Shown here: positions 1 to 64,000 of the stretch, piece after piece
How positions within the stretch are numbered: position 1 is the stretch's first letter
Layout of the letters: each line of letters begins with the position of its first letter
Assembly: GCA_965220255.1 (NCBI GenBank)
Contig: OZ244816.1
Location: forward strand, 779,720 to 843,719
Reading direction: 5' to 3'
Length of the DNA: 64,000 bases
From: Dehalococcoidia bacterium
GTDB taxonomy: Bacteria; Chloroflexota; Dehalococcoidia; Lucifugimonadales; VXLM01
The notes under the pieces: generated by a model
Seen by the model: the letters and a program-made list of their open reading frames with translations, nothing else
What the model was told of the DNA's origin: nothing
Databases searched by the model: none
Position numbers and translations under genes: made by a program

Positions 1-1
1 C

Positions 2-568
2 TTCCTGCTGGGCTTTTTCCTGCGCGCACTGGGGCTGATCCTCGTCGGCGCGGGCCTGTATCGCGCCGGGTTCATGGACGGTGGCCTGCCCGCAGGGACG
101 TATCGCCGAATCGCAGTGATCGGGCTTGCCGTCGGCCTGCCGCTTGCCGCCGCGGGCGTCATCATTACCGCGATGAACGACTACTCGCGTGAGATCGCCT
201 TCATCGGCCAGATTCCCAACACGTTGGGGACGATTCCCGCCTCGCTGGGATACATGAGTCTCATCATCCTCTGGAACAAAGGCACGGACAACTGGTTCAA
301 GGAGCGTCTACGGGCGGTAGGAAGAACGGCGCTGACGAACTACCTGGCTCAGACGGTGCTGGGAGTGCTTGTTTTGACGGTATTGCTGGGTGACGTGGAC
401 TTTGTGAGCCGGAGCGTCGTGTTGGCTTTCGTTTTCGGGGTGTGGGTGCTGCAAGTATGGTGGTCGCGGGCGTGGTTGAGTCGCTTCCTGTTTGGGCCGG
501 CAGAGTGGGTCTGGCGAGTGGCTACGTATCGAAGGGGACAGCCGCTTCGGCGTCGGAGGGAGTCGTGA
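2..568 (+). CDS. DUF418 (YeiB-like) membrane protein, C-terminal part; 5' end outside window
   Basis: Frame open from nt 2 (FLLGFFLRALG...) into ORF 74..568; hydrophobic; C-terminal ...TNYLAQTVL...FGPAEWVWRVATYRR signature typical of DUF418. Confidence 0.6.
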   Translation, partial: FLLGFFLRALGLILVGAGLYRAGFMDGGLPAGTYRRIAVIGLAVGLPLAAAGVIITAMNDYSREIAFIGQIPNTLGTIPASLGYMSLIILWNKGTDNWFKERLRAVGRTALTNYLAQTVLGVLVLTVLLGDVDFVSRSVVLAFVFGVWVLQVWWSRAWLSRFLFGPAEWVWRVATYRRGQPLRRRRES

Positions 569-605
569 GGCGCATCGGGGGTTAGTCAGACATTGAGTCG
601 TTCGA

Positions 606-631
606 CCCTTCGACAGGCTCAGGGTGAACGG
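606..631. repeat. REP-D copy (cccttcgacaggctcagggtgaacgg)
   Basis: Same ~26-nt motif recurs at 6993, 14545, 15911, 17145. Confidence 0.7.
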
Positions 632-696
632 GGCTTCTATGCTCGGGGGGAACCGAGGAGTTAACCGCAGAGAACGCGAAGGGCGCAAAGGGGGGA

Positions 697-722
697 GGGC
701 AACCACAAGGGTTGCCCCTACG
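697..722. repeat. REP-E hairpin (gggcaacc-acaag-ggttgccc + ctacg)
   Basis: Near-identical copies at 5256 and 28855, variant at 11048. Confidence 0.7.
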
Positions 723-753
723 TGGGGTTCTTGGTGAGGGGGATGAAAAGGCC

Positions 754-1719
754 TTAGGTGACGACGTTGTTGGGGCGGCCTTCGAGGAAGGCAATGACGT
801 TGGTTACGGCGCCCTCGTTGAGTAGCTCGATGCCTTCGGGGGTCTGGTCGGCTAGGTGGGGAGTGAGGACGACCTGATCGCAGCCCAGGATGGGATGGTC
901 AGCGGGGAGAGGTTCCTCTGAGAAGACGTCGAGGCCGGCCCCGGCAAGGTGTCCCGATTTGAGGGCATCGACGAGTGCGGTGTCGTCGACAAGCTCGCCG
1001 CGTCCGCCGTTGATGAGGAGTGCGCCTGGCTTCATCAGGCCAAGCTCACGGGGACCGATGATGTGATGGCTGTCAGGGCTGAGGCGGACGTGGAGGCTGA
1101 CGACGTCGGACTGCTTCAGGAGATCGTCGAGGTCGACGAACTCGACGCCGAGTTCCTTGGCTCGTTCGGGTGAGGGGTTGAAGGTCCATGCTAGGCACTT
1201 CATGCCTATGGCGTTGGCGATGCGGGCGACCTCGCGTCCGACGTTGCCGGCGCCGACGATGCCGATGGTGTTGCCCTGCAGCGTCACGTTCTGCATGAGG
1301 GTCCAGCGACCGGCCTTGAGCTCGATGGTCTGGAAGGCGGCTCGCTTGGCGGCGGCGAACATGAGGCCGACGATGTGCTCAGCGACTACCGGGGCGGTGC
1401 GTCCGGGCTGGTTGCTGACGACGATGCCGAGCTCACGGGCCACGTCGATATCGATCATGTCGACGCCGATGGAGCAGGTGGCGATCATCCGCAGGTTGGG
1501 CAGTGCTCGCAGGGCTTCGGCGGGCCACTTGACGGCGCCGCGCGTGTTGATGATGACGTGGGCGTCGCGCGCCCGTTCAAGCTGGTCTTCCATGCTCGAA
1601 GGACGGTCGAGGTAGAGGTCGACATCTCCGTAGGGATCCAGACGTTCGAGGTGAGGCGAGCCTTGAATCTGCGGCGGGTTGTCGCCGGGGACGACGAATT
1701 TGAGGCGGGTGTCTGTCAT
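754..1719 (-). CDS. D-isomer-specific 2-hydroxyacid dehydrogenase family, NAD-binding
   Basis: 321-aa ORF; GIVGAGNVGREVA dinucleotide fold; overall PGDH/GyaR-like pattern. Confidence 0.85.
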   Translation of the reverse strand: MTDTRLKFVVPGDNPPQIQGSPHLERLDPYGDVDLYLDRPSSMEDQLERARDAHVIINTRGAVKWPAEALRALPNLRMIATCSIGVDMIDIDVARELGIVVSNQPGRTAPVVAEHIVGLMFAAAKRAAFQTIELKAGRWTLMQNVTLQGNTIGIVGAGNVGREVARIANAIGMKCLAWTFNPSPERAKELGVEFVDLDDLLKQSDVVSLHVRLSPDSHHIIGPRELGLMKPGALLINGGRGELVDDTALVDALKSGHLAGAGLDVFSEEPLPADHPILGCDQVVLTPHLADQTPEGIELLNEGAVTNVIAFLEGRPNNVVT

Positions 1720-1730
1720 GGCGTTAGGCG

Positions 1731-2405
1731 TCAGTTAGCCGCAGTCAGATCCTTGAGCACGTTCTCCCATTCGGCAGGACTGCCCTGTCCGAAGCCGGAA
1801 CGGTAGACAATTACGCCGTTTCCGTCGATGGCGACCTTAGTGGACTGTCGGGTGACGTTGAAGTCTTCAATCATGTTATCGCTTGGCGTCGCCACTTCTC
1901 CAACATGCCCACTCCTGTTCTGGGCCGCCGACAGGATGTCCAGAGATTCATTAAACGCGACGGCGTAGAGATCGACCGAGTCCTCAAAGGGCGGATACAC
2001 GGTGGTCAAGCCCCGCAACGCGGAGCGACAGTCCGATCACCAGGTGGCGTGGAACAGGATGAATACCGGTTTCCCCTCGGACACGAGATCGGTCGAGTTG
2101 ACGGACCGGTCGCCAGTGAGGGCCAGCATGTAGTCGGGCGCGCGGTCGCCGACACGGTGTCCGACGGGGACGGTTTCCTCGGAAGGCGCGGGCGCAGGAG
2201 CCGCAGTTGGTTCAGGAGCGGCCGCGGGCGGCGGGGAAGTCTGCGCTGCGGGTGGAGGAGGCGCAGACGCCGGTGAGGTCGCAGTCGTGTCGGCGGGTTG
2301 GGACTCGCTGGAAGAACCGGAGTCGCTTCCGCATGCGACAGCGGCGAGCAAAGAAAGCGCCGCGACAGAGACAACGACGTATCGAATGGTGGTTACGCGG
2401 TTCAT
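1731..2405 (-). CDS. TlpA/ResA-like thioredoxin-fold lipoprotein, predicted selenoprotein (Sec = TGA 2037..2039, motif W-U-S-D-C)
   Basis: ORFs 2037..2405 and 1731..2018 share one frame and are joined only by TGA. Lipobox LAAVAC-G. ...GKPVFILFHATW-[TGA]-SDC sits at the W-C-x-x-C position. The rest of the thioredoxin fold continues after the TGA. A hairpin lies 10 nt downstream. Confidence 0.7.
2010..2036 (-). other. Putative bacterial SECIS element (10-nt spacer + hairpin gcuccgc-guu-gcggggc)
   Basis: Immediately 3' of TGA 2037..2039; 26 nt identical to the paralogue at 2867..2892; 7-bp stem, G/U apical loop. Confidence 0.55.
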
Positions 2406-2434
2406 GGCGATGTCACCTCCACGATCTTGTTAGT

Positions 2435-2487
2435 GGATTCCCGCCCCGTATCGAGTACGGGGTGACGTTCTTCCGGGGGAATGACGG
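2435..2487. repeat. REP-A hairpin, long variant (ggattcccgc-[ccccgta..tacgggg]-..gggggaatgacgg)
   Basis: Same nested form at 3784 and 49686; short form at about 15 other sites. Confidence 0.75.
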
Positions 2488-2535
2488 CATGGGGGCTGTG
2501 TTCTCGGACATGCACATCATGCCTCCAGTCTTTCC

Positions 2536-2562
2536 GGATACCGGCCTCCGCCGGTATGGCGG
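2536..2562. repeat. REP-A variant (ggataccggc-ctcc-gccggtatggcgg)
   Basis: Same architecture as 18611, 40793. Confidence 0.65.
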
Positions 2563-2584
2563 TAGTGATCCTTGCAAGCGTCTC

Positions 2585-3688
2585 CTATTGTACGCTGTTG
2601 GCCAGTTCTTGGAGGACGGCGGCCCACTCGGCCGGGCTGCCTCGTCCGTAGCCGCTACGGTAAGTGATTACGCCGTTCCCGTCGATGGCCACCTTGGTGG
2701 ACTGCTGCGTCACTCTGAAGTCTCTGACCATGTTCCCCACAGCCCTGGCCACCGTACCGGCATGACCGCTCTCGTTCTGGTAGGACTGCAGAACGCTGAG
2801 AGGCTCGTCGAAGGCCACGGCGTAGAGGGCCACCTTGTCCTTGAACTGTGGATAGATCTCCGTCAGGCCCCGCAACGCGGAGCGACAGTCCGGTCACCAC
2901 GTTGCGTGGAACAGGATGAAGACGGGCTTCCCCTGCGCCACAAGGTCGGTGGAACTTACCTGGCTGCCTCCCGCAATGTTCAGGACATAGTCGGGAGCGA
3001 GATTGCCGACATTCGTGCCGGGCTGGGCAGTGACGGCAGATCGAGTCGGCTCAGGTTCCGGAACGGAAGTGGGAGTCGGCGGGACGGGCGTATACGTCGG
3101 GGTGGGCGGCACGGGCGTGTTCGTGGGTGTCGGAGGGACAGGCGTCGGAGTCGGAGGCAGCGGAGTTGGAGTAATCGTAGGCGTGGACGTGGACGTCGGA
3201 GTAGGCGTGCGAGTCGGCCTTGGGGTAAACGTGGGAATGAATGTCGCCGTAGCGGTTGGGGTGGGCTCGGCCGCGGCCTGTCCGTCCGATGTCGATGCGG
3301 GCACTGTGGGCGGGACTGACGTGGGCGTTGCCGTGGGAACAGGTGTTGAAGTTGGTAAGACAGGCGTCGCGGTTGAAGTGGAAGTGGGGACCGTCGTCGG
3401 CGTGGCTGTCGACGGCTCCGTGGTTGCGGTGGGTTCAGGCGTTGGGGGCGTCGTTGGAGTTGGGACCGGAGCCGGGGTTGAGGTCGGCGGCTGAGGCGTC
3501 GGTTCCGTGGTAGCCGTGGGTTCCGGCGTGTTGGTTGGTATTGCTGTAGGAACGGACTGCGCTAGAGGGGTAGCCGGTTCGTCGGCGCTCTCCTCAGGGG
3601 CACTGTCGGACTCGCCGCCGCAAGCAATGACGGCCACCGTCAACATGGTCAGCAGCCAATAGACCGATATGTGGATGAAGCGCTTCAT
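2585..3688 (-). CDS. TlpA/ResA-like thioredoxin-fold lipoprotein with long Pro/Thr linker, predicted selenoprotein (Sec = TGA 2894..2896, motif W-U-P-D-C)
   Basis: ORFs 2894..3688 and 2585..2875 share one frame and are joined only by TGA. Lipobox AVIAC-G. ...GKPVFILFHATW-[TGA]-PDC. The C-terminal half is homologous to the copy at 1731..2018. Confidence 0.7.
2867..2893 (-). other. Putative bacterial SECIS element (same hairpin as 2010..2036)
   Basis: Block cggactgtcgctccgcgttgcggggc is identical in both paralogues while flanking codons differ at wobble positions. Confidence 0.55.
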
Positions 3689-3783
3689 TGAGTCCCGTCT
3701 CTAACGTTACGTTACCACTCGATTATACCGAGGGAAGGCTTAAAAAGTGAAAAGTTGGTAAACAGAGGGTGCATTCTGAAGAT

Positions 3784-3836
3784 GGATTCCCGCCCCGTAT
3801 CGTGGTACGGGGTGACGTTCTTTCGCGGGAATGACG
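3784..3836. repeat. REP-A hairpin, long variant
   Basis: ggattcccgccccgtatcgtggtacggggtgacgttctttcgcgggaatgacg. Confidence 0.75.
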
Positions 3837-3936
3837 ATATGGGGATGGTGGAGTGGCGGCTTGGAAGGGAGCGGGGAGTCACCTATAATACGGTGCGCGA
3901 ACGGGACGATTCCCCGCGACGATGAGGTGATACCAG

Positions 3937-5130
3937 ATGAGCAGCGTACCCGAATCGAAGGTTCCTGTGATGCCGCCGCGTATTTTGCTGGGGCCCGGGC
4001 CGAGCAATACGAGCCCGCGTGTTCTGCAGGCAATGATGTCGCCGATGATCGGGTATGCAGACCCGGACTTCATGGTCGTGCTGGACGAGTTGTCGGATCT
4101 GCTGCGTCAGGTATTCCGCACCGAAGAGGGACTGGCCATAGCACTGCCGGGAACGGGCAGCGCGGGAATGCAGGCGGGGCTGAACAGCCTGTTGGAACCG
4201 GGCGATACGGTGGTGATCTGCTCATGCGGTTACTTCGGGGAGCGGATGGCGGATATGGCAGAGAGGCTTGGGGCCAACGCCGTCGTGCTGCGCGGCGAGT
4301 GGGGTGAACCTTTCCCGCCGGAGATGCTGGCAGAGGAGCTAGACCGGCAGGATAAGGTAAAGCTGGTGGCGGTGGTCCACGCGGAGACCTCGACCGGCGT
4401 GCTGCAGCCATTGGATGAGATTGCCGGGTTGGCGAAGGCGCATGGCGCGTTGCTGATGGTGGACGCGGTGACGTCGCTGGGGGGGAGTGAACTCGCGTTC
4501 GACGATCTGGGCATCGACTACGCGTACTCGTGCAGCCAGAAATGCCTGGGTGCGCCGCCGGGAATAGGGCCGGTGGCGGTCGGTCCGCGGGCGCTTGAGG
4601 TGATCGAATCACGGACGACGAAGCCGCCGTCGTGGTACCTCGACCTTGGGCTGATCGCGAAGTACTGGGGACCGGAGCACGTGTACCATCACACGGCGCC
4701 GGTGAGCATGATATTGGGGCTGCGTGAGGCGCTGCGGATCGTGCTGGAAGAGGGTCTCGAAAGCAGGGTGGCTCGTCACCAACGGAACTCGGCGGCGCTG
4801 CGCGCGGGCGTCTCGGCACTGGGCCTTGATTTTCTTGTGCCGGAATCGTACCGGCTCGATCAGATTACTGCGGTGAAGATCCCTGAAGGAGTCGATGACG
4901 CGACGGTGCGGCAACGTCTGTTGAAGGAGCACACGATAGAGATCGGCAAGGGTTTCGGGCCGTTCGACGGGAACGTGTGGCGGATCGGGCTGATGGGCGA
5001 GTCGAGCAAGGCGGAGTACCTGCTGGCTCTGCTTTCGGGCCTGGAGGGGATATTACCGGACGAGGGGTACGAGGTCGCGCAAGGTGCGGCAGTGTCGGCG
5101 GCGAGCAGGTATCTGTCGGAGGCGACGTAA
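3937..5130 (+). CDS. Class V aminotransferase (alanine-glyoxylate / serine-pyruvate aminotransferase family)
   Basis: 397 aa; PLP-lysine context SCSQKCLGAPPG; RBS gaggtga upstream. Confidence 0.85.
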   Translation: MSSVPESKVPVMPPRILLGPGPSNTSPRVLQAMMSPMIGYADPDFMVVLDELSDLLRQVFRTEEGLAIALPGTGSAGMQAGLNSLLEPGDTVVICSCGYFGERMADMAERLGANAVVLRGEWGEPFPPEMLAEELDRQDKVKLVAVVHAETSTGVLQPLDEIAGLAKAHGALLMVDAVTSLGGSELAFDDLGIDYAYSCSQKCLGAPPGIGPVAVGPRALEVIESRTTKPPSWYLDLGLIAKYWGPEHVYHHTAPVSMILGLREALRIVLEEGLESRVARHQRNSAALRAGVSALGLDFLVPESYRLDQITAVKIPEGVDDATVRQRLLKEHTIEIGKGFGPFDGNVWRIGLMGESSKAEYLLALLSGLEGILPDEGYEVAQGAAVSAASRYLSEAT

Positions 5131-5134
5131 GAGG

Positions 5135-5170
5135 GGATTCACCACAGAGGGCGCGGAGAACGCAGAGGGG
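5135..5170. repeat. REP-G copy (ggattcaccacagagggcgcggagaacgcagagggg)
   Basis: Related copies at 10864, 15795, 33294; usually directly followed by REP-A. Confidence 0.65.
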
Positions 5171-5175
5171 GAGAT

Positions 5176-5200
5176 GGATTCCCGCTTTCGCGGGAATGAC
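5176..5200. repeat. REP-A hairpin (ggattcccgc-tttc-gcgggaatgac)
   Basis: Perfect 10-bp stem, 4-nt loop. Confidence 0.8.
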
Positions 5201-5255
5201 CATGGCCTTGCTCAAGGCTACATGAGGGTACGTAAATTGGGTTTACGCCGAGGAC

Positions 5256-5281
5256 GGGCAACCACAAGGGTTGCCCCTACG
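5256..5281. repeat. REP-E hairpin
   Basis: gggcaaccacaagggttgcccctacg, identical to 697..722. Confidence 0.75.
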
Positions 5282-5351
5282 ACGGGTTCGCCGGGGCCTA
5301 TTTTCATAGCAATGACGGGTTTGGTCAATATTACTGAGAAGAGGACAATCG

Positions 5352-6101
5352 ATGTCGAGATTTGAAGAACAGGTGGCGATAGTGACGGGGGCGGGCGAAG
5401 GGCTCGGGTTTGGAATCGCCCAGCGGCTTGGGAGCGAAGGGGCGAGGATCACCATCGTCGATATGAACGCGGACGTGGCGGAGCAGGCGTCGCAGGCGCT
5501 GGCGGAGCAGGGTGTGGACTCGGAGATCGTGCTGGGGGACGTGGGGGACGACGAGACGGCGCAGCAGGCGGCCAAGCAGGCCATCGACCGGTGGGGACGG
5601 ATAGACATTCTGGTGAATAACGCGGGGATCGCGGGCCACTCGGCGAGCGTCTGGGAGCTGCCGCTCGAGGAGATGGACCGGGTGTACCGGACGAACCTGC
5701 GGGGTGTGTACTCGTTCTGCCACTACGTCATCCCGCACATGATCGAACGGGACTATGGACGGGTCATCAACATCGCGTCGATCGCGGGCAAGGAGGGCAA
5801 CCCGAAGGCGGTGCCCTACTCGGCGACGAAGGCGGGCGTAATCGGGCTGACGAAGTCCGTGGGCAAGGAGCTTGCGTCGACGGGCATCCGGGTGAACTGC
5901 ATCACGCCCGCAGTGGTGCGGACACGCATCCTGGAACAGCTTACCCAACAGCACATCGACTACATGATCTCCAAGATACCCATGGGGCGAACAGGCGAAG
6001 TGGAGGAGGTGGCGGCGCTGGTCGCGTGGCTGGCGTCGGAGGAGTGCTCGTTCAGCACGGGCGCGGTGTTCGACATCAGCGGCGGAAGGGCGACGTACTG
6101 A
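5352..6101 (+). CDS. SDR family oxidoreductase (FabG-like)
   Basis: TGAGEGLGFG cofactor motif, YSATKAG catalytic Y-x3-K. Confidence 0.85.
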   Translation: MSRFEEQVAIVTGAGEGLGFGIAQRLGSEGARITIVDMNADVAEQASQALAEQGVDSEIVLGDVGDDETAQQAAKQAIDRWGRIDILVNNAGIAGHSASVWELPLEEMDRVYRTNLRGVYSFCHYVIPHMIERDYGRVINIASIAGKEGNPKAVPYSATKAGVIGLTKSVGKELASTGIRVNCITPAVVRTRILEQLTQQHIDYMISKIPMGRTGEVEEVAALVAWLASEECSFSTGAVFDISGGRATY

Positions 6102-6988
6102 TGGATTCCGCGACGATGAAGGGTCTGTTCCCCATACTTGCGACGCCGTTTGACGACTCTGACCGGATAGACGAGGAGGACCTGCGCCGTGAGGTGGACT
6201 TCGTCATCGAGAATGGGGTGCACGGGGTTGGTATCGCGTTCGCAAGCGAGGTGGTGAAGCTGTCGGAGGCCGAACGTGACGTGGCGATACGGACGGTTGT
6301 GGAGCAGGCGGCGGGTAGAGTGCCCGTGGTGGTGAACACGGGAGCGCCCAGCACGGCTGTGACCGTCCAGTACAGCCGACGGGCTGAGGAGCTCGGCGCG
6401 GACGCCTCGATGGTCACGCCACCGGTGGGAGTATCCGCGGATGTCACGAAGGAGTACTATCGCCGGGTGTCGGACGCGACGACGATACCGATATTCATCC
6501 AGGACGTGCCGACTGCGGCGGTGTCGCCCGCTCTGGCGGGGGAGATGGCACGCGAGATCGAGGGCGTGCAGTACATCAAGGCGGAGAATCCGCCGACGCC
6601 TGCGAGCATCGCAGGGTTCGTGAAGGAGGGCGGTGACGCACTCACGGTGTTCGGAGGTGCGGGCGGGGCGTTCTTCGTGGAGGAGATGCGGCGAGGTTCG
6701 GTCGGAATCATGCCTCACGCGGCGTTCCCCGACCTGTTCCGCTCGGTATGGGACCTGTATCAGTCGGGCGATGATGCGGGAGCCGTGGAGGCGTTCAACC
6801 GCATGACGCCGCTGCTGCGGGTTATGACGCTTGGGGCTGGACCGTCGTCGCTGCACCTCGTCAAGGAGACGCTGCGGCTGCGCGGGGTGTTCACGTCGGT
6901 GAACGTGCGGCATCCGGATGTGCCGCCGAGCGAGTTCACGTACCGCGAGCTGCGGGAGGCTGTGGAGGCGGCGGGGGTGGTTGTTTAG
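6101..6988 (+). CDS. Dihydrodipicolinate synthase/N-acetylneuraminate lyase family (DapA-like) aldolase
   Basis: MDSATMKGLFPILATPFDD... start; ATG 6101 overlaps the TGA of the SDR gene (tgatg), suggesting coupling; the longer 6026 start overlaps the SDR gene and is rejected. Confidence 0.8.
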   Translation: MDSATMKGLFPILATPFDDSDRIDEEDLRREVDFVIENGVHGVGIAFASEVVKLSEAERDVAIRTVVEQAAGRVPVVVNTGAPSTAVTVQYSRRAEELGADASMVTPPVGVSADVTKEYYRRVSDATTIPIFIQDVPTAAVSPALAGEMAREIEGVQYIKAENPPTPASIAGFVKEGGDALTVFGGAGGAFFVEEMRRGSVGIMPHAAFPDLFRSVWDLYQSGDDAGAVEAFNRMTPLLRVMTLGAGPSSLHLVKETLRLRGVFTSVNVRHPDVPPSEFTYRELREAVEAAGVVV

Positions 6989-6992
6989 GAGG

Positions 6993-7019
6993 CCCTTCGA
7001 CGGGCTCAGGGGCGAACGG
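6993..7019. repeat. REP-D copy
   Basis: cccttcgacgggctcaggggcgaacgg. Confidence 0.65.
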
Positions 7020-7056
7020 TGGGATGGTACGGGCCGGCTCGCTCCCCCTCTCTGTA

Positions 7057-7079
7057 TCTCTCCCCCGGCGAGGGAGAGA
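7057..7079. repeat. REP-B hairpin (tctctccc-ccggcga-gggagaga), uninterrupted copy
   Basis: Same hairpin family that is split by the IS at 13071 and the MITE at 9477. Confidence 0.7.
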
Positions 7080-7113
7080 CCATGGGTAATGATCTAGCAA
7101 CTACCTCCATCGG

Positions 7114-8196
7114 CTAATCCAACTCCTCAATCACCAAGTCTGTAAAGCGAGTGGTCGACACCTCGGTCGATCCGGCAGAGACTATGTCCTTGGTTCTCCA
7201 CCCCGACGCTAGTGTGCGGTCTATTGCTCCATCCAACGAGTCCGCAAGTTTCGGGGCTTCTAAGCTATATCTGAGCATCAAGCTCACACAGTTGAGCATC
7301 CCGATCGGATTCGCGATGTCTCTTCCGGCGATATCAGGCGCGCTGCCATGAACGGGTTCGTAAAGGTGGATCCCTTTGCTACTAAGTGCTGCCGACGCGA
7401 CCAGACCCAATGATCCGGCGAAAACGCCGAGTTCATCTCCGAGGATGTCTCCGAACTGGTTTGTCGTTAAGATTACGTCGAAGTCGCTCGGAGAGAGAAT
7501 GAGCTTCAAGACTGCAGCGTCAATTATTTCTTGCTTGAACTCAACCGACCCATGCTCCTCTATCCGTCGACGGGCCACATCAAGGAACATTCTCGAAGTC
7601 TCTAGGACATTCGGCTTGGTAACAACAGTCACGAAGCCTCTTCGGTCCTGCGCCAAGCGACAGGCAACATCAGCTACTCGTTCAACAGTGGGGGATGTGT
7701 AGAACGCGGTGTCCACAGCGGTAACTACATTGCCTTGCTGAGTTCGCTGTTTGGGAGTCCCGTAGTAGACGTCTTCCAATAGCTCCCGCACGATTACGAT
7801 ATCGACCCCTCCGTCAAGATACTGTTCCTTGATTGGAATGACATCCATGAGTTCGGAGTACGTGCGAACGAACCGTAGATTCACATAGCATTCGAGTTCC
7901 TTCCTGAGGTCGATAAGCGCGTATTCAGGCCTATAGGGTATCTGTAGTTGATCCCACTTGGGTCCTCCTACAGACCCGAAAAGGACCGCGTCGGCTTGCT
8001 TACATATGGACAGGGATTCGGGAGGCAAAGGCATGCCCAATTCATCGATTGCGGTTCCTCCGATCAGAGCTTCCGTGAGGTCAAAACAGATTCCGTTTCG
8101 GTCACCCAGCACCTTGAGTACCCTCGTCGCGGCAGCCATGACTTCCGGCCCGATCCCATCGCCCGGTAGAACCGCAATTCTAGCTGTTGAATTCAT
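7114..8196 (-). CDS. leuB: 3-isopropylmalate dehydrogenase family (isocitrate/isopropylmalate/tartrate DH superfamily)
   Basis: ARIAVLPGDGIGPEVM...LFGSVGGPKWD N-terminal pattern typical of LeuB; G+C visibly lower than neighbours. Confidence 0.75.
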   Translation of the reverse strand: MNSTARIAVLPGDGIGPEVMAAATRVLKVLGDRNGICFDLTEALIGGTAIDELGMPLPPESLSICKQADAVLFGSVGGPKWDQLQIPYRPEYALIDLRKELECYVNLRFVRTYSELMDVIPIKEQYLDGGVDIVIVRELLEDVYYGTPKQRTQQGNVVTAVDTAFYTSPTVERVADVACRLAQDRRGFVTVVTKPNVLETSRMFLDVARRRIEEHGSVEFKQEIIDAAVLKLILSPSDFDVILTTNQFGDILGDELGVFAGSLGLVASAALSSKGIHLYEPVHGSAPDIAGRDIANPIGMLNCVSLMLRYSLEAPKLADSLDGAIDRTLASGWRTKDIVSAGSTEVSTTRFTDLVIEELD

Positions 8197-8256
8197 CTCC
8201 GTTGCCTCTCTTCTCCGCTTGCAGTAGATAAACGGGATGGTCGAATAACGTACAAA

Positions 8257-9348
8257 TCAACCCCGGCGCTCTAGTCGGGGGACTTGGAGTTCGGCGGCGA
8301 GGTGGTCGAAGTACTCTACGACTTCGCGGTGGAGGGGGATGCCGTTGGCGCGGCGGTCTTGCTCGTGTTCGTATTCTGAGAGGCCGGCGTAGAAGACGCG
8401 GTCGTGGCCGGGGGCGGGTTCGGCCTCGCGGAGGGCCTTCAGGACGCCGTCCATGTTGTCTTTGAATTCGTCGAGGTCGGAGAAGGCTTCGATGTCGAGC
8501 GCCATGAAGACGTGTTCGCCGCTTATCTCGCCCGTCAGCATGGTTGGGCGCTCGCCGGGCATGAGGGTGCTCATAATCATGACCATCATGGCGAGGCCGT
8601 AGGCCTTATGGGAGCCGAGCTCGCGCGTTCCGGCGAAGGGGAGCATGGGCGGGTCGTCGGAGTCGGGCGGGTCGATCTCGCGCATGGTGGGGGTGCCGTC
8701 ATCATCAGCGAGCCAACCGGGCAGGAGCTTGACGCCCATGCGCTGGGCGAGCCTGATCTTGTTCTGGGCGACGCCGGTCATGGCGGCATCGAAGACGAAG
8801 GGAGCCTCGTTGCGGGCGGGGGCGGCGAAGCCTATGGGGTTGGTGCCGAGCATCCCCTTGGCGGCGAAGGTGGGGACCATGCGGGAGCCGCCCGTGGTCA
8901 TGACAAGTCCAAGCATGTCCTGTCGGGCGGCGGTCATGGCGTGGACACCGAGGGCTCCGGAGTGTCCGGCGTTGATGAGGGAGACGTAGCCGACGCCGAC
9001 ATTCTTCGCCTTCTCGACGGCGAGATCCATGGCGGTGCGTCCGAGGATGATGGCAAGGCCCTGGTCGGCGTCGATGACGGCTGTGGCGGGGGTCTCACGT
9101 AGGACGCGCCACTGGGGGTCGGCTTTGATGCGGCCGTCGCCGTAGCGCTCGACGTAGACCTTGACCATGTTGGAGACGCCGTGGCTCTCGACGCCCCAGA
9201 GGTCGGCGGTGACGAGGGTCTCGACAGCGGCGTCGACGTTGTCAGGGGGCTCGCCCATCTTGGCGAAGATGGCGGAGAGGGTGCGCCGAAGGGACTCGTG
9301 GGGGACGCGGACCTGGTGTTCGGAGGGTACTTTGAAGCGTTCAAGCAT
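8257..9348 (-). CDS. Ldh family oxidoreductase (malate/L-lactate dehydrogenase family 2)
   Basis: Start chosen at MLERFKVPSE... (ATG 9348). The longer 9543 start would run into the MITE and repeats. WGVESHGVSN and GHSGALG motifs present. Confidence 0.8.
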   Translation of the reverse strand: MLERFKVPSEHQVRVPHESLRRTLSAIFAKMGEPPDNVDAAVETLVTADLWGVESHGVSNMVKVYVERYGDGRIKADPQWRVLRETPATAVIDADQGLAIILGRTAMDLAVEKAKNVGVGYVSLINAGHSGALGVHAMTAARQDMLGLVMTTGGSRMVPTFAAKGMLGTNPIGFAAPARNEAPFVFDAAMTGVAQNKIRLAQRMGVKLLPGWLADDDGTPTMREIDPPDSDDPPMLPFAGTRELGSHKAYGLAMMVMIMSTLMPGERPTMLTGEISGEHVFMALDIEAFSDLDEFKDNMDGVLKALREAEPAPGHDRVFYAGLSEYEHEQDRRANGIPLHREVVEYFDHLAAELQVPRLERRG

Positions 9349-9476
9349 TTTTGTATTTTTTGTATAAGGGTCTCTGGAAGGTTGGGGTTGGAGGGTGGCG
9401 GTGGGGATTATACAGGATGTGGGGGACAGGGCTGTTGGCGGAAGTCCCCCTCTCTCTGTATCTCTCCCCCAGCGGG

Positions 9477-9754
9477 CTGACAGGGGTAGGCATTTGACCA
9501 TCAATCCGCTTCCACGAATGAGAAAAGAGCCCCTCACTGTCATTCGGAGCGCAGCGCAGCGGAGTCGAAGAATCTAAAATGCCCGTCCCAACGCATAGCT
9601 GACACGGAGAAGGTTTGTTTCTCGGTCACGATACAAGCGTGGCTCCGGCCGTACGGACTTGCGTTGATGGATTTTAGATTCCTCGCTCCGCTCGGAATGA
9701 CAGAGAGACGGGGCCGGATGGTAGACACAATTCTGTTTTGTCTACCCCTGTCAG
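9477..9754. mobile_element. MITE (278 bp) with the termini of the IS at 13071..14402; 11-bp TSD cccccagcggg
   Basis: Ends are ctgacaggggtaggcattt... and ...aaaacagaattgtgtctacccctgtcag. Direct repeats lie at 9466..9476 and 9755..9765. There is an internal REP-C inverted pair and no ORF. Confidence 0.7.
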
Positions 9755-9783
9755 CCCCCAGCGGGGGAGAGATTGTTTAATCT

Positions 9784-10782
9784 TCATCGCCAGCGGATTA
9801 CCGCGCCGAGGATGTCGGTGTCGCCCTGATCGAGGCGGTGGTAGACGGTGGGGAGGTCTTGCCAGCCGAACTCGTGGGTGATCATGGGGTCTACGGGGAG
9901 ACTGCCGTTGGCGATGAGGCGTGCTGTGAGCTTCATTGAGTTCATGCGGTCCCAGCGGAGGTCGGTTGGGCGGTAGCCGAGCGAGGCGCGGAGGGTGTAG
10001 CGCGTGGTCATGTAGGGGTGGCCGACGGGGTTGAAGGTGGGGGAGTCAGTGTGCCTTGCGACGATGACGACGACGCCGTCCTGCCGGACGATTTCGAGCG
10101 AGGTCTGGATGGCGGGCCAGGCGGAGGCGGTCTCGAGGACGAGGTCGGCGCCGCGACCGTCGAAGAAGTCGATGACCTGACGGGTGAGGCCGTCGTCCGA
10201 CGGGTCGAGGACGAGGTCTGCGCGCATGGCGTTCGCGACCTGTCTGCGACTCTCGCTGTAGTCGATGCCGACGGTGCGGAAGCCGAACGCGGAGCAGTAG
10301 GCTATGGCCGAGAGGCCGATGACGCCGAGTCCGACTATGGCGACGTTTTCGCCCGGCTGCGGTTCTCCGTGGCGGAGTCCGAGCTGGCCGACTCCGAGGA
10401 TGTTGAGGAAGACACCCTGCTCGTCGGTCACCTCATCGGGGAGCTTTATAGTGTCGCGGGCCGGGCTCGTGGCGTACTCCTTGTGGGTGCCTGCGCAGAA
10501 GACGCGGTCGCCGACGGTGAAGTCGTGGACATCGGACCCGACTTCGACGACCTCGCCGACCATGGAGTAGCCGTTTTCGATGGGGCCATCGGGGAAGCGG
10601 ACGCCGCCGTGGAGCCACTCGCTGTCCTCATCGACGGGGATGTAGCGGTAGACGCGGATCTCGGTGCCGGTGCTGACGGCGGTGACGTTGGCGCGGACGA
10701 GCAGGCCGTCGGGCGGGCACTCGGGGATGTCTACGTCGTCGAAGCTCGCCTTCCTGGGGCCGGTTATGACCAGTCGTTTCAA
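9784..10782 (-). CDS. Zinc-binding medium-chain alcohol/polyol dehydrogenase family
   Basis: 332 aa; GEVVEVGS, VGLGVIGLSAIAY Rossmann motif. Confidence 0.8.
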   Translation of the reverse strand: MKRLVITGPRKASFDDVDIPECPPDGLLVRANVTAVSTGTEIRVYRYIPVDEDSEWLHGGVRFPDGPIENGYSMVGEVVEVGSDVHDFTVGDRVFCAGTHKEYATSPARDTIKLPDEVTDEQGVFLNILGVGQLGLRHGEPQPGENVAIVGLGVIGLSAIAYCSAFGFRTVGIDYSESRRQVANAMRADLVLDPSDDGLTRQVIDFFDGRGADLVLETASAWPAIQTSLEIVRQDGVVVIVARHTDSPTFNPVGHPYMTTRYTLRASLGYRPTDLRWDRMNSMKLTARLIANGSLPVDPMITHEFGWQDLPTVYHRLDQGDTDILGAVIRWR

Positions 10783-10863
10783 TGGATGCCTCCGGGGTGG
10801 TGGTCCGGCGGGAGTTGGAGTGGCCGCCGGGGGTGAGGTGCATTATAGCGAGTTGGGGGCGGG

Positions 10864-10905
10864 GGATTCACCACAGAGAGCACAGAGATCACGGAGAAGG
10901 AGGGG
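10864..10905. repeat. REP-G copy
   Basis: ggattcaccacagagagcacagagatcacggagaaggaggggg. Confidence 0.6.
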
Positions 10906-10949
10906 GCTTTTGCCCTCACCCTAGCCCCCGTATCTAGTACGGGGCCGGC

Positions 10950-10969
10950 TCTCTCCCGCGAACGGGAGA
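10950..10969. repeat. REP-B-like hairpin (ctctcccg-cgaa-cgggagag)
   Basis: Same sequence as 34557..34580. Confidence 0.65.
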
Positions 10970-10975
10970 GGGGAT

Positions 10976-11002
10976 TAGATTCCCGCTTTCGCGGGAATGA
11001 CG
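10976..11002. repeat. REP-A hairpin
   Basis: agattcccgctttcgcgggaatgacgg. Confidence 0.8.
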
Positions 11003-11047
11003 GTGGCTGTAATTGTTCAGTCTTGGTGAGGGGAACCGCGCCTCACA

Positions 11048-11077
11048 CGTAGGGGCGGTTCGCGAACCGCCCCTACG
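11048..11077. repeat. REP-E variant hairpin (cgtaggggcggttcg-cgaaccgcccctacg)
   Basis: Perfect 15-nt palindrome arms. Confidence 0.65.
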
Positions 11078-11181
11078 TGTTGGGACAAATCCAGCACATA
11101 GATATCATTAACTCTGAACAGTTGCCGGCGGGACGCGGTTGTGTGGGGTAAGATTCGCACGATGATGACGAGGAGGATGGA

Positions 11182-12072
11182 ATGGGAGTAACTGTAGTTA
11201 GCTGGAACATTGGAAAGATGCGCAAGCCGTGGCACGAGCTGGTGCGGATGGATGCGGATGTCGCCCTACTTCAGGAGGCCGTGCCGCCGCCGGAGGGGGC
11301 GGGCGTTTTGGATATCGGGCCACAAGATGCGTGGGACTCGCATTCCTGGAATTCTGACTGGTGGCACGGTCGTGGCTGGAACAAGATGTATGACCGATGG
11401 CCTATGGTCGTGCGCCTATCGGACCGTGTGGAGGTGGAGTGGTTCAGACAGATTAGCCCTTGGGGGGGCGCTGAAGCGAATGAGATTGAAGTGAGCGGCA
11501 TTGGGACGATCACTGCGGCGCGAATTACACCGAAGGACGGATCAACCGAGCCGTTCATTGCAGTTTCGATGTATGGAAGATGGATAAGGGCACATTCCAG
11601 CGTCAAGACGTCTTGGAGCTTTGGCGTTGCGGACGTCTCCGTACACCGCATCATCTCCGATCTCTCGGCCTTCATTGGCCACGAGAATCCACAGACGCAT
11701 CGCATTCTGGCGGCAGGCGATCTGAACATCGCGCACGGCTACGGTGACGGCGGCAACCCCGCGTACTGGGAGGCACGGTACCGGTCGGTGTTCGACAGGA
11801 TGTCGGCGATTGGGATGGAGTTCATGGGGCCGCAGGCACCGAACGGCAGGCAGGCGAAAACGCAGGCAACAGGCGAACCGGCGGACTCTCGCAACGTCGT
11901 CACGTTCTACCTCCCGGGGAATAACCCGGAGACTGGAAACAACATTCAACTGGACTACGCGTTCGCCTCGCGAGGGTTCCATGAGAACGTGAATGTGCAG
12001 GCGCTGAACGAGGTTGATGAGTGGGGGTCGAGCGACCACTGCCGGGTGCTGATCGAGATTGGGGAGGGATAG
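11182..12072 (+). CDS. Endonuclease/exonuclease/phosphatase (EEP) family protein
   Basis: VVSWNIGKM...LLQEA N-terminus and C-terminal SDHCRVLIEI; RBS gaggagga. Confidence 0.75.
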   Translation: MGVTVVSWNIGKMRKPWHELVRMDADVALLQEAVPPPEGAGVLDIGPQDAWDSHSWNSDWWHGRGWNKMYDRWPMVVRLSDRVEVEWFRQISPWGGAEANEIEVSGIGTITAARITPKDGSTEPFIAVSMYGRWIRAHSSVKTSWSFGVADVSVHRIISDLSAFIGHENPQTHRILAAGDLNIAHGYGDGGNPAYWEARYRSVFDRMSAIGMEFMGPQAPNGRQAKTQATGEPADSRNVVTFYLPGNNPETGNNIQLDYAFASRGFHENVNVQALNEVDEWGSSDHCRVLIEIGEG

Positions 12073-12186
12073 GGGATTGAAGCGGAACGTCAGAATATCC
12101 GTGAAGCGTTCGTGAGGACGGCGGAGAGGGATTGAGAGGGGTTTGAGAGATCGATTCGGCCCTCGATTGCAGTAGATTGGGTTTGA

Positions 12187-12307
12187 GTGTTCAGTCTTCG
12201 TGAGACCCCCACTCCCCTCCCCTGTGGATACTCGCCCCGTATCGTGGTATGGGGTGGCGGTATGACGGTGGCTGTGCGCGTTGTGTCCTCTCACGAAGTC
12301 TGAACAG
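12187..12307. repeat. REP-F composite MITE-like element (IRs gtgttcagtcttcgtgaga / tctcacgaagtctgaacag, internal REP-A)
   Basis: About 120 bp; same architecture at 27619, 27725, 37649, 49649. Confidence 0.7.
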
Positions 12308-12428
12308 TTACGTTTGGAAGGCCTCGGTTCTTGGTCGAGTACGGGTGTGATACCATGTCGCACGCGTGGGGGGCGAAGCCTCTACACGACTTCTCGGGCC
12401 CGTAGGCGGCCTACAGCGAGGTGACCAA

Positions 12429-12962
12429 ATGTTAGGAAGAATGCTGGGCGCGGCCCGGTTGGATGCCGCCACTTACGAAGAGGTAGAGGCCGACAGCAAG
12501 GCTACCATTCAGGCGTTGATCGTGGTGGTTGTCGTCACGATCGCGAGTGTGGTCGGCGAGATGCTGGGTGGTGGAGATGACTTCGAGCTTGTCAATGCGC
12601 TGGTCATCGGAGTAATCCGAGGAGTGGTGAGCTGGGCCATATGGGCACTGATAACCTGGATTGTAGGCACCACGATATTGAATACGGAAGCAACAGAAGC
12701 CGACTGGGGACAGCTGGCGCGCTGCACGGGGTTCGCCCAGACGCCAGGGATTATCAATGTGTTCAGTTTCGTACCGGCGGTCGGGGGGCTGATCTCCGTG
12801 GCGGCATTTGTATGGACGTTCGTGGCAATGTTGGTTGCGGTCCGGCAGAGTCTGGACTACACGTCGACCTGGCGGGCGTTCACGGTGATCCTCATCGCGT
12901 TCATCCCGGTGGGCCTTCTCAACTTCATCGCATACTGGATATTGATAATCGCAGGCGCGTAG
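12429..12962 (+). CDS. Yip1-domain family membrane protein
   Basis: MLGRMLGAARLDAATYEEVEADSKATIQALIVV... then 4-5 TM segments; start at ATG 12429 preferred over 12366. Confidence 0.6.
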   Translation: MLGRMLGAARLDAATYEEVEADSKATIQALIVVVVVTIASVVGEMLGGGDDFELVNALVIGVIRGVVSWAIWALITWIVGTTILNTEATEADWGQLARCTGFAQTPGIINVFSFVPAVGGLISVAAFVWTFVAMLVAVRQSLDYTSTWRAFTVILIAFIPVGLLNFIAYWILIIAGA

Positions 12963-13070
12963 ATAGTCGCGGAGACGTTGTATAGGGCCCCGACAGGTAA
13001 CCGGTAGCCGTTCGTGGTGAGCCCTTCGACAACTGCAGGAACCCCCTCTCTGGATCTCTCCCCCGCCGGG

Positions 13071-14402
13071 CTGACAGGGGTAGGTATTTCGTATTTTAGG
13101 TATCAGTGCCATAGATCATCCTCAGATTTGGCGACGGTTCGGGCCAAGCTTCAGGAAGCAGCCAGACCCTCTGCCACAGCCTGCCTTTGAGCAACAGACG
13201 ATTCAGCCAAATGATGCCCTGACGCAATACGCTTACAATCCGTCTCGGTCTGTTTGTGGCACTTCGATGTGTGGGCGAGACAAACTTCGGAGGCGCTCTG
13301 AGACGACTAGGGTTTACGCCCAAGCCGCTGGCATCTTCGACTCTGGTCCCATATGCCAGCGCCAATAGAGTTGACACAGACAACACCAGCCAATGACGAC
13401 TGACCCGTTCGGGATCTGTCCGGCGAGTCTTCTGCCATTGCCACCCAACGCTCTTGATCGCTTTGAAGCCCAGTTCTATCCAGAAGCGAAGTGCGTACCA
13501 GCACACCCCAGCTTCAGCAGGTGGGAGATCTGTCATCACAACCCATGGCTCTTGTTGGTCTTTGTCCCAGACCACAATCATTGTCCCCCGACGGCGTATG
13601 CTTGTGGCCCTGAACGCGGTCCCACCACCAACCCATGCGTGACCCGGCCCTGGTACGAGATACCGCGCTGGCAGACGAGTCCCTCCATCAGGACAGAAGA
13701 CGGTGTTGATCGACTGTCGTACGTAGGGATGCCACCCCGAAGAGCGTATCTGCTCCCACAACCTCGGACTCCTCAGACCACGGTCGCACATCACCAGCAC
13801 AGTCTTGTCCTTTGGGACCGCCGAAGACAGCAACGCCAGCAAGTCCACCACAGGGGATATCCACTGTCCGGGACTGTTGGCGGGAAGAATGTGCCAGGCA
13901 ACCGGAATGGCACAACTGCGATAGACCACGCTTATGACTATGGAGTTTAGCTTGTCGGCCTTCATCGTCGGGTCTATAGCTAACACTAGCCTGTCCGACT
14001 GCCACAATGACAGTACCCACCTCAACAGCGGAACAAAGCACGACCTCACATCCAATTGCACTTGGCAGGGCTTAGAACGGTCTTGACCATCGTAGAGCCA
14101 CTCTCTGATGTACTGACGCAGACTGTTGTAGTTACCCATAACCGAAAGGGCTGCACTGACAGCGTTCTGGCAACTACTCCCGGCCAGTATGGTCCCGTAC
14201 ACCCACAGAACCAGTCCTTTTATCTGAGAGTGTCTGAGCTGAGGCATGTGTTGTTCGACAGTCTGGAGCATCTGGTAGCATTCAGGTGGGAGGCGCATGG
14301 CGAATCTCTGGCAACCTTTCTGTCTGATACCAAAAAGATGCCAGAAACCCATGCGCTTTCCAAGTTCTTATACTTATTTTATATTTTACCTACCCCTGTC
14401 AG
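13071..14402 (-). mobile_element. Intact IS4-superfamily insertion sequence (1332 bp), 16-bp perfect terminal IRs ctgacaggggtaggta, 11-bp TSD cccccgccggg
   Basis: IRs at 13071..13086 and 14387..14402. Direct repeats at 13060..13070 and 14403..14413. Single transposase ORF. CTGAC termini as in IS10/IS50. Confidence 0.8.
13096..14352 (-). CDS. DDE transposase, IS4 superfamily
   Basis: 418 aa; LAIDPT (D), VLVMCDRG (D), YALRFWIELGFKAIK = Y-x2-R-x3-E-x6-K signature. Confidence 0.85.
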   Translation of the reverse strand: MGFWHLFGIRQKGCQRFAMRLPPECYQMLQTVEQHMPQLRHSQIKGLVLWVYGTILAGSSCQNAVSAALSVMGNYNSLRQYIREWLYDGQDRSKPCQVQLDVRSCFVPLLRWVLSLWQSDRLVLAIDPTMKADKLNSIVISVVYRSCAIPVAWHILPANSPGQWISPVVDLLALLSSAVPKDKTVLVMCDRGLRSPRLWEQIRSSGWHPYVRQSINTVFCPDGGTRLPARYLVPGPGHAWVGGGTAFRATSIRRRGTMIVVWDKDQQEPWVVMTDLPPAEAGVCWYALRFWIELGFKAIKSVGWQWQKTRRTDPERVSRHWLVLSVSTLLALAYGTRVEDASGLGVNPSRLRAPPKFVSPTHRSATNRPRRIVSVLRQGIIWLNRLLLKGRLWQRVWLLPEAWPEPSPNLRMIYGTDT

Positions 14403-14544
14403 CCCCCGCCGGGGGAGAGATCAGGGGTTTTTCGTCGTTGCGCTCCTCAGGAGGACAGGCAATTCCTGCACATCTCACCGAGTCTGAGCAGTTGCACGAT
14501 GGGCTAGTGTCTCGTTTCGTAAGTTCGCCATGTAATTCACAGCA

Positions 14545-14605
14545 CCCTTCGACAAGCTCAGGGTGAACGGGATAATCAAAATACGTTCGTGGTGAGCTTG
14601 TCGAA
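14545..14605. repeat. REP-D copy with inverted partner (ttcgacaagctca ... tgagcttgtcgaa)
   Basis: cccttcgacaagctcagggtgaacgg + reverse arm 14593..14605. Confidence 0.65.
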
Positions 14606-14675
14606 CCACGAAGAGCAGGTCTAACGAGACAACCAATTAATACGATGAACTTGCGAAACGGGATACTAGCGCCAA

Positions 14676-15758
14676 CTACCCGTAGCGTTCGCGGAGGATG
14701 CGGGCGGCTTCGGCCTCGTTTTTGAGCTTGAGGTAGGGTTCTTCGAGGGGCATGTCGATGGCGAGGCCGGGTGCGAAGCCGCAGTCGGGGTTGAGGCTGA
14801 GGCGGGCGGGGTCGACGTGCTTGATGGCCTGTTCGACGCGGGCGACGATTTCCTCGGTGGCGTCGATCTTCTCGAAGCGGCACTCGACGCAGCCGAGGCC
14901 GATGAGCTTGTCTTCGGGCAGCTCCTTGAGGATGGCGACGTCTCCGGCGACGGGGATGCTGAACTCCATGACGTACTGGTCGACGTTGATCTTCTTCATG
15001 GTCTCGATGATGGGCTCGTAGCCGCCCTCGGCACCCCAGCCCTGCCTTCCCCAGTTGCGGCGGCAGAGGTGGAGGGCGGTCTGGACGCCGTCGATGCCGT
15101 CGAGTATCTCGTTGATCTTGTCGGCGGCGAAGTCCATCTCGTAGCGGGGGTCGTCGAAGGTGTCACGGTAGGCGGGGTCGACGAGGACGCAGAGGTGTGG
15201 CTCGTCGATCTGGACGACGGTGACGCCGGTGTCCTGGAGGGCGAGAAGTTCGTCATGGAGGATGGGGACGAGTGCTTCGATGAATTGGTCGCGGGTCGGG
15301 TAGGCCTTCTTTGAGACGGCTTCTTCCCAGAGGCGGACTCCAAGCAGGTAGGGAGAGGGTACGCAGACCTTGGTGAGGCGGTCGGTGGCGTTCACGAGGA
15401 AGCGGGCCTCCTGTGCGATGAGGCCGGGGTTGACGACCTCCATGGGCTCGGTGATTGAGATTCCCCAGCGACGTGGCTCCTCGCGGAGGTCGGCGGAGAA
15501 GCCGGTGGCGATGTCGGCGACGATGTGGGTGTAGGCGTGCCTGCGCCACTCGCCGTCGCTGACGAGGTCGAGTCCGGCCTGCTCCTGGATGGCGATGGCG
15601 TATCGGACGGCGGCGTCCATGCGCGGGGACGCGGCGGCCTTGGCGGACTCGATGCCGGGAGTGTCGGGGAGCATGTCCTGCACCATGAGGGGTCGGGGGA
15701 GGCTGCCGACGACGCCGGAGGCGAAGGGGACGGCGGTGTATTCGGGGGAGATGGTCAT
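14676..15758 (-). CDS. Cobalamin-independent methionine synthase (MetE C-terminal domain-like, Meth_synt_2) family protein
   Basis: 360 aa; GSLPRP, SDGEWRR, LHLCRRNWG motifs of the family. Confidence 0.75.
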   Translation of the reverse strand: MTISPEYTAVPFASGVVGSLPRPLMVQDMLPDTPGIESAKAAASPRMDAAVRYAIAIQEQAGLDLVSDGEWRRHAYTHIVADIATGFSADLREEPRRWGISITEPMEVVNPGLIAQEARFLVNATDRLTKVCVPSPYLLGVRLWEEAVSKKAYPTRDQFIEALVPILHDELLALQDTGVTVVQIDEPHLCVLVDPAYRDTFDDPRYEMDFAADKINEILDGIDGVQTALHLCRRNWGRQGWGAEGGYEPIIETMKKINVDQYVMEFSIPVAGDVAILKELPEDKLIGLGCVECRFEKIDATEEIVARVEQAIKHVDPARLSLNPDCGFAPGLAIDMPLEEPYLKLKNEAEAARILRERYG

Positions 15759-15794
15759 GGGGTTGCCTTTCTCGTAGCTGCTGGGATAGGAGGA

Positions 15795-15828
15795 GGTTCA
15801 CCGCAGAGGGCGCGGAGAGCGCAGGGGG
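15795..15828. repeat. REP-G copy
   Basis: ggttcaccgcagagggcgcggagagcgcaggggg. Confidence 0.6.
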
Positions 15829-15846
15829 AGGATAGGGTTTGAAGAT

Positions 15847-15873
15847 GGATTCCCGCTTTCGCGGGAATGACGG
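15847..15873. repeat. REP-A hairpin
   Basis: ggattcccgctttcgcgggaatgacgg. Confidence 0.8.
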
Positions 15874-15910
15874 GGTATGAGTTCCTGATACCCGGCGTGG
15901 TTCCGCACGG

Positions 15911-15935
15911 CCTTCGACAGGCTCAGGCCGAATGG
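15911..15935. repeat. REP-D copy
   Basis: ccttcgacaggctcaggccgaatgg. Confidence 0.6.
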
Positions 15936-15981
15936 GGCGTAGGGGTTGCTCATGATGATCGCGCAGGGTTGCATGTGGTGA

Positions 15982-17079
15982 TCAGTCGGCGCTGAGGCGG
16001 ACCCAGCGGGTGTGGGTGATGCCGGCGACGGTGCACCAGAAGTAGGTCATGATGGTGCCGTCGTCGAGGAGGACGCCGCCGGGTTTGCCGAAGGCGATCT
16101 GCATGTGCTCGGCGAGGAAGTTTTCGGACTCGGGGTCGCCGAGTGTAGCCTCGGCGCCTGCGTCGAAGACGACGACCTCGTTTTCGACGTCGAAGGTTTC
16201 TAGGTCTTCGGTGAGGGCGACGTGGATGCCCTGCGGCTCGTGGCGGTAGTTGTAGATAGCGGCGACACGACCGTCCGGCAAGGGTATGGGAGTGCAGACC
16301 TGTCCGCGCAGGTTGGTGGGGCGTGGTTCAGACCACGTGCGGCCCTGGTCATTGGAGACGGTCCAGTGGTTGTTCAGATCGTTGGACGTGCCGTAGACGT
16401 GAGTCCAGATGAGGGTGTAGATGCGGCCGTCGGGGAGGACGGAGCACATCTGGTCCCACCAGAGGGTCTTGCCTGAAGTATCGTCGGCGACGACGGTGAA
16501 CTCTCCCCACGTCTCTCCCTGATCTGAGGAGAAGACTGTGGCGGCCTTCTGGTCAGGAACGCCGACGTAGCCTTCGGGCTTCCACGTTTCGAGGGGGTAC
16601 ATCCAGCGGTCGGGTGCGAGCTGTTGGAGGTTGCCGGCGCCGTTCCAGGTGTAGCGTTCGGGGTCGAGTGGAACGGGGACGATCTGCGGGGCCGACCACG
16701 TGTCGCCACCGTCGTCGGACCGGTGCAGGCAGAGTTCGCAGCGCGCGAGGTCCTCGGTGTTGGGGTCGAAGAGCCTGTCCTTCTTTTCGAAGCGGGAGGT
16801 GGTCATTATCATGCCGCCGCCGGGGACGGTGGATATCTTGGGGGCGCGATAGGACCAGTTGTCGAGATCATGGTCGGGGGTGTGGATGCTGCCGCGGTTG
16901 TCCCATTCACTGCCGTCGTGCGAGCGGAGGACCTCGATGTGGTTATCGGGGGAGCCGAGCTCCTCGCCGACGTGCTGGGATGCTATGAACGTACCGTCGG
17001 GCAGCGGGGTAATGACGGGCATGTATGCGCCGGTGTCGGGCCTGTGGGAGATCATTCCCTGGTCGATGATGGTGAGCAT
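15982..17079 (-). CDS. BNR/Asp-box repeat (sialidase-like beta-propeller) protein
   Basis: Three S-x-D-x-G-x-T-W Asp-boxes: SDDGGDTW, SSDQGETW, SNDQGRTW. Confidence 0.75.
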   Translation of the reverse strand: MLTIIDQGMISHRPDTGAYMPVITPLPDGTFIASQHVGEELGSPDNHIEVLRSHDGSEWDNRGSIHTPDHDLDNWSYRAPKISTVPGGGMIMTTSRFEKKDRLFDPNTEDLARCELCLHRSDDGGDTWSAPQIVPVPLDPERYTWNGAGNLQQLAPDRWMYPLETWKPEGYVGVPDQKAATVFSSDQGETWGEFTVVADDTSGKTLWWDQMCSVLPDGRIYTLIWTHVYGTSNDLNNHWTVSNDQGRTWSEPRPTNLRGQVCTPIPLPDGRVAAIYNYRHEPQGIHVALTEDLETFDVENEVVVFDAGAEATLGDPESENFLAEHMQIAFGKPGGVLLDDGTIMTYFWCTVAGITHTRWVRLSAD

Positions 17080-17144
17080 TCTTTTTCCTTGGTTGGTGAG
17101 GGTCTATAGAGAGGCTGATGGATTAGATGCTGCTCGCCGTTCGA

Positions 17145-17184
17145 CCCTTCGACAGGCTCAGGGGAGTCAAGGCTCAGAGCGAAC
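17145..17184. repeat. REP-D copy
   Basis: cccttcgacaggctcaggggagtcaaggctcagagcgaac. Confidence 0.6.
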
Positions 17185-17267
17185 ATGTTTACCAACGCCG
17201 CTTCCTCTTGGAGAACTCGGGCCAAGCGTAAATTGAGTTAGACTCCGATTGGGGTGGATGGTTGGTA

Positions 17268-18038
17268 TCACTCGACCACGGCCTGCGACGCGGACGCAAT
17301 GGTCACCTGGCCTATGGCGAGGGAGCCGCTAATGATGAGGTCGACCTCATCATCGGTCTCCACGGCCTGTCGGCCTGTTGTGCGATCCTCGATTTCTCCT
17401 ATGGTCTTGGAGATATTGTGTTGAACGATCCAGTGGTCGGGCACGAGTATCTCGACTTCGCCAATAACGAGGTCGACTTGGATGCGGGCGGGCCGTTCGG
17501 CAATCTCGGCTTGGGAGAGGTCGACCTTGACAGAGCCCGTGAGGCAGGAGATATCACCGCCACGGAAGTCCTTGGAACGGTTGTACTCCGTGGTCTCGCC
17601 CACCGTGACCGATATGTCGAGGTGGCCGTCATCGTTGACACGAGTGTCAGAACCGATCGAGAACTCGGCCGTTGGGTGCCGCCGTTCTCGTTGCTTTCGG
17701 CGTTCGCGTTTGCGCTTGCGTTTGCCGTAGGTGCCCATTGCACCGGCAATTATCGAGACACCGACGAGGATGATCGCGATCGGCCAGACATACTCCCACC
17801 ACAGGACGCCGAGGATCATGAGCTGAACGACGGACGCGATGGCGATAAGCACGATGGGTCCCGCCGCTTTTCTGAACTTTCGGGATACAAGCAGGACCAG
17901 GCCCCACAGGATGAACAGGGACGGGATATAGACGAGGAGCTCGCCGATGCCGTCGAAGGGGACTAGGTCGAGGGCCATGAGCAGCAGCAATACCCCGACC
18001 AGAACTACGGTACTCCCGAAGAATATGGTGCCTTTCAT
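17268..18038 (-). CDS. LiaF-like membrane protein (N-terminal TM bundle + C-terminal DUF2154-type domain)
   Basis: Four hydrophobic helices, K/R-rich linker, then ...KVDLSQAEI..IQVDLVIGEVEILVPDHW... repeat pattern. Confidence 0.55.
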   Translation of the reverse strand: MKGTIFFGSTVVLVGVLLLLMALDLVPFDGIGELLVYIPSLFILWGLVLLVSRKFRKAAGPIVLIAIASVVQLMILGVLWWEYVWPIAIILVGVSIIAGAMGTYGKRKRKRERRKQRERRHPTAEFSIGSDTRVNDDGHLDISVTVGETTEYNRSKDFRGGDISCLTGSVKVDLSQAEIAERPARIQVDLVIGEVEILVPDHWIVQHNISKTIGEIEDRTTGRQAVETDDEVDLIISGSLAIGQVTIASASQAVVE

Positions 18039-18129
18039 GACGGTCTGCCTCCTCTGGGTGTGGGCGTGTGGCGATTGTACGTAGGGGACACGGACGTGTC
18101 AAAGGCAGGCGTGGAGGGGAGGTGCGTTC

Positions 18130-18519
18130 CTAGTCTCTGATGAGGAGTCCGCCGAGCAGGACGGAGCCGGTGACGACGAGATCTGGGGCGTTGTCGGGTA
18201 AAGCGTCGTCATCTTCGTGGAGTTGGAGGGGAAGCCTTCGCTCGGCTACACCGCCCGCGATGGGCTGGACGTCTTTCTTCACGTTCCATTGTTGGGGGAC
18301 GGTTATCTCGACGCCGCCGAGGATGGCGCTGACATGGATGTGGGCGGGCTTCTCGATTATGTCGGCGTGTCGGAGGTCGACGGAAACGCCGCCCAGAAAC
18401 GCAGTGAGCCGGCCGCCGCGGAAGTCTCTTGAGGCGTTGGGCTCGGTGACGCCACCGAGGATGGAGGTGGCGTTTGACTCGGCGGGGGTCGAGGTTGGGT
18501 GCGTTGGCGAGCAAGGCAT
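18130..18519 (-). CDS. LiaF C-terminal (DUF2154-like) domain protein; possible frame-disrupted N-terminus
   Basis: ...GGVSVDLRHADI..IHVSAILGGVEITVPQQW... resembles the neighbour. A TM/signal helix MKRLILIASAVSSILLILLVL is encoded just upstream (ATG 18589) in a different frame. Confidence 0.45.
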   Translation of the reverse strand: MPCSPTHPTSTPAESNATSILGGVTEPNASRDFRGGRLTAFLGGVSVDLRHADIIEKPAHIHVSAILGGVEITVPQQWNVKKDVQPIAGGVAERRLPLQLHEDDDALPDNAPDLVVTGSVLLGGLLIRD

Positions 18520-18610
18520 TCCTTCTCAAGACGAGAAGTATCAAGAGTATGGAGGAGACGGCGGACGCGATGAGTATGAGGCGTTTCATAGTGCTCTTCC
18601 TAACCCTTCT

Positions 18611-18637
18611 GGATACCGGCCTTCGCCGGTATGACGG
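18611..18637. repeat. REP-A variant (ggataccggc-cttc-gccggtatgacgg)
   Basis: Identical to 40793..40819. Confidence 0.75.
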
Positions 18638-18655
18638 TTGTCTTGTGTCGCTGTA

Positions 18656-18707
18656 GGATACCGGCCTATTGTCTATGTTCGGGGCAGTGACTTCGCCGGT
18701 ACGACGG
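18656..18707. repeat. REP-A variant with inserted loop
   Basis: ggataccggcc...cttcgccggtacgacgg. Confidence 0.55.
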
Positions 18708-18833
18708 GTTGGCAGCAATCTCACTGAAACGGGCCATGTCCTCGCGATGGTATCATACAGTTAGAAAGGTGGGCGGGGGCATGTAGGGAAGCGCCCTTTC
18801 GCAGTCTCATCCGCTGGAGAACGGACGGCAGCT

Positions 18834-19121
18834 ATGGCGTATTACCTATTGATTGAGGCCGAAGTACTGAAACCCGAACAGTATGCGGTGTACCGGGAGG
18901 CGGTCACTCCGATCATCGAGCAGTACGGGGGGCGGTTCCTGGTGCGGGGCGGCGAGGTGGAGTTGTTCGAGGGGGAGTACAACGGGAGGCGCCGGGTGGT
19001 GATCGAATTCGACTCCAAGGAGGCGGCGCGAGGCTTCTGGGACGGGCCGGAATACGCGCCGGTTAAGAAGCTCCGCGACGGGGCGGGCGTAGGCGGCGTC
19101 ATCGGTGTGGAGGGGGTCTGA
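18834..19121 (+). CDS. DUF1330 domain protein
   Basis: MAYYLLIEAEV..YREAV.P.IEQYGGRFLVRGG...VVIEFDS.EAA..FW..PEY. Confidence 0.8.
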   Translation: MAYYLLIEAEVLKPEQYAVYREAVTPIIEQYGGRFLVRGGEVELFEGEYNGRRRVVIEFDSKEAARGFWDGPEYAPVKKLRDGAGVGGVIGVEGV

Positions 19122-19388
19122 CCGGTTTCTATCAGTCGTTCGGGCAAGTTTTTGACAACTTCTCATCCTTTCCGGCTCATACCAGCACTTTCAGAACGTA
19201 TATTCTCCATCACTCGCCGATGATCCGACGAAATGGGGGCAAGCTCTTGCGTTTTTCCTGCTTTTGCGCGGACTAAAAGGCCCTCGGAGGCGTTTTAGTA
19301 ACAGAGCGCTATTGGTTTCCCTCCGAGCACGGAAAACACCCCCTTGACCAGTTGGGTCGAATTTGCCGTTTACCGCAAGCCCATCCGC

Positions 19389-19417
19389 TTGTCGGCTCCG
19401 CCGAAAAATGGTAGAAT
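19389..19417 (+). promoter_or_regulatory. Sigma70-like promoter (TTGTCG-17 nt-TGg-TAGAAT)
   Basis: -35 at 19389..19394, 17-nt spacer, extended -10 TGgTAGAAT ending 19417; about 260 nt upstream of gyrB in an AT-richer non-coding stretch. Confidence 0.4.
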
Positions 19418-19633
19418 ATCGACGTGGATATCGATACACCGAACGGGACCAGCGTTTTGGTAGGTCGACAAGGGAGGGACCAATGTACCTTCCGCCGCTT
19501 CGTAGACTGGACGAGCGCATCTTCGCGTCCCCGCTTTGACAACTCCACAATCATGGTAACTCCAAGAATCGAGCACCTTGGAGTCTCGCAGCGTCTTAAC
19601 GGCTAGGCGAAGTATAAGAACCAGTCAAACTAG

Positions 19634-21646
<2,013 letters not shown>

Positions 21647-21869
21647 GGGGCTGAGGGAATACGACACGATACCAGCCAAGGACTCTTGTATAACGGCAAA
21701 CCAGTGATACTGCGTATCATATACTCACAGATATTTCCGAAGGTTACTTGCTTCTTTTTGAGACCGCGAACTTTACGGGAATAGCATTCTTGACTTCTAA
21801 TAAGCCAGCCTACTTGACTACCATTACATCCTTGTAGTGGGCCATGCATGAACAACTGGAAACCAAAGT

Positions 21870-22166
21870 ATGGACGACTTTTTCAAAACTGCGACCGATA
21901 TTTTGGGAGAAGCACTACCAGACACCGACATCGGTAAGCTGGCAGGGTTGCTAATTGTGGCTTTCTTTGCGCTGATTGTGACCGGACGGTTCAAACTGGA
22001 ATGGATAGGCATATTCCTGAGGCACATCGGACGTTGGTTCCGTTGCAAGTTCCGCGACAAACATCGTTACTACCAACAAGGGATTGGGTGGTTAGACTTT
22101 GATACGGGTCATCGGAGCGGCACATTTGTTTGCAGGGTGTGTGGCAATGTATTGGTGAGAAGATAG
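21870..22166 (+). CDS. Hypothetical small membrane protein
   Basis: 98-aa ORF in a low-G+C gap; one TM (LAGLLIVAFFALIVTG) and a C-terminal CRVCG; no family recognised. Confidence 0.25.
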   Translation: MDDFFKTATDILGEALPDTDIGKLAGLLIVAFFALIVTGRFKLEWIGIFLRHIGRWFRCKFRDKHRYYQQGIGWLDFDTGHRSGTFVCRVCGNVLVRR

Positions 22167-22222
22167 CAGCGGGACGTCAAATGTGGAGTTCAATTGCAGG
22201 ACTTGAGTACGGAGTAATTCAC

Positions 22223-24031
22223 ATGCAATACCTTCAAGAGCGCAGTTGGCGAGTCGCCACAGTTCTGGTGGGTGCCTTCATTCTCATGCTGGCGCTGGCC
22301 GGGTGCGCGCGAGAGGACGAGGATGAGAAGGCGACGGTCGAGCAGCTGCTCAGGAATGCCGACAGGTTCGAGTATGCGAACGGGAAGCGGGGCGGCGCGC
22401 TGACGTTTGCGACCATCAGCGATCCTTTGACCTTCAACCTGGCGATAGCGAACGACGCTTCTTCGTCGGGAGTTCTTGGATATTTGTTCGAGGGGTTGAC
22501 GGAGATATCGTGGCTGACGGACGAGGTGGAGGCCGGGCTGGCGGAGTCCTGGACGAATTCGGATGACGGGCTGACGTGGACATTCAACCTCCGAAGGGAC
22601 GTGAGGTGGCATGACGGCCAGCCCTTCACGGCGCAGGACGTGGAGTTCACCTTCAATCGGATCATCTACAACGATGACATTCCCGCGAGCAGCCGTCCGG
22701 CGTTCACGTTCCGGTACTTGGAGGACGGAGAGTGGACGCAGGGGGAGATGACCGTCACAGCCCTGGACGATTACACGGTGCTGTGTGAGTTGCCGGTATC
22801 GTTTGCGCCGTTCCTGCGCGCGATGGGTACGGCTATCTATCCGAAGCACATCCTGGAACCGTATGTGGACGACGGCACATTTGCCACGGCGTGGGACATC
22901 ACTACCGACCCGGCGGAGATCATTGGAACGGGACCGTTCACGATCGGGCTGTATGCGCCGGCGGAGCGGGTGGTGATGAAGCGGAACCCGAACTACTGGC
23001 TCAAGGATGACGAGGGGAGCGCCCTACCCTACCTGGACGAGGTCATTCACATCATCGTTCCCGACCTGGAGACGGAGCTCATCAAGTTCCGCGCGGGCGA
23101 GACCGACGTTCACGGCGTGCTGGGCGAGGATTTTGCCACGCTCGAACCGCTGCAGGAAGACGAGAACTTCACCATTCACAAGCGCGGTCCCGGGTTCGGG
23201 ACGACGTTCCTGGTCTTCAACATGAACCCGGGGAACAACCCGGAGACGGGCGAGTCGTACGTGGACGCTGTGAAACTGCGTTGGTTCCAGGAAAAGCAGT
23301 TCCGGCACGCGGTGGCCCACAGCATGGACAAGGACGCGATCATCGAGGACGTGCAGCATGGACTCGGATATCCGCAGTGGTCCTCCATCAGCCCTTCGGC
23401 GGGAGTCTTCCACAATCCCAATGTCCGCAAGTACCCGTACGATATCGAGAAGGCGAACTCTCTCCTGGACAGCCTCGGCTGGAAGGACACCGACGGGGAC
23501 GGGATACGTGAGGACGACGCAGGGAACAAGATCGAGTTCTCGCTGGTAACGAACTCCGGGAACAGCGTGCGAGACAGGGCGTCTCAGATCATTCAAGAAG
23601 GTCTCAGCAAGATAGGAGTGCAGGTGAACTACGAGACGATCGAGTTTGGAGACCTCGTGGGGCAGTTGACGACGACGTATGACTGGGAGGCGGTGGTCAT
23701 TGGCCTGACGGGAGGGACGGAGCCGCACGGCGGGATAAACGTCTGGCACAGCAGCGAGTCACTGCACCTGTGGAACCCGAACCAAGAGGAGCCGGCAACG
23801 CCCTGGGAGGCTGAGATCGACAACCTCTACATCGTTGGCAGCCAGGAACTCGACCGGACCAAGCGCATAGAACACTATCACAGCGCCCAGGCAATAGCGG
23901 CTGAGAACCTGCCGGTGCTCTACACAACGCTGTCGGAGAGGCTGACCGCGGTCCGCAACGTCTTCGGCAATACGACGCCGACGCTGTACGGGATCTGGGA
24001 TACCCGGTACGTGTATAGGACGGACAGGTAA
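22223..24031 (+). CDS. ABC transporter substrate-binding lipoprotein, family 5 (peptide/nickel/opine type)
   Basis: Start at MQYLQERSW...; lipobox LALAGC; SBP_bac_5-type core (...GLAESW..SDDGLTWTFNLRRDVRWHDG.PFTA.DV.FT); no permease/ATPase genes adjacent. Confidence 0.85.
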   Translation: MQYLQERSWRVATVLVGAFILMLALAGCAREDEDEKATVEQLLRNADRFEYANGKRGGALTFATISDPLTFNLAIANDASSSGVLGYLFEGLTEISWLTDEVEAGLAESWTNSDDGLTWTFNLRRDVRWHDGQPFTAQDVEFTFNRIIYNDDIPASSRPAFTFRYLEDGEWTQGEMTVTALDDYTVLCELPVSFAPFLRAMGTAIYPKHILEPYVDDGTFATAWDITTDPAEIIGTGPFTIGLYAPAERVVMKRNPNYWLKDDEGSALPYLDEVIHIIVPDLETELIKFRAGETDVHGVLGEDFATLEPLQEDENFTIHKRGPGFGTTFLVFNMNPGNNPETGESYVDAVKLRWFQEKQFRHAVAHSMDKDAIIEDVQHGLGYPQWSSISPSAGVFHNPNVRKYPYDIEKANSLLDSLGWKDTDGDGIREDDAGNKIEFSLVTNSGNSVRDRASQIIQEGLSKIGVQVNYETIEFGDLVGQLTTTYDWEAVVIGLTGGTEPHGGINVWHSSESLHLWNPNQEEPATPWEAEIDNLYIVGSQELDRTKRIEHYHSAQAIAAENLPVLYTTLSERLTAVRNVFGNTTPTLYGIWDTRYVYRTDR

Positions 24032-24048
24032 GGGCCACCCTCTCTACA

Positions 24049-24075
24049 TCTCTCCCCCGATCGACGGGGGAGAGA
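24049..24075. repeat. REP-B hairpin (tctctccccc-gatcgac-gggggagaga), 18 nt after the SBP stop; may act as terminator
   Basis: 10-bp GC-rich stem followed by cctttg. Confidence 0.6.
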
Positions 24076-24223
24076 CCTTTGCATGTGTATTGTAAAGCGC
24101 TTGTCAGTCACCCTGGATACATCTTCACCGGAGACATGGGCAATATCTGGGCGGGTGCGGTCGCAGACACGGCGTGGTACTCTGAAGTGGAGACTTCCCA
24201 GCTGGGCTAGTGAAGGTGAAACA

Positions 24224-24430
24224 ATGCGTCAGGTAGTTCTCCATCCGGGTGAAGACGGCTTTTGGGTTGCCGAATGCCCCAGCCTGCCGGGGTGCATCAG
24301 TCAGGGAGAGACCAAGGAGACAGCCATCGCCAATATCAGAGAGGCGATCAAAGAGTATATCGCGGTTCTCGAGGATGATGGCCTGCCGGTTCCCAAGGAA
24401 CAATTTGAAGCGCTAGTCGTAGCCGTATGA
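24224..24430 (+). CDS. hicB: HicB-like antitoxin (UPF0150 type)
   Basis: MRQVVLHPGEDGFWVAECPSLPGCISQGETKETAIANIREAI; RBS gaaggtga; stop overlaps hicA start (ATGA). Confidence 0.8.
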   Translation: MRQVVLHPGEDGFWVAECPSLPGCISQGETKETAIANIREAIKEYIAVLEDDGLPVPKEQFEALVVAV

Positions 24431-24648
24431 CCCGACTGCCCAGGGTTTCCGGGCGAGACTGTGTTAAAGCTCTCGCTAGAACGGGGTTCTACACCAGACG
24501 ACAGCGCGGCAGTCACATCATCTTGCGTCGCGATGACCCATTCGCTCAACTGGTCGTTCCTGACCATGGGGAGCTTGACAGAGGCACGTTGCGCGCCATC
24601 ATCAGGCAAGCGGGGCTAAGCGTCGAGCAGTTCGTTGAGTTGCTGTGA
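24427..24648 (+). CDS. hicA: HicA mRNA-interferase toxin
   Basis: LPRVSGRDCVKALARTGFY..RQRGSHIIL...VVPDHGELDRGTLRAIIRQAGLS. Confidence 0.85.
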   Translation: MTRLPRVSGRDCVKALARTGFYTRRQRGSHIILRRDDPFAQLVVPDHGELDRGTLRAIIRQAGLSVEQFVELL

Positions 24649-24749
24649 ATCCTGCTCGTTATGCACTCTCGAATCGCTAACGCAATGCGGGAAAACAAGG
24701 AACTTGGACCGAAGCTCGTTGCCAATATTACGAGAGACTTGGGGTTGAG

Positions 24750-25006
24750 ATGATGCTTGCCTATCCGATCCGACTCGAAGAAGACGGCGGAACCGTTTTG
24801 GCGACCTCACCGGACTTCCGGAGCTTACGGCCTTCGGAGATGATCGGGACGATGCCCTCACGCACGCTGTCGACGCGCTCGAAGAAGCGATTGCCGCTCG
24901 GATTCACGCGGGCCTGGATATTCCGCCTAGTTCCACAGGCGATGCCCTAATCGGATTGCCGACACTGACCGCGGTGAAGGTGATCCTCTATCAGGGACGG
25001 CAGTAG
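24750..25006 (+). pseudogene. Second HicB-family antitoxin gene, interrupted by a 1-nt frameshift near 24819
   Basis: Frame 1 reads MMLAYPIRLEEDGGTVLATSPDF. After a 1-nt slip (from 24821) the next frame reads ELTAFGDDRDDALTHAVDALEEAIAARIHAGLDIPPSS...LYQGRQ*. Joined, the two give a typical HicB N-domain. Confidence 0.6.
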
Positions 25007-25024
25007 CGTCCGGGATTTACCAGC

Positions 25025-25960
25025 CTAATCCGGCCAGTCCTGACCTTCGATGTAGCGTTTGGTAGCGACTGCGGCTGTTGCGCCGTCGCCAGCGGAGGAT
25101 GCGAGGAGGGCGGCGGAGTTTTGGCGGATGTCTCCGACCGCGAAGATGCCTCTTGTTGGCGTGCGCATCCAGATATCCGTCTCGACATGTCCGGCTTTGT
25201 CGAGGGGGACGACGCCGTCGAGGAAGCCTGTGTTCGGCTGCAGTCCTATGAAGACGAAGAGGCCTGCAAGGACGACCTGGGAGGTCTCGCCCGACTCGGT
25301 GTGCCTAGTGGTGACGCCTTCAAGCATTGCGTCGCCTAAGAGGCCCGTGACCTCTGTGTTGGGGCGCAGCTCGATCTTGGGATCGGCTTGAACGCGCTGC
25401 CGGAGGACGGCTTGGCCGTCGAGGTCGGCGTTGCGGTGGAAGATGATCACCTTTGAGGCGAACTCCGCCAGGGCGAGTGCCTCGTCGAGGGCGGAGTCGC
25501 CGCCGCCGACAACGCCGACGACCTGGTCGGTGAACAGGGGGCCGTCGCAGGAGGCGCAGTTGGAGATGCCGGAGCCGTAGAAGTCGTCCTCGCGGTCGAG
25601 TCCGAGCTTTTTGAATGATGAGCCGGCGGCGATGATGACGGTCTTGGCGCGGACGTGGTCTTCGTACTGGCGAACGAGCCAGTGGGGGCCGTCGGTTTCG
25701 AGGGCGGTGACCTCGGAGAGGGCGATCTCGACACCTGCTTGGACGGCCTGATCCTGGAGACGCTCGCTGAGCTCGACGCCGGAGACGGGCTCGACGATGC
25801 CGGGCATGTTCTCGATGTGTGTGGCATTGAATATCTGGCCACCAGGCATCATGCGCTCAACGAGGAGGCAGGTCAGGCCGGAGCGGGCCGCATGGGTGGC
25901 GGCCGTGAGGCCGGCGATGCCGCCACCGATGATGACCGCGTCGTAGGTTGAGTCGGGCAT
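25025..25960 (-). CDS. trxB: Thioredoxin-disulfide reductase
   Basis: YDAVIIGGGIAGLTAA, redox-active C-A-S-C-D-G, VGVVGGGDSALDEA; start at MPDSTYD (ATG 25960, ggtgag RBS) preferred; alternative ATG 26005. Confidence 0.85.
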   Translation of the reverse strand: MPDSTYDAVIIGGGIAGLTAATHAARSGLTCLLVERMMPGGQIFNATHIENMPGIVEPVSGVELSERLQDQAVQAGVEIALSEVTALETDGPHWLVRQYEDHVRAKTVIIAAGSSFKKLGLDREDDFYGSGISNCASCDGPLFTDQVVGVVGGGDSALDEALALAEFASKVIIFHRNADLDGQAVLRQRVQADPKIELRPNTEVTGLLGDAMLEGVTTRHTESGETSQVVLAGLFVFIGLQPNTGFLDGVVPLDKAGHVETDIWMRTPTRGIFAVGDIRQNSAALLASSAGDGATAAVATKRYIEGQDWPD

Positions 25961-26128
25961 TGTGCTCACCGCGTACCGCTCTGTCTGGCTAAGATGTGTT
26001 GACATTTTCCAGTTTTTCTTCGCTATAACGGGTAACTCGGCATTCCCGCTTACGGTGAACTTTGCGCAACCCTCTCCCGCTGAGAGAGTGTTAGTGTGCG
26101 AGTACCACCCAGTTTTGGACGCGTCTCT

Positions 26129-26155
26129 GGATTCCCGCTTTCGCGGGAATGACGG
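26129..26155. repeat. REP-A hairpin
   Basis: ggattcccgctttcgcgggaatgacgg. Confidence 0.8.
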
Positions 26156-26202
26156 GAGGTGTTTACCTCACCCAATCCCATTTTATGGGAGAGGGAGACT
26201 CG

Positions 26203-27522
26203 CTAGAGCAGGCCCTCGTCGCGGAAGTCGTCGATGGTGCGTTCGAGGGCTTCGACGGTGGCCTCGATGTCTTCCTCGGTGTGGGCGGCGCTGAGGAGGT
26301 AGCGGTCGAAGCCGTCGACGCCGTGGTTGTACATGGCGAGGACGCCGTGCTTCTTGAGGTCGGCGCGCGGCTCGACCTCGTCGTAGCGCAGGGAGTAGAT
26401 CTCCTCTTCGTCGGCCAGCTCCAAGCCCAGGCGGAGGAGCACTATGGATGCGACGCCGGTGGCGATGCCGGGGACTTCCTTGCGCGTGAGGACCTCATTC
26501 ATGCCCTGCTTGAGTTGCTCGGCGCGGGCGGTGGCCGTGTCGTTGATAGGACGGTCCTTGACGTATTCGAGTGCTGTCACCCCCGCCGCGGCGGATAGGG
26601 GGTTCGCGTTGAAGGTGCCGTTGTGGGCGATGCGGCCGTTGGAGTTGAAGTCGTCATCGTCGCGGAACTGGATCATGTCGATGATGTCGGCCTTGCCCGC
26701 GACACATGCGCCGGGCAGTCCGCCACCGAGAATCTTGGCGTGTGTGGAGAGATCCGGCACGACGCCGTAGTAGCCGGACGCGCCGTTGCGTGAGGTGCGG
26801 AAGCCGGTGACGACCTCGTCCATGATGTAGACGACGCCGTGCTGCTCGGTCACCTGCCGGAGCTCTTCGAGGAAGCTGGGGGTGATCGGCTCCTGTCCCA
26901 TGTGCGCGCCGGTGGGTTCGAGGATGATTCCGGCCACGTCGCCGCCTGCGATGGCCTGCTCGACCTGTGAAATGTCGTTCGGTTCGAGGACGATGATCGA
27001 GTCGACCACTCCGTCGGGGACGCCGCTGGGGGCGGCCCATCCGGGCACGGCGTAGTCGCTCCATCCGTGGAAGTGGTTCTTGAAGCGGATGATCTTGTCG
27101 CGGCCGGTGTAGGCGCGCGCCATTCTCATGGCCATCATGTCGGCCTCGGTGCCGGAGCTGTTGAAGCGGACCTTTTCGGCGCAGGGGACGAGGTCTTTGA
27201 CCAGCTCGCCCCACCTGATCTCGATATCGGTCGATGCGCTCCAGTGGGTGCCGATAGCCATCTGGTCCTGCACGGCCTTGACGACGGCGGGATGGTTGTG
27301 GCCGAGAATCAGCGCGCCGTGTCCGGTCTTGTAGTCGACGATCCTGTTGCCGTCGACGTCGTACTTGACCGCGCCCTCGGAGTGGGTGACGTAGTACGGG
27401 AACGGGGTGAGGTTTCGCGCGTCGTGGGTGACGCCGTTGGGGAACAGGTCCTTGGCGACCTCGTACCGCGCCAGCGACTCCGGGTGGAGGTCGATGTACT
27501 GCTGCTCGATGGATGTGACCAT
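26203..27522 (-). CDS. Class III aminotransferase (glutamate-1-semialdehyde aminomutase-like)
   Basis: 439 aa; ...YKTGHGALILGHNHP..., DEVVTGFR, HAKILGGGLP PLP-lysine context. Confidence 0.85.
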   Translation of the reverse strand: MVTSIEQQYIDLHPESLARYEVAKDLFPNGVTHDARNLTPFPYYVTHSEGAVKYDVDGNRIVDYKTGHGALILGHNHPAVVKAVQDQMAIGTHWSASTDIEIRWGELVKDLVPCAEKVRFNSSGTEADMMAMRMARAYTGRDKIIRFKNHFHGWSDYAVPGWAAPSGVPDGVVDSIIVLEPNDISQVEQAIAGGDVAGIILEPTGAHMGQEPITPSFLEELRQVTEQHGVVYIMDEVVTGFRTSRNGASGYYGVVPDLSTHAKILGGGLPGACVAGKADIIDMIQFRDDDDFNSNGRIAHNGTFNANPLSAAAGVTALEYVKDRPINDTATARAEQLKQGMNEVLTRKEVPGIATGVASIVLLRLGLELADEEEIYSLRYDEVEPRADLKKHGVLAMYNHGVDGFDRYLLSAAHTEEDIEATVEALERTIDDFRDEGLL

Positions 27523-27618
27523 GCGGTTCCTCGCTCGTAGCGTGTGGGATCGGGCCTAAGCCACGCTCATTATAGCCGTGTGACGTGGGGGAATGAAAGC
27601 GGCCGGGAGATTGGGTAA

Positions 27619-27724
27619 GTGTTCAGAGTTGGTGAGGTGAACGTCCCCGCCCCTCTGGATTCCGGCCTTCGCCGGAATGACGGTGGCTTTATATGTCGAG
27701 CGCCCTCACTTACTCTGCTCGTAA
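27619..27724. repeat. REP-F composite element (right IR degenerate)
   Basis: gtgttcagagttggtgagg ... internal REP-A 27657..27683 ... cctcacttactctg. Confidence 0.55.
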
Positions 27725-27830
27725 CTGTTCAGAATTGATGATATGAACACGGCCCCACCCCTGTGGATACCCGCCTTCGCGGGTATGATGGTGGATGTAT
27801 GCATTGTGCGCTCTCACGAAGTCTGAACAG
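27725..27830. repeat. REP-F composite element, tandem to the previous one
   Basis: ctgttcagaattgatgat ... internal REP-A 27765..27791 ... tctcacgaagtctgaacag. Confidence 0.65.
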
Positions 27831-27844
27831 TTACGAGGGTGGGG

Positions 27845-28282
27845 TCACGGCCCAGTGCGTTCCCAGGACGCTATCGGTCCGGGAACGGCGAGATGGCAAG
27901 GGTGCGGTTCGGGGACAGTGACCCCTTTGAGACGTTCGAGTGCGGCAGGGGCACGGAGCATGAGCTTGGCTGTCAGGTGGGCAAGCTCGTAACGCAGCTG
28001 GCCTTCGGTGACCACGATGGGGGTTATGTCGGGATGGGGAAGGCGGATCTTGGTGCGGTCGAAGTTGTAGCCGCGCCGGGCCGCTTCGTCGCATACGGCG
28101 TGCAGGTAGGAGGCGATGGCGTGCCCAGGGAGCGCGTGGGCGCGGAAGCGTTGTAGTTGAGGGTGATTCCGGTATCCTTGTGTGGGGCCGCTAAGCACCT
28201 TCTGCGCGAGAAGCGCTTCTCGCCACAGGGCGACGAGTCCTTTCGTATCCAGATAGCGGGGGTGGAGGGACCAGAGACGCAT
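27845..28282 (-). CDS. Pyrimidine dimer DNA glycosylase (T4 endonuclease V / DenV-like family)
   Basis: MRLWSLHPRYLDTKGLVALWREALLAQKVL..PTQGYRNHPQLQRF. Confidence 0.8.
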   Translation of the reverse strand: MRLWSLHPRYLDTKGLVALWREALLAQKVLSGPTQGYRNHPQLQRFRAHALPGHAIASYLHAVCDEAARRGYNFDRTKIRLPHPDITPIVVTEGQLRYELAHLTAKLMLRAPAALERLKGVTVPEPHPCHLAVPGPIASWERTGP

Positions 28283-28368
28283 GAGGGCCTGCCGTCACCG
28301 CGAGAATGGCAGAACCCGCGGCAACAGCGAGGCCCTTTTCATCTCAATGCCTCCAGCAGAAACTGCGG

Positions 28369-28575
28369 CTAGGCGAGTTCGCCGATGGCCGTCAGGCTGA
28401 TTACGCCCGCGATGGCTACGAGTATGTATATGACCCGCGAGATCACGTTGACGTCGCCGAACTTCATTCCTCCTGCAATCAGGGCCACGAGGTCGAACTT
28501 GAACAGGCCTACCAATCCCCAGTTCACTGCGCCGACCGCTGCAAGGACTATCGCTATAATCTGTACCATTTCCAT
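28369..28575 (-). CDS. DUF378 small membrane protein
   Basis: AVGAVNWGLVGLFKFDLVALI signature; 68 aa; RBS gaaggaggga. Confidence 0.8.
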   Translation of the reverse strand: MEMVQIIAIVLAAVGAVNWGLVGLFKFDLVALIAGGMKFGDVNVISRVIYILVAIAGVISLTAIGELA

Positions 28576-28613
28576 TAGTTCCCTCCTTCACCGGGAAGTG
28601 TTGATGATGTATA

Positions 28614-28642
28614 ATACTAACATGATATAAATTATTTGTCTA
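28614..28642 (-). promoter_or_regulatory. Sigma70-like promoter for the DUF378 gene (TAGACA-17 nt-TAGTAT)
   Basis: Read on the minus strand in a short AT-rich stretch about 40 nt upstream of ATG 28575. Confidence 0.4.
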
Positions 28643-28689
28643 CTATATTCTACATTTAGGAGCAAATGTTGAGGTCGGCGGGAGATTCC

Positions 28690-28717
28690 AGATTCCTCTC
28701 TGCGCTCGGAATGACAG
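28690..28717. repeat. REP-C half-site (agattcctctctgcgctcggaatgacag)
   Basis: Matches the arms of the inverted pairs inside the MITEs and at 54633. Confidence 0.55.
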
Positions 28718-28805
28718 GGGTTGCTCGGAATATTTCATGAAGGCCGCCACCCTCATCACGTGGAATGAAAATGGGGTTGGCACGAGCCAGCAGGATCCGG
28801 GGACT

Positions 28806-28832
28806 GGATTCCGGCCTCCGCCGGAATGACGG
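28806..28832. repeat. REP-A variant
   Basis: ggattccggcctccgccggaatgacgg. Confidence 0.75.
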
Positions 28833-28854
28833 GTGGTGGCGTGGTATCGGGGAC

Positions 28855-28880
28855 GGGCAACCACAGGGGTCGCCCCCTAC
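28855..28880. repeat. REP-E hairpin variant
   Basis: gggcaaccacaggggtcgccccctac. Confidence 0.6.
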
Positions 28881-28995
28881 AATGGGTAGCCGGGGTTTAT
28901 TTTCGTAGCAATGACAGGGGGTTGCTCGGATTGACGGGCTGTGACATGAGGTGCTCAAGGGTCGCAAAGGACGGGAACTCGGCGTTTCAGGACAT

Positions 28996-29022
28996 GGATT
29001 CCCGCGTGCGCGGGAATGACGG
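28996..29022. repeat. REP-A hairpin
   Basis: ggattcccgcgtgcgcgggaatgacgg. Confidence 0.8.
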
Positions 29023-29075
29023 ACGTTATGCAAGCGTCTTCTTACGTGGAAAAGACATTGGACAGGTGAACTTAG

Positions 29076-29978
29076 ATGGATAACGAGAGTCTTCTGGCAG
29101 AGGCTCGAGACAAGCACGGGGAGGCCTTAATTCTCGGTGAGCCTGCACTGGCGCACGCGGTGATCGAGCAGGCGCTCAGTCGCGGTTTGGGCCGGGCGGA
29201 ACTCTACCTGGAGGTATTGGCTCCTTCGCAGGTCAGGATCGGGGAGATGTGGCACGAGGGCAGGATCAATGTTGCCCAAGAGCACCTCGCGACGACGATA
29301 ACGATGGAGATGATGGACTTCTTGAGGCAGGGAATGGCGTCGCGGGCGGGACTGGGGGTGAGGGCCGTGGTGACGCCTGTGGAGGGCGACCAACACACTA
29401 TCGGGGCGCGAATGATAGCTGATTTTCTGGCGATGGACGGCTGGGAGGTCGATTTCCTTGGAAATGGAACGCCTGCCGATGATCTTGCCGAATTTGTTCG
29501 ACAGAGGAATGCCGATCTCGTTGCGCTCTCTTCCACCCTGCCTGAGTTCCTACCGAACGCCGGAAACGCCTCCAACGCGATCCGGGAACTGAACTCGCCC
29601 GTTCCGAAGATTCTGCTGGGCGGCAAGGCGCTCGACAAGGCGGACCGGGACATAGAAGGATTGGGATGCGACGCCACTGCGGGCAACATCTTGGAGGCGG
29701 TTGCGGAAGCGCGGCGACTCGTTGGCCTGACGGAGGAGAGGTTGACTCTCGAAGAGCAGTTGGGAGTGATGGGCAGACGGATCAATGAAGCGAGGGGCAG
29801 TCGGAAAATGACACAGCAGGCGCTGGCGGACGCATCGGGACTGGACCGGACGTATATCAGCCTGGTTGAGCATGGGAAGCAGAATCTCACTATTGGCGCG
29901 GCGCTTAAGATTGCCCATGCACTGGATGTACCGATCGGCAATCTACTGGCGTCCAGTGCCTCTGATCGAGAAGGGTAG
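29076..29978 (+). CDS. Cobalamin-binding (CarH/LitR-like B12 module) protein with C-terminal XRE-family helix-turn-helix
   Basis: IGEMWHEGRINVAQEHLAT is a W-x9-E-H motif. VVTPVEGDQHTIGARMIADFL is a D-x-H-x-x-G motif followed by a Rossmann-like B12 domain. The C-terminus MTQQALADASGLDRTYISLVEHGKQNLTIGAALKIAHAL is HTH_3-like. Confidence 0.8.
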   Translation: MDNESLLAEARDKHGEALILGEPALAHAVIEQALSRGLGRAELYLEVLAPSQVRIGEMWHEGRINVAQEHLATTITMEMMDFLRQGMASRAGLGVRAVVTPVEGDQHTIGARMIADFLAMDGWEVDFLGNGTPADDLAEFVRQRNADLVALSSTLPEFLPNAGNASNAIRELNSPVPKILLGGKALDKADRDIEGLGCDATAGNILEAVAEARRLVGLTEERLTLEEQLGVMGRRINEARGSRKMTQQALADASGLDRTYISLVEHGKQNLTIGAALKIAHALDVPIGNLLASSASDREG

Positions 29979-30070
29979 CGATATTTGGGTTACATGAAGA
30001 CGACAGTGTCGTTCTATCTCATAAACACATTGCGGCGAACCGGCTTGTTCATGAATAACCTACCGACGCG

Positions 30071-30090
30071 AATTGTCGTTATCTACAATT
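30071..30090. promoter_or_regulatory. Palindrome AATTGT-N8-ACAATT, candidate operator upstream of the RND gene
   Basis: Perfect 6-bp half-sites, 95 nt upstream of ATG 30185, directly downstream of the HTH gene. Confidence 0.3.
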
Positions 30091-30106
30091 GGTGTCAGAA
30101 AGTGCT

Positions 30107-30130
30107 CGCCCCCAACTACGGTCGGGGGCG
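30107..30130 (+). terminator. GC-rich hairpin (cgccccc-N10-gggggcg) followed by ttcttg; possible terminator of the B12/HTH gene
   Basis: 7-bp G/C stem, weak T tract. Confidence 0.3.
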
Positions 30131-30184
30131 TTCTTGCGAAGCGGCGCTGAATTGAACTAGAACGGACCCATTCAGGAGCGATAC

Positions 30185-33100
30185 ATGACATTCATCACCG
30201 GCCTAGCGGTCCGCAATCGGACGGTTACGGTTCTCGCCATAATCCTCGTTCTGACTGCGGGTATAACCGCCTACCGTTCGCTGCAGGTCGAGCTATTCCC
30301 CGAAATCGAGTTTCCTCTCGTAACGGTCTCGACAGCGTACCCGTCGGCGAATCCCGACGCCGTCGTCCGCGACGTGACTGCACCTATAGAGCGCGCGATT
30401 GCGGGAACGGCCGGGTTGGAGTCGGTCCAGAGCACTACCTTTGAAGGCAACTCGTTAGTATTGGCCACCTTTGTATATGGAACGGACATGGCCGCGGCGG
30501 CGGACCAGATCTCCTCCGCCGTGAAGGGGATATCGTTCAGCAGCGGGGTTGATGAACCCTCGGTGGGTCGGTTCAATCCCGACCAATTCCCGGTAATCCA
30601 GTTCAGCGTCCTGTCGGACAGGGGCGCCGACGACCTGCAGGGGATCGTCGCGTCGCAGGTGCTGCCGGCGCTTGCGGACATCGAGGGTATCCTGGATATC
30701 CAGGCTACGGGAGAGATCGAGCGGAGGGTACAGATCACCGCGAACGCCGATCGGTTGACGGCAAGCGGGGTCTCGATGTTCCAGATATCGAACGCCCTGA
30801 GAGAGAACAACGTAAGTCTTCCGGCGGGCGCCATCCTTGAAGGAGGGCAGGCGGTACTTGCGAAGACAACGCACACATTCAGCTCCGTCGATGACCTCAA
30901 GAATCTCATAGTGGGAACGTCGGAGTCCGGCCCTGTCCTTCTCGGAGACGTGGCGGACGTAAGCCTAGGGTCAGCAGCGCCGACGAGCATTTCCCGCACG
31001 AACGGCAAGCCGAGCGTGGGAGTTTCGATCGTCAAGGAAGCGGAAGCAAACACTATCGATGTTACGAGCGCCGTGCGTGACGCTCTGGACGGTCTCGAGG
31101 GGTTGCCGTCGGACGTGGAGATCGTCATCGTTTCGGACCAGGGGCCGAGCATTCAGCACCAGATCGACACCCTTCTGCGGGAGGCGATGTTCGGGTTCCT
31201 GTTCGCTGTGACGGTCGTATTCGCATTCATGCTGACGCTGAAGCCGACGGTCCCGCGAGGGCTGCTGAACACGCTTCGACCGACGGTAGTCATCGCACTG
31301 TCGATCCCGCTGAGCGTCTTCACGGGCGTGCTGCTGATGGCGTGGCAGGACATGTCGCTGAACTTCATGACACTGGGAGGACTGGCGATTTCCGTCGGTC
31401 GCGTGGTCGACGACGCGATCGTGGTATTGGAGAACGTCTATCGTCACATCCAGGCGGGTCGAGAGAGGTGGCGGGCGGCGCTTGAGGCGACGGCAGAGGT
31501 CGGCCCGGCGATCTTCGCATCGACGATGACCACCATCGTCGTGTTCGCGCCGCTGGCCTTCATCCAGGGGTTGGTGGGCGCGTTCTTCGCGCCATTCGCG
31601 CTCACGGTCAGCTTCGCCCTCGTCGCGTCGCTGGTGGTGGCGCTGACGGCCGTTCCGGTGCTGGGCGCTTATCTGCTTAGGCCCGGCGACCTGCCCGAAG
31701 GGGCGGGAGAAGAGGACGACACATTCGTCCAAGAGACGTGGATGCAGCGCCTGTATACTCCGATAATCAAGTGGACGCTCCGGCATAAGGCGATCACTTT
31801 GATAGCCGCCTTCGCGCTGACCATCGGAAGCATGGGACTGACGTTCTTCATTCCCGTCACGCTCTTCCCAAGCGGGGGCGATCGACTTATGCAAATCGAA
31901 CTCTCCCTTCCTCCCGGAACTCCGCCCGACCGAACTCTGGCCCAAGTGGTCGAAATCGAGGAGCGGGTGAGCGGCGTCGCCGAGGTGTACAGCACCACAA
32001 TCGGCGCGTCGAGCGTGTCGTTTGGGGGCAGGCCGGGCGGACTCAACCAGGCCGGAATCCTGGTGAATCTGTCGGATGACGCGCCGGAAGACATCGCCCA
32101 GACCCTGAGAGAAGAGCTCGACACGGGTGGGCGAACCTTGAGAATTCGGGAGGTGCAGAGCGGCCCCCCGACCTCCGGTCTCGATGTCAGAATCACGGGA
32201 TCGAACTACGACGATATCGTCGCGGTCTCCGAGCAACTGACGACCTCGTTCAGCGAACTGGATGGGGTCATCAACATCGAGAACAACGTTGCGGAGGCGC
32301 GCGATGAGGCATCCATTCTGGTCGACCCGGGGAAGGCGGCGAGCATCGGCTTGAGCACGAGGCAAGTCGGCCTGCAGCTGAGCCAGTACCTCATCGGCGA
32401 GACGGTCACCCGAATAACCATCAACGATACGGTTACCGACGTGGTGTTGTCGGGCGACCGCAGGGCAATGTTAGGCGGGATAGCGGCGGTTGAGAGTCTC
32501 ACTATTACGGGACCGCTCGGCTCGGCTCCACTCGGGAGCCTGGCGGAAGTGGTCGTGAGGGAAGGCCCGGTGACGATCAGCCGGACGGACGGCATTCGGT
32601 CGGCCACCATCACGGGTGACATCGTAGCCGAGGATGCACAGCAGGTCGGGAGTCTGATCGACGAGAAGATAGCCGCGATAGCGCTGCCTCCGGGCGTGTC
32701 AATCACAAGCGGCGGGCTGTTCGCGGACATCGCCGAGGGGTTCCAGGCCATCTTCATCTCGATGGCCGTTGGAATCGTACTGGTATACCTGGTCATGGTG
32801 ACGAGCCTTGGGTCCCTGAGGAACCCCATCGTCATCGTCACCACCCTACCCTTCGCGCTGATCGGCGCTCTGGCCGCGCTGGTCATAACCGACAGGTCGC
32901 TGGGCCTGCCCGCCATGATGGGCATCCTGCTGCTGATCGGAATCGTGGTGACGAACGCCATCGTGCTGATCGCCTTCGTCGAGCAGCTTCGGGAGAAGGG
33001 AATGTCGGTCTACGACGCCCTCATCAACGGCGGACGAGTGCGGCTGCGTCCAATTCTCATGACCGCCCTGACGACGAGCTTCGCGCTGCTGCCGTTAGCA

Positions 33101-33292
33101 GCGGCTTCATCGGACGAAGGGGGGATCATCAGCGCAGAGTTGGCGACCGTGGTTATCGGGGGGCTGATGAGCTCGACAGGGCTCACGCTCATCGTGGTGC
33201 CGGTGGTGTACAGCATATTCAATGAGAGCATTCCGAATATGTTCCGGCGCATTGGCGGCGCACTGAGTCGGAAGCCTGCGGCGTCGACCTGA
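30185..33292 (+). CDS. RND (AcrB/HAE-type) efflux transporter permease
   Basis: 1035 aa, 12-TM/two large loop architecture; typical N-terminus ...RNRTVTVLAIILVL.G..AY.SL.VELFPEIEFP.V.V; no membrane-fusion or outer-membrane partner genes adjacent. Confidence 0.9.
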   Translation: MTFITGLAVRNRTVTVLAIILVLTAGITAYRSLQVELFPEIEFPLVTVSTAYPSANPDAVVRDVTAPIERAIAGTAGLESVQSTTFEGNSLVLATFVYGTDMAAAADQISSAVKGISFSSGVDEPSVGRFNPDQFPVIQFSVLSDRGADDLQGIVASQVLPALADIEGILDIQATGEIERRVQITANADRLTASGVSMFQISNALRENNVSLPAGAILEGGQAVLAKTTHTFSSVDDLKNLIVGTSESGPVLLGDVADVSLGSAAPTSISRTNGKPSVGVSIVKEAEANTIDVTSAVRDALDGLEGLPSDVEIVIVSDQGPSIQHQIDTLLREAMFGFLFAVTVVFAFMLTLKPTVPRGLLNTLRPTVVIALSIPLSVFTGVLLMAWQDMSLNFMTLGGLAISVGRVVDDAIVVLENVYRHIQAGRERWRAALEATAEVGPAIFASTMTTIVVFAPLAFIQGLVGAFFAPFALTVSFALVASLVVALTAVPVLGAYLLRPGDLPEGAGEEDDTFVQETWMQRLYTPIIKWTLRHKAITLIAAFALTIGSMGLTFFIPVTLFPSGGDRLMQIELSLPPGTPPDRTLAQVVEIEERVSGVAEVYSTTIGASSVSFGGRPGGLNQAGILVNLSDDAPEDIAQTLREELDTGGRTLRIREVQSGPPTSGLDVRITGSNYDDIVAVSEQLTTSFSELDGVINIENNVAEARDEASILVDPGKAASIGLSTRQVGLQLSQYLIGETVTRITINDTVTDVVLSGDRRAMLGGIAAVESLTITGPLGSAPLGSLAEVVVREGPVTISRTDGIRSATITGDIVAEDAQQVGSLIDEKIAAIALPPGVSITSGGLFADIAEGFQAIFISMAVGIVLVYLVMVTSLGSLRNPIVIVTTLPFALIGALAALVITDRSLGLPAMMGILLLIGIVVTNAIVLIAFVEQLREKGMSVYDALINGGRVRLRPILMTALTTSFALLPLAAASSDEGGIISAELATVVIGGLMSSTGLTLIVVPVVYSIFNESIPNMFRRIGGALSRKPAAST

Positions 33293-33293
33293 G

Positions 33294-33313
33294 GGATTCA
33301 CCACAGAGTGGAG
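33294..33313. repeat. REP-G partial copy
   Basis: ggattcaccacagagtggag. Confidence 0.5.
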
Positions 33314-33317
33314 TCTT

Positions 33318-33344
33318 GGATTCCCGCGTACGCGGGAATGACGG
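33318..33344. repeat. REP-A hairpin
   Basis: ggattcccgcgtacgcgggaatgacgg. Confidence 0.8.
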
Positions 33345-33510
33345 AATGTGACGGTCTGTAATTCATGGACGGTAGGGGCGAGTGGCATCTTCACGTGAAT
33401 GCCAGTTGCGCGGTTGTTGCTATGTGCGGGCATTTCAGGGATTATTGCGCTGTCATGCCAAGAACCATTTAGATCTTCGGAACTGCCGGCGTCCATAGGC
33501 AGGGGGGCAC

Positions 33511-34533
33511 ATGCTTACCAAGGAACATATCGACTACCGAGACGATGACAAGGAGATCTGGGAATCGGAGCTGGAGGACTGGGTGCCGCAGCGGGTCTAC
33601 GACTGCCACATGCACATGCTCGACAACAGCCTCATCGCCGAGGACAGCAAGTACCGGGACCTGTATCCCGACACCGACTTCGCGACGGCGAAGGCGTGGC
33701 ACAACCTGGTATTGCCTGGACGAGAGACACATTTCCTCATGCTGGGGAGGCCTGCTACGGGCACGGACGTGTACGGCCACAACACGTTCATGCACCGGGA
33801 GATGCAGTCCGATCCCCTCTCGCGCCGGAACCGGCTGACGATGCCGAGCGACAGCCCGGAAGAGATCGAGCGTGACGTCAAGGAGCGGGGCTTCGTGGGG
33901 CTGAAGGTGTACCGCATGTACTCCGTGACGGGGGACATGAAGGACTGCCGCATCCACGAGTTCCTGCCGCACGAGCAGATGGAGGTCGCCAGCGAACTGG
34001 GACTGTGGGTGACGATGCACCTGTCCCGCGCCGGGGGCGGCGACGAACAGAATCTGCGGGACCTCGAGGAGTACACGACCAAGCGCTATCCGGGGATCCG
34101 GTGGATTCTCGCACACTGCGCGCGGTCGTTCGTCTACTGGCAGATGGAGCGGGGGATAGGCCGCCTCAAGGCGATGCCGAACATCTGGTACGACACGTCC
34201 GCCGTGACCGACGTCCGCCCGTTCATCACGCTGTTCCGCGAGGAGGACCACCGGCGCATCTTCTACGGCACGGACGGCATCGAGTCTGTCTCCTTCCACG
34301 GCTCGTACACGGCTTTCGGCAAGACGCACCAGATGCTGGAAACCGACAAGGTGCCGTATCTGCACTTCGACCACTCGGACTACCGGCCCGTCATCTGCCT
34401 GTACGAACAGCTCCTCGCGATGAAACAGGCGGCGGCGATTGCAGAGCTTTCACGCGATCAGATCGAGGACATATTCTGGCGGAACGCCGTGCGGGAGCTG
34501 GGGGTCGACTGGCCGGAGGGACCAGAGGGATAA
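33511..34533 (+). CDS. Amidohydrolase-2 (ACMSD-like metal-dependent hydrolase) family protein
   Basis: 340 aa; YDCHMHML H-x-H metal motif, later HLSRAGG, ILAHCA, FYGTDG. Confidence 0.75.
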   Translation: MLTKEHIDYRDDDKEIWESELEDWVPQRVYDCHMHMLDNSLIAEDSKYRDLYPDTDFATAKAWHNLVLPGRETHFLMLGRPATGTDVYGHNTFMHREMQSDPLSRRNRLTMPSDSPEEIERDVKERGFVGLKVYRMYSVTGDMKDCRIHEFLPHEQMEVASELGLWVTMHLSRAGGGDEQNLRDLEEYTTKRYPGIRWILAHCARSFVYWQMERGIGRLKAMPNIWYDTSAVTDVRPFITLFREEDHRRIFYGTDGIESVSFHGSYTAFGKTHQMLETDKVPYLHFDHSDYRPVICLYEQLLAMKQAAAIAELSRDQIEDIFWRNAVRELGVDWPEGPEG

Positions 34534-34556
34534 GGGGGCCTTTCACCCTCACCCCA

Positions 34557-34580
34557 ACCCTCTCCCGCGAACGGGAGAGG
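34557..34580. repeat. REP-B-like hairpin (ccctctcccg-cgaa-cgggagaggg)
   Basis: Directly abuts the degenerate left end of the MITE at 34581. Confidence 0.65.
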
Positions 34581-34807
34581 GGGTAGGCATTTGGTGTTCC
34601 ATACTTGCGAGTTATAGCCCCATCACTGTCATTCCGAATGTAGCGAAGCGGAGTGAGGAATCTAAAATGTTCGCCCTTCAAACCGAGCCCTGCACTCTGA
34701 AACATCCATGACGATGGCACAGCATTTTAGATTCCTCGCTTCGCTCGGAATGACAGACAGGTAGGGCCCGGAACATAGCTATAACTTCTTTTGCCTACCC
34801 CTGTCAG
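34581..34807. mobile_element. MITE related to 9477..9754, left terminus degenerate
   Basis: Left end ggtaggcatttgg lacks the ctgaca start. Right end is ...ttgcctacccctgtcag. Same internal REP-C inverted pair (gtcattccgaatg..gaatctaaaatg / cattttagattcc..cggaatgacag). Confidence 0.55.
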
Positions 34808-34840
34808 CCCGCGACGGGAGAGGGGGAAATCTGCCACTTC

Positions 34841-35515
34841 CTAGCCGCGTTCGATGCCGCGCGAGGGGCAGCGTGCGGCGAGGACGCAGGAATCGCAGCG
34901 GGGGCGGATCGCCTTGCAGACCTTGCGACCGTGGTTGATGAGGTAGAGGTGGAAGGCGAAGACGTCTTCGGGGGCGACCATGGGCTCGAGGATGTCGTGG
35001 GCCTGGTCGGCTGAGACCTTCGGGCCGATGAGGCCGAGCCGTCGAGCGACTCGGTAGATGTGCGTATCGACCGGCATGGCGGGGAGGCCAAGGGAGAAGC
35101 AGAGGATGATGGCCGCGGTCTTGGGGCCGATGCCGTTGAAGCGCTTGAGCCAGTCCTTCGCCTCGTCCAGGGGCATCTCGGCGAGGAACGAAAGGTCGAA
35201 GGAGCCGACCTCGTCGTGGACGTCATTCAGCACCTGCTTGATGCGGGGCGCTTTGACGCGGAAGAGGCCGGCGCGCCTGATCGCACTCTCGATGTCGGCA
35301 ACATCCGCCGCCGCGATGGCCTCCAGGGTGCCGAACGTGTCCATGAGGTTGTCGAAGGCGCGCTCGGAGTTGATGTCCGAGGTGTGCTGCGAGAGGATGG
35401 TGTAGACGAGCTCGGAGGCGGGATCGTAGCGAGGTTCCCAGTGGAAGGGACCGTACTCGGGGCTGAGGGCGTCCATGACCTCGACGGCGGACATGCGCTT
35501 GACTCTAGGCGTCAC
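34841..35515 (-). CDS. nth: Endonuclease III
   Basis: HhH-GPD core (LNGIGPKTAAIIL, PVDTHIYRVARRLGL) and C-terminal C-x6-C-x2-C-x5-C iron-sulfur motif. Confidence 0.9.
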   Translation of the reverse strand: MTPRVKRMSAVEVMDALSPEYGPFHWEPRYDPASELVYTILSQHTSDINSERAFDNLMDTFGTLEAIAAADVADIESAIRRAGLFRVKAPRIKQVLNDVHDEVGSFDLSFLAEMPLDEAKDWLKRFNGIGPKTAAIILCFSLGLPAMPVDTHIYRVARRLGLIGPKVSADQAHDILEPMVAPEDVFAFHLYLINHGRKVCKAIRPRCDSCVLAARCPSRGIERG

Positions 35516-35604
35516 GGGCAGACCTCATAGGGGGAGTGTTGATGGCGGCGGAAAATCGCCCTCGCAAAGCGCAGTATCTCACTTGCACTCAACCTTGACA
35601 AACG

Positions 35605-36618
35605 TTGCGAGACTCGATTACTTTCCGTGCCTGCTATCGCACAACACATTCGCCCCGTTACACTGATCAACTACCTCGACGGAATCACATCGCAGTGACG
35701 CTCCCCGATCTCCTAACCGACCTGACCGACGTGGAAAAGCCCGTGACGTATTCGGGCCTCCTGCAGCTTTCCGACCTGCCCACGGAAGGCCTGGCGGAGC
35801 TCAAGACCGTATGGCCTGGGCTACCGGTAGAGCGTAGGCGCGAGGTCGTTCGGAAACTCGTCGAGCTGGCCGACGACAACGTGGAGTTCGACTTCAGCTC
35901 GATATTCAAGTCGTGTCTGTCGGACGACGACGATGCGATACGGGAGAAGGCTGCGCGGGGTCTCTGGGAGACGGAGGACCGGGCGATGATCCGTCCACTT
36001 GTCAAGCTGCTGGAAGATGACCCATACCCTGAGGTTCGGGCGGCGGCCGCCATGACGCTGAAGAACTTTTCGATGATGGCGCAGAACGGCAAGCTGCTCG
36101 CCAAAGATTGTGACAGGGTACGATCCGCGCTTCTGGCGGCGGTCAACAGCCCGACGGAGGATGTCGACGTTCGGCGGCGGGCGTTGGAGGCGGTGGCCAG
36201 CTTCAATACGTCAGAGACGAACAGCGCGGTCTGGGACGCGTATGAATCCGACAATCCGACGCTAGTCCAGAGCGCGATCTATGGGATGGGACAAAGCTCG
36301 AACGCCGACTGGCTGCCAACGGTCGTCGACGAGACGTCAAATCCCCAGGCGGCAATCCGGTACGAAGCGGCTACGGCGTGCGGACTTCTCGGCGAAGAGG
36401 GGTTGGTTCCACGCCTCGTGCGACTTCTCAGCGACGACGATTCGGAGGTGCGCTTGGCCTCGATCAAATCGATTGGGATGATAGGGGGCGCGATGGCGAA
36501 GAACGTGCTCCAGCAGCACCTCAATGACGGCGATGCCTCAATAGAAGAGGCCGCCCAGGAAGCCCTGAGCGGCCTCGAATTCGAGGACGATCCGCTTAGC
36601 TACCAGTTCGGGGCGTAG
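35605..36618 (+). CDS. HEAT-repeat protein
   Basis: Repeated ..D.D..VR..A...L.. units (PEVRAAAAMTLKNF, VDVRRRALEAVASF, SEVRLASIKSIGMIGG); an in-frame GTG at 35695 is an alternative start. Confidence 0.65.
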   Translation: MRDSITFRACYRTTHSPRYTDQLPRRNHIAVTLPDLLTDLTDVEKPVTYSGLLQLSDLPTEGLAELKTVWPGLPVERRREVVRKLVELADDNVEFDFSSIFKSCLSDDDDAIREKAARGLWETEDRAMIRPLVKLLEDDPYPEVRAAAAMTLKNFSMMAQNGKLLAKDCDRVRSALLAAVNSPTEDVDVRRRALEAVASFNTSETNSAVWDAYESDNPTLVQSAIYGMGQSSNADWLPTVVDETSNPQAAIRYEAATACGLLGEEGLVPRLVRLLSDDDSEVRLASIKSIGMIGGAMAKNVLQQHLNDGDASIEEAAQEALSGLEFEDDPLSYQFGA

Positions 36619-36685
36619 GCTTGCTGCACGCTCTCGTGGTCGAGAGCGTGCAAAATACGGTCTGCCGTCTCTTGGGCGATCAGAC

Positions 36686-37186
36686 TTATTCCGTTACAGT
36701 TACAGTGCCACCGCCTGCCTCATTCCAGTCCACAGAGACCTCCGGCTCTTCCATAGTGCTGCCCTCTGCCGGAAGCCATACTACAGAGAACTCCGGCTCT
36801 TCTCCATTCCTGACCACAGAAACCTCCGGCTCTTCCATAGTACTGCCGTCTGCCGGAAGCCATACTACAGAGAACCCCAGCCCGTCGTCCGAATTAGCCA
36901 AGAGGACACTCGTTCCTATGCCGACAGCTGCCAGCACGACCGCCAACCCAATCCCGATACCCGTTAGTTTTCTCATCTCAACTCCTTCCTTGTGTTCTTT
37001 GAACGCGGCTCCCACGAGGTCGAAGATCATCTGCATCCATACAAGCAGCCCTCGGAAGCCGCCACCATCTCGACGCATCCGGTCGCGAAACAGCTGGAAC
37101 ATCAGCTCACCGTATTCGCGTCGGTGTTCCCGTGGATACACCACGAGCAGCCGGCGGTACACCCTTTCGGAGAGCACCTCAGACAC
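36686..37186 (-). CDS. PadR-associated single-pass membrane protein with tandem 28-aa repeat
   Basis: GTG 37186 overlaps the PadR stop (gtgtctga). N-terminus VSEVLSERVYRRLLVVYPREHRREYGELMFQLFRD is of the type usually found downstream of padR. One TM helix. The C-terminus repeats FSVVWLPA(D/E)GSTMEEPEVSV. Confidence 0.55.
   Translation of the reverse strand: MSEVLSERVYRRLLVVYPREHRREYGELMFQLFRDRMRRDGGGFRGLLVWMQMIFDLVGAAFKEHKEGVEMRKLTGIGIGLAVVLAAVGIGTSVLLANSDDGLGFSVVWLPADGSTMEEPEVSVVRNGEEPEFSVVWLPAEGSTMEEPEVSVDWNEAGGGTVTVTE
36731..36875. repeat. Tandem direct repeat, 84-nt period (about 1.7 units) inside the CDS
   Basis: cacaga(g/a)acctccggctcttccatagt(g/a)ctgcc(c/g)tctgccggaagccatactacagagaac at 36731 and again at 36815. 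Confidence 0.75.
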
Positions 37187-37544
37187 CCGGCCTTCGCATG
37201 GCAAGGGCCTGTCTCGCCCTGGCAGTGCGAGCGAGCTGCTCCATCCGGCTGACCTCAGCGTAGAGGACTCGCCCACCCAGACCAGTGATCCGGTAGTAGC
37301 GGCGACGTTCATCGTCCAGTTCAGGGTCAGGCCGTTCGTCGCTCTCCTCGACCAGCCCGGCATTCAGCATCTTCTTGACGGTCCCGTAGAGCGTACCCGG
37401 GCCCATCGTGACCGCCCCGTCGGTCAAGACCTCGACCTCTTGCATAATCGCGTAACCGTGCTTGTCCCCGGTGGCCAATACCATCAGGATGTGAAGTTGC
37501 GAGACCGGGAGAGGAAGCATGTCCCCTGGGCTTCGATTCGTCAT
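37179..37544 (-). CDS. PadR family transcriptional regulator
   Basis: LHILMVLATGDKHGYAIMQEVEVLTDGAVTMGPGTLYGTVKKMLNAGLVE; strong RBS aaggaggtg 7 nt before ATG 37544. Confidence 0.85.
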   Translation of the reverse strand: MTNRSPGDMLPLPVSQLHILMVLATGDKHGYAIMQEVEVLTDGAVTMGPGTLYGTVKKMLNAGLVEESDERPDPELDDERRRYYRITGLGGRVLYAEVSRMEQLARTARARQALAMRRPGV

Positions 37545-37648
37545 TGCCAAACACCTCCTTTCGTGTGACAATTCTGATTGTTCCAAATGTATCGCTATAT
37601 AATATATCGTTATTCGATATAGTTGTCAATCCCTCTTTGGCGTCGAGA

Positions 37649-37756
37649 GTGTTCAGAGTTGATGAGGGGGAAACCCTATCCCCTGTGGATACCCGCTTTC
37701 GCGGGTATGACGGTGGCTGTGTATGCGTCGAGAGGGATCTCACGAAGGCTGAACAG
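37649..37756. repeat. REP-F composite element
   Basis: gtgttcagagttgatgaggg ... internal REP-A 37687..37713 ... tctcacgaaggctgaacag. Confidence 0.7.
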
Positions 37757-37838
37757 TTGCGGCTTCACTCCCCTCTCCCCTCGGCGCGCGGTGATATAAT
37801 TCCGCCGACTTAGAAACCTCAGCTACCGGACTCCGCAC

Positions 37839-38819
37839 GTGCCCGACTCCTTGACCGATACAACCAGCATCGAATTCGCAGCTAGGCTCCTCGAGGCCGA
37901 GCCGTGGACGCCGACGCCGCTGCTGCAGGCGCATGCGATTGGCGAGCGGCTCGACGCCGATGTTTGGCTCAAGCGTGAGGACTGCACTCCTATAGGCTCG
38001 TTCAAGCTGCGGGGTGCGGTCACGACAGCCGGAGCGCTGGCATCGGATGTTCCTGAGGCGGGCGTGTTCGTCGCATCGGCGGGGAACTATGGTCTGGCAA
38101 TCGTCTGCGCCTGCGCACGGTACGGCATACCCGTGACCGTCGTTGCGCCCGAAGGGGCGACACCGTCCAAGCTGGAGAGGATCCGGCTCCTGGGCGGGAC
38201 GGTGGAGATACACGGCAACGATTTCGACGTGGCAAAGGGGTATGCGAAGGCGAAGGCCCGAGAGGCCGGCGGGGTCTTCTGGGAGGACGGCGTCATCGAA
38301 GAGATGGCGACGGGAGCGGGCACCATCGCGACGGAGCTACTGCGCGACCCGGAGCCCTGGGACATGGTGGTTGTGCCGCTGGGAAACGGATCGCTCATCA
38401 AGGGTATTGCCCAGGAGATGAAGCGGCGAAGTCCGGCCACCAAGATCGTCGCGGTCGTGGCCGACGGAGCGCCCTCCATGGCGCAGGCGCTTCTGGGACA
38501 GGCTTGGGACGAGTCGGCGCCGGTCGATACGCTTGCGGACGGGCTGGCCGTGCGCATTCCGATACCCAAGATCGTGGAGGAGCTTGTCGGCCTGGTCGAC
38601 GAGGTGTGGACGGTGTCGGAGTCGGATATTCTCCCCGCCGTGAAGAGCCTTATGGAACTGGAGCAGGTGCTGGCAGAGCCGTCGGCTGCCACTCCCATTG
38701 CGGCGATGGCCGATCACCGGGACGAGGTTCATGGGAAGCGGGTTGCCGCCATCGTCAGCGGAGCGCATTTGAGCATGTCTCTCCTACCCGACTTAGTGAA
38801 TACGAAGGGGCTGCTATGA
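37839..38819 (+). CDS. PLP-dependent threonine/serine dehydratase family enzyme
   Basis: LKREDCTPIGSFKLRGA PLP-lysine motif; 326 aa, no ACT regulatory domain. Confidence 0.8.
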   Translation: MPDSLTDTTSIEFAARLLEAEPWTPTPLLQAHAIGERLDADVWLKREDCTPIGSFKLRGAVTTAGALASDVPEAGVFVASAGNYGLAIVCACARYGIPVTVVAPEGATPSKLERIRLLGGTVEIHGNDFDVAKGYAKAKAREAGGVFWEDGVIEEMATGAGTIATELLRDPEPWDMVVVPLGNGSLIKGIAQEMKRRSPATKIVAVVADGAPSMAQALLGQAWDESAPVDTLADGLAVRIPIPKIVEELVGLVDEVWTVSESDILPAVKSLMELEQVLAEPSAATPIAAMADHRDEVHGKRVAAIVSGAHLSMSLLPDLVNTKGLL

Positions 38820-39748
38820 GCACGAAGAACATACGGACCGTGGCGGTCGTCGGGGCGGGGCTGATGGGCCACAGCATTGCTCAGGAGTTCGCGGTCTCAG
38901 GGCGCCGGGTTGCGTTGAACGACGTGAGCGAGGAGCGCCTGACCGATGCGCGGGAACGCATCCGGCAGAACCTCGAAATGCTGGGAAGGTCCGATGAGTG
39001 GGACGGCGTTGCATCCCGAATCACATTCACGGGCGACCTGCGAACGGCGGTCGAGGACGCGGACCTCGTCGTCGAGGCGATTATTGAGAACCTGGAAGTG
39101 AAACTGGCCCTGTTCAGGGAGTTGGAGAGCATCTGCAGGGAGGACACCATCCTCGCCAGCAACACGTCGACATACTTGCCCTCCCAGATTGCCGAGGCCA
39201 CGAAGAACCCGGAGCGGGTGGTCGTGATGCACTACTTCAATCCGCCGCACGTCGTCCCGCTGGTGGAGGTGGTCGGAGGGCGCGACACCTCGCCTGAAAC
39301 AGTCGAAACGGTGCGCGACCTCGTCGTTTCCCAGGGCAAGAAGCCGGTCATGCTGGAGAAGGAGGCGCTGGGGTTCATCGCCAACCGGCTGCAGGCGGCC
39401 CTCCTGCGCGAGTGCTTCGCGCTCGTGGAGGACGGCGTCGCGCGACCGGAGGACATCGACACGGTGGTCAGGAGCGGTCTTGGTCGCAGGCTCGGCGTGG
39501 CAGGGCCGTTCGAGGTGTTCGACGCCGCGGGAGCGGATGTGTGGCACGCGATCTGCGAGCAGCTCATGTCGGATATCGAGTCGTCCACCGAGGTGCCGCC
39601 CGCGATTGTGCGAATGGTCGAGCGCGGCGATTTCGGTCTGAAGACGGGGCGCGGCGTGTACGAGTGGACCCCGGAGTCGTCCACAGAACTGCGTAGCAGA
39701 ATCGCGCGCGCGGTCGAAGAGATTGGGCGCTGGAACGATGGCGAGTAG
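38816..39748 (+). CDS. 3-hydroxyacyl-CoA (3-hydroxybutyryl-CoA) dehydrogenase family
   Basis: Start MSTKNIRTVAVVGAGLMGHSIAQEF; ATG overlaps the upstream TGA (ATGA); the longer 38504 start overlaps the previous gene. Confidence 0.85.
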   Translation: MSTKNIRTVAVVGAGLMGHSIAQEFAVSGRRVALNDVSEERLTDARERIRQNLEMLGRSDEWDGVASRITFTGDLRTAVEDADLVVEAIIENLEVKLALFRELESICREDTILASNTSTYLPSQIAEATKNPERVVVMHYFNPPHVVPLVEVVGGRDTSPETVETVRDLVVSQGKKPVMLEKEALGFIANRLQAALLRECFALVEDGVARPEDIDTVVRSGLGRRLGVAGPFEVFDAAGADVWHAICEQLMSDIESSTEVPPAIVRMVERGDFGLKTGRGVYEWTPESSTELRSRIARAVEEIGRWNDGE

Positions 39749-40736
39749 CCGGACTCCCGCAGTTGGGATCATCGCGAATCCGGCGGCGGGCAAGGACATC
39801 CGGCGGCTCGTGGCCCAGGGGCGGTTCGTCACCAACCAGGAGAAGGTGAACATCCTCCGCAGGGTGCTTGCGGGCATTGAGTCGGTGGGAGTGCGCCGAG
39901 TAGTCTTCATGCCCGACATGGACGGGCTCGGTCACGGGAGCCTGGACGGCAGCGCCAATAACGTCTCTATCGAGTTTGTTGACATCCTCGTGACGAACAA
40001 GGAGATCGACTCGACCCGCTCAGCCGAGGCGATGCGAGGCCAGGGCGTGGGCTGCATTATCACCCTGGGAGGAGATGGGACGAACCGCGCGGTTGCCAAG
40101 GGAGCGGGTGATGTTCCGCTCGTTCCGATATCGACGGGCACCAACAACGTCTTTCCACAGATGTTGGAAGGCACCGTGGCGGGAATCGCCGCCGGAGTGG
40201 TGGCATCAGGTGCGGTAGACACGGAGGGCGTCACGCGACGGTCGACGGCGCTGGAAGTGTCCATCGATGGGGAGGTGCGGGACCTTGCCCTCGTGGACGT
40301 TGCGGTTAGCACCCACAGGTTCATCGGAGCGCGAGCGCTGTGGGACATCGACACGATATCGGAGCTGTTCCTGGCCCGTACGGATGCCGACGCCATCGGA
40401 CTATCGGCGATAGGAGCGCGTCTTAGTCCGTCGGGCGGTGGTGAGCAGGCGGCAGTTCACGTCACCATAGGTCAGGGCGGCGATACGGTGGATGCGCCGA
40501 TCGCGCCGGGCATGGTGACGACCGTGCCGGTGTCAGAGTGGAAAGCTATGGATGTGGAAGCGCCTGTTAGGATTGAGATGCGGCCATGCACTATTGCCCT
40601 CGACGGGGAGCGGGCGTTGAGCGTCGGGGAGGAACAGTCGGCCGAAGTAACGCTGAGAGACAACGGTCCGCTCGTGGTGGACGTGGAGGCGGCGATTCGG
40701 GAGGCGACGAGGCTGGGAGTGTTTGGGGGAGGGTAA
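39738..40736 (+). CDS. ATP-NAD kinase family protein (AcoX-like)
   Basis: GIIANPAAGKD...ITLGGDGTNRAVA...PISTGTNNVF; 11-nt overlap with the upstream gene. Confidence 0.7.
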   Translation: MASSRTPAVGIIANPAAGKDIRRLVAQGRFVTNQEKVNILRRVLAGIESVGVRRVVFMPDMDGLGHGSLDGSANNVSIEFVDILVTNKEIDSTRSAEAMRGQGVGCIITLGGDGTNRAVAKGAGDVPLVPISTGTNNVFPQMLEGTVAGIAAGVVASGAVDTEGVTRRSTALEVSIDGEVRDLALVDVAVSTHRFIGARALWDIDTISELFLARTDADAIGLSAIGARLSPSGGGEQAAVHVTIGQGGDTVDAPIAPGMVTTVPVSEWKAMDVEAPVRIEMRPCTIALDGERALSVGEEQSAEVTLRDNGPLVVDVEAAIREATRLGVFGGG

Positions 40737-40792
40737 GGGCGTACAAGAGCATCGGGTAGGACGGAGCACTGCACCCGTGACCCGACTCCTCT

Positions 40793-40819
40793 GGATACCG
40801 GCCTTCGCCGGTATGACGG
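40793..40819. repeat. REP-A variant
   Basis: ggataccggccttcgccggtatgacgg. Confidence 0.75.
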
Positions 40820-40834
40820 TTGTGCAAAGTTCGT

Positions 40835-41251
40835 TTATCTCGATGGGGCACTCGCCAGCAGATCGCGCACTCTCGCCTCGATCTGGTCGCGGATGCGGCG
40901 GACGGGCTTGATACTCTTGCCTGCGGGGTCTTCGAGGCCCCAGTCTTCCGAGGGGAGAAATACGGCGGGGCAACTCTCGTATATCGAGCAGCCCATGGTG
41001 AACACGGAGTCGGCACGGTCGACCATGTCCTGCGATATGACCTTGGGGTAGTGGCCGCCGAGGTCGATGCCGATCTCCGCCATGGCCTCGACGACTACGG
41101 GGTTGACGTCTTGGGAGGGTTCCGTGCCTGCCGACTCGGCCTCGACGGTGCCGTTCGACAGGTGGCGGGTGAAGGCCTCAGCCATCTGGCTTCGCCCGGA
41201 GTTGTGGACGCATACGAACAGGTATCTTTTTTCCCGGTTCTCAGGACTCAT
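40835..41251 (-). CDS. arsC: Arsenate reductase, thioredoxin-coupled LMW-PTPase type
   Basis: YLFVCVHNSGRSQMAEAF C-x5-R P-loop; 138 aa. Confidence 0.85.
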   Translation of the reverse strand: MSPENREKRYLFVCVHNSGRSQMAEAFTRHLSNGTVEAESAGTEPSQDVNPVVVEAMAEIGIDLGGHYPKVISQDMVDRADSVFTMGCSIYESCPAVFLPSEDWGLEDPAGKSIKPVRRIRDQIEARVRDLLASAPSR

Positions 41252-41930
41252 TGGCAGTGGTTTCCTTATCCCCCTTCGCGTCGTTCAGCCACGTGTAGAG
41301 GAACGCGGCGATGGCTGCCCCGATGGGCGGGCCTACCCAGTAGACCCACAGGTCTTGCCAGTTGGCCGCCAGAATCGCCGGGCCGGTCGTCCGCGCGGGG
41401 TTCATCGAGCCGCCGGTGAGGGGGCCTCCCACCATGATGTCGAACGTGACGGTCGCCCCGATGGCGATGGCGGCGGCGCGTCCGACCGCGCGTTTGTCGG
41501 TGGCGACCGCCATGATGACGAACATGAGGAGGAAGGTGAGAACGATCTCGACGCCGACGGCCTTTGCCGGGTCGATGGTGATGGCGTGTCCGCCCATGAT
41601 GCCGACCTTGCCCAGGAGCAGGCGAAGTAGTGCCGCGGCAGCTATTGCTCCGATCATCTGGGCGGCCCAGTAAATCCCGGCGTCACGGAGAGAGATGCGA
41701 CGTACGAACGCGAAACCGAGGGTCACGGCTGGGTTGATGTGCGCGCCGGATATGTGGCCGGTGGCATAGATCATGGCGGAGACAATCAGGCCGGATGCGA
41801 GGGCATTGCCTACGAGGCCAAGTCCCCCGTTGGAAAGTTCATCGGCCATAGCAGCCCCGGCAGCGATGAAGACCAGCCCGAAAGTGCCGATGCACTCCGC
41901 GACTGCGCGACGGGTCAACGAACCGCTCAT
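41241..41930 (-). CDS. MIP-family channel (aquaglyceroporin / AqpS-like)
   Basis: Start MSGSLTRRAVAECIGTFGLVF (ATG 41930); two NPA boxes (NPAVT, NPART); 11-nt overlap with arsC. Confidence 0.85.
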   Translation of the reverse strand: MSGSLTRRAVAECIGTFGLVFIAAGAAMADELSNGGLGLVGNALASGLIVSAMIYATGHISGAHINPAVTLGFAFVRRISLRDAGIYWAAQMIGAIAAAALLRLLLGKVGIMGGHAITIDPAKAVGVEIVLTFLLMFVIMAVATDKRAVGRAAAIAIGATVTFDIMVGGPLTGGSMNPARTTGPAILAANWQDLWVYWVGPPIGAAIAAFLYTWLNDAKGDKETTANES

Positions 41931-41935
41931 GGATG

Positions 41936-42610
41936 CTACAGGCCAGCCGATGTGAGGTTCTTGGTCGCCACGTGCTCGCCCGTGACGAGGTAGATGACAC
42001 GCTTGGCGATGTTGGTCGCTCGGTCGGCGATCCGTTCGAGGTCGTGGGCGACCCACAGTAGGTACGTGGCTCGCGTGATGGTCCGAGGGTCTTCGAGCAT
42101 GAAGGTGAGCAGCTCGCGGTAGATCTGGTCGTAGAGGGCGTCCACCTCGTCGTCATCGGCCCTGATGCCTTCCGCTGCAACGATGTCCCTGCCGACGAGG
42201 GAATCGAGGCTCCTTCGGAGCATTTGAGACGCCTTGTCGGCCATACGGGGGATATCGATAAGCGGTTTGATGGGAGGTTCGTTTCCCATAGCGAGGCTGA
42301 TCTTGGCGATTCCGCTCGCGTAGTCGCCCATGCGCTCAAGCTCGCCGACGATGTGCAGGATCGCGATGATCGTCCGCAGGTCGGTCGCCATGGGTTGTTG
42401 CCTGGCGATGAGGTTGACGCAGCGCTCCTCAATGTCGTGCCGGCGGGCGTCGATTATCGCGTCGTCCTGAACAACCTGGCGGGAGAGGTCGAGATCACGC
42501 GTTTTGAGAGCGTCGACCGAGTTGGCGATGGCCTTCTCGACCATACTGCCCACGGCCAGCAGTTCCTCCTGGAGAAACCGAAGATCGCGTCCGAACTCAT
42601 TTCGGGGCAT
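41936..42610 (-). CDS. phoU: Phosphate signalling complex protein PhoU
   Basis: Start MPRNEFGRDLRFLQEELL (ATG 42610); two PhoU repeats with E/D-x3-D motifs; the longer ORF start overlaps pstB. Confidence 0.9.
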   Translation of the reverse strand: MPRNEFGRDLRFLQEELLAVGSMVEKAIANSVDALKTRDLDLSRQVVQDDAIIDARRHDIEERCVNLIARQQPMATDLRTIIAILHIVGELERMGDYASGIAKISLAMGNEPPIKPLIDIPRMADKASQMLRRSLDSLVGRDIVAAEGIRADDDEVDALYDQIYRELLTFMLEDPRTITRATYLLWVAHDLERIADRATNIAKRVIYLVTGEHVATKNLTSAGL

Positions 42611-42621
42611 GATGACTCCCC

Positions 42622-43476
42622 CTAACTGAACCTGCCCGTTATGTACGCCTCTGTCCGCTCGTCGTCCGGGTTGGTGAAGATGTTTGTGGTCTTGCCGAAC
42701 TCGACCATGTAACCTGCGCGGTCGTCCGGGTCGACCATGAAGAAGGCCGTCTCGTCGGAGACGCGCGCGGCCTGCTGCATGTTGTGGGTGACGATGATGA
42801 TGGACACGTCGTTGACGAGTTCCTTGATGAGGTCCTCGATAGCCTGGGTCGAGATCGGGTCGAGGGCAGATGCCGGCTCGTCCATGAGGAGCACCTCCGG
42901 CTCGGGCGCGAGGGCGCGGGCGATGCACAGTCGCTGCTGCTGTCCGCCGGACAGCTCCAACGCGTTCTCCTTCAACCGATCCTTGACCTCGTCCCATAGC
43001 GCGGCGCGACGGAGGGAACGTTCGACCGCTTCGGAGTAGTTGCCGGTGTAGCCGTTGACCCTGAGTCCAAAGGCGACGTTCTCGTAGATGGACTTCGGGA
43101 AGGGGTTGGGCTTCTGGAAGACCATGCCGATGCGGGAACGCATCTCGGTCGGGTCGATGCTGGGGCCGTAGAGGTCTACGTCCCGGAAGAGGATTGTGCC
43201 GCCGACGCGCGCGCTGCGAATGAGGTCGTTCATGCGGTTGAAGCAGCGGAGGACGGTGCTCTTGCCGCAGCCGGACGGCCCGATGAACGCCGTGACCTTG
43301 TTCGACTGGACTGACATGAACACGTCTTTCACGGCTCGGAAGGAACCGTAGAACACCTCAAGCGACTGCACGTCGAGGACGACATCAGTCTGAATCTCGC
43401 CAGCGGTTTCCGGCTGCTTGACTGTCAATTGAGACGGGACGATGTTTTCCGGGCGTTTCGTAGTCTGACCTTGCAT
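42622..43476 (-). CDS. pstB: Phosphate ABC transporter ATP-binding protein
   Basis: Walker [10 protein letters not shown], signature LSGGQQQRL, Walker B LLMDEP; PstB-specific tail. Confidence 0.95.
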
Positions 43477-43504
43477 GATTCCTCGCTGACTGCGGAAGAG
43501 CTTG

Positions 43505-44419
43505 TCACTCGATGGAGCGACTCTGGAACTTGTTCCGCAGGTAGACGGCGAGGGCGTTCATGGAGAGCAGCACTATAAGCAGGACCACTATACCACCCGC
43601 TGCGAGGCCCTGAAAGTCCGCCTGTGGACGGGAGATCCAGTTGTAAATCTGTATGGGGAGAACGGTAAATCTATCGAGGGGGCCCTGCGGGATGAAGGTC
43701 AGGTAGACCAGCGCGCTGATGGCGATCACGGGGGCCGTCTCGCCGACCGCGCGCGACATCGCCAGGATGATGCCCGTCAGCATCCCCGGGAAGGCCGAGG
43801 GGAGCACCACGCCGCGGATGGTCTCCCACTTGGTCGCTCCGAGGGCAAACGAGGCCTGCCGGTAGGTATCAGGCACCGCCTTGATCGCCTCCCGCGACGC
43901 CAGAATGACGATGGGCAGGACGAGCAGCGACATCGTCAGCGCCCCGGCCAGGACGCTCCGACCGAGATTGAACTCGATCTGGGTACTGCCGTACTCGAAC
44001 GTGTACCCGTGAACGAACAGCGCCAACCCCAACAGGCCGTAGACGATGGAAGGAACGCCCGCCAGGTTCGCGATGTTGATCTCGATGAACTGGGTCAGGC
44101 GGTTCTCCGGGGCGTACTCTTCCAGGTAGATTGCGGCCCCGATACCGACGGGAACGCAAAACAGGGCTGTCAGCCCCATAAGCCAGAGCGTCCCGAACAA
44201 AGCGGCCTTGAGGCCAGCCTGCTCAGGAAAGCGGGAAGGGAAGTTGAAGATGAGCTCGGGTCGGAGCCAGTCGACACCCTGAAAGAATACCTGTAGGAGC
44301 AAGACGCCGAGCCCAATGATGCCGACCGCGACCGCAGCGACGAGGACGACATAGGCAATCGCGCCCTTGAGCTTGCGGGTCTCAAGATTCGGATGGAACC
44401 GCTCGGTCCTGGGAATCAT
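43505..44419 (-). CDS. pstA: Phosphate ABC transporter permease PstA
   Basis: ATG 44419 overlaps the pstC TGA (ATGA); alternative start 44437; EAA-loop ...REA..AVP...[13 protein letters not shown]. Confidence 0.9.
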
Positions 44420-45390
44420 TCGTACTTGAGCCCCCATTTCCGGACTATGGCATAACCCATGACGTTCATGACGAGCGTCATGAGGAATAACAACAGTCCA
44501 ACGGCGAAGATCGTGTTGAACTCAAGAGAACCGTGAGGCGTCTCGCCCAGGCTCAACTGAACGATGTAGGCGGTCATGGTCTGGATACTCTCGAGTGGGT
44601 TGATGGTGAGCTTCGGGGTGGCGCCTGCGGCGATGGTGACGAGCATCGTCTCCCCGATCGCGCGAGACAGGCCGATGATGAAGGCGGCCATGATGCCCGA
44701 CAGGGCAGCCGGAATGACGATCTTGGTCGACACCTCGAAGCGGGTTGCGCCCAGTGCGTATGCCGCCTGTCGGAGCGAGTTCGGCACCGCGAGCATGGCG
44801 TCCTCGCTCAGCGAGGAGACCATCGGGAGGATCATGATGCCCATAACCAGTCCGGCGCTGAGTGCGTTGAAGACCAACATATCGGGGAAGATGCGCTGGA
44901 GCTGGGGGGTGACGAAGGTTAGCGCGAAGTAGCCGTACACGACGGTCGGGATGCCCGCCAGCACTTCGAGTATCGGCTTGATGGCGCGCCTGACCCTGTC
45001 GTGGGCGTACTCGGACAGATAGGTGGCGGCGGCGAGTCCGACCGGGATCGCCACGGCCGCGCCCAGGAACGTTACCAGCATCGTTCCCCCAACCAGCGGG
45101 AGGACGCCATACGACCTCGGCTTCAGGATCGGCGACCACCGGGCCTCTCCCAGGAACTCCCATACCGGGATCTGCGAGAAGAACCCCCACGACTGGATGA
45201 CCAGAGAAAGAAGGATGGCGACCGTGGTCAGGATGGAGAGGATCGCGCACACGAACACCAGGTGCTTGACGAGCGTGCCTTCCCACGTCCTCTTGTTGCG
45301 CTTGAAGAGCGCGCGGTACTCGCTTCCCGCCGACTTCAAGACGTCGGAGGGCGATTCAGGGCTGCTCTGAGCCGCGGACTCTAAACTCAA
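44416..45390 (-). CDS. pstC: Phosphate ABC transporter permease PstC
   Basis: 324 aa, 6 TM, ...[15 protein letters not shown]... permease signature. Confidence 0.9.
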
Positions 45391-45418
45391 GTAATCCCCT
45401 TCCAGTCTTCTTGCACTT

Positions 45419-45446
45419 CGGGGCGGAGGGTGACTCCTCCGCCCCG
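45419..45446 (-). promoter_or_regulatory. Strong intercistronic hairpin between pstS and pstC
   Basis: cggggcggagg-gtgact-cctccgccccg, 11-bp G/C stem, no U tract after it on the minus strand. Confidence 0.5.
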
Positions 45447-45509
45447 GTATGAATACTCCGTAATACGGACCCTGTCAATAGTCCAGGGCCCTCTGTGACA
45501 GCTGTCTGT

Positions 45510-46529
45510 CTAGTTTCCCTGGACCATCTTGAGATTGTCCATGTAAGCGTCGGACGAAACCGGCACGTAACCGACTTCGCGGGTCAACTCCTCACCCCGC
45601 TCCATGTAGAACTCGACGAAGGTCTTGACCTCAGGACGCTCGAGACTCTCCTTGTTTACGTAGATGAAGAGCGGGCGGGTGAGGGGCTTGTACTCGCCCG
45701 AAAGGATGGTGTCCGGCGTCGGGGTCACACAGCCGTCGCCGTTGTCCACGGCCACCAGCTTCAGCTTGTCGGCGTTCTCCGCGTAGTAGGCGTAGCCGAA
45801 GTAGCCAAGCGCGTTGCGGTCGCCGCTGATGCCCTGCACGAGAACATTGTCGTCGGCGCTCGCCGTGTAGTCGGCGCGGCTCACCTGCGCCTCTCCGTTG
45901 ATCTCCTCCGTGAAGAAGTCGAACGTGCCGGAGTCGGTGTCTGGGCCGTACAGCCTGAGCGGTCGGTCAGGGAAGCCGGAGCGGACCTGGTTCCAGTTGT
46001 TGACCTCTGAACCGGTGTCCCAGATCATCTTCAACTCTCCAACCGTCAGGCAGTCGAGGAAGTCGTTCTGCGTCGAGACCATGACCGAGAGGCCGTCCGT
46101 GCCCACGCGAAGCTCGTAGTATTCTACGCCGTTGGAGGCCGCTGCCTCTTTCTCGGAGTCCTTGATGCCGCGAGAGGCGTCGGAGATATCGGTCTCGCCG
46201 ACCGTGAACCGCTTGAAGCCGCCGCCCGTGCCCGACACGCCGACATTTACGCGGACGTTGCGGTGGACCTTGTTGAACTCCTCGGCGACAGCCTCGCTAA
46301 TAGGGAAGACCGTGCTCGATCCGTCAATTTCAATTGTGCCGCTCAGGTTGACGGGCTCTTGCGCAGGAGCCGGGGCTGGCGACTGAGAAGTGCTTGCGGC
46401 AGGGGCGGGCGCGGGCGATGTGGTCTCTTCCTCATCGTCCCCGGAACACGCAATCAACAGCGTGGACATCATCAATAGCAAGAGACCAATCACACTCCCG
46501 CGCCCAAACAATCTACCTACGGATGACAT
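45510..46529 (-). CDS. pstS: Phosphate-binding lipoprotein PstS
   Basis: Start MSSVGRLFG... (ATG 46529, RBS aaggagga); lipobox LLIAC-S; GSSTVFP and ASRGIKDSE motifs. Confidence 0.9.
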
Positions 46530-46616
46530 TTTCGTAATTCCTCCTTGGAATCCCTTGGTTTTTGATCTCTGAAGATTCTTCCAACGGAAAACTCTATCTT
46601 GCTCAGCCAACTCGTC

Positions 46617-46660
46617 GGGTTAACGGAGAGTTAAGGCACGATTAACCTTCTTTAACGCGT
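46617..46660 (-). promoter_or_regulatory. Pho-box-like array: four (G/C)TTAA(A/C) direct repeats with about 11-bp phasing
   Basis: TTAA cores at 46620, 46631, 46642, 46652 (plus-strand coordinates), 90-130 nt upstream of pstS. Confidence 0.4.
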
Positions 46661-46818
46661 TGCGATAGGCGAGTCGGGAGATAAGTGCAGGGACGGTCTT
46701 CTACTTTAGGCGTATGCGGGAATCGACCCAGCTTCACGTCACTCCCGCGTAGGCGGGAGTCCAGCACGGTGAATAGGGATTCACTGCAAAGGGCGGGGAG
46801 CCCGCGGGCAAGGTTCGT

Positions 46819-46844
46819 GGATTCCCGCCTTCGCGGGAATGACG
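46819..46844. repeat. REP-A hairpin
   Basis: ggattcccgccttcgcgggaatgacg. Confidence 0.8.
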
Positions 46845-46966
46845 ATGTGTGGGTTGCAGCGTCAGATTCAAACCAATTGACGGTAGATGGGCTTGAACCG
46901 AAGTGCAGAGCCTGCACTTCGTCTCCCAATGGACACGGTTTCTCGCCGATACCCCTATAGGCTAAT

Positions 46967-47758
46967 ATGAACGGAGACGAAGAAAGGGAGGTCGCAGTGC
47001 TCACGCTACGAGGGCGGGGAGCAATACTGGTAGGCACGAAGCGCGTCGGTGGGGTCATTGCCCACAGGCTGGTGAAGGAGGGCGTCAATCTCGCAATCGT
47101 GTACCGCTCTTCTCGGCAAGAGGCCGAGCGGCTGGAGCGCGAGGTCGGTGGGATAACGGAGCGTACGGCCCTGATCGGCGGCGACCTGAGCGATGAGGAC
47201 GACGTGAAGCGCATCGTGCGGACGGCTAAAGACAGCCTCGGCGACCTGTCGTTCGTGGTGAATCTTGCGTCCGGGTTCCCGCGCAACCCGTTCGAGACGC
47301 TGGACGGTGCTGCTTGGGACGCTTCAATGTCATTCGCCAAGGGAAACTACCTGCTGAACGTACACGCCGCACGGGTGATGATGGAGAACGATGGGCCGAC
47401 CAGGGGACACATCGTGCAGTTCAGCGACTGGGCGGCGTGGGAGACGCCGTATAAGAACTACCTGCCCTACCTGACGGCGAAGGCCGCCATCGACTTCATG
47501 ACCAGAGGGTTCGCGGTGGAACTCGCGGACGCGGGGATTCTCGTGAACGCCATCGCGCCGGGGCCGACGATGCGTCCGCCGGAGATCAGCGAGTCGTCGT
47601 GGCAGCGCGACGTGCTGGACAAGACGCCGCTGAAGCGGGAGTCCTCGCCGGACGACATGGCGGAGATCATTGTGAGCCTGCTTTCGAGCGAGTCGATTAC
47701 GGGGCAGGTGATACGCGTCGATTCGGGACGGCACCTGGCAGGGCCGGGCGTGGACTGA
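46967..47758 (+). CDS. SDR family oxidoreductase, pteridine-reductase-like (FolM/PTR1-like)
   Basis: LVGTKRVGGVIA cofactor loop (K/R-R-x-G as in pteridine reductases), YLTAKAA catalytic Y-x3-K; context next to queD/PTPS and folE. Confidence 0.65.
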   Translation: MNGDEEREVAVLTLRGRGAILVGTKRVGGVIAHRLVKEGVNLAIVYRSSRQEAERLEREVGGITERTALIGGDLSDEDDVKRIVRTAKDSLGDLSFVVNLASGFPRNPFETLDGAAWDASMSFAKGNYLLNVHAARVMMENDGPTRGHIVQFSDWAAWETPYKNYLPYLTAKAAIDFMTRGFAVELADAGILVNAIAPGPTMRPPEISESSWQRDVLDKTPLKRESSPDDMAEIIVSLLSSESITGQVIRVDSGRHLAGPGVD

Positions 47759-47771
47759 CGGAGCCAATCAC

Positions 47772-48179
47772 ATGCCAACGTACAGCGTCACCAAGACCAT
47801 CGCCTTCTGCTACGGCCACCGGCTGATCGGCCACAAGGGGAAGTGCCGCCACCTGCACGGCCATAACGGTCTCGTCGAGATCAACGTCGAGGCCGAGGAG
47901 TTGGACGAACTGGGCGTTGTAATGGACTTTTCAGACATTCGCGATGCCGTCAAGGGATGGATCGACGAGAACCTCGACCACAGAATGATCCTCAACCGCA
48001 AGGACGAAGCGGTCCCCGAGCTGCAGAAGCTGGGAGAACCGCTGTACCTCATCGACGAGAACCCGACCGCGGAGAATATCTCCAAGTTGATATATGGGCA
48101 GGCGCGAGACATGGGGATCAATGTCAAGGAGGTGCGCCTGTGGGAAACGCCCTCGAGCTACGCAGCCTATAGAGAGTGA
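47772..48179 (+). CDS. queD: 6-carboxytetrahydropterin / 6-pyruvoyl-tetrahydropterin synthase family
   Basis: FCYGHRL...KCRHLHGHNG (C-x3-H-G-H), 135 aa. Confidence 0.85.
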   Translation: MPTYSVTKTIAFCYGHRLIGHKGKCRHLHGHNGLVEINVEAEELDELGVVMDFSDIRDAVKGWIDENLDHRMILNRKDEAVPELQKLGEPLYLIDENPTAENISKLIYGQARDMGINVKEVRLWETPSSYAAYRE

Positions 48180-48859
48180 CAATGACGAACACTACTACCG
48201 ACGACCTGCAATCTGAAACCGCCAGCGGTGTGAACGGTCTCCCCAAGGAGGAACGAGTCCGGCGGCTCGTGCCGCACCTCAGGGAGGTCCTTAGTCTGCT
48301 CGGCGAGAACCCCGAACGAAAGGGACTACTCCGCACCCCTGAGCGATGGGCGGAGGCCCTGCTGACCTACACGCAGGGAACGTCGGCGAGTCCCGAAGAC
48401 CACCTGCGGGTGATCTTCGAGATGGACGGCGACGACTACCCCGTCGGGTCCGACGACATGATAATCGTGGACAACATCCACTTCACGTCCACGTGCGAGC
48501 ACCACATGGCCCCCTTCAGGGGGACGGCGCACGTCGCGTACATCCCGAACCCGGAGAGTCGCATCGTGACCGGCCTCTCCAAGATTTCCAGGGTGGTCAC
48601 GCTGTTCGCGAGGCGGCTGCAGATCCAGGAGCGGATGACGCAGCAGATCGCGAGGGCGATCGACGATCACCTCGAACCGCTGGGCGTCATCGCCGTGGTG
48701 CAGGCCGCCCACTTCTGCATGATCCAGCGCGGCGTCGAGCAGCGCGAGAGCACCACCATCACGACCGCTCGACGGGGCGTCTTCCTCACCAAGCCGGAGC
48801 TCGAAACGCGGTTTCTCGAATACCTCAGGATGCAGGACGGCAAGCCGGAAGTTGTGTGA
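48176..48859 (+). CDS. folE: GTP cyclohydrolase I
   Basis: FTSTCEHHMAPFRGTAHVAYIP, ...RLQIQERMT.QIA; 4-nt overlap with queD. Confidence 0.92.
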   Translation: MTMTNTTTDDLQSETASGVNGLPKEERVRRLVPHLREVLSLLGENPERKGLLRTPERWAEALLTYTQGTSASPEDHLRVIFEMDGDDYPVGSDDMIIVDNIHFTSTCEHHMAPFRGTAHVAYIPNPESRIVTGLSKISRVVTLFARRLQIQERMTQQIARAIDDHLEPLGVIAVVQAAHFCMIQRGVEQRESTTITTARRGVFLTKPELETRFLEYLRMQDGKPEVV

Positions 48860-48964
48860 GGGGGGGCAGGTTTGCCTTGGCGGAGATTCTGCGGGAATGT
48901 TGGAGGGGACGGCGTGCGAGTACAGACACAGCCTACAGTCTCCCCTCTTGTTTTGTAGTATCCT

Positions 48965-49273
48965 GTGGAATACAATACCGTAGTGGTTGAAGTTCGCCAG
49001 ACCGAGGTTTACGCTCGTTGGTTCAGACGGCTTCGTGACCGACAGGCGCGGGTGCGCATCGACAACCGCATCCGCCGGCTGTCCCTCGGTAATCCCGGAG
49101 ACGTGCGGCCGGTAGGCGAAGGAGTTTCAGAGATTCGCATTGACTATGGGCCGGGCTACCGGGTGTACTTCGCACAACTAGGCCGGACTCTGGTTGTCCT
49201 CCTGGCGGGAGGCGACAAGGACAGCCAGTCGCGGGACATTCAAAGGGCGTTGGAACTGGCCAGGGGACTATAG
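48965..49273 (+). CDS. Addiction-module killer protein (HigB/RelE-like, Gp49 type)
   Basis: F..W...L.D..ARVRIDNRIRRLSLGNPGDVRPVGEGVSEIRIDYGPGYRVYF. Confidence 0.8.
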   Translation: MEYNTVVVEVRQTEVYARWFRRLRDRQARVRIDNRIRRLSLGNPGDVRPVGEGVSEIRIDYGPGYRVYFAQLGRTLVVLLAGGDKDSQSRDIQRALELARGL

Positions 49274-49279
49274 GAGGAA

Positions 49280-49591
49280 GTGGCAATGGCAAAGACACAG
49301 ACACGGCCCTGGGACCCGGCGGAGCATCTGGAGACTGAGGAAGACATGGCCGCCTACCTGAATGTAGCCCTAGAGGAGGGTGACCTGAGTTTGATTGTGG
49401 CCGCTCTTGGAGACATTGCCCGCGCCAGGAGAATGTCTACAGTGGCGCGAGATTCCGGTTTGGGCAGGGAGAGTCTCTACAAGTCGCTGTCTCCCAACGG
49501 TAACCCGGAGTTCGCCACCGTGCTCAAGGTGGTGCGCTCACTGGGGCTTCAGTTCCATGTTTCCGCGGCGCCCGGAACAACCGGCGACTGA
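49280..49591 (+). CDS. Addiction-module antidote protein (HigA family HTH)
   Basis: PWDPAEHLETEEDMAAYLNVALEEGD...IARARRMS.VARDSGLGRESLYKSLSPNGNPEF.TVLKV. Confidence 0.8.
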   Translation: MAMAKTQTRPWDPAEHLETEEDMAAYLNVALEEGDLSLIVAALGDIARARRMSTVARDSGLGRESLYKSLSPNGNPEFATVLKVVRSLGLQFHVSAAPGTTGD

Positions 49592-49648
49592 ACGGCGTAT
49601 TTGGAGTGGTCCCTCGCACGGTCGGTAAATCGTCAGCAACCACCGCAA

Positions 49649-49740
49649 GCGTTCAGAGTCGGTGAGAGAAATACCTCGCGCCTTCAGATTCCCGCCCCGT
49701 ATCGCTGTACGGGGTGACGTTCTTTCGCGGGAATGACGGT
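49649..49740. repeat. REP-F-like element (left IR gcgttcagagtcggtgaga + long REP-A 49686..49739), right IR not recognisable
   Basis: Shares left arm and internal hairpin with 12187/37649. Confidence 0.5.
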
Positions 49741-49832
49741 GGGTGGGCTCCCGTTCGGTTCGTGCATGGTTCAGATCTGCTTCGGGTAGGAGCGGCGTAT
49801 GGTACGATGTGCTACCGATCAAGGGAGTCACC

Positions 49833-50876
49833 ATGCCGACGCTTGGACTGATAACGCTCATAGGATCGGGAGAGACCGCGCCGAGCGGTCGCGCACTGTA
49901 CGAACCGGCGTTTGACAGGCTGCCCAAGCCGGTGAAGGTCGCGGTCATGGAGACCCCGGCGGGGTTTGAGTTGAACTCGCCGCATGTGGCGAGTCGCGTT
50001 TCCGAGTTCATCCGGCACAGGCTGCAGAACTACAAGCCCGACGTTACCGTAGTTCCCGCGCGGCGGCGCGATACGGAGTTCGGCACGAACAACCCGGACA
50101 TCCTGCGACCGCTTCTCGACGCCGACTGCATCTTCATGGGGCCGGGGAGCCCCAGCTACGCCGTGCGTCATCTGACGGGAACCTACGCATGGGACATGAT
50201 ACAGGCGCGTCACCGCCTCGGCGCATGCCTGACGTTCGCCAGCAGCGCGGCCATAGCCATCGGCGAGACGGCGGTTCCGATCTACGAGATCTACAAGGTC
50301 GGCGACGATCCTCACTGGATACCTGGGCTTGACCTGCTCGGCCCATTGGGACTCAGGATCGCCTGCGTCACCCACTGGAACAACACGGAGGGCGGCGCGA
50401 ACCTGGACACGAGCCGGTGCTACATCGGAAGGGCCAGGCTAGAGACGCTTCTCCCCGCCCTGTCGGACGGCACGGTCGTGGTGGGAATCGACGAGCACAC
50501 CGCGCTCACACTCGACTTTTCGGAGCGAACATGCAGGGTTCTGGGCAAGGGAACCGTCACGCTCGTTGACGACGGGAAAGAGCGAGTATTCCGGGTCGGC
50601 TCAGACTTCCCCATGAGCGAGCTTGGCGACGTCCGCATACCGGACGATTCGGAGGGCATCCGCCCGGAAGTGTGGGAGGAGATGTCTGATGTCCAGCGGA
50701 CGAGGGACGAAACCACGTCGACACTGCCTGACGAGGCGGCAGCCCTCATCGCCGAGCGCGAGGAGGCCCGACGCATGAAGGACTGGAACAGGGCCGACAC
50801 GCTTCGGGATCAAATTGCCGAATTGGGCTACACCGTGACCGACACGCCCGAAGGGCCGAAGTGGGAGGTCGCTTAA
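49833..50876 (+). CDS. Peptidase S51/cyanophycinase-like (class I glutamine-amidotransferase-fold) domain fused to a CysRS C-terminal-like helical tail
   Basis: Start MPTLGLITLIGSGE (RBS aagggag). FMGPGSPSY and FASSAAIAIGE resemble S51 motifs. The C-terminus EREEARRMKDWNRADTLRDQIAELGYTVTDTPEGPKW matches the last ~45 aa of cysteinyl-tRNA synthetases. Confidence 0.55.
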   Translation: MPTLGLITLIGSGETAPSGRALYEPAFDRLPKPVKVAVMETPAGFELNSPHVASRVSEFIRHRLQNYKPDVTVVPARRRDTEFGTNNPDILRPLLDADCIFMGPGSPSYAVRHLTGTYAWDMIQARHRLGACLTFASSAAIAIGETAVPIYEIYKVGDDPHWIPGLDLLGPLGLRIACVTHWNNTEGGANLDTSRCYIGRARLETLLPALSDGTVVVGIDEHTALTLDFSERTCRVLGKGTVTLVDDGKERVFRVGSDFPMSELGDVRIPDDSEGIRPEVWEEMSDVQRTRDETTSTLPDEAAALIAEREEARRMKDWNRADTLRDQIAELGYTVTDTPEGPKWEVA

Positions 50877-50911
50877 TCTCAGGTGGGCACTACCCGACCG
50901 GAGAAGATGGA

Positions 50912-52849
50912 ATGACGCAGAAACGCATCGCGCCGTACGGCTCGTGGAAGTCACCGATAACTGCAACCGCCATAGCCTCAGAGTCGTTCGGGCTGGCGCA
51001 GGTAGCCATAGACGGCGACGACCTGTACTGGACAGAGACTCGACCGTGGGAAGGCGGACGGAGCGTCATCGTTCGGCAGTCGGCCGACGGCGAGAAGAGC
51101 GACGTGACTCCTGCGGGCTTCAACGTCCGCAACCGCGTTCACGAGTACGGCGGCGGGGCCTTTACGGTGCATGACGGCGTGGTGTACTTCACTAACGACT
51201 CCAACCAGCGGGTGTACGCACAGCGGCCCGGCGAAGCCCCGACTCCTCTGACGCCCGACGACGGACGGCGATACGCCGACCTCGAGGCCGATCAATTACA
51301 CAATCGCATCTTGTGCGTGTGCGAGGACCACTCCCAGCCCGACACTGAGCCGACCAATACCGTCGTCTCCATCGGCAGCGACGGCAGCGAGATCGAGACT
51401 ATCGCCCAGGGCAACGATTTCTATTCCGCGCCCCGTGTCAGTCCAGACGGCGACCGGGTCTGCTGGCTCGCGTGGGACCACCCGAACATGCCATGGGACG
51501 AGACGGAGCTGTGGGTGGCCGACGTGGACGCAGACGGCAGGGCCGAGAACGCGCGACTCATAGCGGGCGACGAATCCATCGGCGAGCCGCTGTGGTCGCC
51601 GGACGGCACGCTGTACTTCGTCTCCGACCGGACGGGCTGGTGGAACCTGTACCGCTGGGACGGTGGGGATTCCGCAACGAACGTCTGCCCGATGGAGGCG
51701 GAGTTCACCGGGCCGCAGTGGCAGTTCGGGGCCTCGCATTACGGACTCGCGCCAGCCGACGAACTCATCTGCTCCTACACGCAGGACGGCTTCTGGCGTA
51801 TCGGACGACTCGACCTGCGTTCGGGCGAGTTTGAGCCGTTCGATCTCCCGTTCACCGACCTGGCGCGTGGCGCGCTTGAGGTAGGCAACGGCTGGGTAGC
51901 GTTCATCTCAGGTTCTCCCACGCAGGCCAAGTCGGTCGTGAAGCTCGACTTGCAGACAGGAGCGCACACGGTCGTCGTGGAGTCGTCGTCGCTGGACGTG
52001 CCCGCGAGCTATTTTTCGGTGCCGGAGGAAATCGAGTTCCCCACGGAGGGCGGCCAGACGGCCCACGCCTTCTACTATCCCCCAACCAACCCCGATTATG
52101 AGGCCCCGTCCGGCGAGCGGCCGCCGATGATCGTCATAAGCCACGGCGGGCCGACGGGGGCGACCTCGGCGACCCTCGACTTGGAGACGCAGTTCTGGAC
52201 GAGCCGCGGATTCGCGGTGCTCGACGTGAACTACGGCGGCAGCACGGGTTACGGGACGGAGTACAGGCGGCGTCTGAACGGGCGCTGGGGCATCGTCGAC
52301 CTCGACGACTGCGTGAACGGCGCGAGGTACGCGGTGTCCTCAGGACGCGCCGACGGAGACCGGCTCATCGTGCGGGGGAGCAGCGCGGGAGGGTACACGA
52401 CGCTGGCGTGTCTGGCTTTCCGCGACGTGTTCAAGGCCGGGGCCAGCTACTATGGGATCGGCGACCTGGAGACGCTGGCCAGAGACACGCACAAGTTCGA
52501 GTCACGGTACCTCGACTCCCTGATCGGGCCATATCCGGAAGAGCTGGACATATACGTTCAACGCTCGCCCATTCACTACGTGGACGACATCACCTGTCCG
52601 GTGATACTGTTTCAGGGGCTTGAGGACGAGATCGTGCCGCCGGATCAGGCCGAGACGATGGTGGAGGCCGTCAAGCGCAAGGGCATACCGGTGGCCTACG
52701 TGGAATTCGAGGGCGAGCAGCATGGGTTCCGCAAGGCAGAGAGCATCGAGGCGGCCCTGCACTCAGAGCTGTACTTCTACTCGCAGGTGTTCGGCTTTGA
52801 ACTCGCGGAGCAGGTCGATCCCGTACCAATACACAATCTCAACGCATAG
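50912..52849 (+). CDS. S9 family serine peptidase (prolyl oligopeptidase / acylaminoacyl-peptidase type)
   Basis: N-terminal propeller-like region, C-terminal alpha/beta hydrolase with nucleophile VRGSSAGGYT, later D and H (EGEQHGF). Confidence 0.85.
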   Translation: MTQKRIAPYGSWKSPITATAIASESFGLAQVAIDGDDLYWTETRPWEGGRSVIVRQSADGEKSDVTPAGFNVRNRVHEYGGGAFTVHDGVVYFTNDSNQRVYAQRPGEAPTPLTPDDGRRYADLEADQLHNRILCVCEDHSQPDTEPTNTVVSIGSDGSEIETIAQGNDFYSAPRVSPDGDRVCWLAWDHPNMPWDETELWVADVDADGRAENARLIAGDESIGEPLWSPDGTLYFVSDRTGWWNLYRWDGGDSATNVCPMEAEFTGPQWQFGASHYGLAPADELICSYTQDGFWRIGRLDLRSGEFEPFDLPFTDLARGALEVGNGWVAFISGSPTQAKSVVKLDLQTGAHTVVVESSSLDVPASYFSVPEEIEFPTEGGQTAHAFYYPPTNPDYEAPSGERPPMIVISHGGPTGATSATLDLETQFWTSRGFAVLDVNYGGSTGYGTEYRRRLNGRWGIVDLDDCVNGARYAVSSGRADGDRLIVRGSSAGGYTTLACLAFRDVFKAGASYYGIGDLETLARDTHKFESRYLDSLIGPYPEELDIYVQRSPIHYVDDITCPVILFQGLEDEIVPPDQAETMVEAVKRKGIPVAYVEFEGEQHGFRKAESIEAALHSELYFYSQVFGFELAEQVDPVPIHNLNA

Positions 52850-52860
52850 AGAAGATCAAC

Positions 52861-53886
52861 ATGGCAGCGTATGAACTAGCGTCCAAGAAGGTCCAACTTC
52901 AAGAGACCGACGATCCCATCGAATACTACTTCGAGCAGGGCTGGACCGACGGTCTGCCGGTCGTCCCTCCGACTGCGGAGAAGATCGGGGCGTTCCTTGA
53001 CGCTGTGGGACGGTCGCCGAGCGAGATACTCGGCACCGAGCCGGTGCGCGGTAGGGTCGTGACGGTCGAGAAGGTCGCCATCAACGCGGTCATGGCGGGA
53101 TGCCGCCCGGAGTATTTTCCCGTGGTGCTCGCCACCATGGAAGCGATGCTGGAGCCGGACCACAACCTCCACGCCGTGACGGTGAGCACGATGGGGGCGG
53201 CGCCGCTGCTGGTGGTCAACGGGCCTGTGGCAAACGAGATTGGGTTGAACTCCGGCGTGTCGGTCTTCGGACCCGGGAATCGCGCCAACGCGACCATCGG
53301 GCGTGCGGTACGGCTCACCATTATGAACGTGACCGGAGCGGTGCCCGGCGACCTCGATCAGTCGAGCCTGGGACACGCGGGGAAGTACACGTGGTGCATC
53401 GCCGAGGACCAGGAGACCAGCCCGTGGCAGGCGCTTCACGTCGACCGGGGCTACGCCTCCAGCCAGAGCACCGTCACGGTGTTTCCCGGCCTTTCGCCCA
53501 TCCAGGTGTCCAACCTCGGGGGCGGTTCGCCGGAGGAGGCGCTGAAGGGCGTGTCGGACGGGCTGATTGTGGCCGGCCCGGGCAACGCCGAGATCGTGGT
53601 CGTGCTCACGCCTGAGACCATCGGACACATCAAGGCCGGAGGATGGTGGAAGGAGCAGGTCGCGCAGTTCCTATGGGAACGCAGCAGACTGACTGCCGGG
53701 GAGTGGGACGATCATGGATATCCCACGGGCAACACCGATGCCGCTGAGCTTGTGGGCGTGACGACAGATTGGGAAGGAATCACGGTCATCGTGGCCGGAG
53801 GCAAGGCGGGATCGTTCTCTGCCGTCATCCCGCTCTGGGGCGGTGGGGCCAACTCGCGCTCCGTCTCGAAGGTGGTCCGGTCGTAG
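52861..53886 (+). CDS. Conserved-looking hypothetical protein (341 aa), partner of the UGSC selenoprotein gene
   Basis: Long ORF with coding-like composition; YYFEQGWTDGLPVVPPT...AINAVMAGCRPEYFPVV; no family name recalled; 11 nt after the peptidase gene and 36 nt before the next gene. Confidence 0.65.
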   Translation: MAAYELASKKVQLQETDDPIEYYFEQGWTDGLPVVPPTAEKIGAFLDAVGRSPSEILGTEPVRGRVVTVEKVAINAVMAGCRPEYFPVVLATMEAMLEPDHNLHAVTVSTMGAAPLLVVNGPVANEIGLNSGVSVFGPGNRANATIGRAVRLTIMNVTGAVPGDLDQSSLGHAGKYTWCIAEDQETSPWQALHVDRGYASSQSTVTVFPGLSPIQVSNLGGGSPEEALKGVSDGLIVAGPGNAEIVVVLTPETIGHIKAGGWWKEQVAQFLWERSRLTAGEWDDHGYPTGNTDAAELVGVTTDWEGITVIVAGGKAGSFSAVIPLWGGGANSRSVSKVVRS

Positions 53887-53922
53887 TATAATGGCCGACA
53901 CGGCCAAGGGAGGTGACATTCT

Positions 53923-54459
53923 ATGACGACGATGTTGGAAGTGTTCGACCCGACGGTTGACCCGATACCCGCGCATGGAGTGGTCGCCAAGCGCCCTGAC
54001 ACGCTGAACGGGGCCGTCGTTGGCCTATTGGCGAATGGCAAGCAGAACGCCGACGAACTCCTCGAAATGGTGCATGACGTTCTCGCCGACCAGTTCGAGT
54101 TCAAGGCCGTCATCGCCCGCAACAAGGGGAACGCATCCCGCCCATGTCCCACGGACATCGTGGACGACCTGGCCTCAAGCTGCGACGTGGTGATCACCGG
54201 GAACGGTGACTGAGGGTCCTGTTCATCGTGCAGTGTGCACGACGGAATCACCCTTGAGAAGGCCGGTCTGCCGACAGCGGTGATCTGCACGGAGCCGTTC
54301 ATACCGAGCGCCCGCGCCATGGCGAAAATCCAGGGCATCCCCGACTATCCGTACATCATCCTTCCGCATCCGCTGGGCAGTCTGACGCCGGGCGAGCTTC
54401 GCAGTCACGCGGTCAAGATTGCCCCCGAGGTGCTGAGCATCCTGCTGGGGAAGGGGTAG
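53923..54459 (+). CDS. UGSC-motif protein, predicted selenoprotein (Sec = TGA 54211..54213)
   Basis: ORFs 53923..54213 and 54235..54459 share one frame. Read-through gives ...VVITGNGD-U-GSCSSCSVHDGITLEKAGLPTAVICTEPF...PHPLGSL. A hairpin lies 12 nt after the TGA. The 178-aa total fits my recollection of the UGSC (seleno)protein family. Confidence 0.7.
54214..54242 (+). other. Putative bacterial SECIS element (12-nt spacer + hairpin ucgugca-gug-ugcacga)
   Basis: Perfect 7-bp stem with G/U loop at the canonical distance from the TGA. Confidence 0.5.
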
Positions 54460-54632
54460 GCGACAGACGCCGACTACCGTCATTCCCACGAAGAGCTTGC
54501 CCCGTACCCAGATACGGGGGAGTCCTTGCATAACCCCCTCTCCCGTTCTTGGGTGAGGGTATAAACCGCCCGCTTCTGTAAGGTGCCTCGCCTCCGACTC
54601 TCGCCCGAATGACAAGTTACGCCAAAGACATT

Positions 54633-54739
54633 GTCATTCCGAGCGGAGCGAGGAATCTAAGGTGAAGTGACGTAGCGTCACGTCTCTCAGGCAAGGACTT
54701 TAGATTCCTCACTTCGCTCCGCTACGTTAGGAATGACAG
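54633..54739. repeat. REP-C inverted pair (gtcattccgagcggagcgaggaatctaa ... ttagattcctcacttcgctcc..ggaatgacag)
   Basis: Same arms as inside the MITEs at 9477 and 34581, but without the ctgacagggg termini. Confidence 0.6.
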
Positions 54740-54832
54740 TGGTCGGAGTTGTGAAAGAGCGAGGATTACTAACCGCTTTCGTGAGCGCCAACACACCCCA
54801 GACGCCCACCAGTTTCGGTCAGACTCAGCCCC

Positions 54833-55204
54833 TCACGCTATAGCGCGCCCAATCGCCAAGCCCGCGAAGGCGGCTGCGAGTCCCACGGCAATGCTGCCGC
54901 CAAGGTTGAGGGCCGCCCGTCCGATGTCGCCCGACTCGAAGCTCTGCGTCGTTGCGACGGCGAGCGTCGAGAACGTCGTGTACGAACCGAGGAATCCTAC
55001 CGCCAAGAACAGCCTGTGCTCGGTGGGAAGGTCGCCTCGCGGCTCCCAGAACGCGATGAGCAGCCCAAGGAGGAACGAGCCCGTGATGTTGGCGATGAAG
55101 GTGCCGACGAGGGTCGAGCCCATGAGGTTCATCACGGCGAGGTTGACGGCGTGACGGGATATCGCTCCGAGCGCGCCGCCACAGGCTACGTACACCCACT
55201 CCAT
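54833..55204 (-). CDS. crcB: Fluoride efflux channel CrcB/FluC
   Basis: Start MEWVYVACGGALGAISRH (ATG 55204, 123 aa); GTFIANITGSFLLG and GFLGSYTTFST motifs. Confidence 0.85.
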   Translation of the reverse strand: MEWVYVACGGALGAISRHAVNLAVMNLMGSTLVGTFIANITGSFLLGLLIAFWEPRGDLPTEHRLFLAVGFLGSYTTFSTLAVATTQSFESGDIGRAALNLGGSIAVGLAAAFAGLAIGRAIA

Positions 55205-55268
55205 AAACGAGATTCCTCCGGCGGCCTGCGTCAGAAGTCCGACGAGGGTAGCCAATCTTGACATTCCC

Positions 55269-55354
55269 CGTCATTCCCGCGAAAGCGGGAATCTATTGCC
55301 TTTCTTGAGCATCCAAGATGCCCGAACTGGATTCCCGCTTTCGCGGGAATGACG
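55269..55354. repeat. Composite of two REP-A hairpins in opposite orientation (cgtcattcccgcgaaagcgggaatctatt ... cccgaactggattcccgctttcgcgggaatgacg)
   Basis: Direct-repeat partner at 56034..56106 on the other side of hisB. Confidence 0.75.
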
Positions 55355-55401
55355 ACTTGGGGCGGGATTACAACGGAATTTCTGAGAATGTATCACCGCC
55401 T

Positions 55402-55998
55402 CTACCCGATCACGTCCTTCGTGCTCGGGACGTTGCTCATCCTGCGCTCGTCCCGCTCTGCCGCTATGCGCATGGCGCGGGCGAGGGCCTTGAAGATCGC
55501 CTCGGCCTTGTGGTGGTTGTTGGCCCCTGACAGCAGCCGGACGTGCAGGTTGAACTTGCCTTCGAGGGCGAAGCTCTCCAGGAAGTGGTGGACCAGGCTG
55601 CCGGACAGTCCGCCGAGGTCGGCATCGCCCATGGATGCGTCGATGACCGCGTAACCGCGACCGCTGAGATCGACCGCGACGAACGCCAGGGTCTCGTCGA
55701 GCGGCACGTAGGAGTGGGCGGTGCGGGTGATGCCGCGCGCATCTCCGACGGCTTCCTGTAGGGCACGCCCGAGGCAGATCGCCGTGTCCTCTACCAGGTG
55801 GTGCCATCCCACCTCGATGTCACCCTGCGCCTCGATTTCGAGGTCGATCAGGCCGTGCCTCGAAAGCTGGGCCAGGAGATGATCGAACATGCCGTTGCCG
55901 GTCTTGATGCTGTAGTCGCCCACGCCGTCGAGGTCGATTGCAACGGATATCTGCGTCTCGCCCGTTCGGCGGTCTATGCTGGCTTTCCTCGACTCCAT
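55402..55998 (-). CDS. hisB: Imidazoleglycerol-phosphate dehydratase (monofunctional)
   Basis: Start MESRKASIDRRTGETQISV (RBS ggtggagga); DHLLAQLSRHG, HHLVED, HHKAEAIFKA motifs; no phosphatase domain. Confidence 0.92.
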   Translation of the reverse strand: MESRKASIDRRTGETQISVAIDLDGVGDYSIKTGNGMFDHLLAQLSRHGLIDLEIEAQGDIEVGWHHLVEDTAICLGRALQEAVGDARGITRTAHSYVPLDETLAFVAVDLSGRGYAVIDASMGDADLGGLSGSLVHHFLESFALEGKFNLHVRLLSGANNHHKAEAIFKALARAMRIAAERDERRMSNVPSTKDVIG

Positions 55999-56033
55999 TC
56001 CTCCACCTCGCGTCATTATCCCTCGGCTCAAGT

Positions 56034-56106
56034 CGTCATTCCCGCGAAAGCGGGAATCTATTCCCCTTCCCTAACACGTTAGAAACCCGAACTGGATTCC
56101 CGCTTT
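56034..56106. repeat. Composite REP-A element, second copy (3' part truncated)
   Basis: 29 nt + 21 nt identical to 55269..55354. Confidence 0.7.
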
Positions 56107-56183
56107 AGGATACCTTTGCGTAACCGCTCTTCCACTAAGAGATTGTCCGTGAAAGGGCATCTCCCAGCTTTGGAGACGTTTCT

Positions 56184-56209
56184 GGATTCCCGCCTTGGCG
56201 GGAATGACG
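56184..56209. repeat. REP-A hairpin
   Basis: ggattcccgccttggcgggaatgacg. Confidence 0.75.
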
Positions 56210-56261
56210 CTGGTTGTTCAAAGGTCTCCTTTCGCGAGAATGACGGGAATGTCTCTATTGC

Positions 56262-57350
56262 CTATACGAACTCCTGCAGCGCAGCCACTACGGCGTCGGT
56301 GTCGCTCGGCGTCCCGACGGATATCCTGAAGTAGTCGCGCAGTCGCTTGGAGCTGAACTTCCTCAGGAAGATGCCACGCATGGCCATCTTCTCGAATATC
56401 TCCTCGGCGCGACCGGGCTGGAACTCGCAGAGCACGTAGTTTCCACCCGACGGCAGCGGCCTCACTCCGGGGATGCCGTTGAGCAGGTCGATCAGCCGCT
56501 CGCGCTCGCTGACGATCAGGTCGCGGTTCCCATCCAGGTATTCCGCGTCTTCGAGGGTCGCCATGAGCGCCGCCTCGGATGCGGTCGTGACGTTGTACGG
56601 CTGCTTGATGTCGATGATGTGGTCGACGAGCGTCGGCGACATGATGCCGTAGCCGATGCGGAGTCCCGCTATGCCCGCCCACTTGCTCATCGTCCGCAGG
56701 ACGATCAGGTTGTCGTGGTCTTCCACCATCGAAGCGGCAGTCCTGCCGGAGAACTCCCAGTAGGCCTCGTCTATGACGACCAGCAGGCCGGTCTCGACGA
56801 GTCCCTCGATTTGTTCGGGGGTAGCCAAGTTGCCTGTCGGGTTGTTGGGCGAGCAGAGGAAAATGATCCTGGCCCGCTCGTCGATGGCCTCCTTCACGGC
56901 GTCCACGTCGACATCGAACTTCTCGTCGCGCTGCACGAAGACGGTCTCCGCGCCGTTCACCCTCGCGTCGAAGGAGTACATGCCGAAGGTCGGCTCACTG
57001 TCGATGATCCTGTCGCCCGGCTCGATGACCAGCCGGAAGATGAGGTCGATGATCTCGTCACTTCCCGCGCCCGCGATGATTCGCTCCGCAGGCACTCCCG
57101 TAAACTCCGAGAGGGCAGCCCGGACCTTGCGCTGGAACGGGTCGGGGTAAATGTTGTACGGGACGCTCGCGACCGCGTCCGCGACCTTGGGTGAGAACCC
57201 GTACGGGTTCTCATTCGCGTTGAGGCGAACGATCTCCTCCTCGGTGATGCCGGCCTTGCTCGCCTGCAGCTCAGGCGGGTCGGCCGGGCTGAAGGTCTCG
57301 ATCTCCCGAAGGTGAGGTCTTATGAAGCTCTTGAGGTCGATATTGCTCAT
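56262..57350 (-). CDS. hisC: Histidinol-phosphate aminotransferase
   Basis: 362 aa; LNANENPYG, TMSKWAGIAGLRIGY PLP-lysine context; ATG overlaps the hisD TGA. Confidence 0.9.
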   Translation of the reverse strand: MSNIDLKSFIRPHLREIETFSPADPPELQASKAGITEEEIVRLNANENPYGFSPKVADAVASVPYNIYPDPFQRKVRAALSEFTGVPAERIIAGAGSDEIIDLIFRLVIEPGDRIIDSEPTFGMYSFDARVNGAETVFVQRDEKFDVDVDAVKEAIDERARIIFLCSPNNPTGNLATPEQIEGLVETGLLVVIDEAYWEFSGRTAASMVEDHDNLIVLRTMSKWAGIAGLRIGYGIMSPTLVDHIIDIKQPYNVTTASEAALMATLEDAEYLDGNRDLIVSERERLIDLLNGIPGVRPLPSGGNYVLCEFQPGRAEEIFEKMAMRGIFLRKFSSKRLRDYFRISVGTPSDTDAVVAALQEFV

Positions 57351-58681
57351 CTCTCTTCTTCCGATAGCTCGTCTCTGATTTCCGCCGCCTCGGCGTGGGC
57401 GGTGAGTCCCTCCGCCCTGCCCAGCACCGACGCCGCATGGCTGATCTCGGCCGCTCTCCGCTCGCTCAGGCCGACGACCGGGCTAAACTTGAGGAACGAC
57501 CGTACGCTCAGCCCCGACCCGAATCGCGCCGTTCCGCTCGTCGGCATCACGTGACTCGGCCCCGCCACGTAGTCTCCGAGCACCTCGTGCGAAAAGTCCC
57601 CAAGGAAGACGGCTCCGGCGTTTCTCACACTATTTACGTGGCTCCATGGGTCTCGCATCATGAGCGAGACGTGCTCCGGAGCGAAGGCGTTCGCCAACTC
57701 GAATGCCTCGTCGAGGTCGGCGACGACCGCGATGAGGCCCTGTTCTTCCACGGAGCGGGCGGCCATCTCGGACCGGTCCAGCCTGCTCAGTCGTAGCTCT
57801 ATCTCCGAGTTTACGCGCTCTGCAAGCGAGTCGGAAGTCGTTATGAGTACCGGTTTCGCGAGAATGTCGTGCTCGGCCTGCGCGAGGAGGTCCGCCGCGC
57901 ACAGGGTAGGATTGCCGTTCTCATCGGCGATCACGAGCGTCTCCGTCGGGCCGTACAGCCCGTCTATGCCGACCTCGCCGAACACGAGCTTCTTGGCGAG
58001 CGTCGTGAAGAGACCGCCCGGCCCGCAGACCATGTCCACCCTGGGGACCGACTCGGTGCCGTAGGCCATGGCGGCGACGGCCTGCGCCCCGCCAATCTGA
58101 AGGACACGGTCCGCTCCCGCTATATCTGCCGCCACCAGCACGACGGGATGGATGCCCCGGTCGACACCCGGATTCGTCGCTATGATGACCTCGTCCACGC
58201 CCGCAACCCTAGCGGGAATGACGGACATCAGCACCGTGGAGGGGAATCTGGCAGTCCCGCCCGGAACGTATACTCCGACGCGCTCCACCGGGTTTACCAG
58301 CTCGCCGTACCCCTCGCCAAAGTCCACCCAACTCTCAGGTCTGCTTTTCTCCTGGAACCGCCGGACGCGCTCGGCGGCCAGACGCAGAGCGTCAAGGACC
58401 TCATCATCGACCGCGTCGTAGGCCTGCTCGATAGCGGACGCCGGGACCTGCAGATCTCCAAGCTCCACACCGTCGAGCCGCTTGGTTATTTCTCGCACGG
58501 CATCATCGCCGCCCTCGCGGACTCGGTCGATGATGTACTGCGCCGTCTCGATCGGCGTCATCGCCTTACCGAAGGTCGTTTCGGTGCGTTCGAGCATGGA
58601 GGCGGGCACGGAGTCGAGACCCAGCCCGCGCCCGGCGAGCAGGGTCTCCCTCGACTCTTCCAGTCCGTATACGATTCTCAT
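57347..58681 (-). CDS. hisD: Histidinol dehydrogenase
   Basis: 444 aa; ...VYVPGGTA.FPSTVLM..IPA.VAGV, AQAEHD, APEHV, GDY.AGPSHV.PT motifs. Confidence 0.95.
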   Translation of the reverse strand: MRIVYGLEESRETLLAGRGLGLDSVPASMLERTETTFGKAMTPIETAQYIIDRVREGGDDAVREITKRLDGVELGDLQVPASAIEQAYDAVDDEVLDALRLAAERVRRFQEKSRPESWVDFGEGYGELVNPVERVGVYVPGGTARFPSTVLMSVIPARVAGVDEVIIATNPGVDRGIHPVVLVAADIAGADRVLQIGGAQAVAAMAYGTESVPRVDMVCGPGGLFTTLAKKLVFGEVGIDGLYGPTETLVIADENGNPTLCAADLLAQAEHDILAKPVLITTSDSLAERVNSEIELRLSRLDRSEMAARSVEEQGLIAVVADLDEAFELANAFAPEHVSLMMRDPWSHVNSVRNAGAVFLGDFSHEVLGDYVAGPSHVMPTSGTARFGSGLSVRSFLKFSPVVGLSERRAAEISHAASVLGRAEGLTAHAEAAEIRDELSEEER

Positions 58682-59418
58682 GCCAGATGCTCCGCGATCA
58701 CGCGGGCCATGCCCGCTATGGCGTCACGTTTGAATTCTGTGAGTGTTTCCGTCGGCACCGTCTCGTGCAGCATATCCAGTGTATCAGGCATTCCGCGAAC
58801 GAAGTCGTCTGCGATGGCGTGGGACGGATGCGACTCGTCTCCCCGGGAGATCCTAGTCGCCATGAATCTCAGCCGTTCCCATGTGAACTCCCGCGAAACG
58901 AAGCTCGTCACCCACTCATGCCACTCGTCTAGGGTATCGTCGTCGATGAAGGGTATATCCACGCCTCCGGCGAAGCCCGATAAGTGCTGAATGAGCATAT
59001 CAAGATGCCCTTGGGCGAGGCTGTCGAGCTCCATCTGCATCGCGCGGTCCATTACTGCGCCCTCCGCCTCCGTCTCGAACACGCCATCCACACCGAACAG
59101 CGGGCGGTACATCCTGGTGATCCACGTCTCGTCGAGAGTCAGGTGAGTCATGTACCCGGCCATGAACGACCGGGTTGGGCCGTTTTGGGTGTCGGCTAGC
59201 TGTGGATACTCTCGCAACAGCCCGGATATCCCGGCGCCGACCTCGTCAAAGTCCAGCGGTGCGAAATGGTACGGCTCCCGTCCCTTGCGAGTAATCACTC
59301 GAACGTCCGGGGCCGTCGACCCGAGCAGGTAGCAGCCCATGTTCTCGTTCAGGACCTTTGCGTCGACCAGTTGGGCGGCGAGATACGCCATTTCCATGTG
59401 TGTAGCCGGATTCGGCAT
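58678..59418 (-). CDS. Zinc-dependent phospholipase C-like metallohydrolase family protein embedded in the his operon
   Basis: MPNPATHMEMAY...LLGSTAPD...PYHF...FMAGYMTHLTLDETW pattern as in proteins annotated zinc-dependent phospholipase C family; stop overlaps the hisD ATG (ATGA); 9 nt after hisG. Confidence 0.55.
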   Translation of the reverse strand: MPNPATHMEMAYLAAQLVDAKVLNENMGCYLLGSTAPDVRVITRKGREPYHFAPLDFDEVGAGISGLLREYPQLADTQNGPTRSFMAGYMTHLTLDETWITRMYRPLFGVDGVFETEAEGAVMDRAMQMELDSLAQGHLDMLIQHLSGFAGGVDIPFIDDDTLDEWHEWVTSFVSREFTWERLRFMATRISRGDESHPSHAIADDFVRGMPDTLDMLHETVPTETLTEFKRDAIAGMARVIAEHLA

Positions 59419-59427
59419 GGGCAGGGC

Positions 59428-60420
59428 CTATGATTCCTTCGACAGACGCTCCGCTGCCTCTGACTTCGAGTGGAACATGTAGCTTGGCTGTGTGACCGTG
59501 ACGCTAACGCCGCCGATCTTGCGGAGGCTGTTGACCGCATCCAGTAGCCGTGCTTTCTCCACGATGACCGTGACGGCATACCATGCGGTCGTGTCGTCTG
59601 TGGTGTGAACTTTCGCAATCGTTGGACCACGCAGTCCGGCGATGTCCGCGTGTTCCAGGACCTCACTCGCGACCGACTCCTCGTTCTCACCTTGCACGTT
59701 GGCGGTCACGCTGTAGAAGTTGCGAGAGTTCCGGTAGGCCTCGATATGTTCGACCAGTGCCGTGGCCGGGCCGAGCTTGTCGGGGTCGGCGGCAATGCGC
59801 CTTCGGTTGCCGATCAGGCACGCCTCCGACCTGACGACCGTGCCGCCCTGAATGGTCTTCAGGCGGTTGGCGCGCATGGTGGTGCCGGTCGAGGATATGT
59901 CGGCGATGATGTCCGCCGACCCCATGGCGGGGCTGATCTCCAGCGCGCCGCTCGACGGAATCAGTGTAACGAAGTTCACGCCGTTGGCCAGCAGGAACCT
60001 CTCCGTCAGCCGTGGGTACTTGGTGGCAACCTGGAGCTGTGTCCCCTGCTGCCGGAACTCGATGGCAAGGTCGGCGAGGTCGGCCATAGAAGTCACGTCT
60101 ACCCACGAGTCGGGCACCTGCAGGGCAAGCTCCGACCGGGCGAAGCCGAGACTCTCGACGATGATCTCACCGTCTCCCCCCTCGCGCCGGCGCTCGAGGA
60201 ACCCGTCGCGTCCCACGATGCCAACGTCTGCCATGCCCTCTTCGATCTGCAGGGGGATGTCCGCCTGCCGCTGGAAGTGGACGACCACGCCCGGCAGGGA
60301 GGGAATCTCCGCCGTGTACCTGCGAGGATTGGGCCGCGAGACGCCGATGCCGCACGCCTTCAGGAAATCGAGGGCGGGATCGTGCAGGCTGCCGCTGCTT
60401 GGCACTGCGAATCTCAGCAT
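59428..60420 (-). CDS. hisG: ATP phosphoribosyltransferase, long form with C-terminal regulatory domain
   Basis: 330 aa; catalytic core (LRFAVPSSGSL..., ADIIADISSTGTTMRANRL) plus about 100-aa tail (YSVTANV...GPTIAKV...YAVTVIVEKARLLDAVNSLRKIGGVSVTV) resembling HisG_C. Confidence 0.9.
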   Translation of the reverse strand: MLRFAVPSSGSLHDPALDFLKACGIGVSRPNPRRYTAEIPSLPGVVVHFQRQADIPLQIEEGMADVGIVGRDGFLERRREGGDGEIIVESLGFARSELALQVPDSWVDVTSMADLADLAIEFRQQGTQLQVATKYPRLTERFLLANGVNFVTLIPSSGALEISPAMGSADIIADISSTGTTMRANRLKTIQGGTVVRSEACLIGNRRRIAADPDKLGPATALVEHIEAYRNSRNFYSVTANVQGENEESVASEVLEHADIAGLRGPTIAKVHTTDDTTAWYAVTVIVEKARLLDAVNSLRKIGGVSVTVTQPSYMFHSKSEAAERLSKES

Positions 60421-60429
60421 GAAAGGCCC

Positions 60430-61635
60430 CTACTCCACCCTGCCCGCGAGAGCGTCAACAATCCTATCGGGCCGAAGGGCGAACCCCATTGCCGGAACGT
60501 CATCGCCGCCGAGGGCCTTGACGAGCCCGTCGTAGCGTCCGCCACCGCCCACGTTGACCGGCCCTTCCTCACCTCCACAAAAAATCTCGAACACTGTGCC
60601 GGTGTAGTAGGCGATGCCCGGCACGAAAGAGAGGTCGAGCGTGACGTTCGACACTGGAACTCCCCGCGCGGGCAACACGTCGATGAGCGCCCGGAGGTCG
60701 TCTATGGACGCAGGATCGGCTCCGTGTGCTCGAAGAATCTCCTCCACCGTAGGGAGGGTCTCGCCGGGTGCGCCGCTGACCTTCGAGAGGTCTGCCATCA
60801 GCGCAAGTGAGGCGGCCAGCTTGTCGGGACTGTCGGCGCTTTGCAGCTTCCGCAACAGTCGCTCGACGATCTGCTCGGTGGTCCTGCGACCGACGGGACT
60901 CGACACCGAGTCGGAGAGCATGTCCCGCACGAACTGCCGCGTAACCTCCGCCCCGTTCTCCGTCGCCACAGGCGGCATATTGCCATCATCCTGTTCTCGG
61001 ATGATACCCATCTCGTCCGCTAGGGCGACCAGGTCTGCGACTGATGTCGAATCGGTCTTCAGATCGTCCACGTGAGCGAACACGAAGCCCTTGGTCGCGT
61101 CGGACAACTCATGCTCGTCCAACACGCGGTTCAGCAGGCCCGTGTCGCCGATGCGGACGGTCCATCCGTTCAGGCCAAGCTCCCCGAGCCCGCCGCACGC
61201 AATCGAGAGTATCTCGGCGTCGGCCTCGCTGCCGGCCGGCCCGATGAGCTCCGTGCCGACCTGCGTGAACTGGCGCAACTCTCCCTCTTGTGACGGTTGA
61301 TAGCGGAACACCGGGCCGCTGTAGCTCAGGCGCGCAGTGGCGCCAAGTTCGGCGGCGTGCTCAATGTAGTGACGAATGACCGAGGGAGTGATCTCCGGGC
61401 GGAGGCTCACGCGATTGCCGCCGGGGTCATCGAAGGAGTAGAGCATCCCCGACAGCTCGCCGCCCGATTTGCGGACGAACAACTCCGCGTCCTCGACGAT
61501 GGGGGTGTCGATGGGGTCGTAGCCCCTTTCAGCGAAATATGCACTGAGAGCGTCTGCGATGTTCGCTGATTGTCTGAAGGAACCGCCGGTCACGTCCGCC
61601 ATGCCCGGCAGGCTGAGGATTCGACTGCTTGGCAT
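60430..61635 (-). CDS. hisZ: ATP phosphoribosyltransferase regulatory subunit (HisRS paralogue without anticodon-binding domain)
   Basis: Class II aaRS-like core (..SLRPEITPSV.R.., GGGGRYDGL); ends right after motif 3; position immediately upstream of hisG. Confidence 0.8.
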   Translation of the reverse strand: MPSSRILSLPGMADVTGGSFRQSANIADALSAYFAERGYDPIDTPIVEDAELFVRKSGGELSGMLYSFDDPGGNRVSLRPEITPSVIRHYIEHAAELGATARLSYSGPVFRYQPSQEGELRQFTQVGTELIGPAGSEADAEILSIACGGLGELGLNGWTVRIGDTGLLNRVLDEHELSDATKGFVFAHVDDLKTDSTSVADLVALADEMGIIREQDDGNMPPVATENGAEVTRQFVRDMLSDSVSSPVGRRTTEQIVERLLRKLQSADSPDKLAASLALMADLSKVSGAPGETLPTVEEILRAHGADPASIDDLRALIDVLPARGVPVSNVTLDLSFVPGIAYYTGTVFEIFCGGEEGPVNVGGGGRYDGLVKALGGDDVPAMGFALRPDRIVDALAGRVE

Positions 61636-61654
61636 CTCTACCTTCCCGCGAGAT

Positions 61655-61682
61655 AGTATATCAGCGCGGAGCAGCCATTCAA
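61655..61682 (-). promoter_or_regulatory. Sigma70-like promoter of the his operon (TTGAAT-16 nt-TATACT)
   Basis: Read on the minus strand; -10 ends about 20 nt before the hisZ ATG, implying a very short leader. Confidence 0.35.
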
Positions 61683-61727
61683 TGAAATTATCCTTGAGTG
61701 GAAGGTCCAGGCCCGGCGGGAGCTACC

Positions 61728-62213
61728 TCACTCCTTGAGGGGTCTCCCGTCCGCCTCGAAGAACTCCAGGTGGGGCACCCCACGCCTATCAACGCGAATC
61801 GAGACACGGTCGTTCCCATCGCCGTCCATGAGGACGAAACTCGGCAGGCCCTCCTCGTCCACTTCGATGGACATTCGGGCCTCTCCGTAGGGGCCGGTGA
61901 CGTCGAAAACGGGTGTGTTCCCCTCGGCAATCCCAATGGAAACCCTCGGTTCCCCCGCCAGGTCGTACAGTCCAAGCGTCGGAGAACCGTCCTGATCCAA
62001 GTCCAGGGAAGCGCGGACGGAGCCGCGCAGATCGTATAGAGACAGCGTGGTCGATCCCAACTCGTCGCTGACGGCGAGCTCGCCGACGCTCTGGCCATTG
62101 GGGTCCAGCAGCATCAGCCCGGACGCTTCAGCCTGCGCCCCGATAATCACCCTGGGACGTCCCTCGTTGTCAACCACCTCGAACCGTTTCGCGCGAATTA
62201 CCTCTTCGACCAT
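61728..62213 (-). CDS. Hypothetical protein built of about seven ~23-aa repeats (h-x-h-h-D-x-x-G-x-x-R-h-x-h)
   Basis: Start MVEEVIRAKRFEVVDNEGRPRVII (ATG 62213); repeats FEVVDNEGRPRVIIG / LMLLDPNGQSVGELA / LSLYDLRGSVRASLD / LGLYDLAGEPRVSIG / FVLMDGDGNDRVSIR ... Confidence 0.5.
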   Translation of the reverse strand: MVEEVIRAKRFEVVDNEGRPRVIIGAQAEASGLMLLDPNGQSVGELAVSDELGSTTLSLYDLRGSVRASLDLDQDGSPTLGLYDLAGEPRVSIGIAEGNTPVFDVTGPYGEARMSIEVDEEGLPSFVLMDGDGNDRVSIRVDRRGVPHLEFFEADGRPLKE

Positions 62214-62386
62214 GACATGCCTCCGGTGGGATTGGGCCTGCATAGCATAGGGCAAAGGAGCAGTTTGTTCCAAGAGTTGAGTCAGCGATCGTACATTGGG
62301 GTATCTGGCTTGACGATGTGCGAACTGATACGATATCAGGACATTAGAGTAATGAAGACCCTGGACGATTCCGCCAAGGGGATGCC

Positions 62387-62596
62387 ATGGACAAGAACAT
62401 CGTTACAGAAATAGACGATGAGTCGAACGATGAACTTCCAGACACGGTTCGGCCCGAAGATACTGAAGCCTACCATGAACTCGTCGAAGACCTAGCCATA
62501 GTTGAGCGGGCACTAGAAGAGTACGATGCACAAGGGATAGAGGGCACCACCTCCTACAACGAGTATCGGGCCAAGCGACTTGGGATAACGGCTTGA
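62387..62596 (+). CDS. Putative antitoxin (acidic 69-aa protein) of the downstream RelE/ParE toxin
   Basis: Position and size only; low-G+C patch; no family recognised. Confidence 0.4.
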   Translation: MDKNIVTEIDDESNDELPDTVRPEDTEAYHELVEDLAIVERALEEYDAQGIEGTTSYNEYRAKRLGITA

Positions 62597-62609
62597 ATAC
62601 GAGGTTTGG

Positions 62610-62852
62610 TTGACGTCTCACGCCGAGCGCGATCTCCAACGCCTCTCACACCAAGACTTACGACGAGTTGACGAGCGCATCTTCTTGTTGGCGGAAAACC
62701 CGCGACCCATGGGGGTCGTCAAGCTCCGCGAAAAACCCCATCGCATACGTGTCGGCCCTTGGAGAGTTATCTACCTCATTGATGACGCCAAGCGGATCGT
62801 AGTGATAAACGCAGTACGTCGACGTGAGAAGGATACTTATCGTTCACGCTAG
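62610..62852 (+). CDS. RelE/ParE family toxin
   Basis: LTSHAERDLQRL...RI..LAENPRP.G.VKL....HRIRVG.WRVIY.IDD..R.V.I..V.RR..DTY; TTG start as in the ORF track; frame open back to 62589 but without a start codon. Confidence 0.7.
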   Translation: MTSHAERDLQRLSHQDLRRVDERIFLLAENPRPMGVVKLREKPHRIRVGPWRVIYLIDDAKRIVVINAVRRREKDTYRSR

Positions 62853-62911
62853 GTCATCGCGTCTGTGTTGACACCTTGTTCGCCGATTCATAGACTAGCC
62901 GCATACGTCAG

Positions 62912-63715
62912 ATGAATCGGGGCCGCATGGACCAACACGAAAAATACCTCTACGACCTGCAGGGCTACATCACGGTGCCGGACGCCCTCGACTCAGACCA
63001 GCTTCGGCGGCTGAACGAGGAGGTCGACAGGCATATCGAGGCTGAGTGTCCACCCGACATGACGACGCACCGGTTCTTCGACACCATCGATTGGGGCGGG
63101 CCGCTGCTGGAGCTTATAGACAACCCGCGTGCGAGGCCGTACCTCGACACGACCATGGGTTTGGACGCGTACCGCCTCGACCACGTGTACCTCGACGTGA
63201 TCCGCTCGGGGAAAGGCCCCATCGGTACCAAGCTGCACGGGGGCGGAGTTCCGACCCGGTCCCTACAATACTACAGGTTCGAGGAGGGGCGGATGTGGAA
63301 CGGCCTGTCGGTGGTGGCGTATAACCTGCACGACGTGGGGCCGATGGACGGAGGTTTCGGCGCGATCCCCGGCTCGCACAAGAGCAACTACCCCTTGCCT
63401 TATGAGTGGAAGGAGATGGAGGAGCTTCACCCCAGCGTCCAGCGTGTCACGGGGCCGGCGGGCACGGCGATCGTCTTCACCGAGGCGCTTGCGCACGGGA
63501 CGCTCCCGTGGACGGGCGACCACGAGCGGCGGACGCTTTTCTTCAAGTACAGTCCGCACGCGTCCTCCTGGTACGCCCGCTACTACAACGCCGACGACTA
63601 CCCCGGCCTGAACGAACGGCAGCGCACCATCCTCGAAGCGCCAAACAACCGGTACGCCTACCGCCACGAGCGGACTCCGGGGTCGAAACCCCAGGCAGAG
63701 TACGAGAAGGAGTAA
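62912..63715 (+). CDS. Phytanoyl-CoA dioxygenase (PhyH) family Fe(II)/2-oxoglutarate oxygenase
   Basis: YLYDLQGYITVPDAL...; HGGG, GAIPGSHKSN, FTEALAHGTLPW. Confidence 0.8.
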   Translation: MNRGRMDQHEKYLYDLQGYITVPDALDSDQLRRLNEEVDRHIEAECPPDMTTHRFFDTIDWGGPLLELIDNPRARPYLDTTMGLDAYRLDHVYLDVIRSGKGPIGTKLHGGGVPTRSLQYYRFEEGRMWNGLSVVAYNLHDVGPMDGGFGAIPGSHKSNYPLPYEWKEMEELHPSVQRVTGPAGTAIVFTEALAHGTLPWTGDHERRTLFFKYSPHASSWYARYYNADDYPGLNERQRTILEAPNNRYAYRHERTPGSKPQAEYEKE

Positions 63716-63718
63716 GTA

Positions 63719-64000
63719 ATGAAACTCACCGATCATCAACTCGCGTTCTTCGACACGTTCGGCTTCCTCGCGTTTCCGGGGCTGTTCGCCGACGACATCG
63801 ACAAGATCACCGGCGCTTTCGAGAAGGTCTGGGCCGACCACGGCGGGGGCCACTTCGGGCGGGAGCACGACGGCAAGCAGCGCTCCGCTCTCATCCAGTT
63901 CATCGACCTGGACGAGTACCTCAGCGCGCTGATCGACGATCCGCGCATCCACGACGTATGCGCGTCGGTGCTTGGTGACGACTTCAACTACGCAGGCAGC
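63719..64000 (+). CDS. PhyH family dioxygenase, N-terminal part (3' end outside window)
   Basis: ATG 63719, open to the window end: MKLTDHQLAFFDTFGFLAFPGLFADDIDKITGAFEKVWADHGGG... Confidence 0.7.
   Translation, partial: MKLTDHQLAFFDTFGFLAFPGLFADDIDKITGAFEKVWADHGGGHFGREHDGKQRSALIQFIDLDEYLSALIDDPRIHDVCASVLGDDFNYAGS

Follow-up and report, generated by a model that had tools for sequence, protein, structure and literature searches.

Two open reading frames on the minus strand of a Dehalococcoidia contig, 2037..2405 and 1731..2018, lie in one frame with little more than a TGA between them, and the question this locus raises is whether that TGA ends a gene or is read as selenocysteine (Sec) inside a single one. 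We addressed it within a 64,000-nucleotide stretch of the contig (the window) and in related genomes. Our results indicated that the two annotated ORFs are very probably one gene, predicted from its sequence to encode a membrane-tethered thiol-disulfide oxidoreductase in which Sec takes the place of the first active-site Cys. A U-x-x-C selenoprotein had been proposed here by a sequence-only reading of the window, and this proposal is backed by the conservation of the TGA, by the alignment with Cys proteins and by a SECIS-type hairpin.

Gene layout and predicted product

Between the two ORFs lie the TGA and a further 18 nt that hold no second stop, and when joined they give the 224-residue product that the sequence-only reading had described. 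We refer to the gene as gene B; its features are:

1731..2405 (minus): predicted selenoprotein gene B, 224 codons plus stop, from sequence, frame, Pfam, TGA conservation and substitution pattern
2420..2414 (minus): Shine-Dalgarno-like GGAGGTG, 8 nt 5' of the ATG, read in the sequence
2405..2403 (minus): start ATG, read in the sequence
2331..2405 (minus): predicted lipoprotein signal peptide with the lipobox A-V-A-C25 at its end, from the translation, by eye
2181..2330 (minus): low-complexity Ser/Pro/Ala/Thr tether, residues 26-75, from the translation
1734..2180 (minus): predicted TlpA/ResA/CcmG-like thioredoxin-fold domain, residues 76-224, from PDB sequence matches and the model of a homologue
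2039..2037 (minus): Sec-TGA, residue 123, aligned with the nucleophilic (N-terminal) Cys of CxxC
2030..2028 (minus): TGT, Cys126, the resolving Cys of U-x-x-C, invariant in 52 of 52 copies
1733..1731 (minus): true stop TGA, read in the sequence

The codons around the Sec site run CAC GCC ACC TGG TGA (2039..2037) TCG GAC TGT (2030..2028) CGC TCC GCG TTG (2018..2016), which places the active site at W122-U123-S-D-C126, and the translation carries the TGA in the context that had been reported for it, ...KPVFILFHATW-*-SDCRSALRG. The signal peptide and lipobox (LLAAVAC25|GS) and the Ser/Pro/Ala/Thr linker are likewise present as described. The lipobox Cys, read by eye, is kept in every N-terminal piece of the homologues (LLTAVACGS, LLTAAACGS, FVAACSS and others), and the tether differs in length between them. 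From the signal peptide and the conserved lipobox Cys, the product of gene B is predicted to be extracytoplasmic and lipoprotein-anchored. When the joined protein was compared with Pfam, it matched AhpC-TSA with 40 bits (cut-off 26) over residues 85-201, that is, across the TGA.

Conservation of the TGA and reading beyond it

Next, we compared the family copies in the window with those in 32 Dehalococcoidia genome loci (numbered from L001), a set of 52 copies in which the homologues are 37-84% identical to the window protein. All 52 carry TGA at the Sec codon and none carries TGC or TGT, which rules out the error that resequencing had been suggested to expose. Close homologues in the protein database are all split alike, into N-terminal pieces that end in ...KPVFILFHATW and C-terminal pieces of ~95 aa. 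The sequence-only reading had named homologues that truly end at this position as evidence against it; we found none, and every N-terminal piece in the database breaks off at ...HATW, with conserved coding sequence continuing in frame beyond it.

Substitutions relative to L001-L015 fall at codon positions 1, 2 and 3 in the numbers 329, 244 and 655 on the 3' side of the TGA (101, 74 and 266 on the 5' side), and this dominance of third positions argues that translation continues through the TGA. The first in-frame start codon past it is the TTG in the loop of the hairpin described below, downstream of the resolving Cys; the six codons from the TGA to this first possible start, resolving Cys included, are conserved, and L026 has no in-frame start codon for 21 codons past the TGA. 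Elsewhere in the window TGA is an ordinary stop, closing about 25 of the 58 likely genes, gene B among them.

The column of the TGA is that of the catalytic Cys. As the sequence-only reading had expected of Cys homologues, the single one that we found, P0020, carries Cys in this column; it reads WATWCSVCKGEL, with the active site WATWCSVC. In an alignment of PDB sequences, the first Cys of the CxxC motif of ResA (Bacillus anthracis, TWCKPC) and of CcmG (Escherichia coli, ATWCPTCRAE) falls there too.

A SECIS-type hairpin follows the TGA

A G+C-rich hairpin of 6-7 bp starts 10 nt past the UGA, with the following parts:

2005..2029 (minus): bSECIS-type hairpin, by fold, covariation and published criteria
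2026..2020 paired with 2016..2010 (minus): core stem, by fold
2019..2017 (minus): apical loop GUU, +21..+23 from the U of the UGA, by fold and loop invariance
2029..2027 paired with 2007..2005 (minus): short lower stem, by fold

[quoted passage not shown] A search for a bacterial SECIS 3' of the TGA had been proposed, and when we applied these criteria to the 40 nt that follow it the hairpin passed all four, with a (C)GUU(G) loop, a stem of 6-7 bp, a UGA-to-loop distance of 17 nt and an MFE of -16.3 kcal/mol. Across the family the loop has 3-5 nt with the pattern N1-G-U-N-N2, the G-U-U is invariant and always the same number of nucleotides from the UGA, and the MFE over 45 distinct copies ranges from -8.3 to -23.4 kcal/mol.

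Pairing is found in 88% of cells across the family, compared with 37-60% in slid controls. Compensatory change is seen in three of the seven pairs, among sequences that are related to one another: pair 16-28 occurs as U-G, G-C, U-A, A-U and G-U, pair 18-26 as C-G or U-A, and pair 14-30 as G-C or C-G. Moreover, the paired columns co-vary by non-synonymous changes, Ser/Gly, Ser/Ser, Ala/Arg and Thr/Leu giving U-G, U-A, G-C and A-U. The covariation score was 0.241 against 0.072 in shuffles, none of 500 shuffles reached 0.241 (kinship among the sequences inflates these shuffle statistics) and slid registers gave at most 0.08. In L019, L020, L025, L026 and L028 the helix is retained by means of a one-base bulge. 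Single-sequence folds are unexceptional for G+C-rich DNA, with z-scores of -1.5 and -1.4 and with 14 and 24 of 200 shuffles folding equally well. Because the hairpin overlaps the conserved peptide C-R-S/A/T-A/E-L-R, constraint on the protein could account for some of the hairpin's conservation. P0020 also folds a hairpin 3' of its TGC, but a different one that lacks the GUU loop and has AACUC in its place. An Rfam scan of the window gave no match at gathering thresholds; to our knowledge Rfam holds no general bacterial SECIS model, and this null result is therefore uninformative.

Fold and family placement

The domain matches the PDB sequences of ResA, CcmG/DsbE and PG_2175 with E values of 3e-9 to 1e-6. 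In the AlphaFold model of P0020 (pLDDT of ~90 for the domain) the active-site Cys comes after strand 95-100 and before helix 105-121 begins, and this model superposes on SdbA, ResA, DsbE and Etrx1/2 with TM scores of 0.71-0.86. Judged by sequence and by the P0020 model, with fold matches at TM 0.80-0.86, the gene B domain is predicted to be a TlpA-like thioredoxin fold with a dithiol-type motif at the N-terminus of helix alpha-1. The cis-Pro loop is missing from it: where ResA has P-T-S and CcmG has P144, the alignment shows an invariant Q-S-T-K with Ser in place of Pro, and P0020 is likewise devoid of the cis-Pro (QSSK).

ResA, CcmG/DsbE and TlpA are Cys-containing extracytoplasmic reductases for the maturation of cytochrome c and Cu centres. 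ResA (Bacillus), CcmG/DsbE (E. coli) and TlpA are the best matches in sequence and fold, with W-C-x-x-C in the same place; ATWCPTCRAE of CcmG compares with TSWUPTCRAEL of L016, and a C-terminal IDGNG(I/V)I.YR is common to CcmG and the window family. Like these proteins, the window family is predicted to be membrane-anchored and, by analogy, may act as a reductant outside the membrane; unlike them, it has Sec for the first Cys and Ser for the cis-Pro, and genes for cytochrome c maturation, ccdA and Sco are missing from the vicinity of its loci. With the equivalog models for ResA and DsbE(CcmG) the scores stayed far below the curated cut-offs, at 37-48 bits for NF002854 (cut-off 170), 25-36 bits for TIGR00385 (123) and 27-38 bits for NF011941 (359); the protein is not an orthologue of ResA or CcmG. 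Among the top fold matches of the P0020 model were SdbA of S. gordonii and the surface-exposed lipoprotein thioredoxins Etrx1/Etrx2 of Streptococcus pneumoniae (5um7, TM 0.84; 4hqs and 2yp6, TM 0.71-0.77), whose TlpA-like domains are held by a lipid or membrane anchor outside a single membrane. Both are Cys enzymes, at 20-25% identity, and no surface methionine sulfoxide reductase partner was seen here.

The peroxidatic motif P-x-x-x-T-x-x-C(U) is missing. The sequence is H-A-T-W-U-S-D-C, a thioredoxin-type U-x-x-C and not T-x-x-U, so that despite its PF00578 match the protein is 'Prx-like' and not a peroxiredoxin. No selenoprotein model of NCBIfam matched the window protein. Four reports (PMC9312934, PMC13188914, PMC2398784, PMC1088965) describe Prx-like thiol:disulfide oxidoreductase selenoproteins (PF00578, UxxC/UxxU), named 'Prx-like 1' in the GOS survey. 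Compared by Pfam and motif (reference, for example, WP_010940744.1), 'Prx-like 1' and the window family are both AhpC-TSA proteins with Sec first in U-x-x-C, both from marine bacteria and both of uncharacterised function, and the GOS examples compared share the motif ...F-W-T-T-W-U-P-x-C... with the window family. These same examples retain the cis-Pro (...GYPT...) where the window family has Q-S-T-K; moreover, the window family differs in being a long-tether lipoprotein, in its tandem pair and in being found only in Dehalococcoidia. By description (references MGB1650493.1 and HEU0032618.1) the family also resembles the thiol-disulfide isomerase-like selenoprotein of the Sargasso Sea (cd02966, UxxC), with which it has the TlpA-like fold and U-x-x-C in common, and the 'Redoxin family protein' selenoprotein (PF08534, UxxC), P0020 having precomputed matches to both PF08534 and PF00578.

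Other predicted selenoprotein genes on the contig

Two more genes in the window contain an in-frame TGA at a putative Sec position:

2585..3688 (minus): tandem paralogue A, 367 codons plus stop; ATG at 3688, stop TAG at 2587..2585
2896..2894 (minus): Sec-TGA of paralogue A, residue 265, in W-U-P-D-C, from the translation
53923..54459 (plus): UGSC-family selenoprotein gene, 178 residues; NCBIfam NF041046, 155 bits (cut-off 125)
54211..54213 (plus): Sec-TGA of the UGSC gene, in GNGD-U-GSC, conserved in L017, L027, L029 and L032
54226..54242 (plus): hairpin of the UGSC gene, with G23-U24 in the loop, by fold

Paralogue A, which the sequence-only reading did not pick up, has the lipobox VIAC, a Pro/Thr tether of ~210 residues and the same hairpin as gene B (core 2883..2867; MFE -17.1). 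The tandem pair is also found in L001-L010, L016, L021-L023 and L025; L015 and L028 likewise carry a second copy. The UGSC gene is unrelated to the TlpA-like genes and lies 52 kb from gene B on the same contig; its sequence supports Sec decoding as a trait of this organism.

Sec machinery and gene neighbourhood

The bacterial Sec pathway consists of SelA, SelB, SelD and tRNA-Sec. Pfam and NCBIfam scans found selA, selB and selD in none of ~50 scanned ORFs of the window, which covers 64 kb of a 3,477,165-bp contig, and ARAGORN detected no tRNA-Sec in the window or in 33 loci. In L019 a selA gene lies ~4.4 kb upstream of the orthologue of gene B (TIGR00474, 568 bits; cut-off 268), and in L020 tblastn gave a matching SelA hit (1e-93), likewise ~4.4 kb from the orthologue; the SelA and SelD queries used for tblastn were approximate E. 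coli sequences. With such a SelD query, a short match appeared at the edge of L025, and a match in L028 turned out on a profile check to be ThiL and not SelD. SelA and SelB have been reported as enriched in bins of sponge symbionts (PMC5649159). The class-V aminotransferase gene at 3937..5130 was considered as a selenocysteine lyase or cysteine desulfurase and rejected, being BhcA/PhnW-like.

The loci of close relatives have aminotransferase, SDR, DHDPS-like and 2-hydroxyacid dehydrogenase genes in common; those of distant relatives contain PTE, MFS, DUF3291, S58 peptidase, FKBP or HAD genes. When we searched the neighbourhoods in the window and in the relatives for a redox partner, no ccdA/dsbD, ccs/res, sco or msr genes were present. 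A functional operon link of gene B was rejected on account of these variable neighbourhoods and of the missing redox partner gene.

Alternative readings of the TGA

A real stop at the TGA would leave a 122-aa lipoprotein stub with a separate 95-aa protein or nothing behind it, the locus then being a split gene or a pseudogene. Gene callers and NCBI take this view at present, for instance in the adjacent 'hypothetical proteins' OXK79_06120 and OXK79_06115, and one report (PMC4513850) describes UGA termination as competing with Sec insertion in vivo, so that some of the stub is probably produced. We consider a real stop very improbable, since it would remove two thirds of the fold along with the catalytic motif, a pseudogene would not keep the TGA in 52 of 52 copies at 37-84% identity, the substitution pattern places the frame past the TGA under purifying selection, and the downstream piece has no conserved start codon, its only candidate being the TTG in the hairpin loop. 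An error of sequencing or assembly that turned TGC or TGT into TGA, or a recent point mutation, is a vanishingly small prospect: TGA is a single substitution away from either Cys codon, and an SDR gene at L001:19005, with TGA where eight relatives have Cys, is a probable case of this kind, but here the same TGA is present in 33 independent assemblies, from short and long reads alike, and in both paralogues of the window.

Low-level read-through of UGA by tRNA-Trp or tRNA-Cys is known in bacteria, and no Sec machinery was found within the 64-kb window, as would suit a UGA read as Trp, Gly or Cys without selenium, whether by genome-wide reassignment or by context-dependent near-cognate read-through. 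We regard such decoding as highly unlikely, given that TGA closes about 25 of the 58 likely genes of the window, that the recoded site is the exact column of the catalytic Cys, that the UGA is followed by a covarying hairpin whose loop bears the bSECIS signature, that a second gene on the contig has its TGA exactly at the U of a curated UGSC family and that selA adjoins the orthologues in relatives. It is also unlikely, in our judgement, that gene B encodes a selenoprotein whose hairpin is just a by-product of the conserved C-R-S-A-L-R-G, with the true recoding signal elsewhere. The stem codons do specify conserved residues, the single-sequence z-scores are weak and relatedness inflates the shuffle statistics; against this, non-synonymous substitutions alter the two sides of the stem in step, the five loci with a one-base bulge (L019, L020, L025, L026 and L028) keep the helix regardless, the G-U-U loop is invariant at a constant distance from the UGA where the Cys homologue has AACUC, and a bacterial SECIS should lie directly 3' of its UGA (PMC13188914).

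Proposed mechanism

Under the preferred reading of gene B as a selenoprotein gene, SelB-GTP carrying Sec-tRNA(Sec) would bind the GUU loop while the UGA stands in the ribosomal A site, and Sec would be inserted in place of termination. With selenium or SelB limiting, release factor 2 would terminate translation and leave the 122-residue stub. The full-length pre-protein would be exported, lipidated at Cys25 and held outside the cytoplasmic membrane by its flexible Ser/Pro/Ala/Thr tether, where Sec123 may attack disulfides of substrates (or sulfenates or selenylsulfides) and Cys126 would resolve the mixed intermediate to give a selenylsulfide. By analogy, the latter would presumably be re-reduced through a membrane electron shuttle of the CcdA/DsbD type, fed by cytoplasmic thioredoxin.

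Meaning for the family and the organism

UxxC selenoproteins of the Prx-like and TlpA-like kinds have been known since 2004-2008; gene B is thus a further example of an established type, and it leaves current views of Sec decoding and of thioredoxin-fold selenoproteins unchanged. Tentatively, and with rather less than even confidence, we suggest that the family forms a distinct, uncurated subfamily of selenoproteins restricted to Dehalococcoidia from marine and sponge habitats. Such a subfamily may be marked by an apparently obligatory Sec (52 of 52 copies, with a single distant Cys form), by a surface lipoprotein with a long Pro/Thr tether, by genes that usually stand as a tandem pair and by Ser in place of the cis-Pro of the thioredoxin fold. 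It could serve an extracytoplasmic role other than the maturation of cytochrome c or Cu centres, for example selenol-based defence of the cell surface against oxidants or electrophiles.

In 33 Dehalococcoidia genomes, no fewer than 52 genes are now deposited as pairs of truncated "hypothetical proteins" that should be merged and marked as selenoproteins, and this split annotation would be mended by profile models that carry U at the active site. Together, gene B, the UGSC gene and the selA gene of relatives suggest that abundant marine and sponge-associated Chloroflexota decode Sec. The predicted placement of a selenol outside the cell would tie the surface redox chemistry of these bacteria to their selenium supply.

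A reading frame interrupted by TGA

Reading of the minus strand bore out the layout described in the sequence-only reading, in which only a TGA and 18 nt separate ORF 2037..2405 (-) from ORF 1731..2018 (-) of the mechanical list. Both share one frame because the reading stays open on either side of the TGA at 2039..2037. The features of the joined gene, hereafter gene B, are as follows:

2420..2414 (-), Shine-Dalgarno-like GGAGGTG upstream of the gene B ATG, from sequence reading
2405 (-), ATG start of gene B; the frame is open from here to TGG TGA
2039..2037 (-), in-frame TGA, preceded by TGG and followed by TCG GAC TGT CGC TCC GCG TTG
1733..1731 (-), terminal TGA of gene B, the next stop in frame

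The joined product has 224 residues, with a signal peptide that ends in the lipobox A-V-A-C25 and a tether rich in Ser, Pro, Ala and Thr; translation of the upstream piece thereby upheld the lipoprotein signal and the Ser/Pro/Ala/Thr linker claimed for it. The Pfam AhpC-TSA match to the joined product spans the TGA (40 bits, cut-off 26).

Conservation of the TGA

We searched 5.8 billion predicted proteins and found that nearly all homologues of gene B are half-proteins, the N-terminal ones of 103-152 aa, all ending in ...KPVFILFHATW, and the C-terminal ones of ~95 aa. Some pairs are adjacent in one MAG as "hypothetical proteins" (OXK79_06120 and OXK79_06115). A full-length relative, the database protein P0020 (41% identity), reads WATWCSVCKGEL. 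A scan of one genome per GTDB species yielded 33 loci, all from Dehalococcoidia/Chloroflexota MAGs, sponge-derived and open-ocean bins among them, and wherever a scanned locus includes the site, the codon is TGA. With tandem and dispersed paralogues included, TGA occurs in 52 copies and a Cys codon in none, at identities to the gene B protein from 84% down to 37%. In a sequence search of solved structures, the first Cys of W-C-x-x-C in B. anthracis ResA, B. subtilis ResA, E. coli CcmG/DsbE and PG_2175 falls in the TGA column (E 3e-9 to 1e-5). Cys homologues thus place Cys in this column, as the proposed alignment check anticipated, with P0020, ResA and CcmG/DsbE in agreement. P0020 was the only Cys homologue found, and it sits on a 1.1-kb contig.

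The look of a non-conserved TGA is illustrated by a short-chain dehydrogenase gene at position 19005 (-) of the related locus L001, where eight relatives with 94-96% identity carry Cys (ITAN-C-ISPG); that TGA most likely reflects sequencing error or recent nonsense mutation rather than Sec.

Translation past the TGA and other recoded genes

To compare codon-position patterns, we counted substitutions between gene B and its 15 closest orthologues. Positions 1/2/3 gave 329/244/655 over the 99 codons after the TGA and 101/74/266 over the 45 codons before it, a third-position excess that is alike upstream and downstream. The N-terminal pieces in the databases do stop at ...KPVFILFHATW, yet the downstream frame shows substitutions of the coding type. 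A separate protein encoded by the downstream ORF is not credible, because the earliest in-frame start is a TTG at codon +7, past the resolving Cys, and in one orthologue the 21 codons after the TGA include no start. A general reassignment of TGA was likewise rejected, since TGA terminates ~25 of the 58 likely genes in the window, gene B included.

Screening all in-frame TGAs of the window against the related loci revealed two more recoded genes:

2585..3688 (-), gene A, the tandem paralogue immediately upstream of gene B; ATG 3688, TGA 2896..2894, stop TAG 2587..2585
53923..54459 (+), UGSC-family selenoprotein gene, unrelated to genes A and B; TGA 54211..54213 at the U of G-N-G-D-U-G-S-C

Gene A, divided by the ORF list into 2894..3688 and 2585..2875, encodes 367 residues with the lipobox VIAC, a ~210-residue Pro/Thr tether and W-U-P-D-C, and carries the same SECIS-type hairpin; the tandem pair is kept in many related genomes. 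Only the first 96 codons of the UGSC gene (53923..54213) appear in the ORF list. NCBIfam model NF041046, "UGSC family (seleno)protein", matches its product with 155 bits (cut-off 125), and four homologues (loci L017, L027, L029 and L032) retain the TGA. The loop of its hairpin at 54226..54242 carries G23-U24, the position that these bases also have in E. coli fdhF.

A SECIS-type hairpin

Starting 10 nt after the UGA, the gene B transcript can form the helix GCUCCG(C)/(G)CGGGGC with a G-U-U loop at +21..+23 that is invariant in 50 of 50 aligned copies. Applying the published bacterial SECIS model (PMC13188914) 3' of the TGA, a check suggested by the sequence-only reading, we found agreement with all four of its constraints, on loop, stem, distance and MFE.

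Gene B hairpin compared with the published bacterial SECIS model
Apical loop: published 3-9 nt, G then G or U, N1-G-[G/U]-N-N2; gene B (C)GUU(G), 3-5 nt
Stem: published 4-16 bp; gene B 6-7 bp
UGA-to-loop distance: published 16-37 nt; gene B 17 nt
MFE: published <= -7.5 kcal/mol; gene B -16.3, gene A -17.1

Over 45 distinct copies the MFE ranges from -8.3 to -23.4 kcal/mol. Taken one sequence at a time, the z-scores do not stand out (-1.4 to -1.5). In the 50-sequence alignment 88% of cells are paired, and both partners have changed in three of the seven pairs: 16-28 (U-G, G-C, U-A, A-U, G-U), 18-26 (C-G or U-A) and 14-30 (G-C or C-G). The covariation score, drawn from mutually related sequences, is 0.241, against 0.072 ± 0.016 for shuffles (0/500 as high) and <= 0.08 for slid registers; a 33-sequence alignment gave the same picture. 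The helix overlaps conserved peptide, and non-synonymous substitutions (Ser/Gly, Ser/Ser, Ala/Arg, Thr/Leu) underlie the compensatory changes. In one subgroup of copies the helix is retained with a one-base bulge.

The Cys homologue P0020 has no GUU hairpin at this place and folds into a different one. That hairpin, 3' of the TGC at 507-548 of its contig (L034), is stable (z = -2.3), lacks the GUU loop and could be a chance structure or a degenerate former SECIS.

Together, TGA conservation, the Cys column, the codon-position pattern and the hairpin support the proposed reading of the gene B TGA as W-U-S-D-C, and we regard gene B as very probably a genuine Sec-encoding gene.

Selenocysteine machinery

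No sel genes or tRNA-Sec were found within the 64-kb window, nor tRNA-Sec in the flanks of the related loci. In the related locus L019, selA (4392-5750; TIGR00474 568 bits, cut-off 268), the gene for L-seryl-tRNA(Sec) selenium transferase, lies ~4.4 kb upstream of the gene B orthologue, from which it is separated by genes for a HAD hydrolase and a histidine kinase and by an unassigned ORF. L020 has a matching selA tblastn match (6616-7926) 2.2 kb upstream of its TlpA-like selenoprotein gene; selB is not adjacent. SelA and SelB are reported to be enriched in sponge-symbiont bins (PMC5649159), and tRNA-Sec variants have been reported from Chloroflexi (PMC5389517). Use of Sec by the source organism is indirectly supported.

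Other features of the window

Apart from a transposase gene, the surroundings are of the housekeeping type:

13096..14352 (-), DDE transposase, PF01609
19676..21646, gyrB
~42000..46600, pst genes
~55400..61600, his operon

Short intergenic palindromic units, such as TCATTCCCGCGAAAGCGGGAATC and CCCCGTACT(C/A)GATACGGGG, occur at 2440..2500, 10900..11000 and near 15840, 55260 and 56220, and probably form a REP-like element family. Translated spuriously, they give VIPAKAGIQ, SFPRKRESI and IPAFAGMT, which also occur N-terminally in P0027, a mis-called homologue. In a 377-aa ORF at 49743..50876 (+), the only matches are to the anticodon-binding domain found at the C-terminus of cysteinyl-tRNA synthetase (residues ~327-375) and to a short cyanophycinase-like stretch; the synthetase catalytic domain was not detected in it at E <= 1e-5, and the ORF may have been called from the wrong start, be frameshifted or be fused in an unusual way.

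Fold, function and relatives

The AlphaFold model of P0020 (domain pLDDT ~90) puts the Cys between strand 95-100 and the N-terminal end of helix 105-121. It can be superposed on SdbA, ResA, DsbE and Etrx1/2, the last two being surface lipoprotein thioredoxins of the pneumococcus, at TM 0.71-0.86; the best matches have an rmsd of ~2 Å. The gene B domain falls in the TlpA/ResA/CcmG class, whose members are extracytoplasmic reductants, and has in common with CcmG the active-site context and a C-terminal IDGNG(V/I)I.YR motif. Against curated ResA/DsbE models gene B scores 25-48 bits (cut-offs 123-359), and its protein is the orthologue of no curated member. Unlike ResA and CcmG, the family lacks the cis-Pro: an invariant Q-S-T-K (Q188-S189-T190-K191, about 1842..1833) aligns to P-T-S of ResA and to the P144 position of CcmG, so that Ser replaces cis-Pro in all Sec forms, with a QSSK variant in P0020. 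Ser is unusual here for proteins of this type. Because the peroxidatic T-x-x-C motif of peroxiredoxins is absent, gene B is "Prx-like" in the Pfam sense only.

Neighbourhoods of gene B orthologues vary between clades, and no ccdA/dsbD, cytochrome c maturation, Sco or Msr genes were found in them. Everything proposed beyond the anatomy of gene B would rest on homology. The best-supported mechanism would be a lipid-tethered selenol/thiol redox pair in which attack by Sec123 is followed by resolution to a selenylsulfide through Cys126, acting outside the cytoplasmic membrane with re-reduction from the cytoplasm; we hold the specific role of extracytoplasmic reductant with moderate confidence.

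The selenoprotein type is already known, since U-x-x-C Prx-like, TlpA-like and redoxin selenoproteins are among the commonest predicted in bacteria. Reviews and surveys list a "Prx-like thiol:disulfide oxidoreductase" (PF00578, UxxC/UxxU), a "Thiol-disulfide isomerase-like" type (cd02966, UxxC) and a "Redoxin family" (PF08534, UxxC), and in the GOS "Prx-like 1" set some sequences share the ...W-T-T-W-U-P-x-C... context. The gene B family stands out by Sec in every copy found, its tandem pair, its long-tether lipoprotein form, the missing cis-Pro and its occurrence so far in Dehalococcoidia only. For the field gene B brings no surprise; it corrects an annotation and serves as a useful marker that a major marine lineage uses Sec.

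Follow-up and report, generated by a model that had tools for sequence, protein, structure and literature searches.

A probable bacterial SECIS element following the in-frame UGA of two tandem UxxC thioredoxin-fold genes in a Dehalococcoidia bacterium

Described SECIS elements and the tandem genes

Zhang and Gladyshev's consensus model for the bacterial SECIS (bSECIS), which PMC1088965 applies and PMC13188914 summarises, describes an upper stem of 4-16 bp capped by a loop of 3-9 nt. Either the first or the second loop position is a G (the usual pattern being N1-G-[G/U]-N-N2), 16-37 nt separate the UGA from the loop, and the MFE is -7.5 kcal/mol or lower (PMC13188914). The minimal element of Escherichia coli fdhF is a 17-nt stem-loop located 11 nt from the UGA; its U17 is bulged, and its loop contains G23 and U24 (PMC8659212). 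The selenoproteins listed in PMC13188914 include UxxC forms of the Prx-like thiol:disulfide oxidoreductase, TlpA-like, and Redoxin types (PF00578, cd02966, PF08534), and Dehalococcoidia MAGs, with 46-49 selenoproteins, rank among the bacteria richest in them (PMC13326102).

The window, by which we mean the whole 64-kb stretch of Dehalococcoidia DNA that was analysed, contains two tandem genes of this kind on the minus strand, spaced about 860 bp apart and flanked by REP-like repeats. Copy 1 (1731..2405; 224 codons in translation) encodes a predicted signal peptide with a lipobox-like AVAC, an Ala/Pro-rich linker, and an AhpC/TSA-ResA-like thioredoxin fold; copy 2 (2585..3688; 367 codons in translation) encodes a predicted signal peptide with the lipobox VIAC, a long Pro/Thr linker, and a thioredoxin fold whose nearest solved structures are ResA and DsbE/CcmG. 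Each gene is interrupted by an in-frame TGA, at 2037..2039 in copy 1, where it aligns with a Cys of CxxC in homologues, and at 2894..2896 within the longer reading frame of copy 2, giving the active-site motif W-UGA-x-x-C (W-U-S-D-C and W-U-P-D-C, respectively). Copy 1 matches PF00578 with 40 bits (gathering score 26), and copy 2 matches both PF00578 (49.7 bits) and PF08534 (31.6 bits; gathering score 26.6); with a Pfam domain above its gathering score and a U-x-x-C motif, both copies belong with the Prx-like/Redoxin UxxC selenoproteins. They share with these the AhpC/TSA-Redoxin fold, the predicted replacement of the first Cys of CxxC by selenocysteine (Sec), and the existence of common Cys homologues, but differ from them in being predicted lipoproteins with long Pro/Thr linkers, in their tandem duplication, and in having so far turned up in no assemblies other than those of Dehalococcoidia/Chloroflexota. 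The two genes matched no dedicated NCBIfam model; the top one, ResA, reached 48 bits, below its cut-off of 170.

Directly 3' of each UGA, and inside the reading frame, lies a 17-nt hairpin (GCUCCGC-GUU-GCGGGGC) that begins 10 nt after the UGA and is found at 2010..2026 in copy 1 (-11.9 kcal/mol) and at 2867..2883 in copy 2 (-11.5 kcal/mol), on the minus strand in both cases. This element agrees with every sequence criterion of the bSECIS consensus: it follows an in-frame UGA that aligns with the Cys of homologues, it can be drawn as a 7-bp stem with a GUU loop or as a 6-bp stem with a 5-nt loop, its loop C-G-U-U-G fits N1-G-[G/U]-N-N2, the loop lies 16 nt (5-nt loop) or 17 nt (3-nt loop) from the UGA, and both hairpins fold below -7.5 kcal/mol, with the weak folds of four orthologous loci (L015-L018) borderline at -7.4 kcal/mol. 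Nothing essential sets it apart from the model; it is at the short end of the range for both spacing and loop size, and a distant clade carries a 1-nt bulge in the 3' arm. The first-pass annotation of this DNA had also likened the hairpin to that of fdhF. This comparison stands for the 17-nt length, for the spacing (10 vs 11 nt), and for the GU in the apical loop, and the SelB-dependent mechanism is presumed to be alike. It does not extend to the 5' arm, which has no bulged U, to the loop (3-5 nt vs 6 in fdhF), to the position of the GU (21-22 vs 23-24 from the U of UGA), or to the sequences, which are unrelated; the element is therefore not of the fdhF type. Rfam SECIS families gave no match at their gathering scores over the window, nor any at E values up to 10 in 1700..3000. 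The sole hit, to RF02278 at 2411..2471 (29.7 bits, gathering score 50), corresponds to a REP-like intergenic palindrome and is unrelated.

The 26-nt block and its fold

The hairpin forms part of a longer block that the first-pass annotation had described as 26 identical nucleotides after both TGAs, with differing flanks. The sequence bears out both statements: the blocks at 2035..2010 and 2892..2867 (minus strand) are identical (CGGACTGTCGCTCCGCGTTGCGGGGC) and are the only two occurrences in the 64-kb window, while a t/c difference borders them on both sides and the upstream codons read GCC ACC in one copy and GCA ACG in the other. Over their thioredoxin domains, the copies have a DNA identity of 69.7%. 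Of the conserved degenerate codons, 41 of 78 outside the block and 8 of 8 inside are the same in both copies, corresponding to P ~0.003-0.006 for a position specified beforehand; when alignment columns were shuffled, a run of at least 26 identical nucleotides arose anywhere in 453 of 20,000 trials. Taken alone, the two window copies thus offer modest support beyond chance. We attribute the identity of the copies at the block to its double duty, since the same bases encode D-C-R-S-A-L-R-G and keep the RNA structure, freezing the synonymous sites.

The 7-bp stem, with a single U·G pair, a GUU loop, and a start 10 nt after the TGA, had been proposed from inspection and is contained in the MFE fold of both copies. 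A 3-bp lower stem across a 2-nt bulge had been proposed as well, and it too can be drawn in both: in copy 1, a possible extended element (2005..2029, minus strand) pairs GUC at 2029..2027 with GAC at 2007..2005 across a UU bulge at 2009..2008, and in copy 2 the extension reaches 5 bp (2860..2888, minus strand), pairing CUGUC at 2888..2884 with GACGG at 2864..2860 across a CU bulge, with an MFE of -18.1 when 50 nt are folded. Comparative data do not second this part of the proposal, as the lower stem is kept only in the close clade; of all 29 distinct sequences, 17-19 can pair there, and the pairs do not covary. The 36-nt elements of the window copies fold at -17.1 and -13.5 kcal/mol. A covariance model of the element (R1) assigns 71.7 bits to copy 1 and 82.7 bits to copy 2, high scores by construction because both are in the building alignment, and it found no other match in the window apart from a chance one of 15.7 bits at 29155..29216, where the TGA is out of frame with the ORF at 29076..29978.

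Conservation among Sec and Cys homologues

We aligned 31 sequences, consisting of the two window copies and 29 further Sec-type sequences from Dehalococcoidia/Chloroflexota assemblies, the latter drawn from 20 genome loci with 26 gene copies and from three distinct metagenomic loci (L102, L103, L105). The in-frame TGA occupies the same codon in all of these loci, at protein identities down to ~40%. The first-pass annotation had held that a stem neither conserved nor compensated in orthologues would speak against its reading; the hairpin is instead present at the same place in the MFE fold of each aligned sequence (31/31, hence 29/29 of the further ones), and pair 22-34 is compensated. This pair occurs as UA (11), UG (11), AU (3), GC (1), and GU (1), and in the clade L014-L018 the stem consists of two 3-bp segments separated by a single bulged nucleotide in the 3' arm, with a G-C pair replaced by A-U; the covariation rests on these few positions, namely one pair changed on both sides and the clade with the bulged register. 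The innermost three pairs (CCG/CGG) never vary and therefore say nothing about structure by covariation. Single mismatches occur in two sequences (G·G in L001 and G·A in L010a). The closing C-G pair is variable, 7 of the 29 sequences having A·G or A·A instead, and the loop GUU is invariant (31/31); the conserved form is accordingly a 6-bp stem capped by the 5-nt loop (C/A)GUU(G/A), which corrects the 7-bp stem first described.

Synonymous sites under the hairpin are nearly frozen. Codons +4 to +9 use CGC (29/29), TCC (23/23), GCG (23/23), TTG (25, with 5 TTA), CGG (30/30), and GGC (12/12) for their respective residues, while an invariant Arg at +79 is encoded by CGT (9), CGC (12), CGG (2), CGA (6), and AGG (1). 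Mean pairwise synonymous identity is 0.93 at these codons vs 0.57 gene-wide; they form the best six-codon stretch of the gene, and a value of 0.93 was reached in 20 of 100,000 permutations. Together, the orthologues provide strong support for the hairpin.

The Cys-containing homologues were obtained from a metagenome scan with a Cys-containing peptide pattern, which returned only Cys homologues because the pattern itself contained Cys, and 81 of them served as negative controls. The Sec position is the first Cys of CxxC, encoded by TGA in 31/31 Sec forms and by TGC or TGT in 81/81 Cys forms. The hairpin is absent from all 81, with nothing equivalent to its stem even in the nearest Cys forms (L021, L022, L101), and compensatory change maintains the stem in the Sec forms. 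Mean MFE is -9.0 in the Cys homologues (z +0.13; n=81) and -14.9 in the Sec forms (z -1.34), a comparison that is phylogenetically non-independent because the 31 sequences are related.

These data bear on the possibility that the block reflects constraint on the protein, combined with codon bias, and that the hairpin is incidental in GC-rich DNA. The region does cover the first part of the helix behind the active site, a conserved element of thioredoxin folds, and the single-sequence folding energies of the window copies are not unusual for GC-rich DNA when compared with dinucleotide shuffles (z -0.16 and -1.35). However, synonymous freezing is confined to this region, other invariant residues being encoded by 3-5 codons each, and the Cys homologues have the same fold with a different sequence here and without the hairpin. 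Moreover, the changes in the stem are non-synonymous and coupled (Ser/Gly, Ser/Ser, Ala/Arg, and Thr/Leu or Thr/Met), such that the amino acids change in pairs that preserve base pairing. We regard an explanation at the level of the protein as very improbable.

The hairpin could instead be a functional RNA that acts without SelB, such as a pause or roadblock favouring near-cognate read-through of the UGA (as Trp or Cys) or an element for stability or regulation. Stop-codon read-through is stimulated by downstream structures in other systems. Against such a role, the UGA falls at the position of the redox-active Cys in CxxC, the loop sequence and spacing match the SelB-type consensus, and an N1-G-U-N-N2 loop recurs in a second selenoprotein gene of the window. 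The lineage is, moreover, known to decode Sec (PMC13326102), and we consider a SelB-independent element no likelier than protein constraint.

The 26-nt identity could alternatively be a short patch of gene conversion, or the remnant of a recent duplication, between tandem paralogues and have no RNA function. The proximity of the copies, the repeated REP-like elements around them, and the limited statistical weight of two sequences are compatible with this, but the block bases are kept in orthologues from the 20 other genome loci, the most distant at ~40% protein identity. The duplication is old, both paralogue types being present in L003, L007, L008, L010, L011, and L012, and in four of these (L007, L008, L010, L011) the two copies differ in the stem (GCGGAGC vs GCGGGGC) and both still pair. 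Identity over the whole gene, which the first-pass annotation had named as the mark of conversion, is not seen, as the paralogues are 70% identical in DNA and identity stops at the block; a recently spread mobile segment is excluded by the 40-90% divergence of the loci. Gene conversion is largely refuted, and we give it almost no weight.

That the TGA codons are real stops, and the genes pseudogenes or paired short ORFs, agrees with the public gene calls retrieved, each of which is a fragment ending at the TGA or beginning just 3' of it, but is scarcely credible given that the TGA and both flanks remain in frame in 31/31 aligned sequences and in two further retrieved copies (L020, L104) with no other disruption seen, that the C-terminal fragment alone would have neither active site nor signal peptide, and that the established UGSC selenoprotein shows the same split annotation.

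Proposed Sec insertion and the UGSC gene

Each 26-nt block, then, very probably carries a bSECIS, in the form of a 17-nt coding-region hairpin located 10 nt after the UGA and bearing a G-U-containing apical loop. The SECIS reading of the first-pass annotation is supported by stem conservation in orthologues, by frozen synonymous sites, by Cys forms that have no hairpin, and by the fit to the bSECIS model. The mechanism we propose is textbook Sec insertion in a lineage already known as selenoprotein-rich. With the UGA in the ribosomal A site, the hairpin would be positioned at the mRNA entrance, where it could be bound by the C-terminal domain of SelB, the Sec-specific elongation factor, carrying Sec-tRNA(Sec); the UGA would therefore be read as selenocysteine and not as a stop. 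The predicted product is an exported, lipid-anchored ResA/TlpA-like thiol-disulfide oxidoreductase with a U-x-x-C active site. UGA doubles as an ordinary stop codon in the same DNA, as in the terminal TGA of copy 1 (1733..1731), which is not followed by a hairpin (MFE -3.2).

A search of the 64-kb window for tRNA-Sec found no tRNA, and none of ten of the longest window ORFs, which we compared with Pfam, is selA, selB, or selD; they encode GyrB, a solute-binding protein, an S9 peptidase, aminotransferases, HisD, Ldh_2, a transposase, AcrB, and similar proteins. At the metagenomic locus L102, a neighbouring gene with a PF03841 'SelA' match is a DgaE/selA_rel-family lyase, scoring 49.9 bits with TIGR00474 against a cut-off of 267.9.

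More tentatively, the lipoproteins with a Pro/Thr linker and a tandem UxxC oxidoreductase arrangement may constitute a Dehalococcoidia-specific family of extracytoplasmic selenoproteins without a curated model, whose SECIS could be an unusually clear case of coupled substitutions (Ser/Gly, Ser/Ser, Ala/Arg, Thr/Leu) dictated by RNA in the helix after the active site and, together with the UGSC element, might define N1-G-U-N-N2 as a minimal loop motif for the SelB of this lineage. The known mechanism of Sec insertion is neither challenged nor extended by these observations, which matter mainly for annotation. Because the thioredoxin-fold genes are split in two in every public record retrieved, the selenoproteome of these sponge- and marine-associated Dehalococcoidia is under-annotated, and the conserved SECIS alignment would permit the automatic rescue of split genes. 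For teaching, the element also makes a neat illustration of how constraints on protein and RNA overlap.

The third selenoprotein gene of the window (53923..54459, plus strand) is a member of the UGSC family (NF041046; 155 bits, cut-off 125), with an in-frame TGA at 54211..54213 in the motif D-U-G-S-C and, like the tandem genes, a GU-loop SECIS of its own. Its protein and hairpin sequences are unrelated to those of the thioredoxin-fold genes, and its spacer is 12 nt. The upper hairpin (54226..54242, plus strand; UCGUGCA-GUG-UGCACGA) sits within an extended stem at 54212..54255 (MFE -20.3, z -2.26). An analogous hairpin 12 nt after this TGA had been noted at first inspection, and both the fold and the orthologues confirm it, the upper hairpin being invariant in L106, L107, L111, L115, and L116 at protein identities down to 56%.

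Two tandem thioredoxin-fold genes and their relatives

The two tandem genes lie on the minus strand, copy 1 at 2405..1731 and copy 2 at 3688..2585, and each reading frame contains a single in-frame TGA (2039..2037 and 2896..2894, respectively). Both products begin with a signal sequence that carries a lipobox-like motif (AVAC and VIAC in the translations), suggesting export as lipoproteins; a low-complexity Ala/Pro or Pro/Thr linker follows, and the C-terminal part is a thioredoxin fold containing F-H-A-T-W-U-(S/P)-D-C. With U replaced by C for profile matching, both products score above the gathering score of Pfam AhpC/TSA, copy 2 also matches Pfam Redoxin, and both match NCBIfam ResA and DsbE weakly; among solved structures, ResA and DsbE/CcmG come closest.

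In a protein search, 27 hits were fragments of about 96 residues starting just 3' of the TGA and 17 were fragments terminating at it, indicating that public gene calls split the gene at the TGA every time; the one full-length Cys homologue in this search (P0018) carries W-C-P-V-C. Scanning a single genome for each species yielded 20 loci. Every one lies in a MAG of Dehalococcoidia or Chloroflexota (several of these MAGs are sponge-derived), and in 20/20 an in-frame TGA occupies the same codon, with sequence conserved on either side. Look-ups of three fragments added four loci (L102-L105), among which L103 and L104 are identical over the 60-nt segment used below and only L103 was aligned. The gene order aminotransferase, selenoprotein gene(s), 2-hydroxyacid dehydrogenase is kept, and L103 and L105 have a single copy between these same neighbors. 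A second tandem copy is present in six of the 20 scanned loci (L003 at 3870, L007 at 3815, L008 at 3731, L010 at 3865, L011 at 1144 and L012 at 3652); the tandem duplication is common to several genomes and therefore old. It may have been mediated by a repeat family, GATTCCCGCCCCGTATCG..GTACGGGGTGACGTTCTTTCGCGGGAATGACG, found just upstream of each selenoprotein gene (2435-2486 and 3785-3836) and also at 12227-12278 and 49687-49738; this repeat accounts for a weak, sub-threshold Rfam match to RF02278. One neighbor flagged by PF03841 (SelA), at 655-1788 on the minus strand of L102, is a DgaE/selA_rel-family PLP lyase and not a selenocysteine synthase.

Conservation of the hairpin

The first-pass annotation had described an identical block with a SECIS-like hairpin 3' of both TGAs, and we confirmed both in the two copies, together with the differences described in the flanking codons. 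The 26-nt block begins at the second base after each TGA (minus strand, 2035..2010 in copy 1 and 2892..2867 in copy 2) and does not occur again within the window. DNA identity between the aligned thioredoxin-like domains is 69.7%; conserved degenerate codons are identical at 8/8 positions inside the block versus 41/78 outside (P ~0.003-0.006, the position having been specified beforehand), and 453 of 20,000 column shuffles gave a run of at least 26 nt. The hairpin GCUCCGC-GUU-GCGGGGC is part of the minimum-free-energy (MFE) structure of both copies (RNAfold), with folding energies that are ordinary relative to shuffled GC-rich sequence (z of -0.16 and -1.35). Judged from the window alone, the block identity is real and beyond chance only to a moderate degree.

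In a gapless 60-nt alignment of 31 Sec-type sequences, the hairpin appears at the same position in the MFE structure of every sequence (31/31). Counting from the TGA, codons +4 to +9 are CGC (29/29), TCC (23/23), GCG (23/23), TTG (25) or TTA (5), CGG (30/30) and GGC (12/12), while codon use at other invariant residues is free, as at Arg +79 (CGT 9, CGC 12, CGG 2, CGA 6, AGG 1). This is the six-codon window with the highest synonymous conservation in the gene (0.93 versus a mean of 0.57), a value reached by 20 of 100,000 column permutations. The inner three pairs, CCG/CGG, are invariant, and pair 22-34 varies (UA 11, UG 11, AU 3, GC 1, GU 1, unpaired 2). Pair 26-30, which closes the loop, is not constant (C-G in 22 sequences, A·G or A·A in seven), so that what is conserved is a stem of 6 bp carrying a 5-nt loop, (C/A)GUU(G/A). 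An additional lower stem proposed earlier lacks comparative support: of 29 distinct sequences, no more than 17-19 pair there, and there is no covariation.

The most distant clade (L014-L018) retains three base pairs, one bulged base in the 3' arm and three further pairs, with a G-C of L014 replaced by A-U in L015-L018. Protein constraint alone can hardly explain the coupled changes in the stem, since these are non-synonymous: Ser(UCC)/Gly(GGC), Ser(UCC)/Ser(AGC), Ala(GCC)/Arg(CGC), and Thr(ACC)/Leu(UUG) or Thr(ACC)/Met(AUG). Nor is homogenization by gene conversion what conserves the block, as the paralogues in L007, L008, L010 and L011 are not alike within the stem (column 34 is A in one copy and G in the other) and pairing is kept in both.

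The site is TGC or TGT in all 81 Cys homologues from a metagenome scan, none of which has a structure comparable to the Sec hairpin; their mean MFE is -9.0 (z +0.13), whereas that of the Sec forms is -14.9 (z -1.34; Mann-Whitney P ~2e-9, uncorrected for relatedness). L021, L022 and L101, the nearest Cys forms, encode a different peptide at the hairpin site and have no equivalent stem. With the stem conserved or compensated, and identity not extending over the whole gene, the earlier SECIS interpretation is supported.

The best-supported reading is that the hairpin is a SelB-dependent SECIS element, predicted to recode UGA as selenocysteine. It starts at +14 counted from the U of UGA; in the E. 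coli system, +14 lies approximately at the ribosomal mRNA entrance when the A site holds UGA. Copy 1 terminates at an ordinary TGA (1733..1731, minus strand) with no hairpin 3' of it (MFE -3.2), which suggests that two meanings of UGA in one mRNA are told apart by the hairpin. None of the window ORFs that were checked is selA, selB, selC or selD.

Relation to known SECIS elements and selenoproteins

[quoted passage not shown] The window elements agree on all four counts, with a C-G-U-U-G loop, a spacing of 16-17 nt and energies of -11.5 and -11.9 kcal/mol for the upper hairpin alone. The E. coli fdhF SECIS is a 17-nt stem-loop 11 nt from the UGA, with a bulged U17 and G23 and U24 in the loop (PMC8659212); the window hairpin is likewise 17 nt, lies at 10 nt and has GU in its loop, but lacks the 5' bulged U and has a smaller loop. 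By analogy, it would work like the fdhF element while being of a different sequence type. No Rfam SECIS family matched. Elsewhere, a weak SECIS covariance-model match at 29155-29216 (plus strand; 15.7 bits, E 0.035) was judged to be chance, its TGA being out of frame with ORF 29076..29978.

Both gene products belong with the UxxC 'Prx-like thiol:disulfide oxidoreductase', TlpA-like and Redoxin selenoproteins, which are already listed in a 2026 review (PMC13188914). Selenoproteins have been known in Chloroflexi since 2006 (PMC1794560), and Dehalococcoidia MAGs, at 46-49 selenoproteins each, are now listed with the bacteria richest in them (PMC13326102). The evidence supports a SECIS of the usual bacterial type; the selenoprotein class is known, and so is the lineage's use of selenocysteine. 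The finding serves mainly to improve annotation.

The UGSC gene and repeats in the window

The UGSC-family gene (plus strand) comprises ORFs 53923..54213 and 54235..54459, joined through the TGA at 54211, and the joined product matches NF041046 (155 bits; cut-off 125). Twelve nucleotides after this TGA lies UCGUGCA-GUG-UGCACGA, inside a longer stem (MFE -20.3, z -2.26). Orthologues with as little as 56% protein identity share the upper hairpin unchanged, the lower stem changes in sequence with pairing kept, and the loop, A-G-U-G-U, also fits N1-G-U-N-N2. Directly upstream is a 341-residue ORF (52861-53886, plus strand) that matches nothing in Pfam or NCBIfam. In the orthologous loci L106, L107, L108 and L110, 1-563, the same place is occupied by a gene of 340-345 residues (301 in L108, where the contig ends) for which no Pfam match is recorded; L111-L114 do not have it there. 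It may be a conserved partner of the UGSC gene.

Short palindromic intergenic repeats, GGATTCCCGC-TTTC-GCGGGAATGACG, are dense in the window and REP- or MITE-like, with at least 20 copies on both strands (e.g., 5165-5206, 10966-11007, 15836-15877, 26118-26159, 27646-27687, 28985-29026, 33307-33348, 37676-37717, 46808-46849, 55269-55359 and 56034-56214); the window holds several further families of small repeats as well. Inverted copies of a CTACCCCTGTCAGCCC...GGGGGAGAGA repeat, near 13055-13086 and 14387-14418, bracket a DDE transposase ORF (13096-14352, minus strand), an arrangement suggestive of an insertion sequence. Finally, an 82-nt tandem direct repeat at 36721-36886 (two copies, 89% identity, period 84 nt) lies within coding-size ORFs.

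Follow-up and report, generated by a model that had tools for sequence, protein, structure and literature searches.

A tandem pair of thioredoxin-fold genes in a Dehalococcoidia bacterium, with in-frame UGA codons very probably read as selenocysteine

Two tandem genes with a shared in-frame TGA

We analysed a 64-kb stretch of a Dehalococcoidia genome (hereafter, the window), in which two tandem paralogous genes on the minus strand each contain an in-frame TGA codon. Gene 2 (2585..3688, minus strand) is covered by two open reading frames, 2894..3688 and 2585..2875, that lie in a single frame on the minus strand and are separated only by the TGA at 2894..2896 (minus strand). Read through this codon, the 367-codon frame runs ...GKPVFILFHATW-[TGA]-PDCRSALRGLTEIYPQFKDKVALYAVAF... 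and ends in TAG, giving a complete predicted selenoprotein of 367 amino acids with selenocysteine (Sec, U) at position 265. The TGA is in the first position of a W-U-P-D-C redox motif and aligns with Cys in homologues. Its tandem paralogue, gene 1 (1731..2405, minus strand), has its TGA at 2037..2039 (minus strand) and reads ...GKPVFILFHATW-[TGA]-SDCRSALRGLTTVYPPFEDSVDLYAVAF..., which gives a predicted protein of 224 amino acids with Sec123 in the motif W-U-S-D-C; the stop codon of gene 1 is itself a genuine TGA.

An earlier sequence-only reading of the locus had described gene 2 as one frame joined by TGA alone. The coordinates of the open reading frames and the read-through translation bear this out, and the peptide strings that were quoted for the two copies match our translations exactly. 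The same reading had assigned the interruption W-[TGA]-P-D-C to both copies: the TGA is indeed shared, but the Pro occurs only in gene 2, with Ser in its place in gene 1. It had also taken the downstream pieces of 96 and 95 amino acids to be initiated at ATG; the actual start is TTG, which is a Leu codon inside the loop of the hairpin described below.

On inspection of the translation by eye, the N terminus of gene 2, MKRFIHISVYWLLTMLTVAVIA-C, resembles a lipoprotein signal peptide (3620..3688, minus strand), in which MKR is followed by a hydrophobic core and by the lipobox V-I-A-C with its cysteine at position 23; the stretch AVIACGGE is kept in the N-terminal fragments of orthologues. The N terminus of gene 1, MNRVTTIRYVVVSVAALSLLAAVA-C, also resembles a lipoprotein signal by inspection. 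Beyond the signal, the composition of gene 2 defines a Pro/Thr-rich, low-complexity linker of approximately 198 amino acids (3023..3619, minus strand; 30% Thr and 29% Pro), a region that includes short tandem repeats of 27 and 21 nt at 3069..3172. The linker of gene 1 is 54 amino acids long and rich in Pro, Ala and Ser, and the linkers of the orthologues, the N-terminal pieces of which measure 110–125 amino acids, are much shorter than that of gene 2. The C-terminal part of gene 2 is a TlpA/ResA-like thioredoxin-fold catalytic domain (2588..3010, minus strand), identified by Pfam and solved-structure matches. Both proteins have a lipobox Cys and a U-x-x-C pair and no other Cys or Sec; the redox residues of the gene 2 domain are Sec265 and Cys268 (U-P-D-C) only.

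Upstream of gene 2, a consensus scan gave a tentative sigma-70-like promoter (TTCACT-18-TATAAT; 3722..3751, minus strand), 34 nt 5′ of the ATG. A 52-nt palindromic repeat is present 5′ of both genes; we ruled it out as a regulator specific to the pair because a third copy occurs at the unrelated position 49708..49736 and because the one 31-nt core pattern searched had zero exact matches across related loci. A simple palindrome pattern search gave no matches. The neighbouring genes in the window encode an AGXT-like aminotransferase, a 2-hydroxyacid dehydrogenase, an SDR and a DHDPS-like protein, and give no clue to function. Near genes 1 and 2 in the window there are no ccm, resBC or ccdA/dsbD genes, and no gene for a redox partner or substrate was seen adjoining them; cellular function is therefore deduced from fold and topology only.

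A thioredoxin-fold domain that spans the TGA

With Cys substituted for the residue encoded by TGA, gene 2 matches Pfam AhpC-TSA (PF00578) at amino acids 227–343 with 46.5 bits (cutoff of 26), and the match extends over profile positions 1–123 of 124. Gene 1 matches the same model at amino acids 85–201 with 40.0 bits (cutoff of 26), and PF08534 is also found in gene 2 (28.6 bits; cutoff of 26.6). Because a single Pfam match runs across the TGA, we conclude that one thioredoxin-fold domain spans it; the TGA corresponds to the first, nucleophilic Cys of WCxxC proteins. The curated NCBIfam models for ResA (NF002854; 48.6 bits versus a cutoff of 170) and DsbE (TIGR00385; 36.1 versus 123) both score below threshold, and by so wide a margin that the gene 2 protein is to be seen as a relative and not as an equivalog of either.

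Among solved structures, the closest by sequence are ResA (4nmu; 2e-10) and DsbE/CcmG, and 2g0f, 2b1k and 3k8n belong to the same set of best matches. The full-length Cys homologue P0017 (52% identity) served as a stand-in for the window protein, and we built an AlphaFold (AF2) model of it. The pLDDT of the modelled domain is mostly 65–90, and a helix begins at its CxxC. The model thus agrees with a thioredoxin fold that has an N-terminal β-hairpin, a central insertion and the (C/U)xxC motif at the N terminus of helix α1. Foldseek aligned this model with ResA at a TM score of 0.82–0.85 and an rmsd of about 2 Å, and also matched it to CcmG, Mycobacterium tuberculosis DsbE/DsbF and pneumococcal Etrx1/2 (TM of approximately 0.75).

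Around the active site, the sequence P-V-F-I-L-F-H-A-T-W-U places, by inspection, a Thr at −2 and a Pro at −10 from the Sec, with the partner Cys at +3. A peroxiredoxin assignment, which PF00578 as the top match would suggest, was ruled out: the PxxxTxxC motif is missing, and the sequence has a partner Cys of the CxxC type. In an invariant QQSTKVAID segment, two independent alignments set the Ser against the cis-Pro of ResA (GPLPTSF) and of 2m72 (LIPAVF), and Cys homologues likewise have Ser or Ala at this position. The cis-Pro of thioredoxin-fold oxidoreductases thus appears, from these alignments, to be replaced by Ser, and the chemistry may consequently differ from that of ResA.

A protein search for relatives returned 26 clusters of C-terminal fragments of approximately 96 amino acids and 17 clusters of N-terminal fragments ending in ...FILFHATW; the only full-length relative in this search was P0017, which has the motif WCPVC. 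In the searched protein collection, 42 of the 43 close relatives are present as two nameless fragments (approximately 96 and 118 amino acids) without a Pfam domain. Gene callers routinely split selenoproteins of this kind into two fragments. An exhaustive HMMER search with P0017 recovered more full-length Cys forms (P0044–P0053, with WCPxC), together with around two dozen representative clusters of fragments of 80–99 amino acids that start right after the CxxC position, the appearance expected of split Sec forms. The W-UGA-P-D-C of the window aligns with the W-C-P-x-C of P0017 and P0044–P0053, and forms a Sec/Cys pair with it. The P0017 locus has an Aminotran_5 gene nearby, as in the window, but with four transposase genes in between.

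Conservation and probable decoding of the UGA

Scanning one genome per GTDB species yielded 23 related loci, all from metagenome-assembled genomes (MAGs) of Dehalococcoidia/Chloroflexota, and a metagenome scan added two further loci, one truncated and one informative. We compared 39 copies of the gene: the window pair and, from Dehalococcoidia/Chloroflexota loci, 24 first and 13 second copies. The in-frame TGA that is shared by the window genes is not there by chance: the same codon is found at this site in 39/39 copies, at 38–87% amino-acid identity and in independent MAGs. The second tandem copy is kept in 13 related loci, each time with its TGA. Across 15 of the related loci (L001–L015), the order AGXT-like aminotransferase, gene 2, gene 1 and 2-hydroxyacid dehydrogenase is largely maintained; four of these loci are single-copy and two have no aminotransferase match. 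The tandem pair and the largely shared synteny indicate that the duplication is old.

We estimated dN/dS by the Nei–Gojobori method separately for the segments before and after the TGA. Between gene 1 and gene 2, for which dS exceeds 1, the ratio is 0.17 for the segment before the TGA and 0.26 for the one that follows; in the comparison with 15 orthologues the corresponding ranges are 0.04–0.31 and 0.10–0.45. The protein-level constraint that the sequence-only reading had proposed for the post-TGA part of both genes is borne out by these values, which lie well under 1 before as well as after the codon; a ratio near 1 after it would have spoken against such constraint. Its further argument, that retention of the TGA speaks against a sequencing error or a recent pseudogene, gains from the same ratios and from the 39/39 copies in independent assemblies.

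Just downstream of the TGA in gene 2 is a bSECIS-like hairpin, GCUCCGC-GUU-GCGGGGC (2867..2883, minus strand), which begins 10 nt past the UGA and the lower stem of which may reach about 2860..2888. The same 17-nt sequence is present in gene 1 (2010..2026, minus strand), so that in both window genes the hairpin occupies nucleotides 14–30, counting the U of UGA as 1, with a 7-bp stem and a GUU loop. The minimum free energy (MFE) of the 17-nt hairpin is −10.7 kcal/mol, and 0/200 shuffled sequences fold as well. Criteria for bSECIS elements, from the consensus model of Zhang and Gladyshev, are a loop of 3–9 nt, a stem of 4–16 bp, a G in the first two loop positions, a UGA-to-loop distance of 16–37 nt and an MFE of −7.5 kcal/mol or lower (PMC13188914). 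The hairpin agrees with this model throughout, with its GUU loop, 7-bp stem, 17-nt spacing and MFE, and the loop can also be read as C-GUU-G, in the pattern N1-G-U-N-N2. It is like the E. coli fdhF-type bSECIS in lying within the coding sequence just 3′ of the UGA and in having a G-U that opens a small apical loop, but its sequence is unrelated, with a GUU triloop on a GC-rich 7-bp stem, and its binding by SelB is predicted.

Comparison among relatives points to selection on this element. The six positions from +4 to +9 (R S A L R G/S) are all four- or sixfold degenerate, and in 17 sequences each is encoded by one codon, with zero synonymous variation; elsewhere in the gene the same amino acids use 2–5 codons. 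The Leu codon of the loop is always UUG or UUA, at a genomic GC content of 61%. Across the 39 sequences, 90.7% of cells are paired, compared with 29.6–62.5% in slid controls. Pair 16:28 covaries (UG in 16 sequences, UA in 10, AU in 5, GU in 2 and GC in 1), and all 8 sequences in which pair 15:29 is broken pair 15:30 instead, which leaves a 1-nt bulge on the 3′ side, a trait of distant orthologues. Covariation is essentially confined to the one base pair, 16:28; the other core pairs are invariant and therefore uninformative on covariation either way. The folding energy of the wider region of 45–57 nt after the TGA is no better than that of shuffled sequences (z of −0.04 to −1.8), and for this reason we rely on the minimal 17-nt hairpin and the comparative evidence; the minimal hairpins of distant orthologues are weak (−4 to −6.5 kcal/mol). 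A SECIS element was among the features that the sequence-only reading had proposed to look for, and a bSECIS-like hairpin is present and evolutionarily constrained. As it lies within the coding sequence, the hairpin freezes both the codon choice and the residues (R-S-A-L-R) downstream of the active site.

TGA otherwise serves as a normal stop codon in the window, where it ends gene 1 and many well-formed, high-GC3 genes. Scanning the window for TGA codons flanked on both sides by coding-like sequence gave one further strong case, at 54211..54213, in a gene (53923..54459) with the motif GD-U-GSCSSC. This gene matches a curated NCBIfam model, NF041046 ('UGSC family (seleno)protein'), with 155 bits (cutoff of 125) and has a hairpin with a 7-bp stem and a GUG triloop 12 nt past the TGA (region z = −3.05). 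TGA codons with in-frame coding sequence on both sides and such a hairpin 10–12 nt downstream occur at these three sites only in the window. A search of the 64-kb window and of 25 short related loci turned up no selA, selB, selD or tRNA-Sec, and neither Rfam (at the gathering threshold) nor ARAGORN detected RNA genes in the window. Selenoproteins have been reported in Chloroflexi (PMC1794560), and marine Dehalococcoidia have predicted Sec-containing formate dehydrogenases (PMC5736913). This organism probably decodes Sec.

We conclude that gene 2 and gene 1 very probably both encode selenoproteins, with the in-frame UGA decoded as Sec; for gene 2 taken by itself, a genuine Sec-encoding gene is in all likelihood what we see. 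The sequence-only reading had suggested a conserved, functional in-frame TGA (implicitly Sec) and not an error or a pseudogene, and the TGA in 39/39 copies, the dN/dS values and the hairpin support it. During translation, the hairpin 10 nt past the UGA would, like its counterparts in other selenoprotein mRNAs of bacteria, recruit SelB–GTP–Sec-tRNASec to the ribosome, and Sec would be inserted at UGA265 in a SelB-dependent manner.

It is conceivable, and we consider it very unlikely, that the UGA is read through without Sec, by a near-cognate tRNA-Trp or tRNA-Cys in a SelB-independent process that the hairpin stimulates. In general, a hairpin 3′ of a stop codon is able to promote read-through, and the lack of Sec machinery among the genes of the window and the related loci would also fit. 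However, an active site of the CxxC type would be lost if Trp stood here, and the hairpin follows the SelB-type bSECIS model in both loop sequence and spacing. The window also includes a member of the curated UGSC selenoprotein family that has a similar hairpin, and Sec/Cys homologue pairs, as seen in the alignment with P0017 and its relatives, are the classic signature of selenoproteins.

If the UGA were instead a true stop, gene 2 would produce a truncated lipoprotein (signal, linker and approximately 40 residues) and possibly a separate 96-amino-acid peptide from the TTG, with the full-length protein rare or absent. Exactly this pair of pieces is what public gene callers report. Sec insertion in bacteria is generally inefficient, and some truncated product is thus to be expected in any case. 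Termination at this codon would, however, cut the thioredoxin fold between strand β1 and the active-site helix, at a site that one Pfam domain spans, and would leave purifying selection on a post-TGA piece that is in frame with the upstream piece. The TTG is TTA in distant orthologues, which is not a start codon, and both this and the Pfam match disfavour the separate expression of the two pieces that the sequence-only reading had named as a contrary outcome. Only recoding explains why a stop is kept at the position of a catalytic Cys in 39/39 copies, and we regard a true stop as highly improbable. Finally, the locus could be a pseudogene or the product of a sequencing error, or TGA could be reassigned throughout the genome (genetic code 4 or 25); the in-frame TGA itself is all that favours such readings. 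They are effectively refuted: 39 copies from independent assemblies have the identical TGA, dN/dS is well under 1 for the segments before and after it, TGA terminates gene 1 as well as many other well-formed genes of the window and, for reassignment, the GC content here of 61% is atypical of code 4 and code 25 lineages.

Predicted function and relation to known families

The lipoprotein signal, the Pro/Thr-rich linker and the ResA-like domain together make an extracytoplasmic thiol/selenol-disulfide reductase the most likely role of the gene 2 selenoprotein, an assignment that we make with moderate confidence. The prolipoprotein would be exported via the Sec pathway and lipidated at Cys23, which would anchor it to the external side of the cytoplasmic membrane, and its catalytic domain would be displayed outside the membrane on the long Pro/Thr tether. 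Sec265 would act as the attacking nucleophile, and the Sec265/Cys268 couple may reduce extracytoplasmic disulfides or oxidized substrates. Re-reduction could be provided by a membrane electron shuttle of the CcdA/DsbD type, presumably encoded elsewhere in the genome.

Proteins of this general kind have been catalogued before. A 'Prx-like 1, pfam00578, UxxC' group with 225 sequences was described in the GOS data (PMC2398784), and both a 'Prx-like thiol:disulfide oxidoreductase' and a 'thiol-disulfide isomerase-like, cd02966, UxxC' family have been tabulated as selenoproteins (PMC13188914). Prx-like and TlpA-like UxxC selenoproteins are therefore long-established predicted families, and the kind to which gene 2 belongs is already known. 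Gene 2 shares with them a match to PF00578 above threshold, Sec in place of the first Cys of a CxxC, a bSECIS directly after the UGA, abundant Cys homologues and a predicted thiol oxidoreductase activity. Unlike these families, as judged from their descriptions, the window clade combines a lipoprotein signal with a Pro/Thr tether and a tandem pair that is kept in Dehalococcoidia, and it has the motifs FHATW-U-PDC-RSALR and QQSTKVAID, with Ser at the expected cis-Pro. NCBIfam holds no dedicated model for this clade. What is clade-specific is the occurrence of Sec in all 39 Dehalococcoidia copies found, the lipoprotein–tether architecture and the kept tandem pair, together with the missing curated model and the consistent mis-annotation as a pair of nameless pieces.

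Among characterized proteins, ResA of Bacillus and CcmG/DsbE, which are extracytoplasmic thiol-disulfide reductases of cytochrome c maturation, are likewise membrane-tethered and have a WCxxC-type motif at the start of a helix. Gene 2 differs from them in having Sec for Cys, U-P-D-C in place of C-x-P-C, and Ser for the cis-Pro. The surface lipoprotein thioredoxins Etrx1 and Etrx2 of Streptococcus pneumoniae (4hqs, 2yp6 and 4hqz) are similar in that a TlpA-like domain is lipid-anchored and extracytoplasmic. In contrast to gene 2, the Etrx proteins use Cys and do not have a long Pro/Thr tether, and their genes adjoin ccdA and msrAB; no neighbours of the ccdA/msrAB type were seen here. By analogy, an Etrx1/2-like task, in which the protein would reduce an extracellular Msr or oxidized surface proteins, is plausible.

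More tentatively, and at odds that we judge to be low, genes 1 and 2 may represent a distinct, unnamed selenoprotein subfamily of marine, possibly sponge-associated, Dehalococcoidia. Its members would have an obligate Sec in a lipid-anchored, long-tethered TlpA-like domain without the cis-Pro, would be retained as a tandem pair of ancient origin and, among certain relatives, would apparently be fused into multi-domain chains carrying several Sec. The role of such a subfamily might be extracellular oxidant defence or surface repair and not cytochrome maturation.

The finding of gene 2 leaves knowledge of selenoprotein families and of the recoding mechanism unchanged. Once the Sec codon is recognized, a complete redox enzyme is recovered, and the 64-kb stretch gains three selenoprotein genes. 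These genes indicate the use of selenocysteine in this lineage of Dehalococcoidia, and its placement in exported, surface-tethered redox proteins.

A UGSC-family gene at 53923..54459

Besides the tandem TlpA/ResA-like selenoprotein genes, the window carries what is predicted to be a third selenoprotein gene (53923..54459, + strand), which has an in-frame TGA at 54211..54213 within the motif GNGD-U-GSCSSC. It matches the NCBIfam model NF041046, 'UGSC family (seleno)protein', at 155 bits (cutoff 125), and a hairpin with a GUG triloop on a 7-bp stem lies 12 nt past the TGA (z −3.05). In the ORF listing this gene appears as two parts, a 96-aa ORF and its continuation over 81 codons.

Repeats, duplications and transposases

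A repeat built of nested palindromes and about 52 nt long (CGTCATTCCCGCGAAAGAACGTCACCCCGTAnnnCGATACGGGGCGGGAATC) occurs on the minus strand upstream of each of the tandem selenoprotein genes, at about 2434..2486 for gene 1 and about 3783..3836 for gene 2, and a third copy lies at an unrelated intergenic site (about 49686..49738, − strand). None of the 25 related loci contains an exact match to the one 31-nt core pattern that was searched for, so the repeat looks more like a genome-specific REP/MITE-like element than like a regulator of genes 1 and 2.

A single Dehalococcoidia chromosome, OY763089.1, carries two of the related loci (L004 and L006) in opposite orientation, near 1.30 Mb and 1.33 Mb. 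Here the whole block, comprising genes for an SDR, an aminotransferase, a single TlpA-like selenoprotein and a 2-hydroxyacid dehydrogenase, is present in two inverted copies about 37 kb apart; the pair is the product of a segmental duplication or else an artefact of the assembly. Transposase genes are found both in the window (a DDE_Tnp_1 gene at 13096..14352, − strand) and at the locus of the Cys homologue P0017, where four separate the aminotransferase gene from the TlpA-like gene.

Linker, active site and domain architecture

The Pro/Thr-rich linker of gene 2 (3023..3619, − strand) is about 200 aa long in the window, and the entire N-terminal piece of the orthologues is only 110–125 aa. Short tandem repeats of 27 and 21 nt within the linker (3069..3172) suggest that it has expanded recently. 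A 370-aa, Gly/Arg/Val-rich ORF that runs antisense to the linker (2207..3319, + strand) should almost certainly be regarded as spurious, a shadow ORF of this GC-rich, repetitive sequence.

A cis-Pro is near-universal in thioredoxin-fold oxidoreductases. In the catalytic domain of gene 2 (2588..3010, − strand) the family motif reads QQSTKVAID. When the sequences are aligned with ResA 4nmu and with 2m72, every Sec form has Ser at the position of the cis-Pro, and the Cys homologues have either Ser or Ala there.

Four proteins from other organisms, found by homologue search with P0017, have called ORFs in which the C-terminal part of one TlpA-like domain is joined by a Pro/Thr linker to the N-terminal part of another that follows it (P0044, P0058, P0059 and P0075), ending in ...ATW, ...HATY or ...FASF. 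This arrangement suggests multi-domain polypeptides with several predicted active sites, all with Sec or some with Cys and some with Sec.
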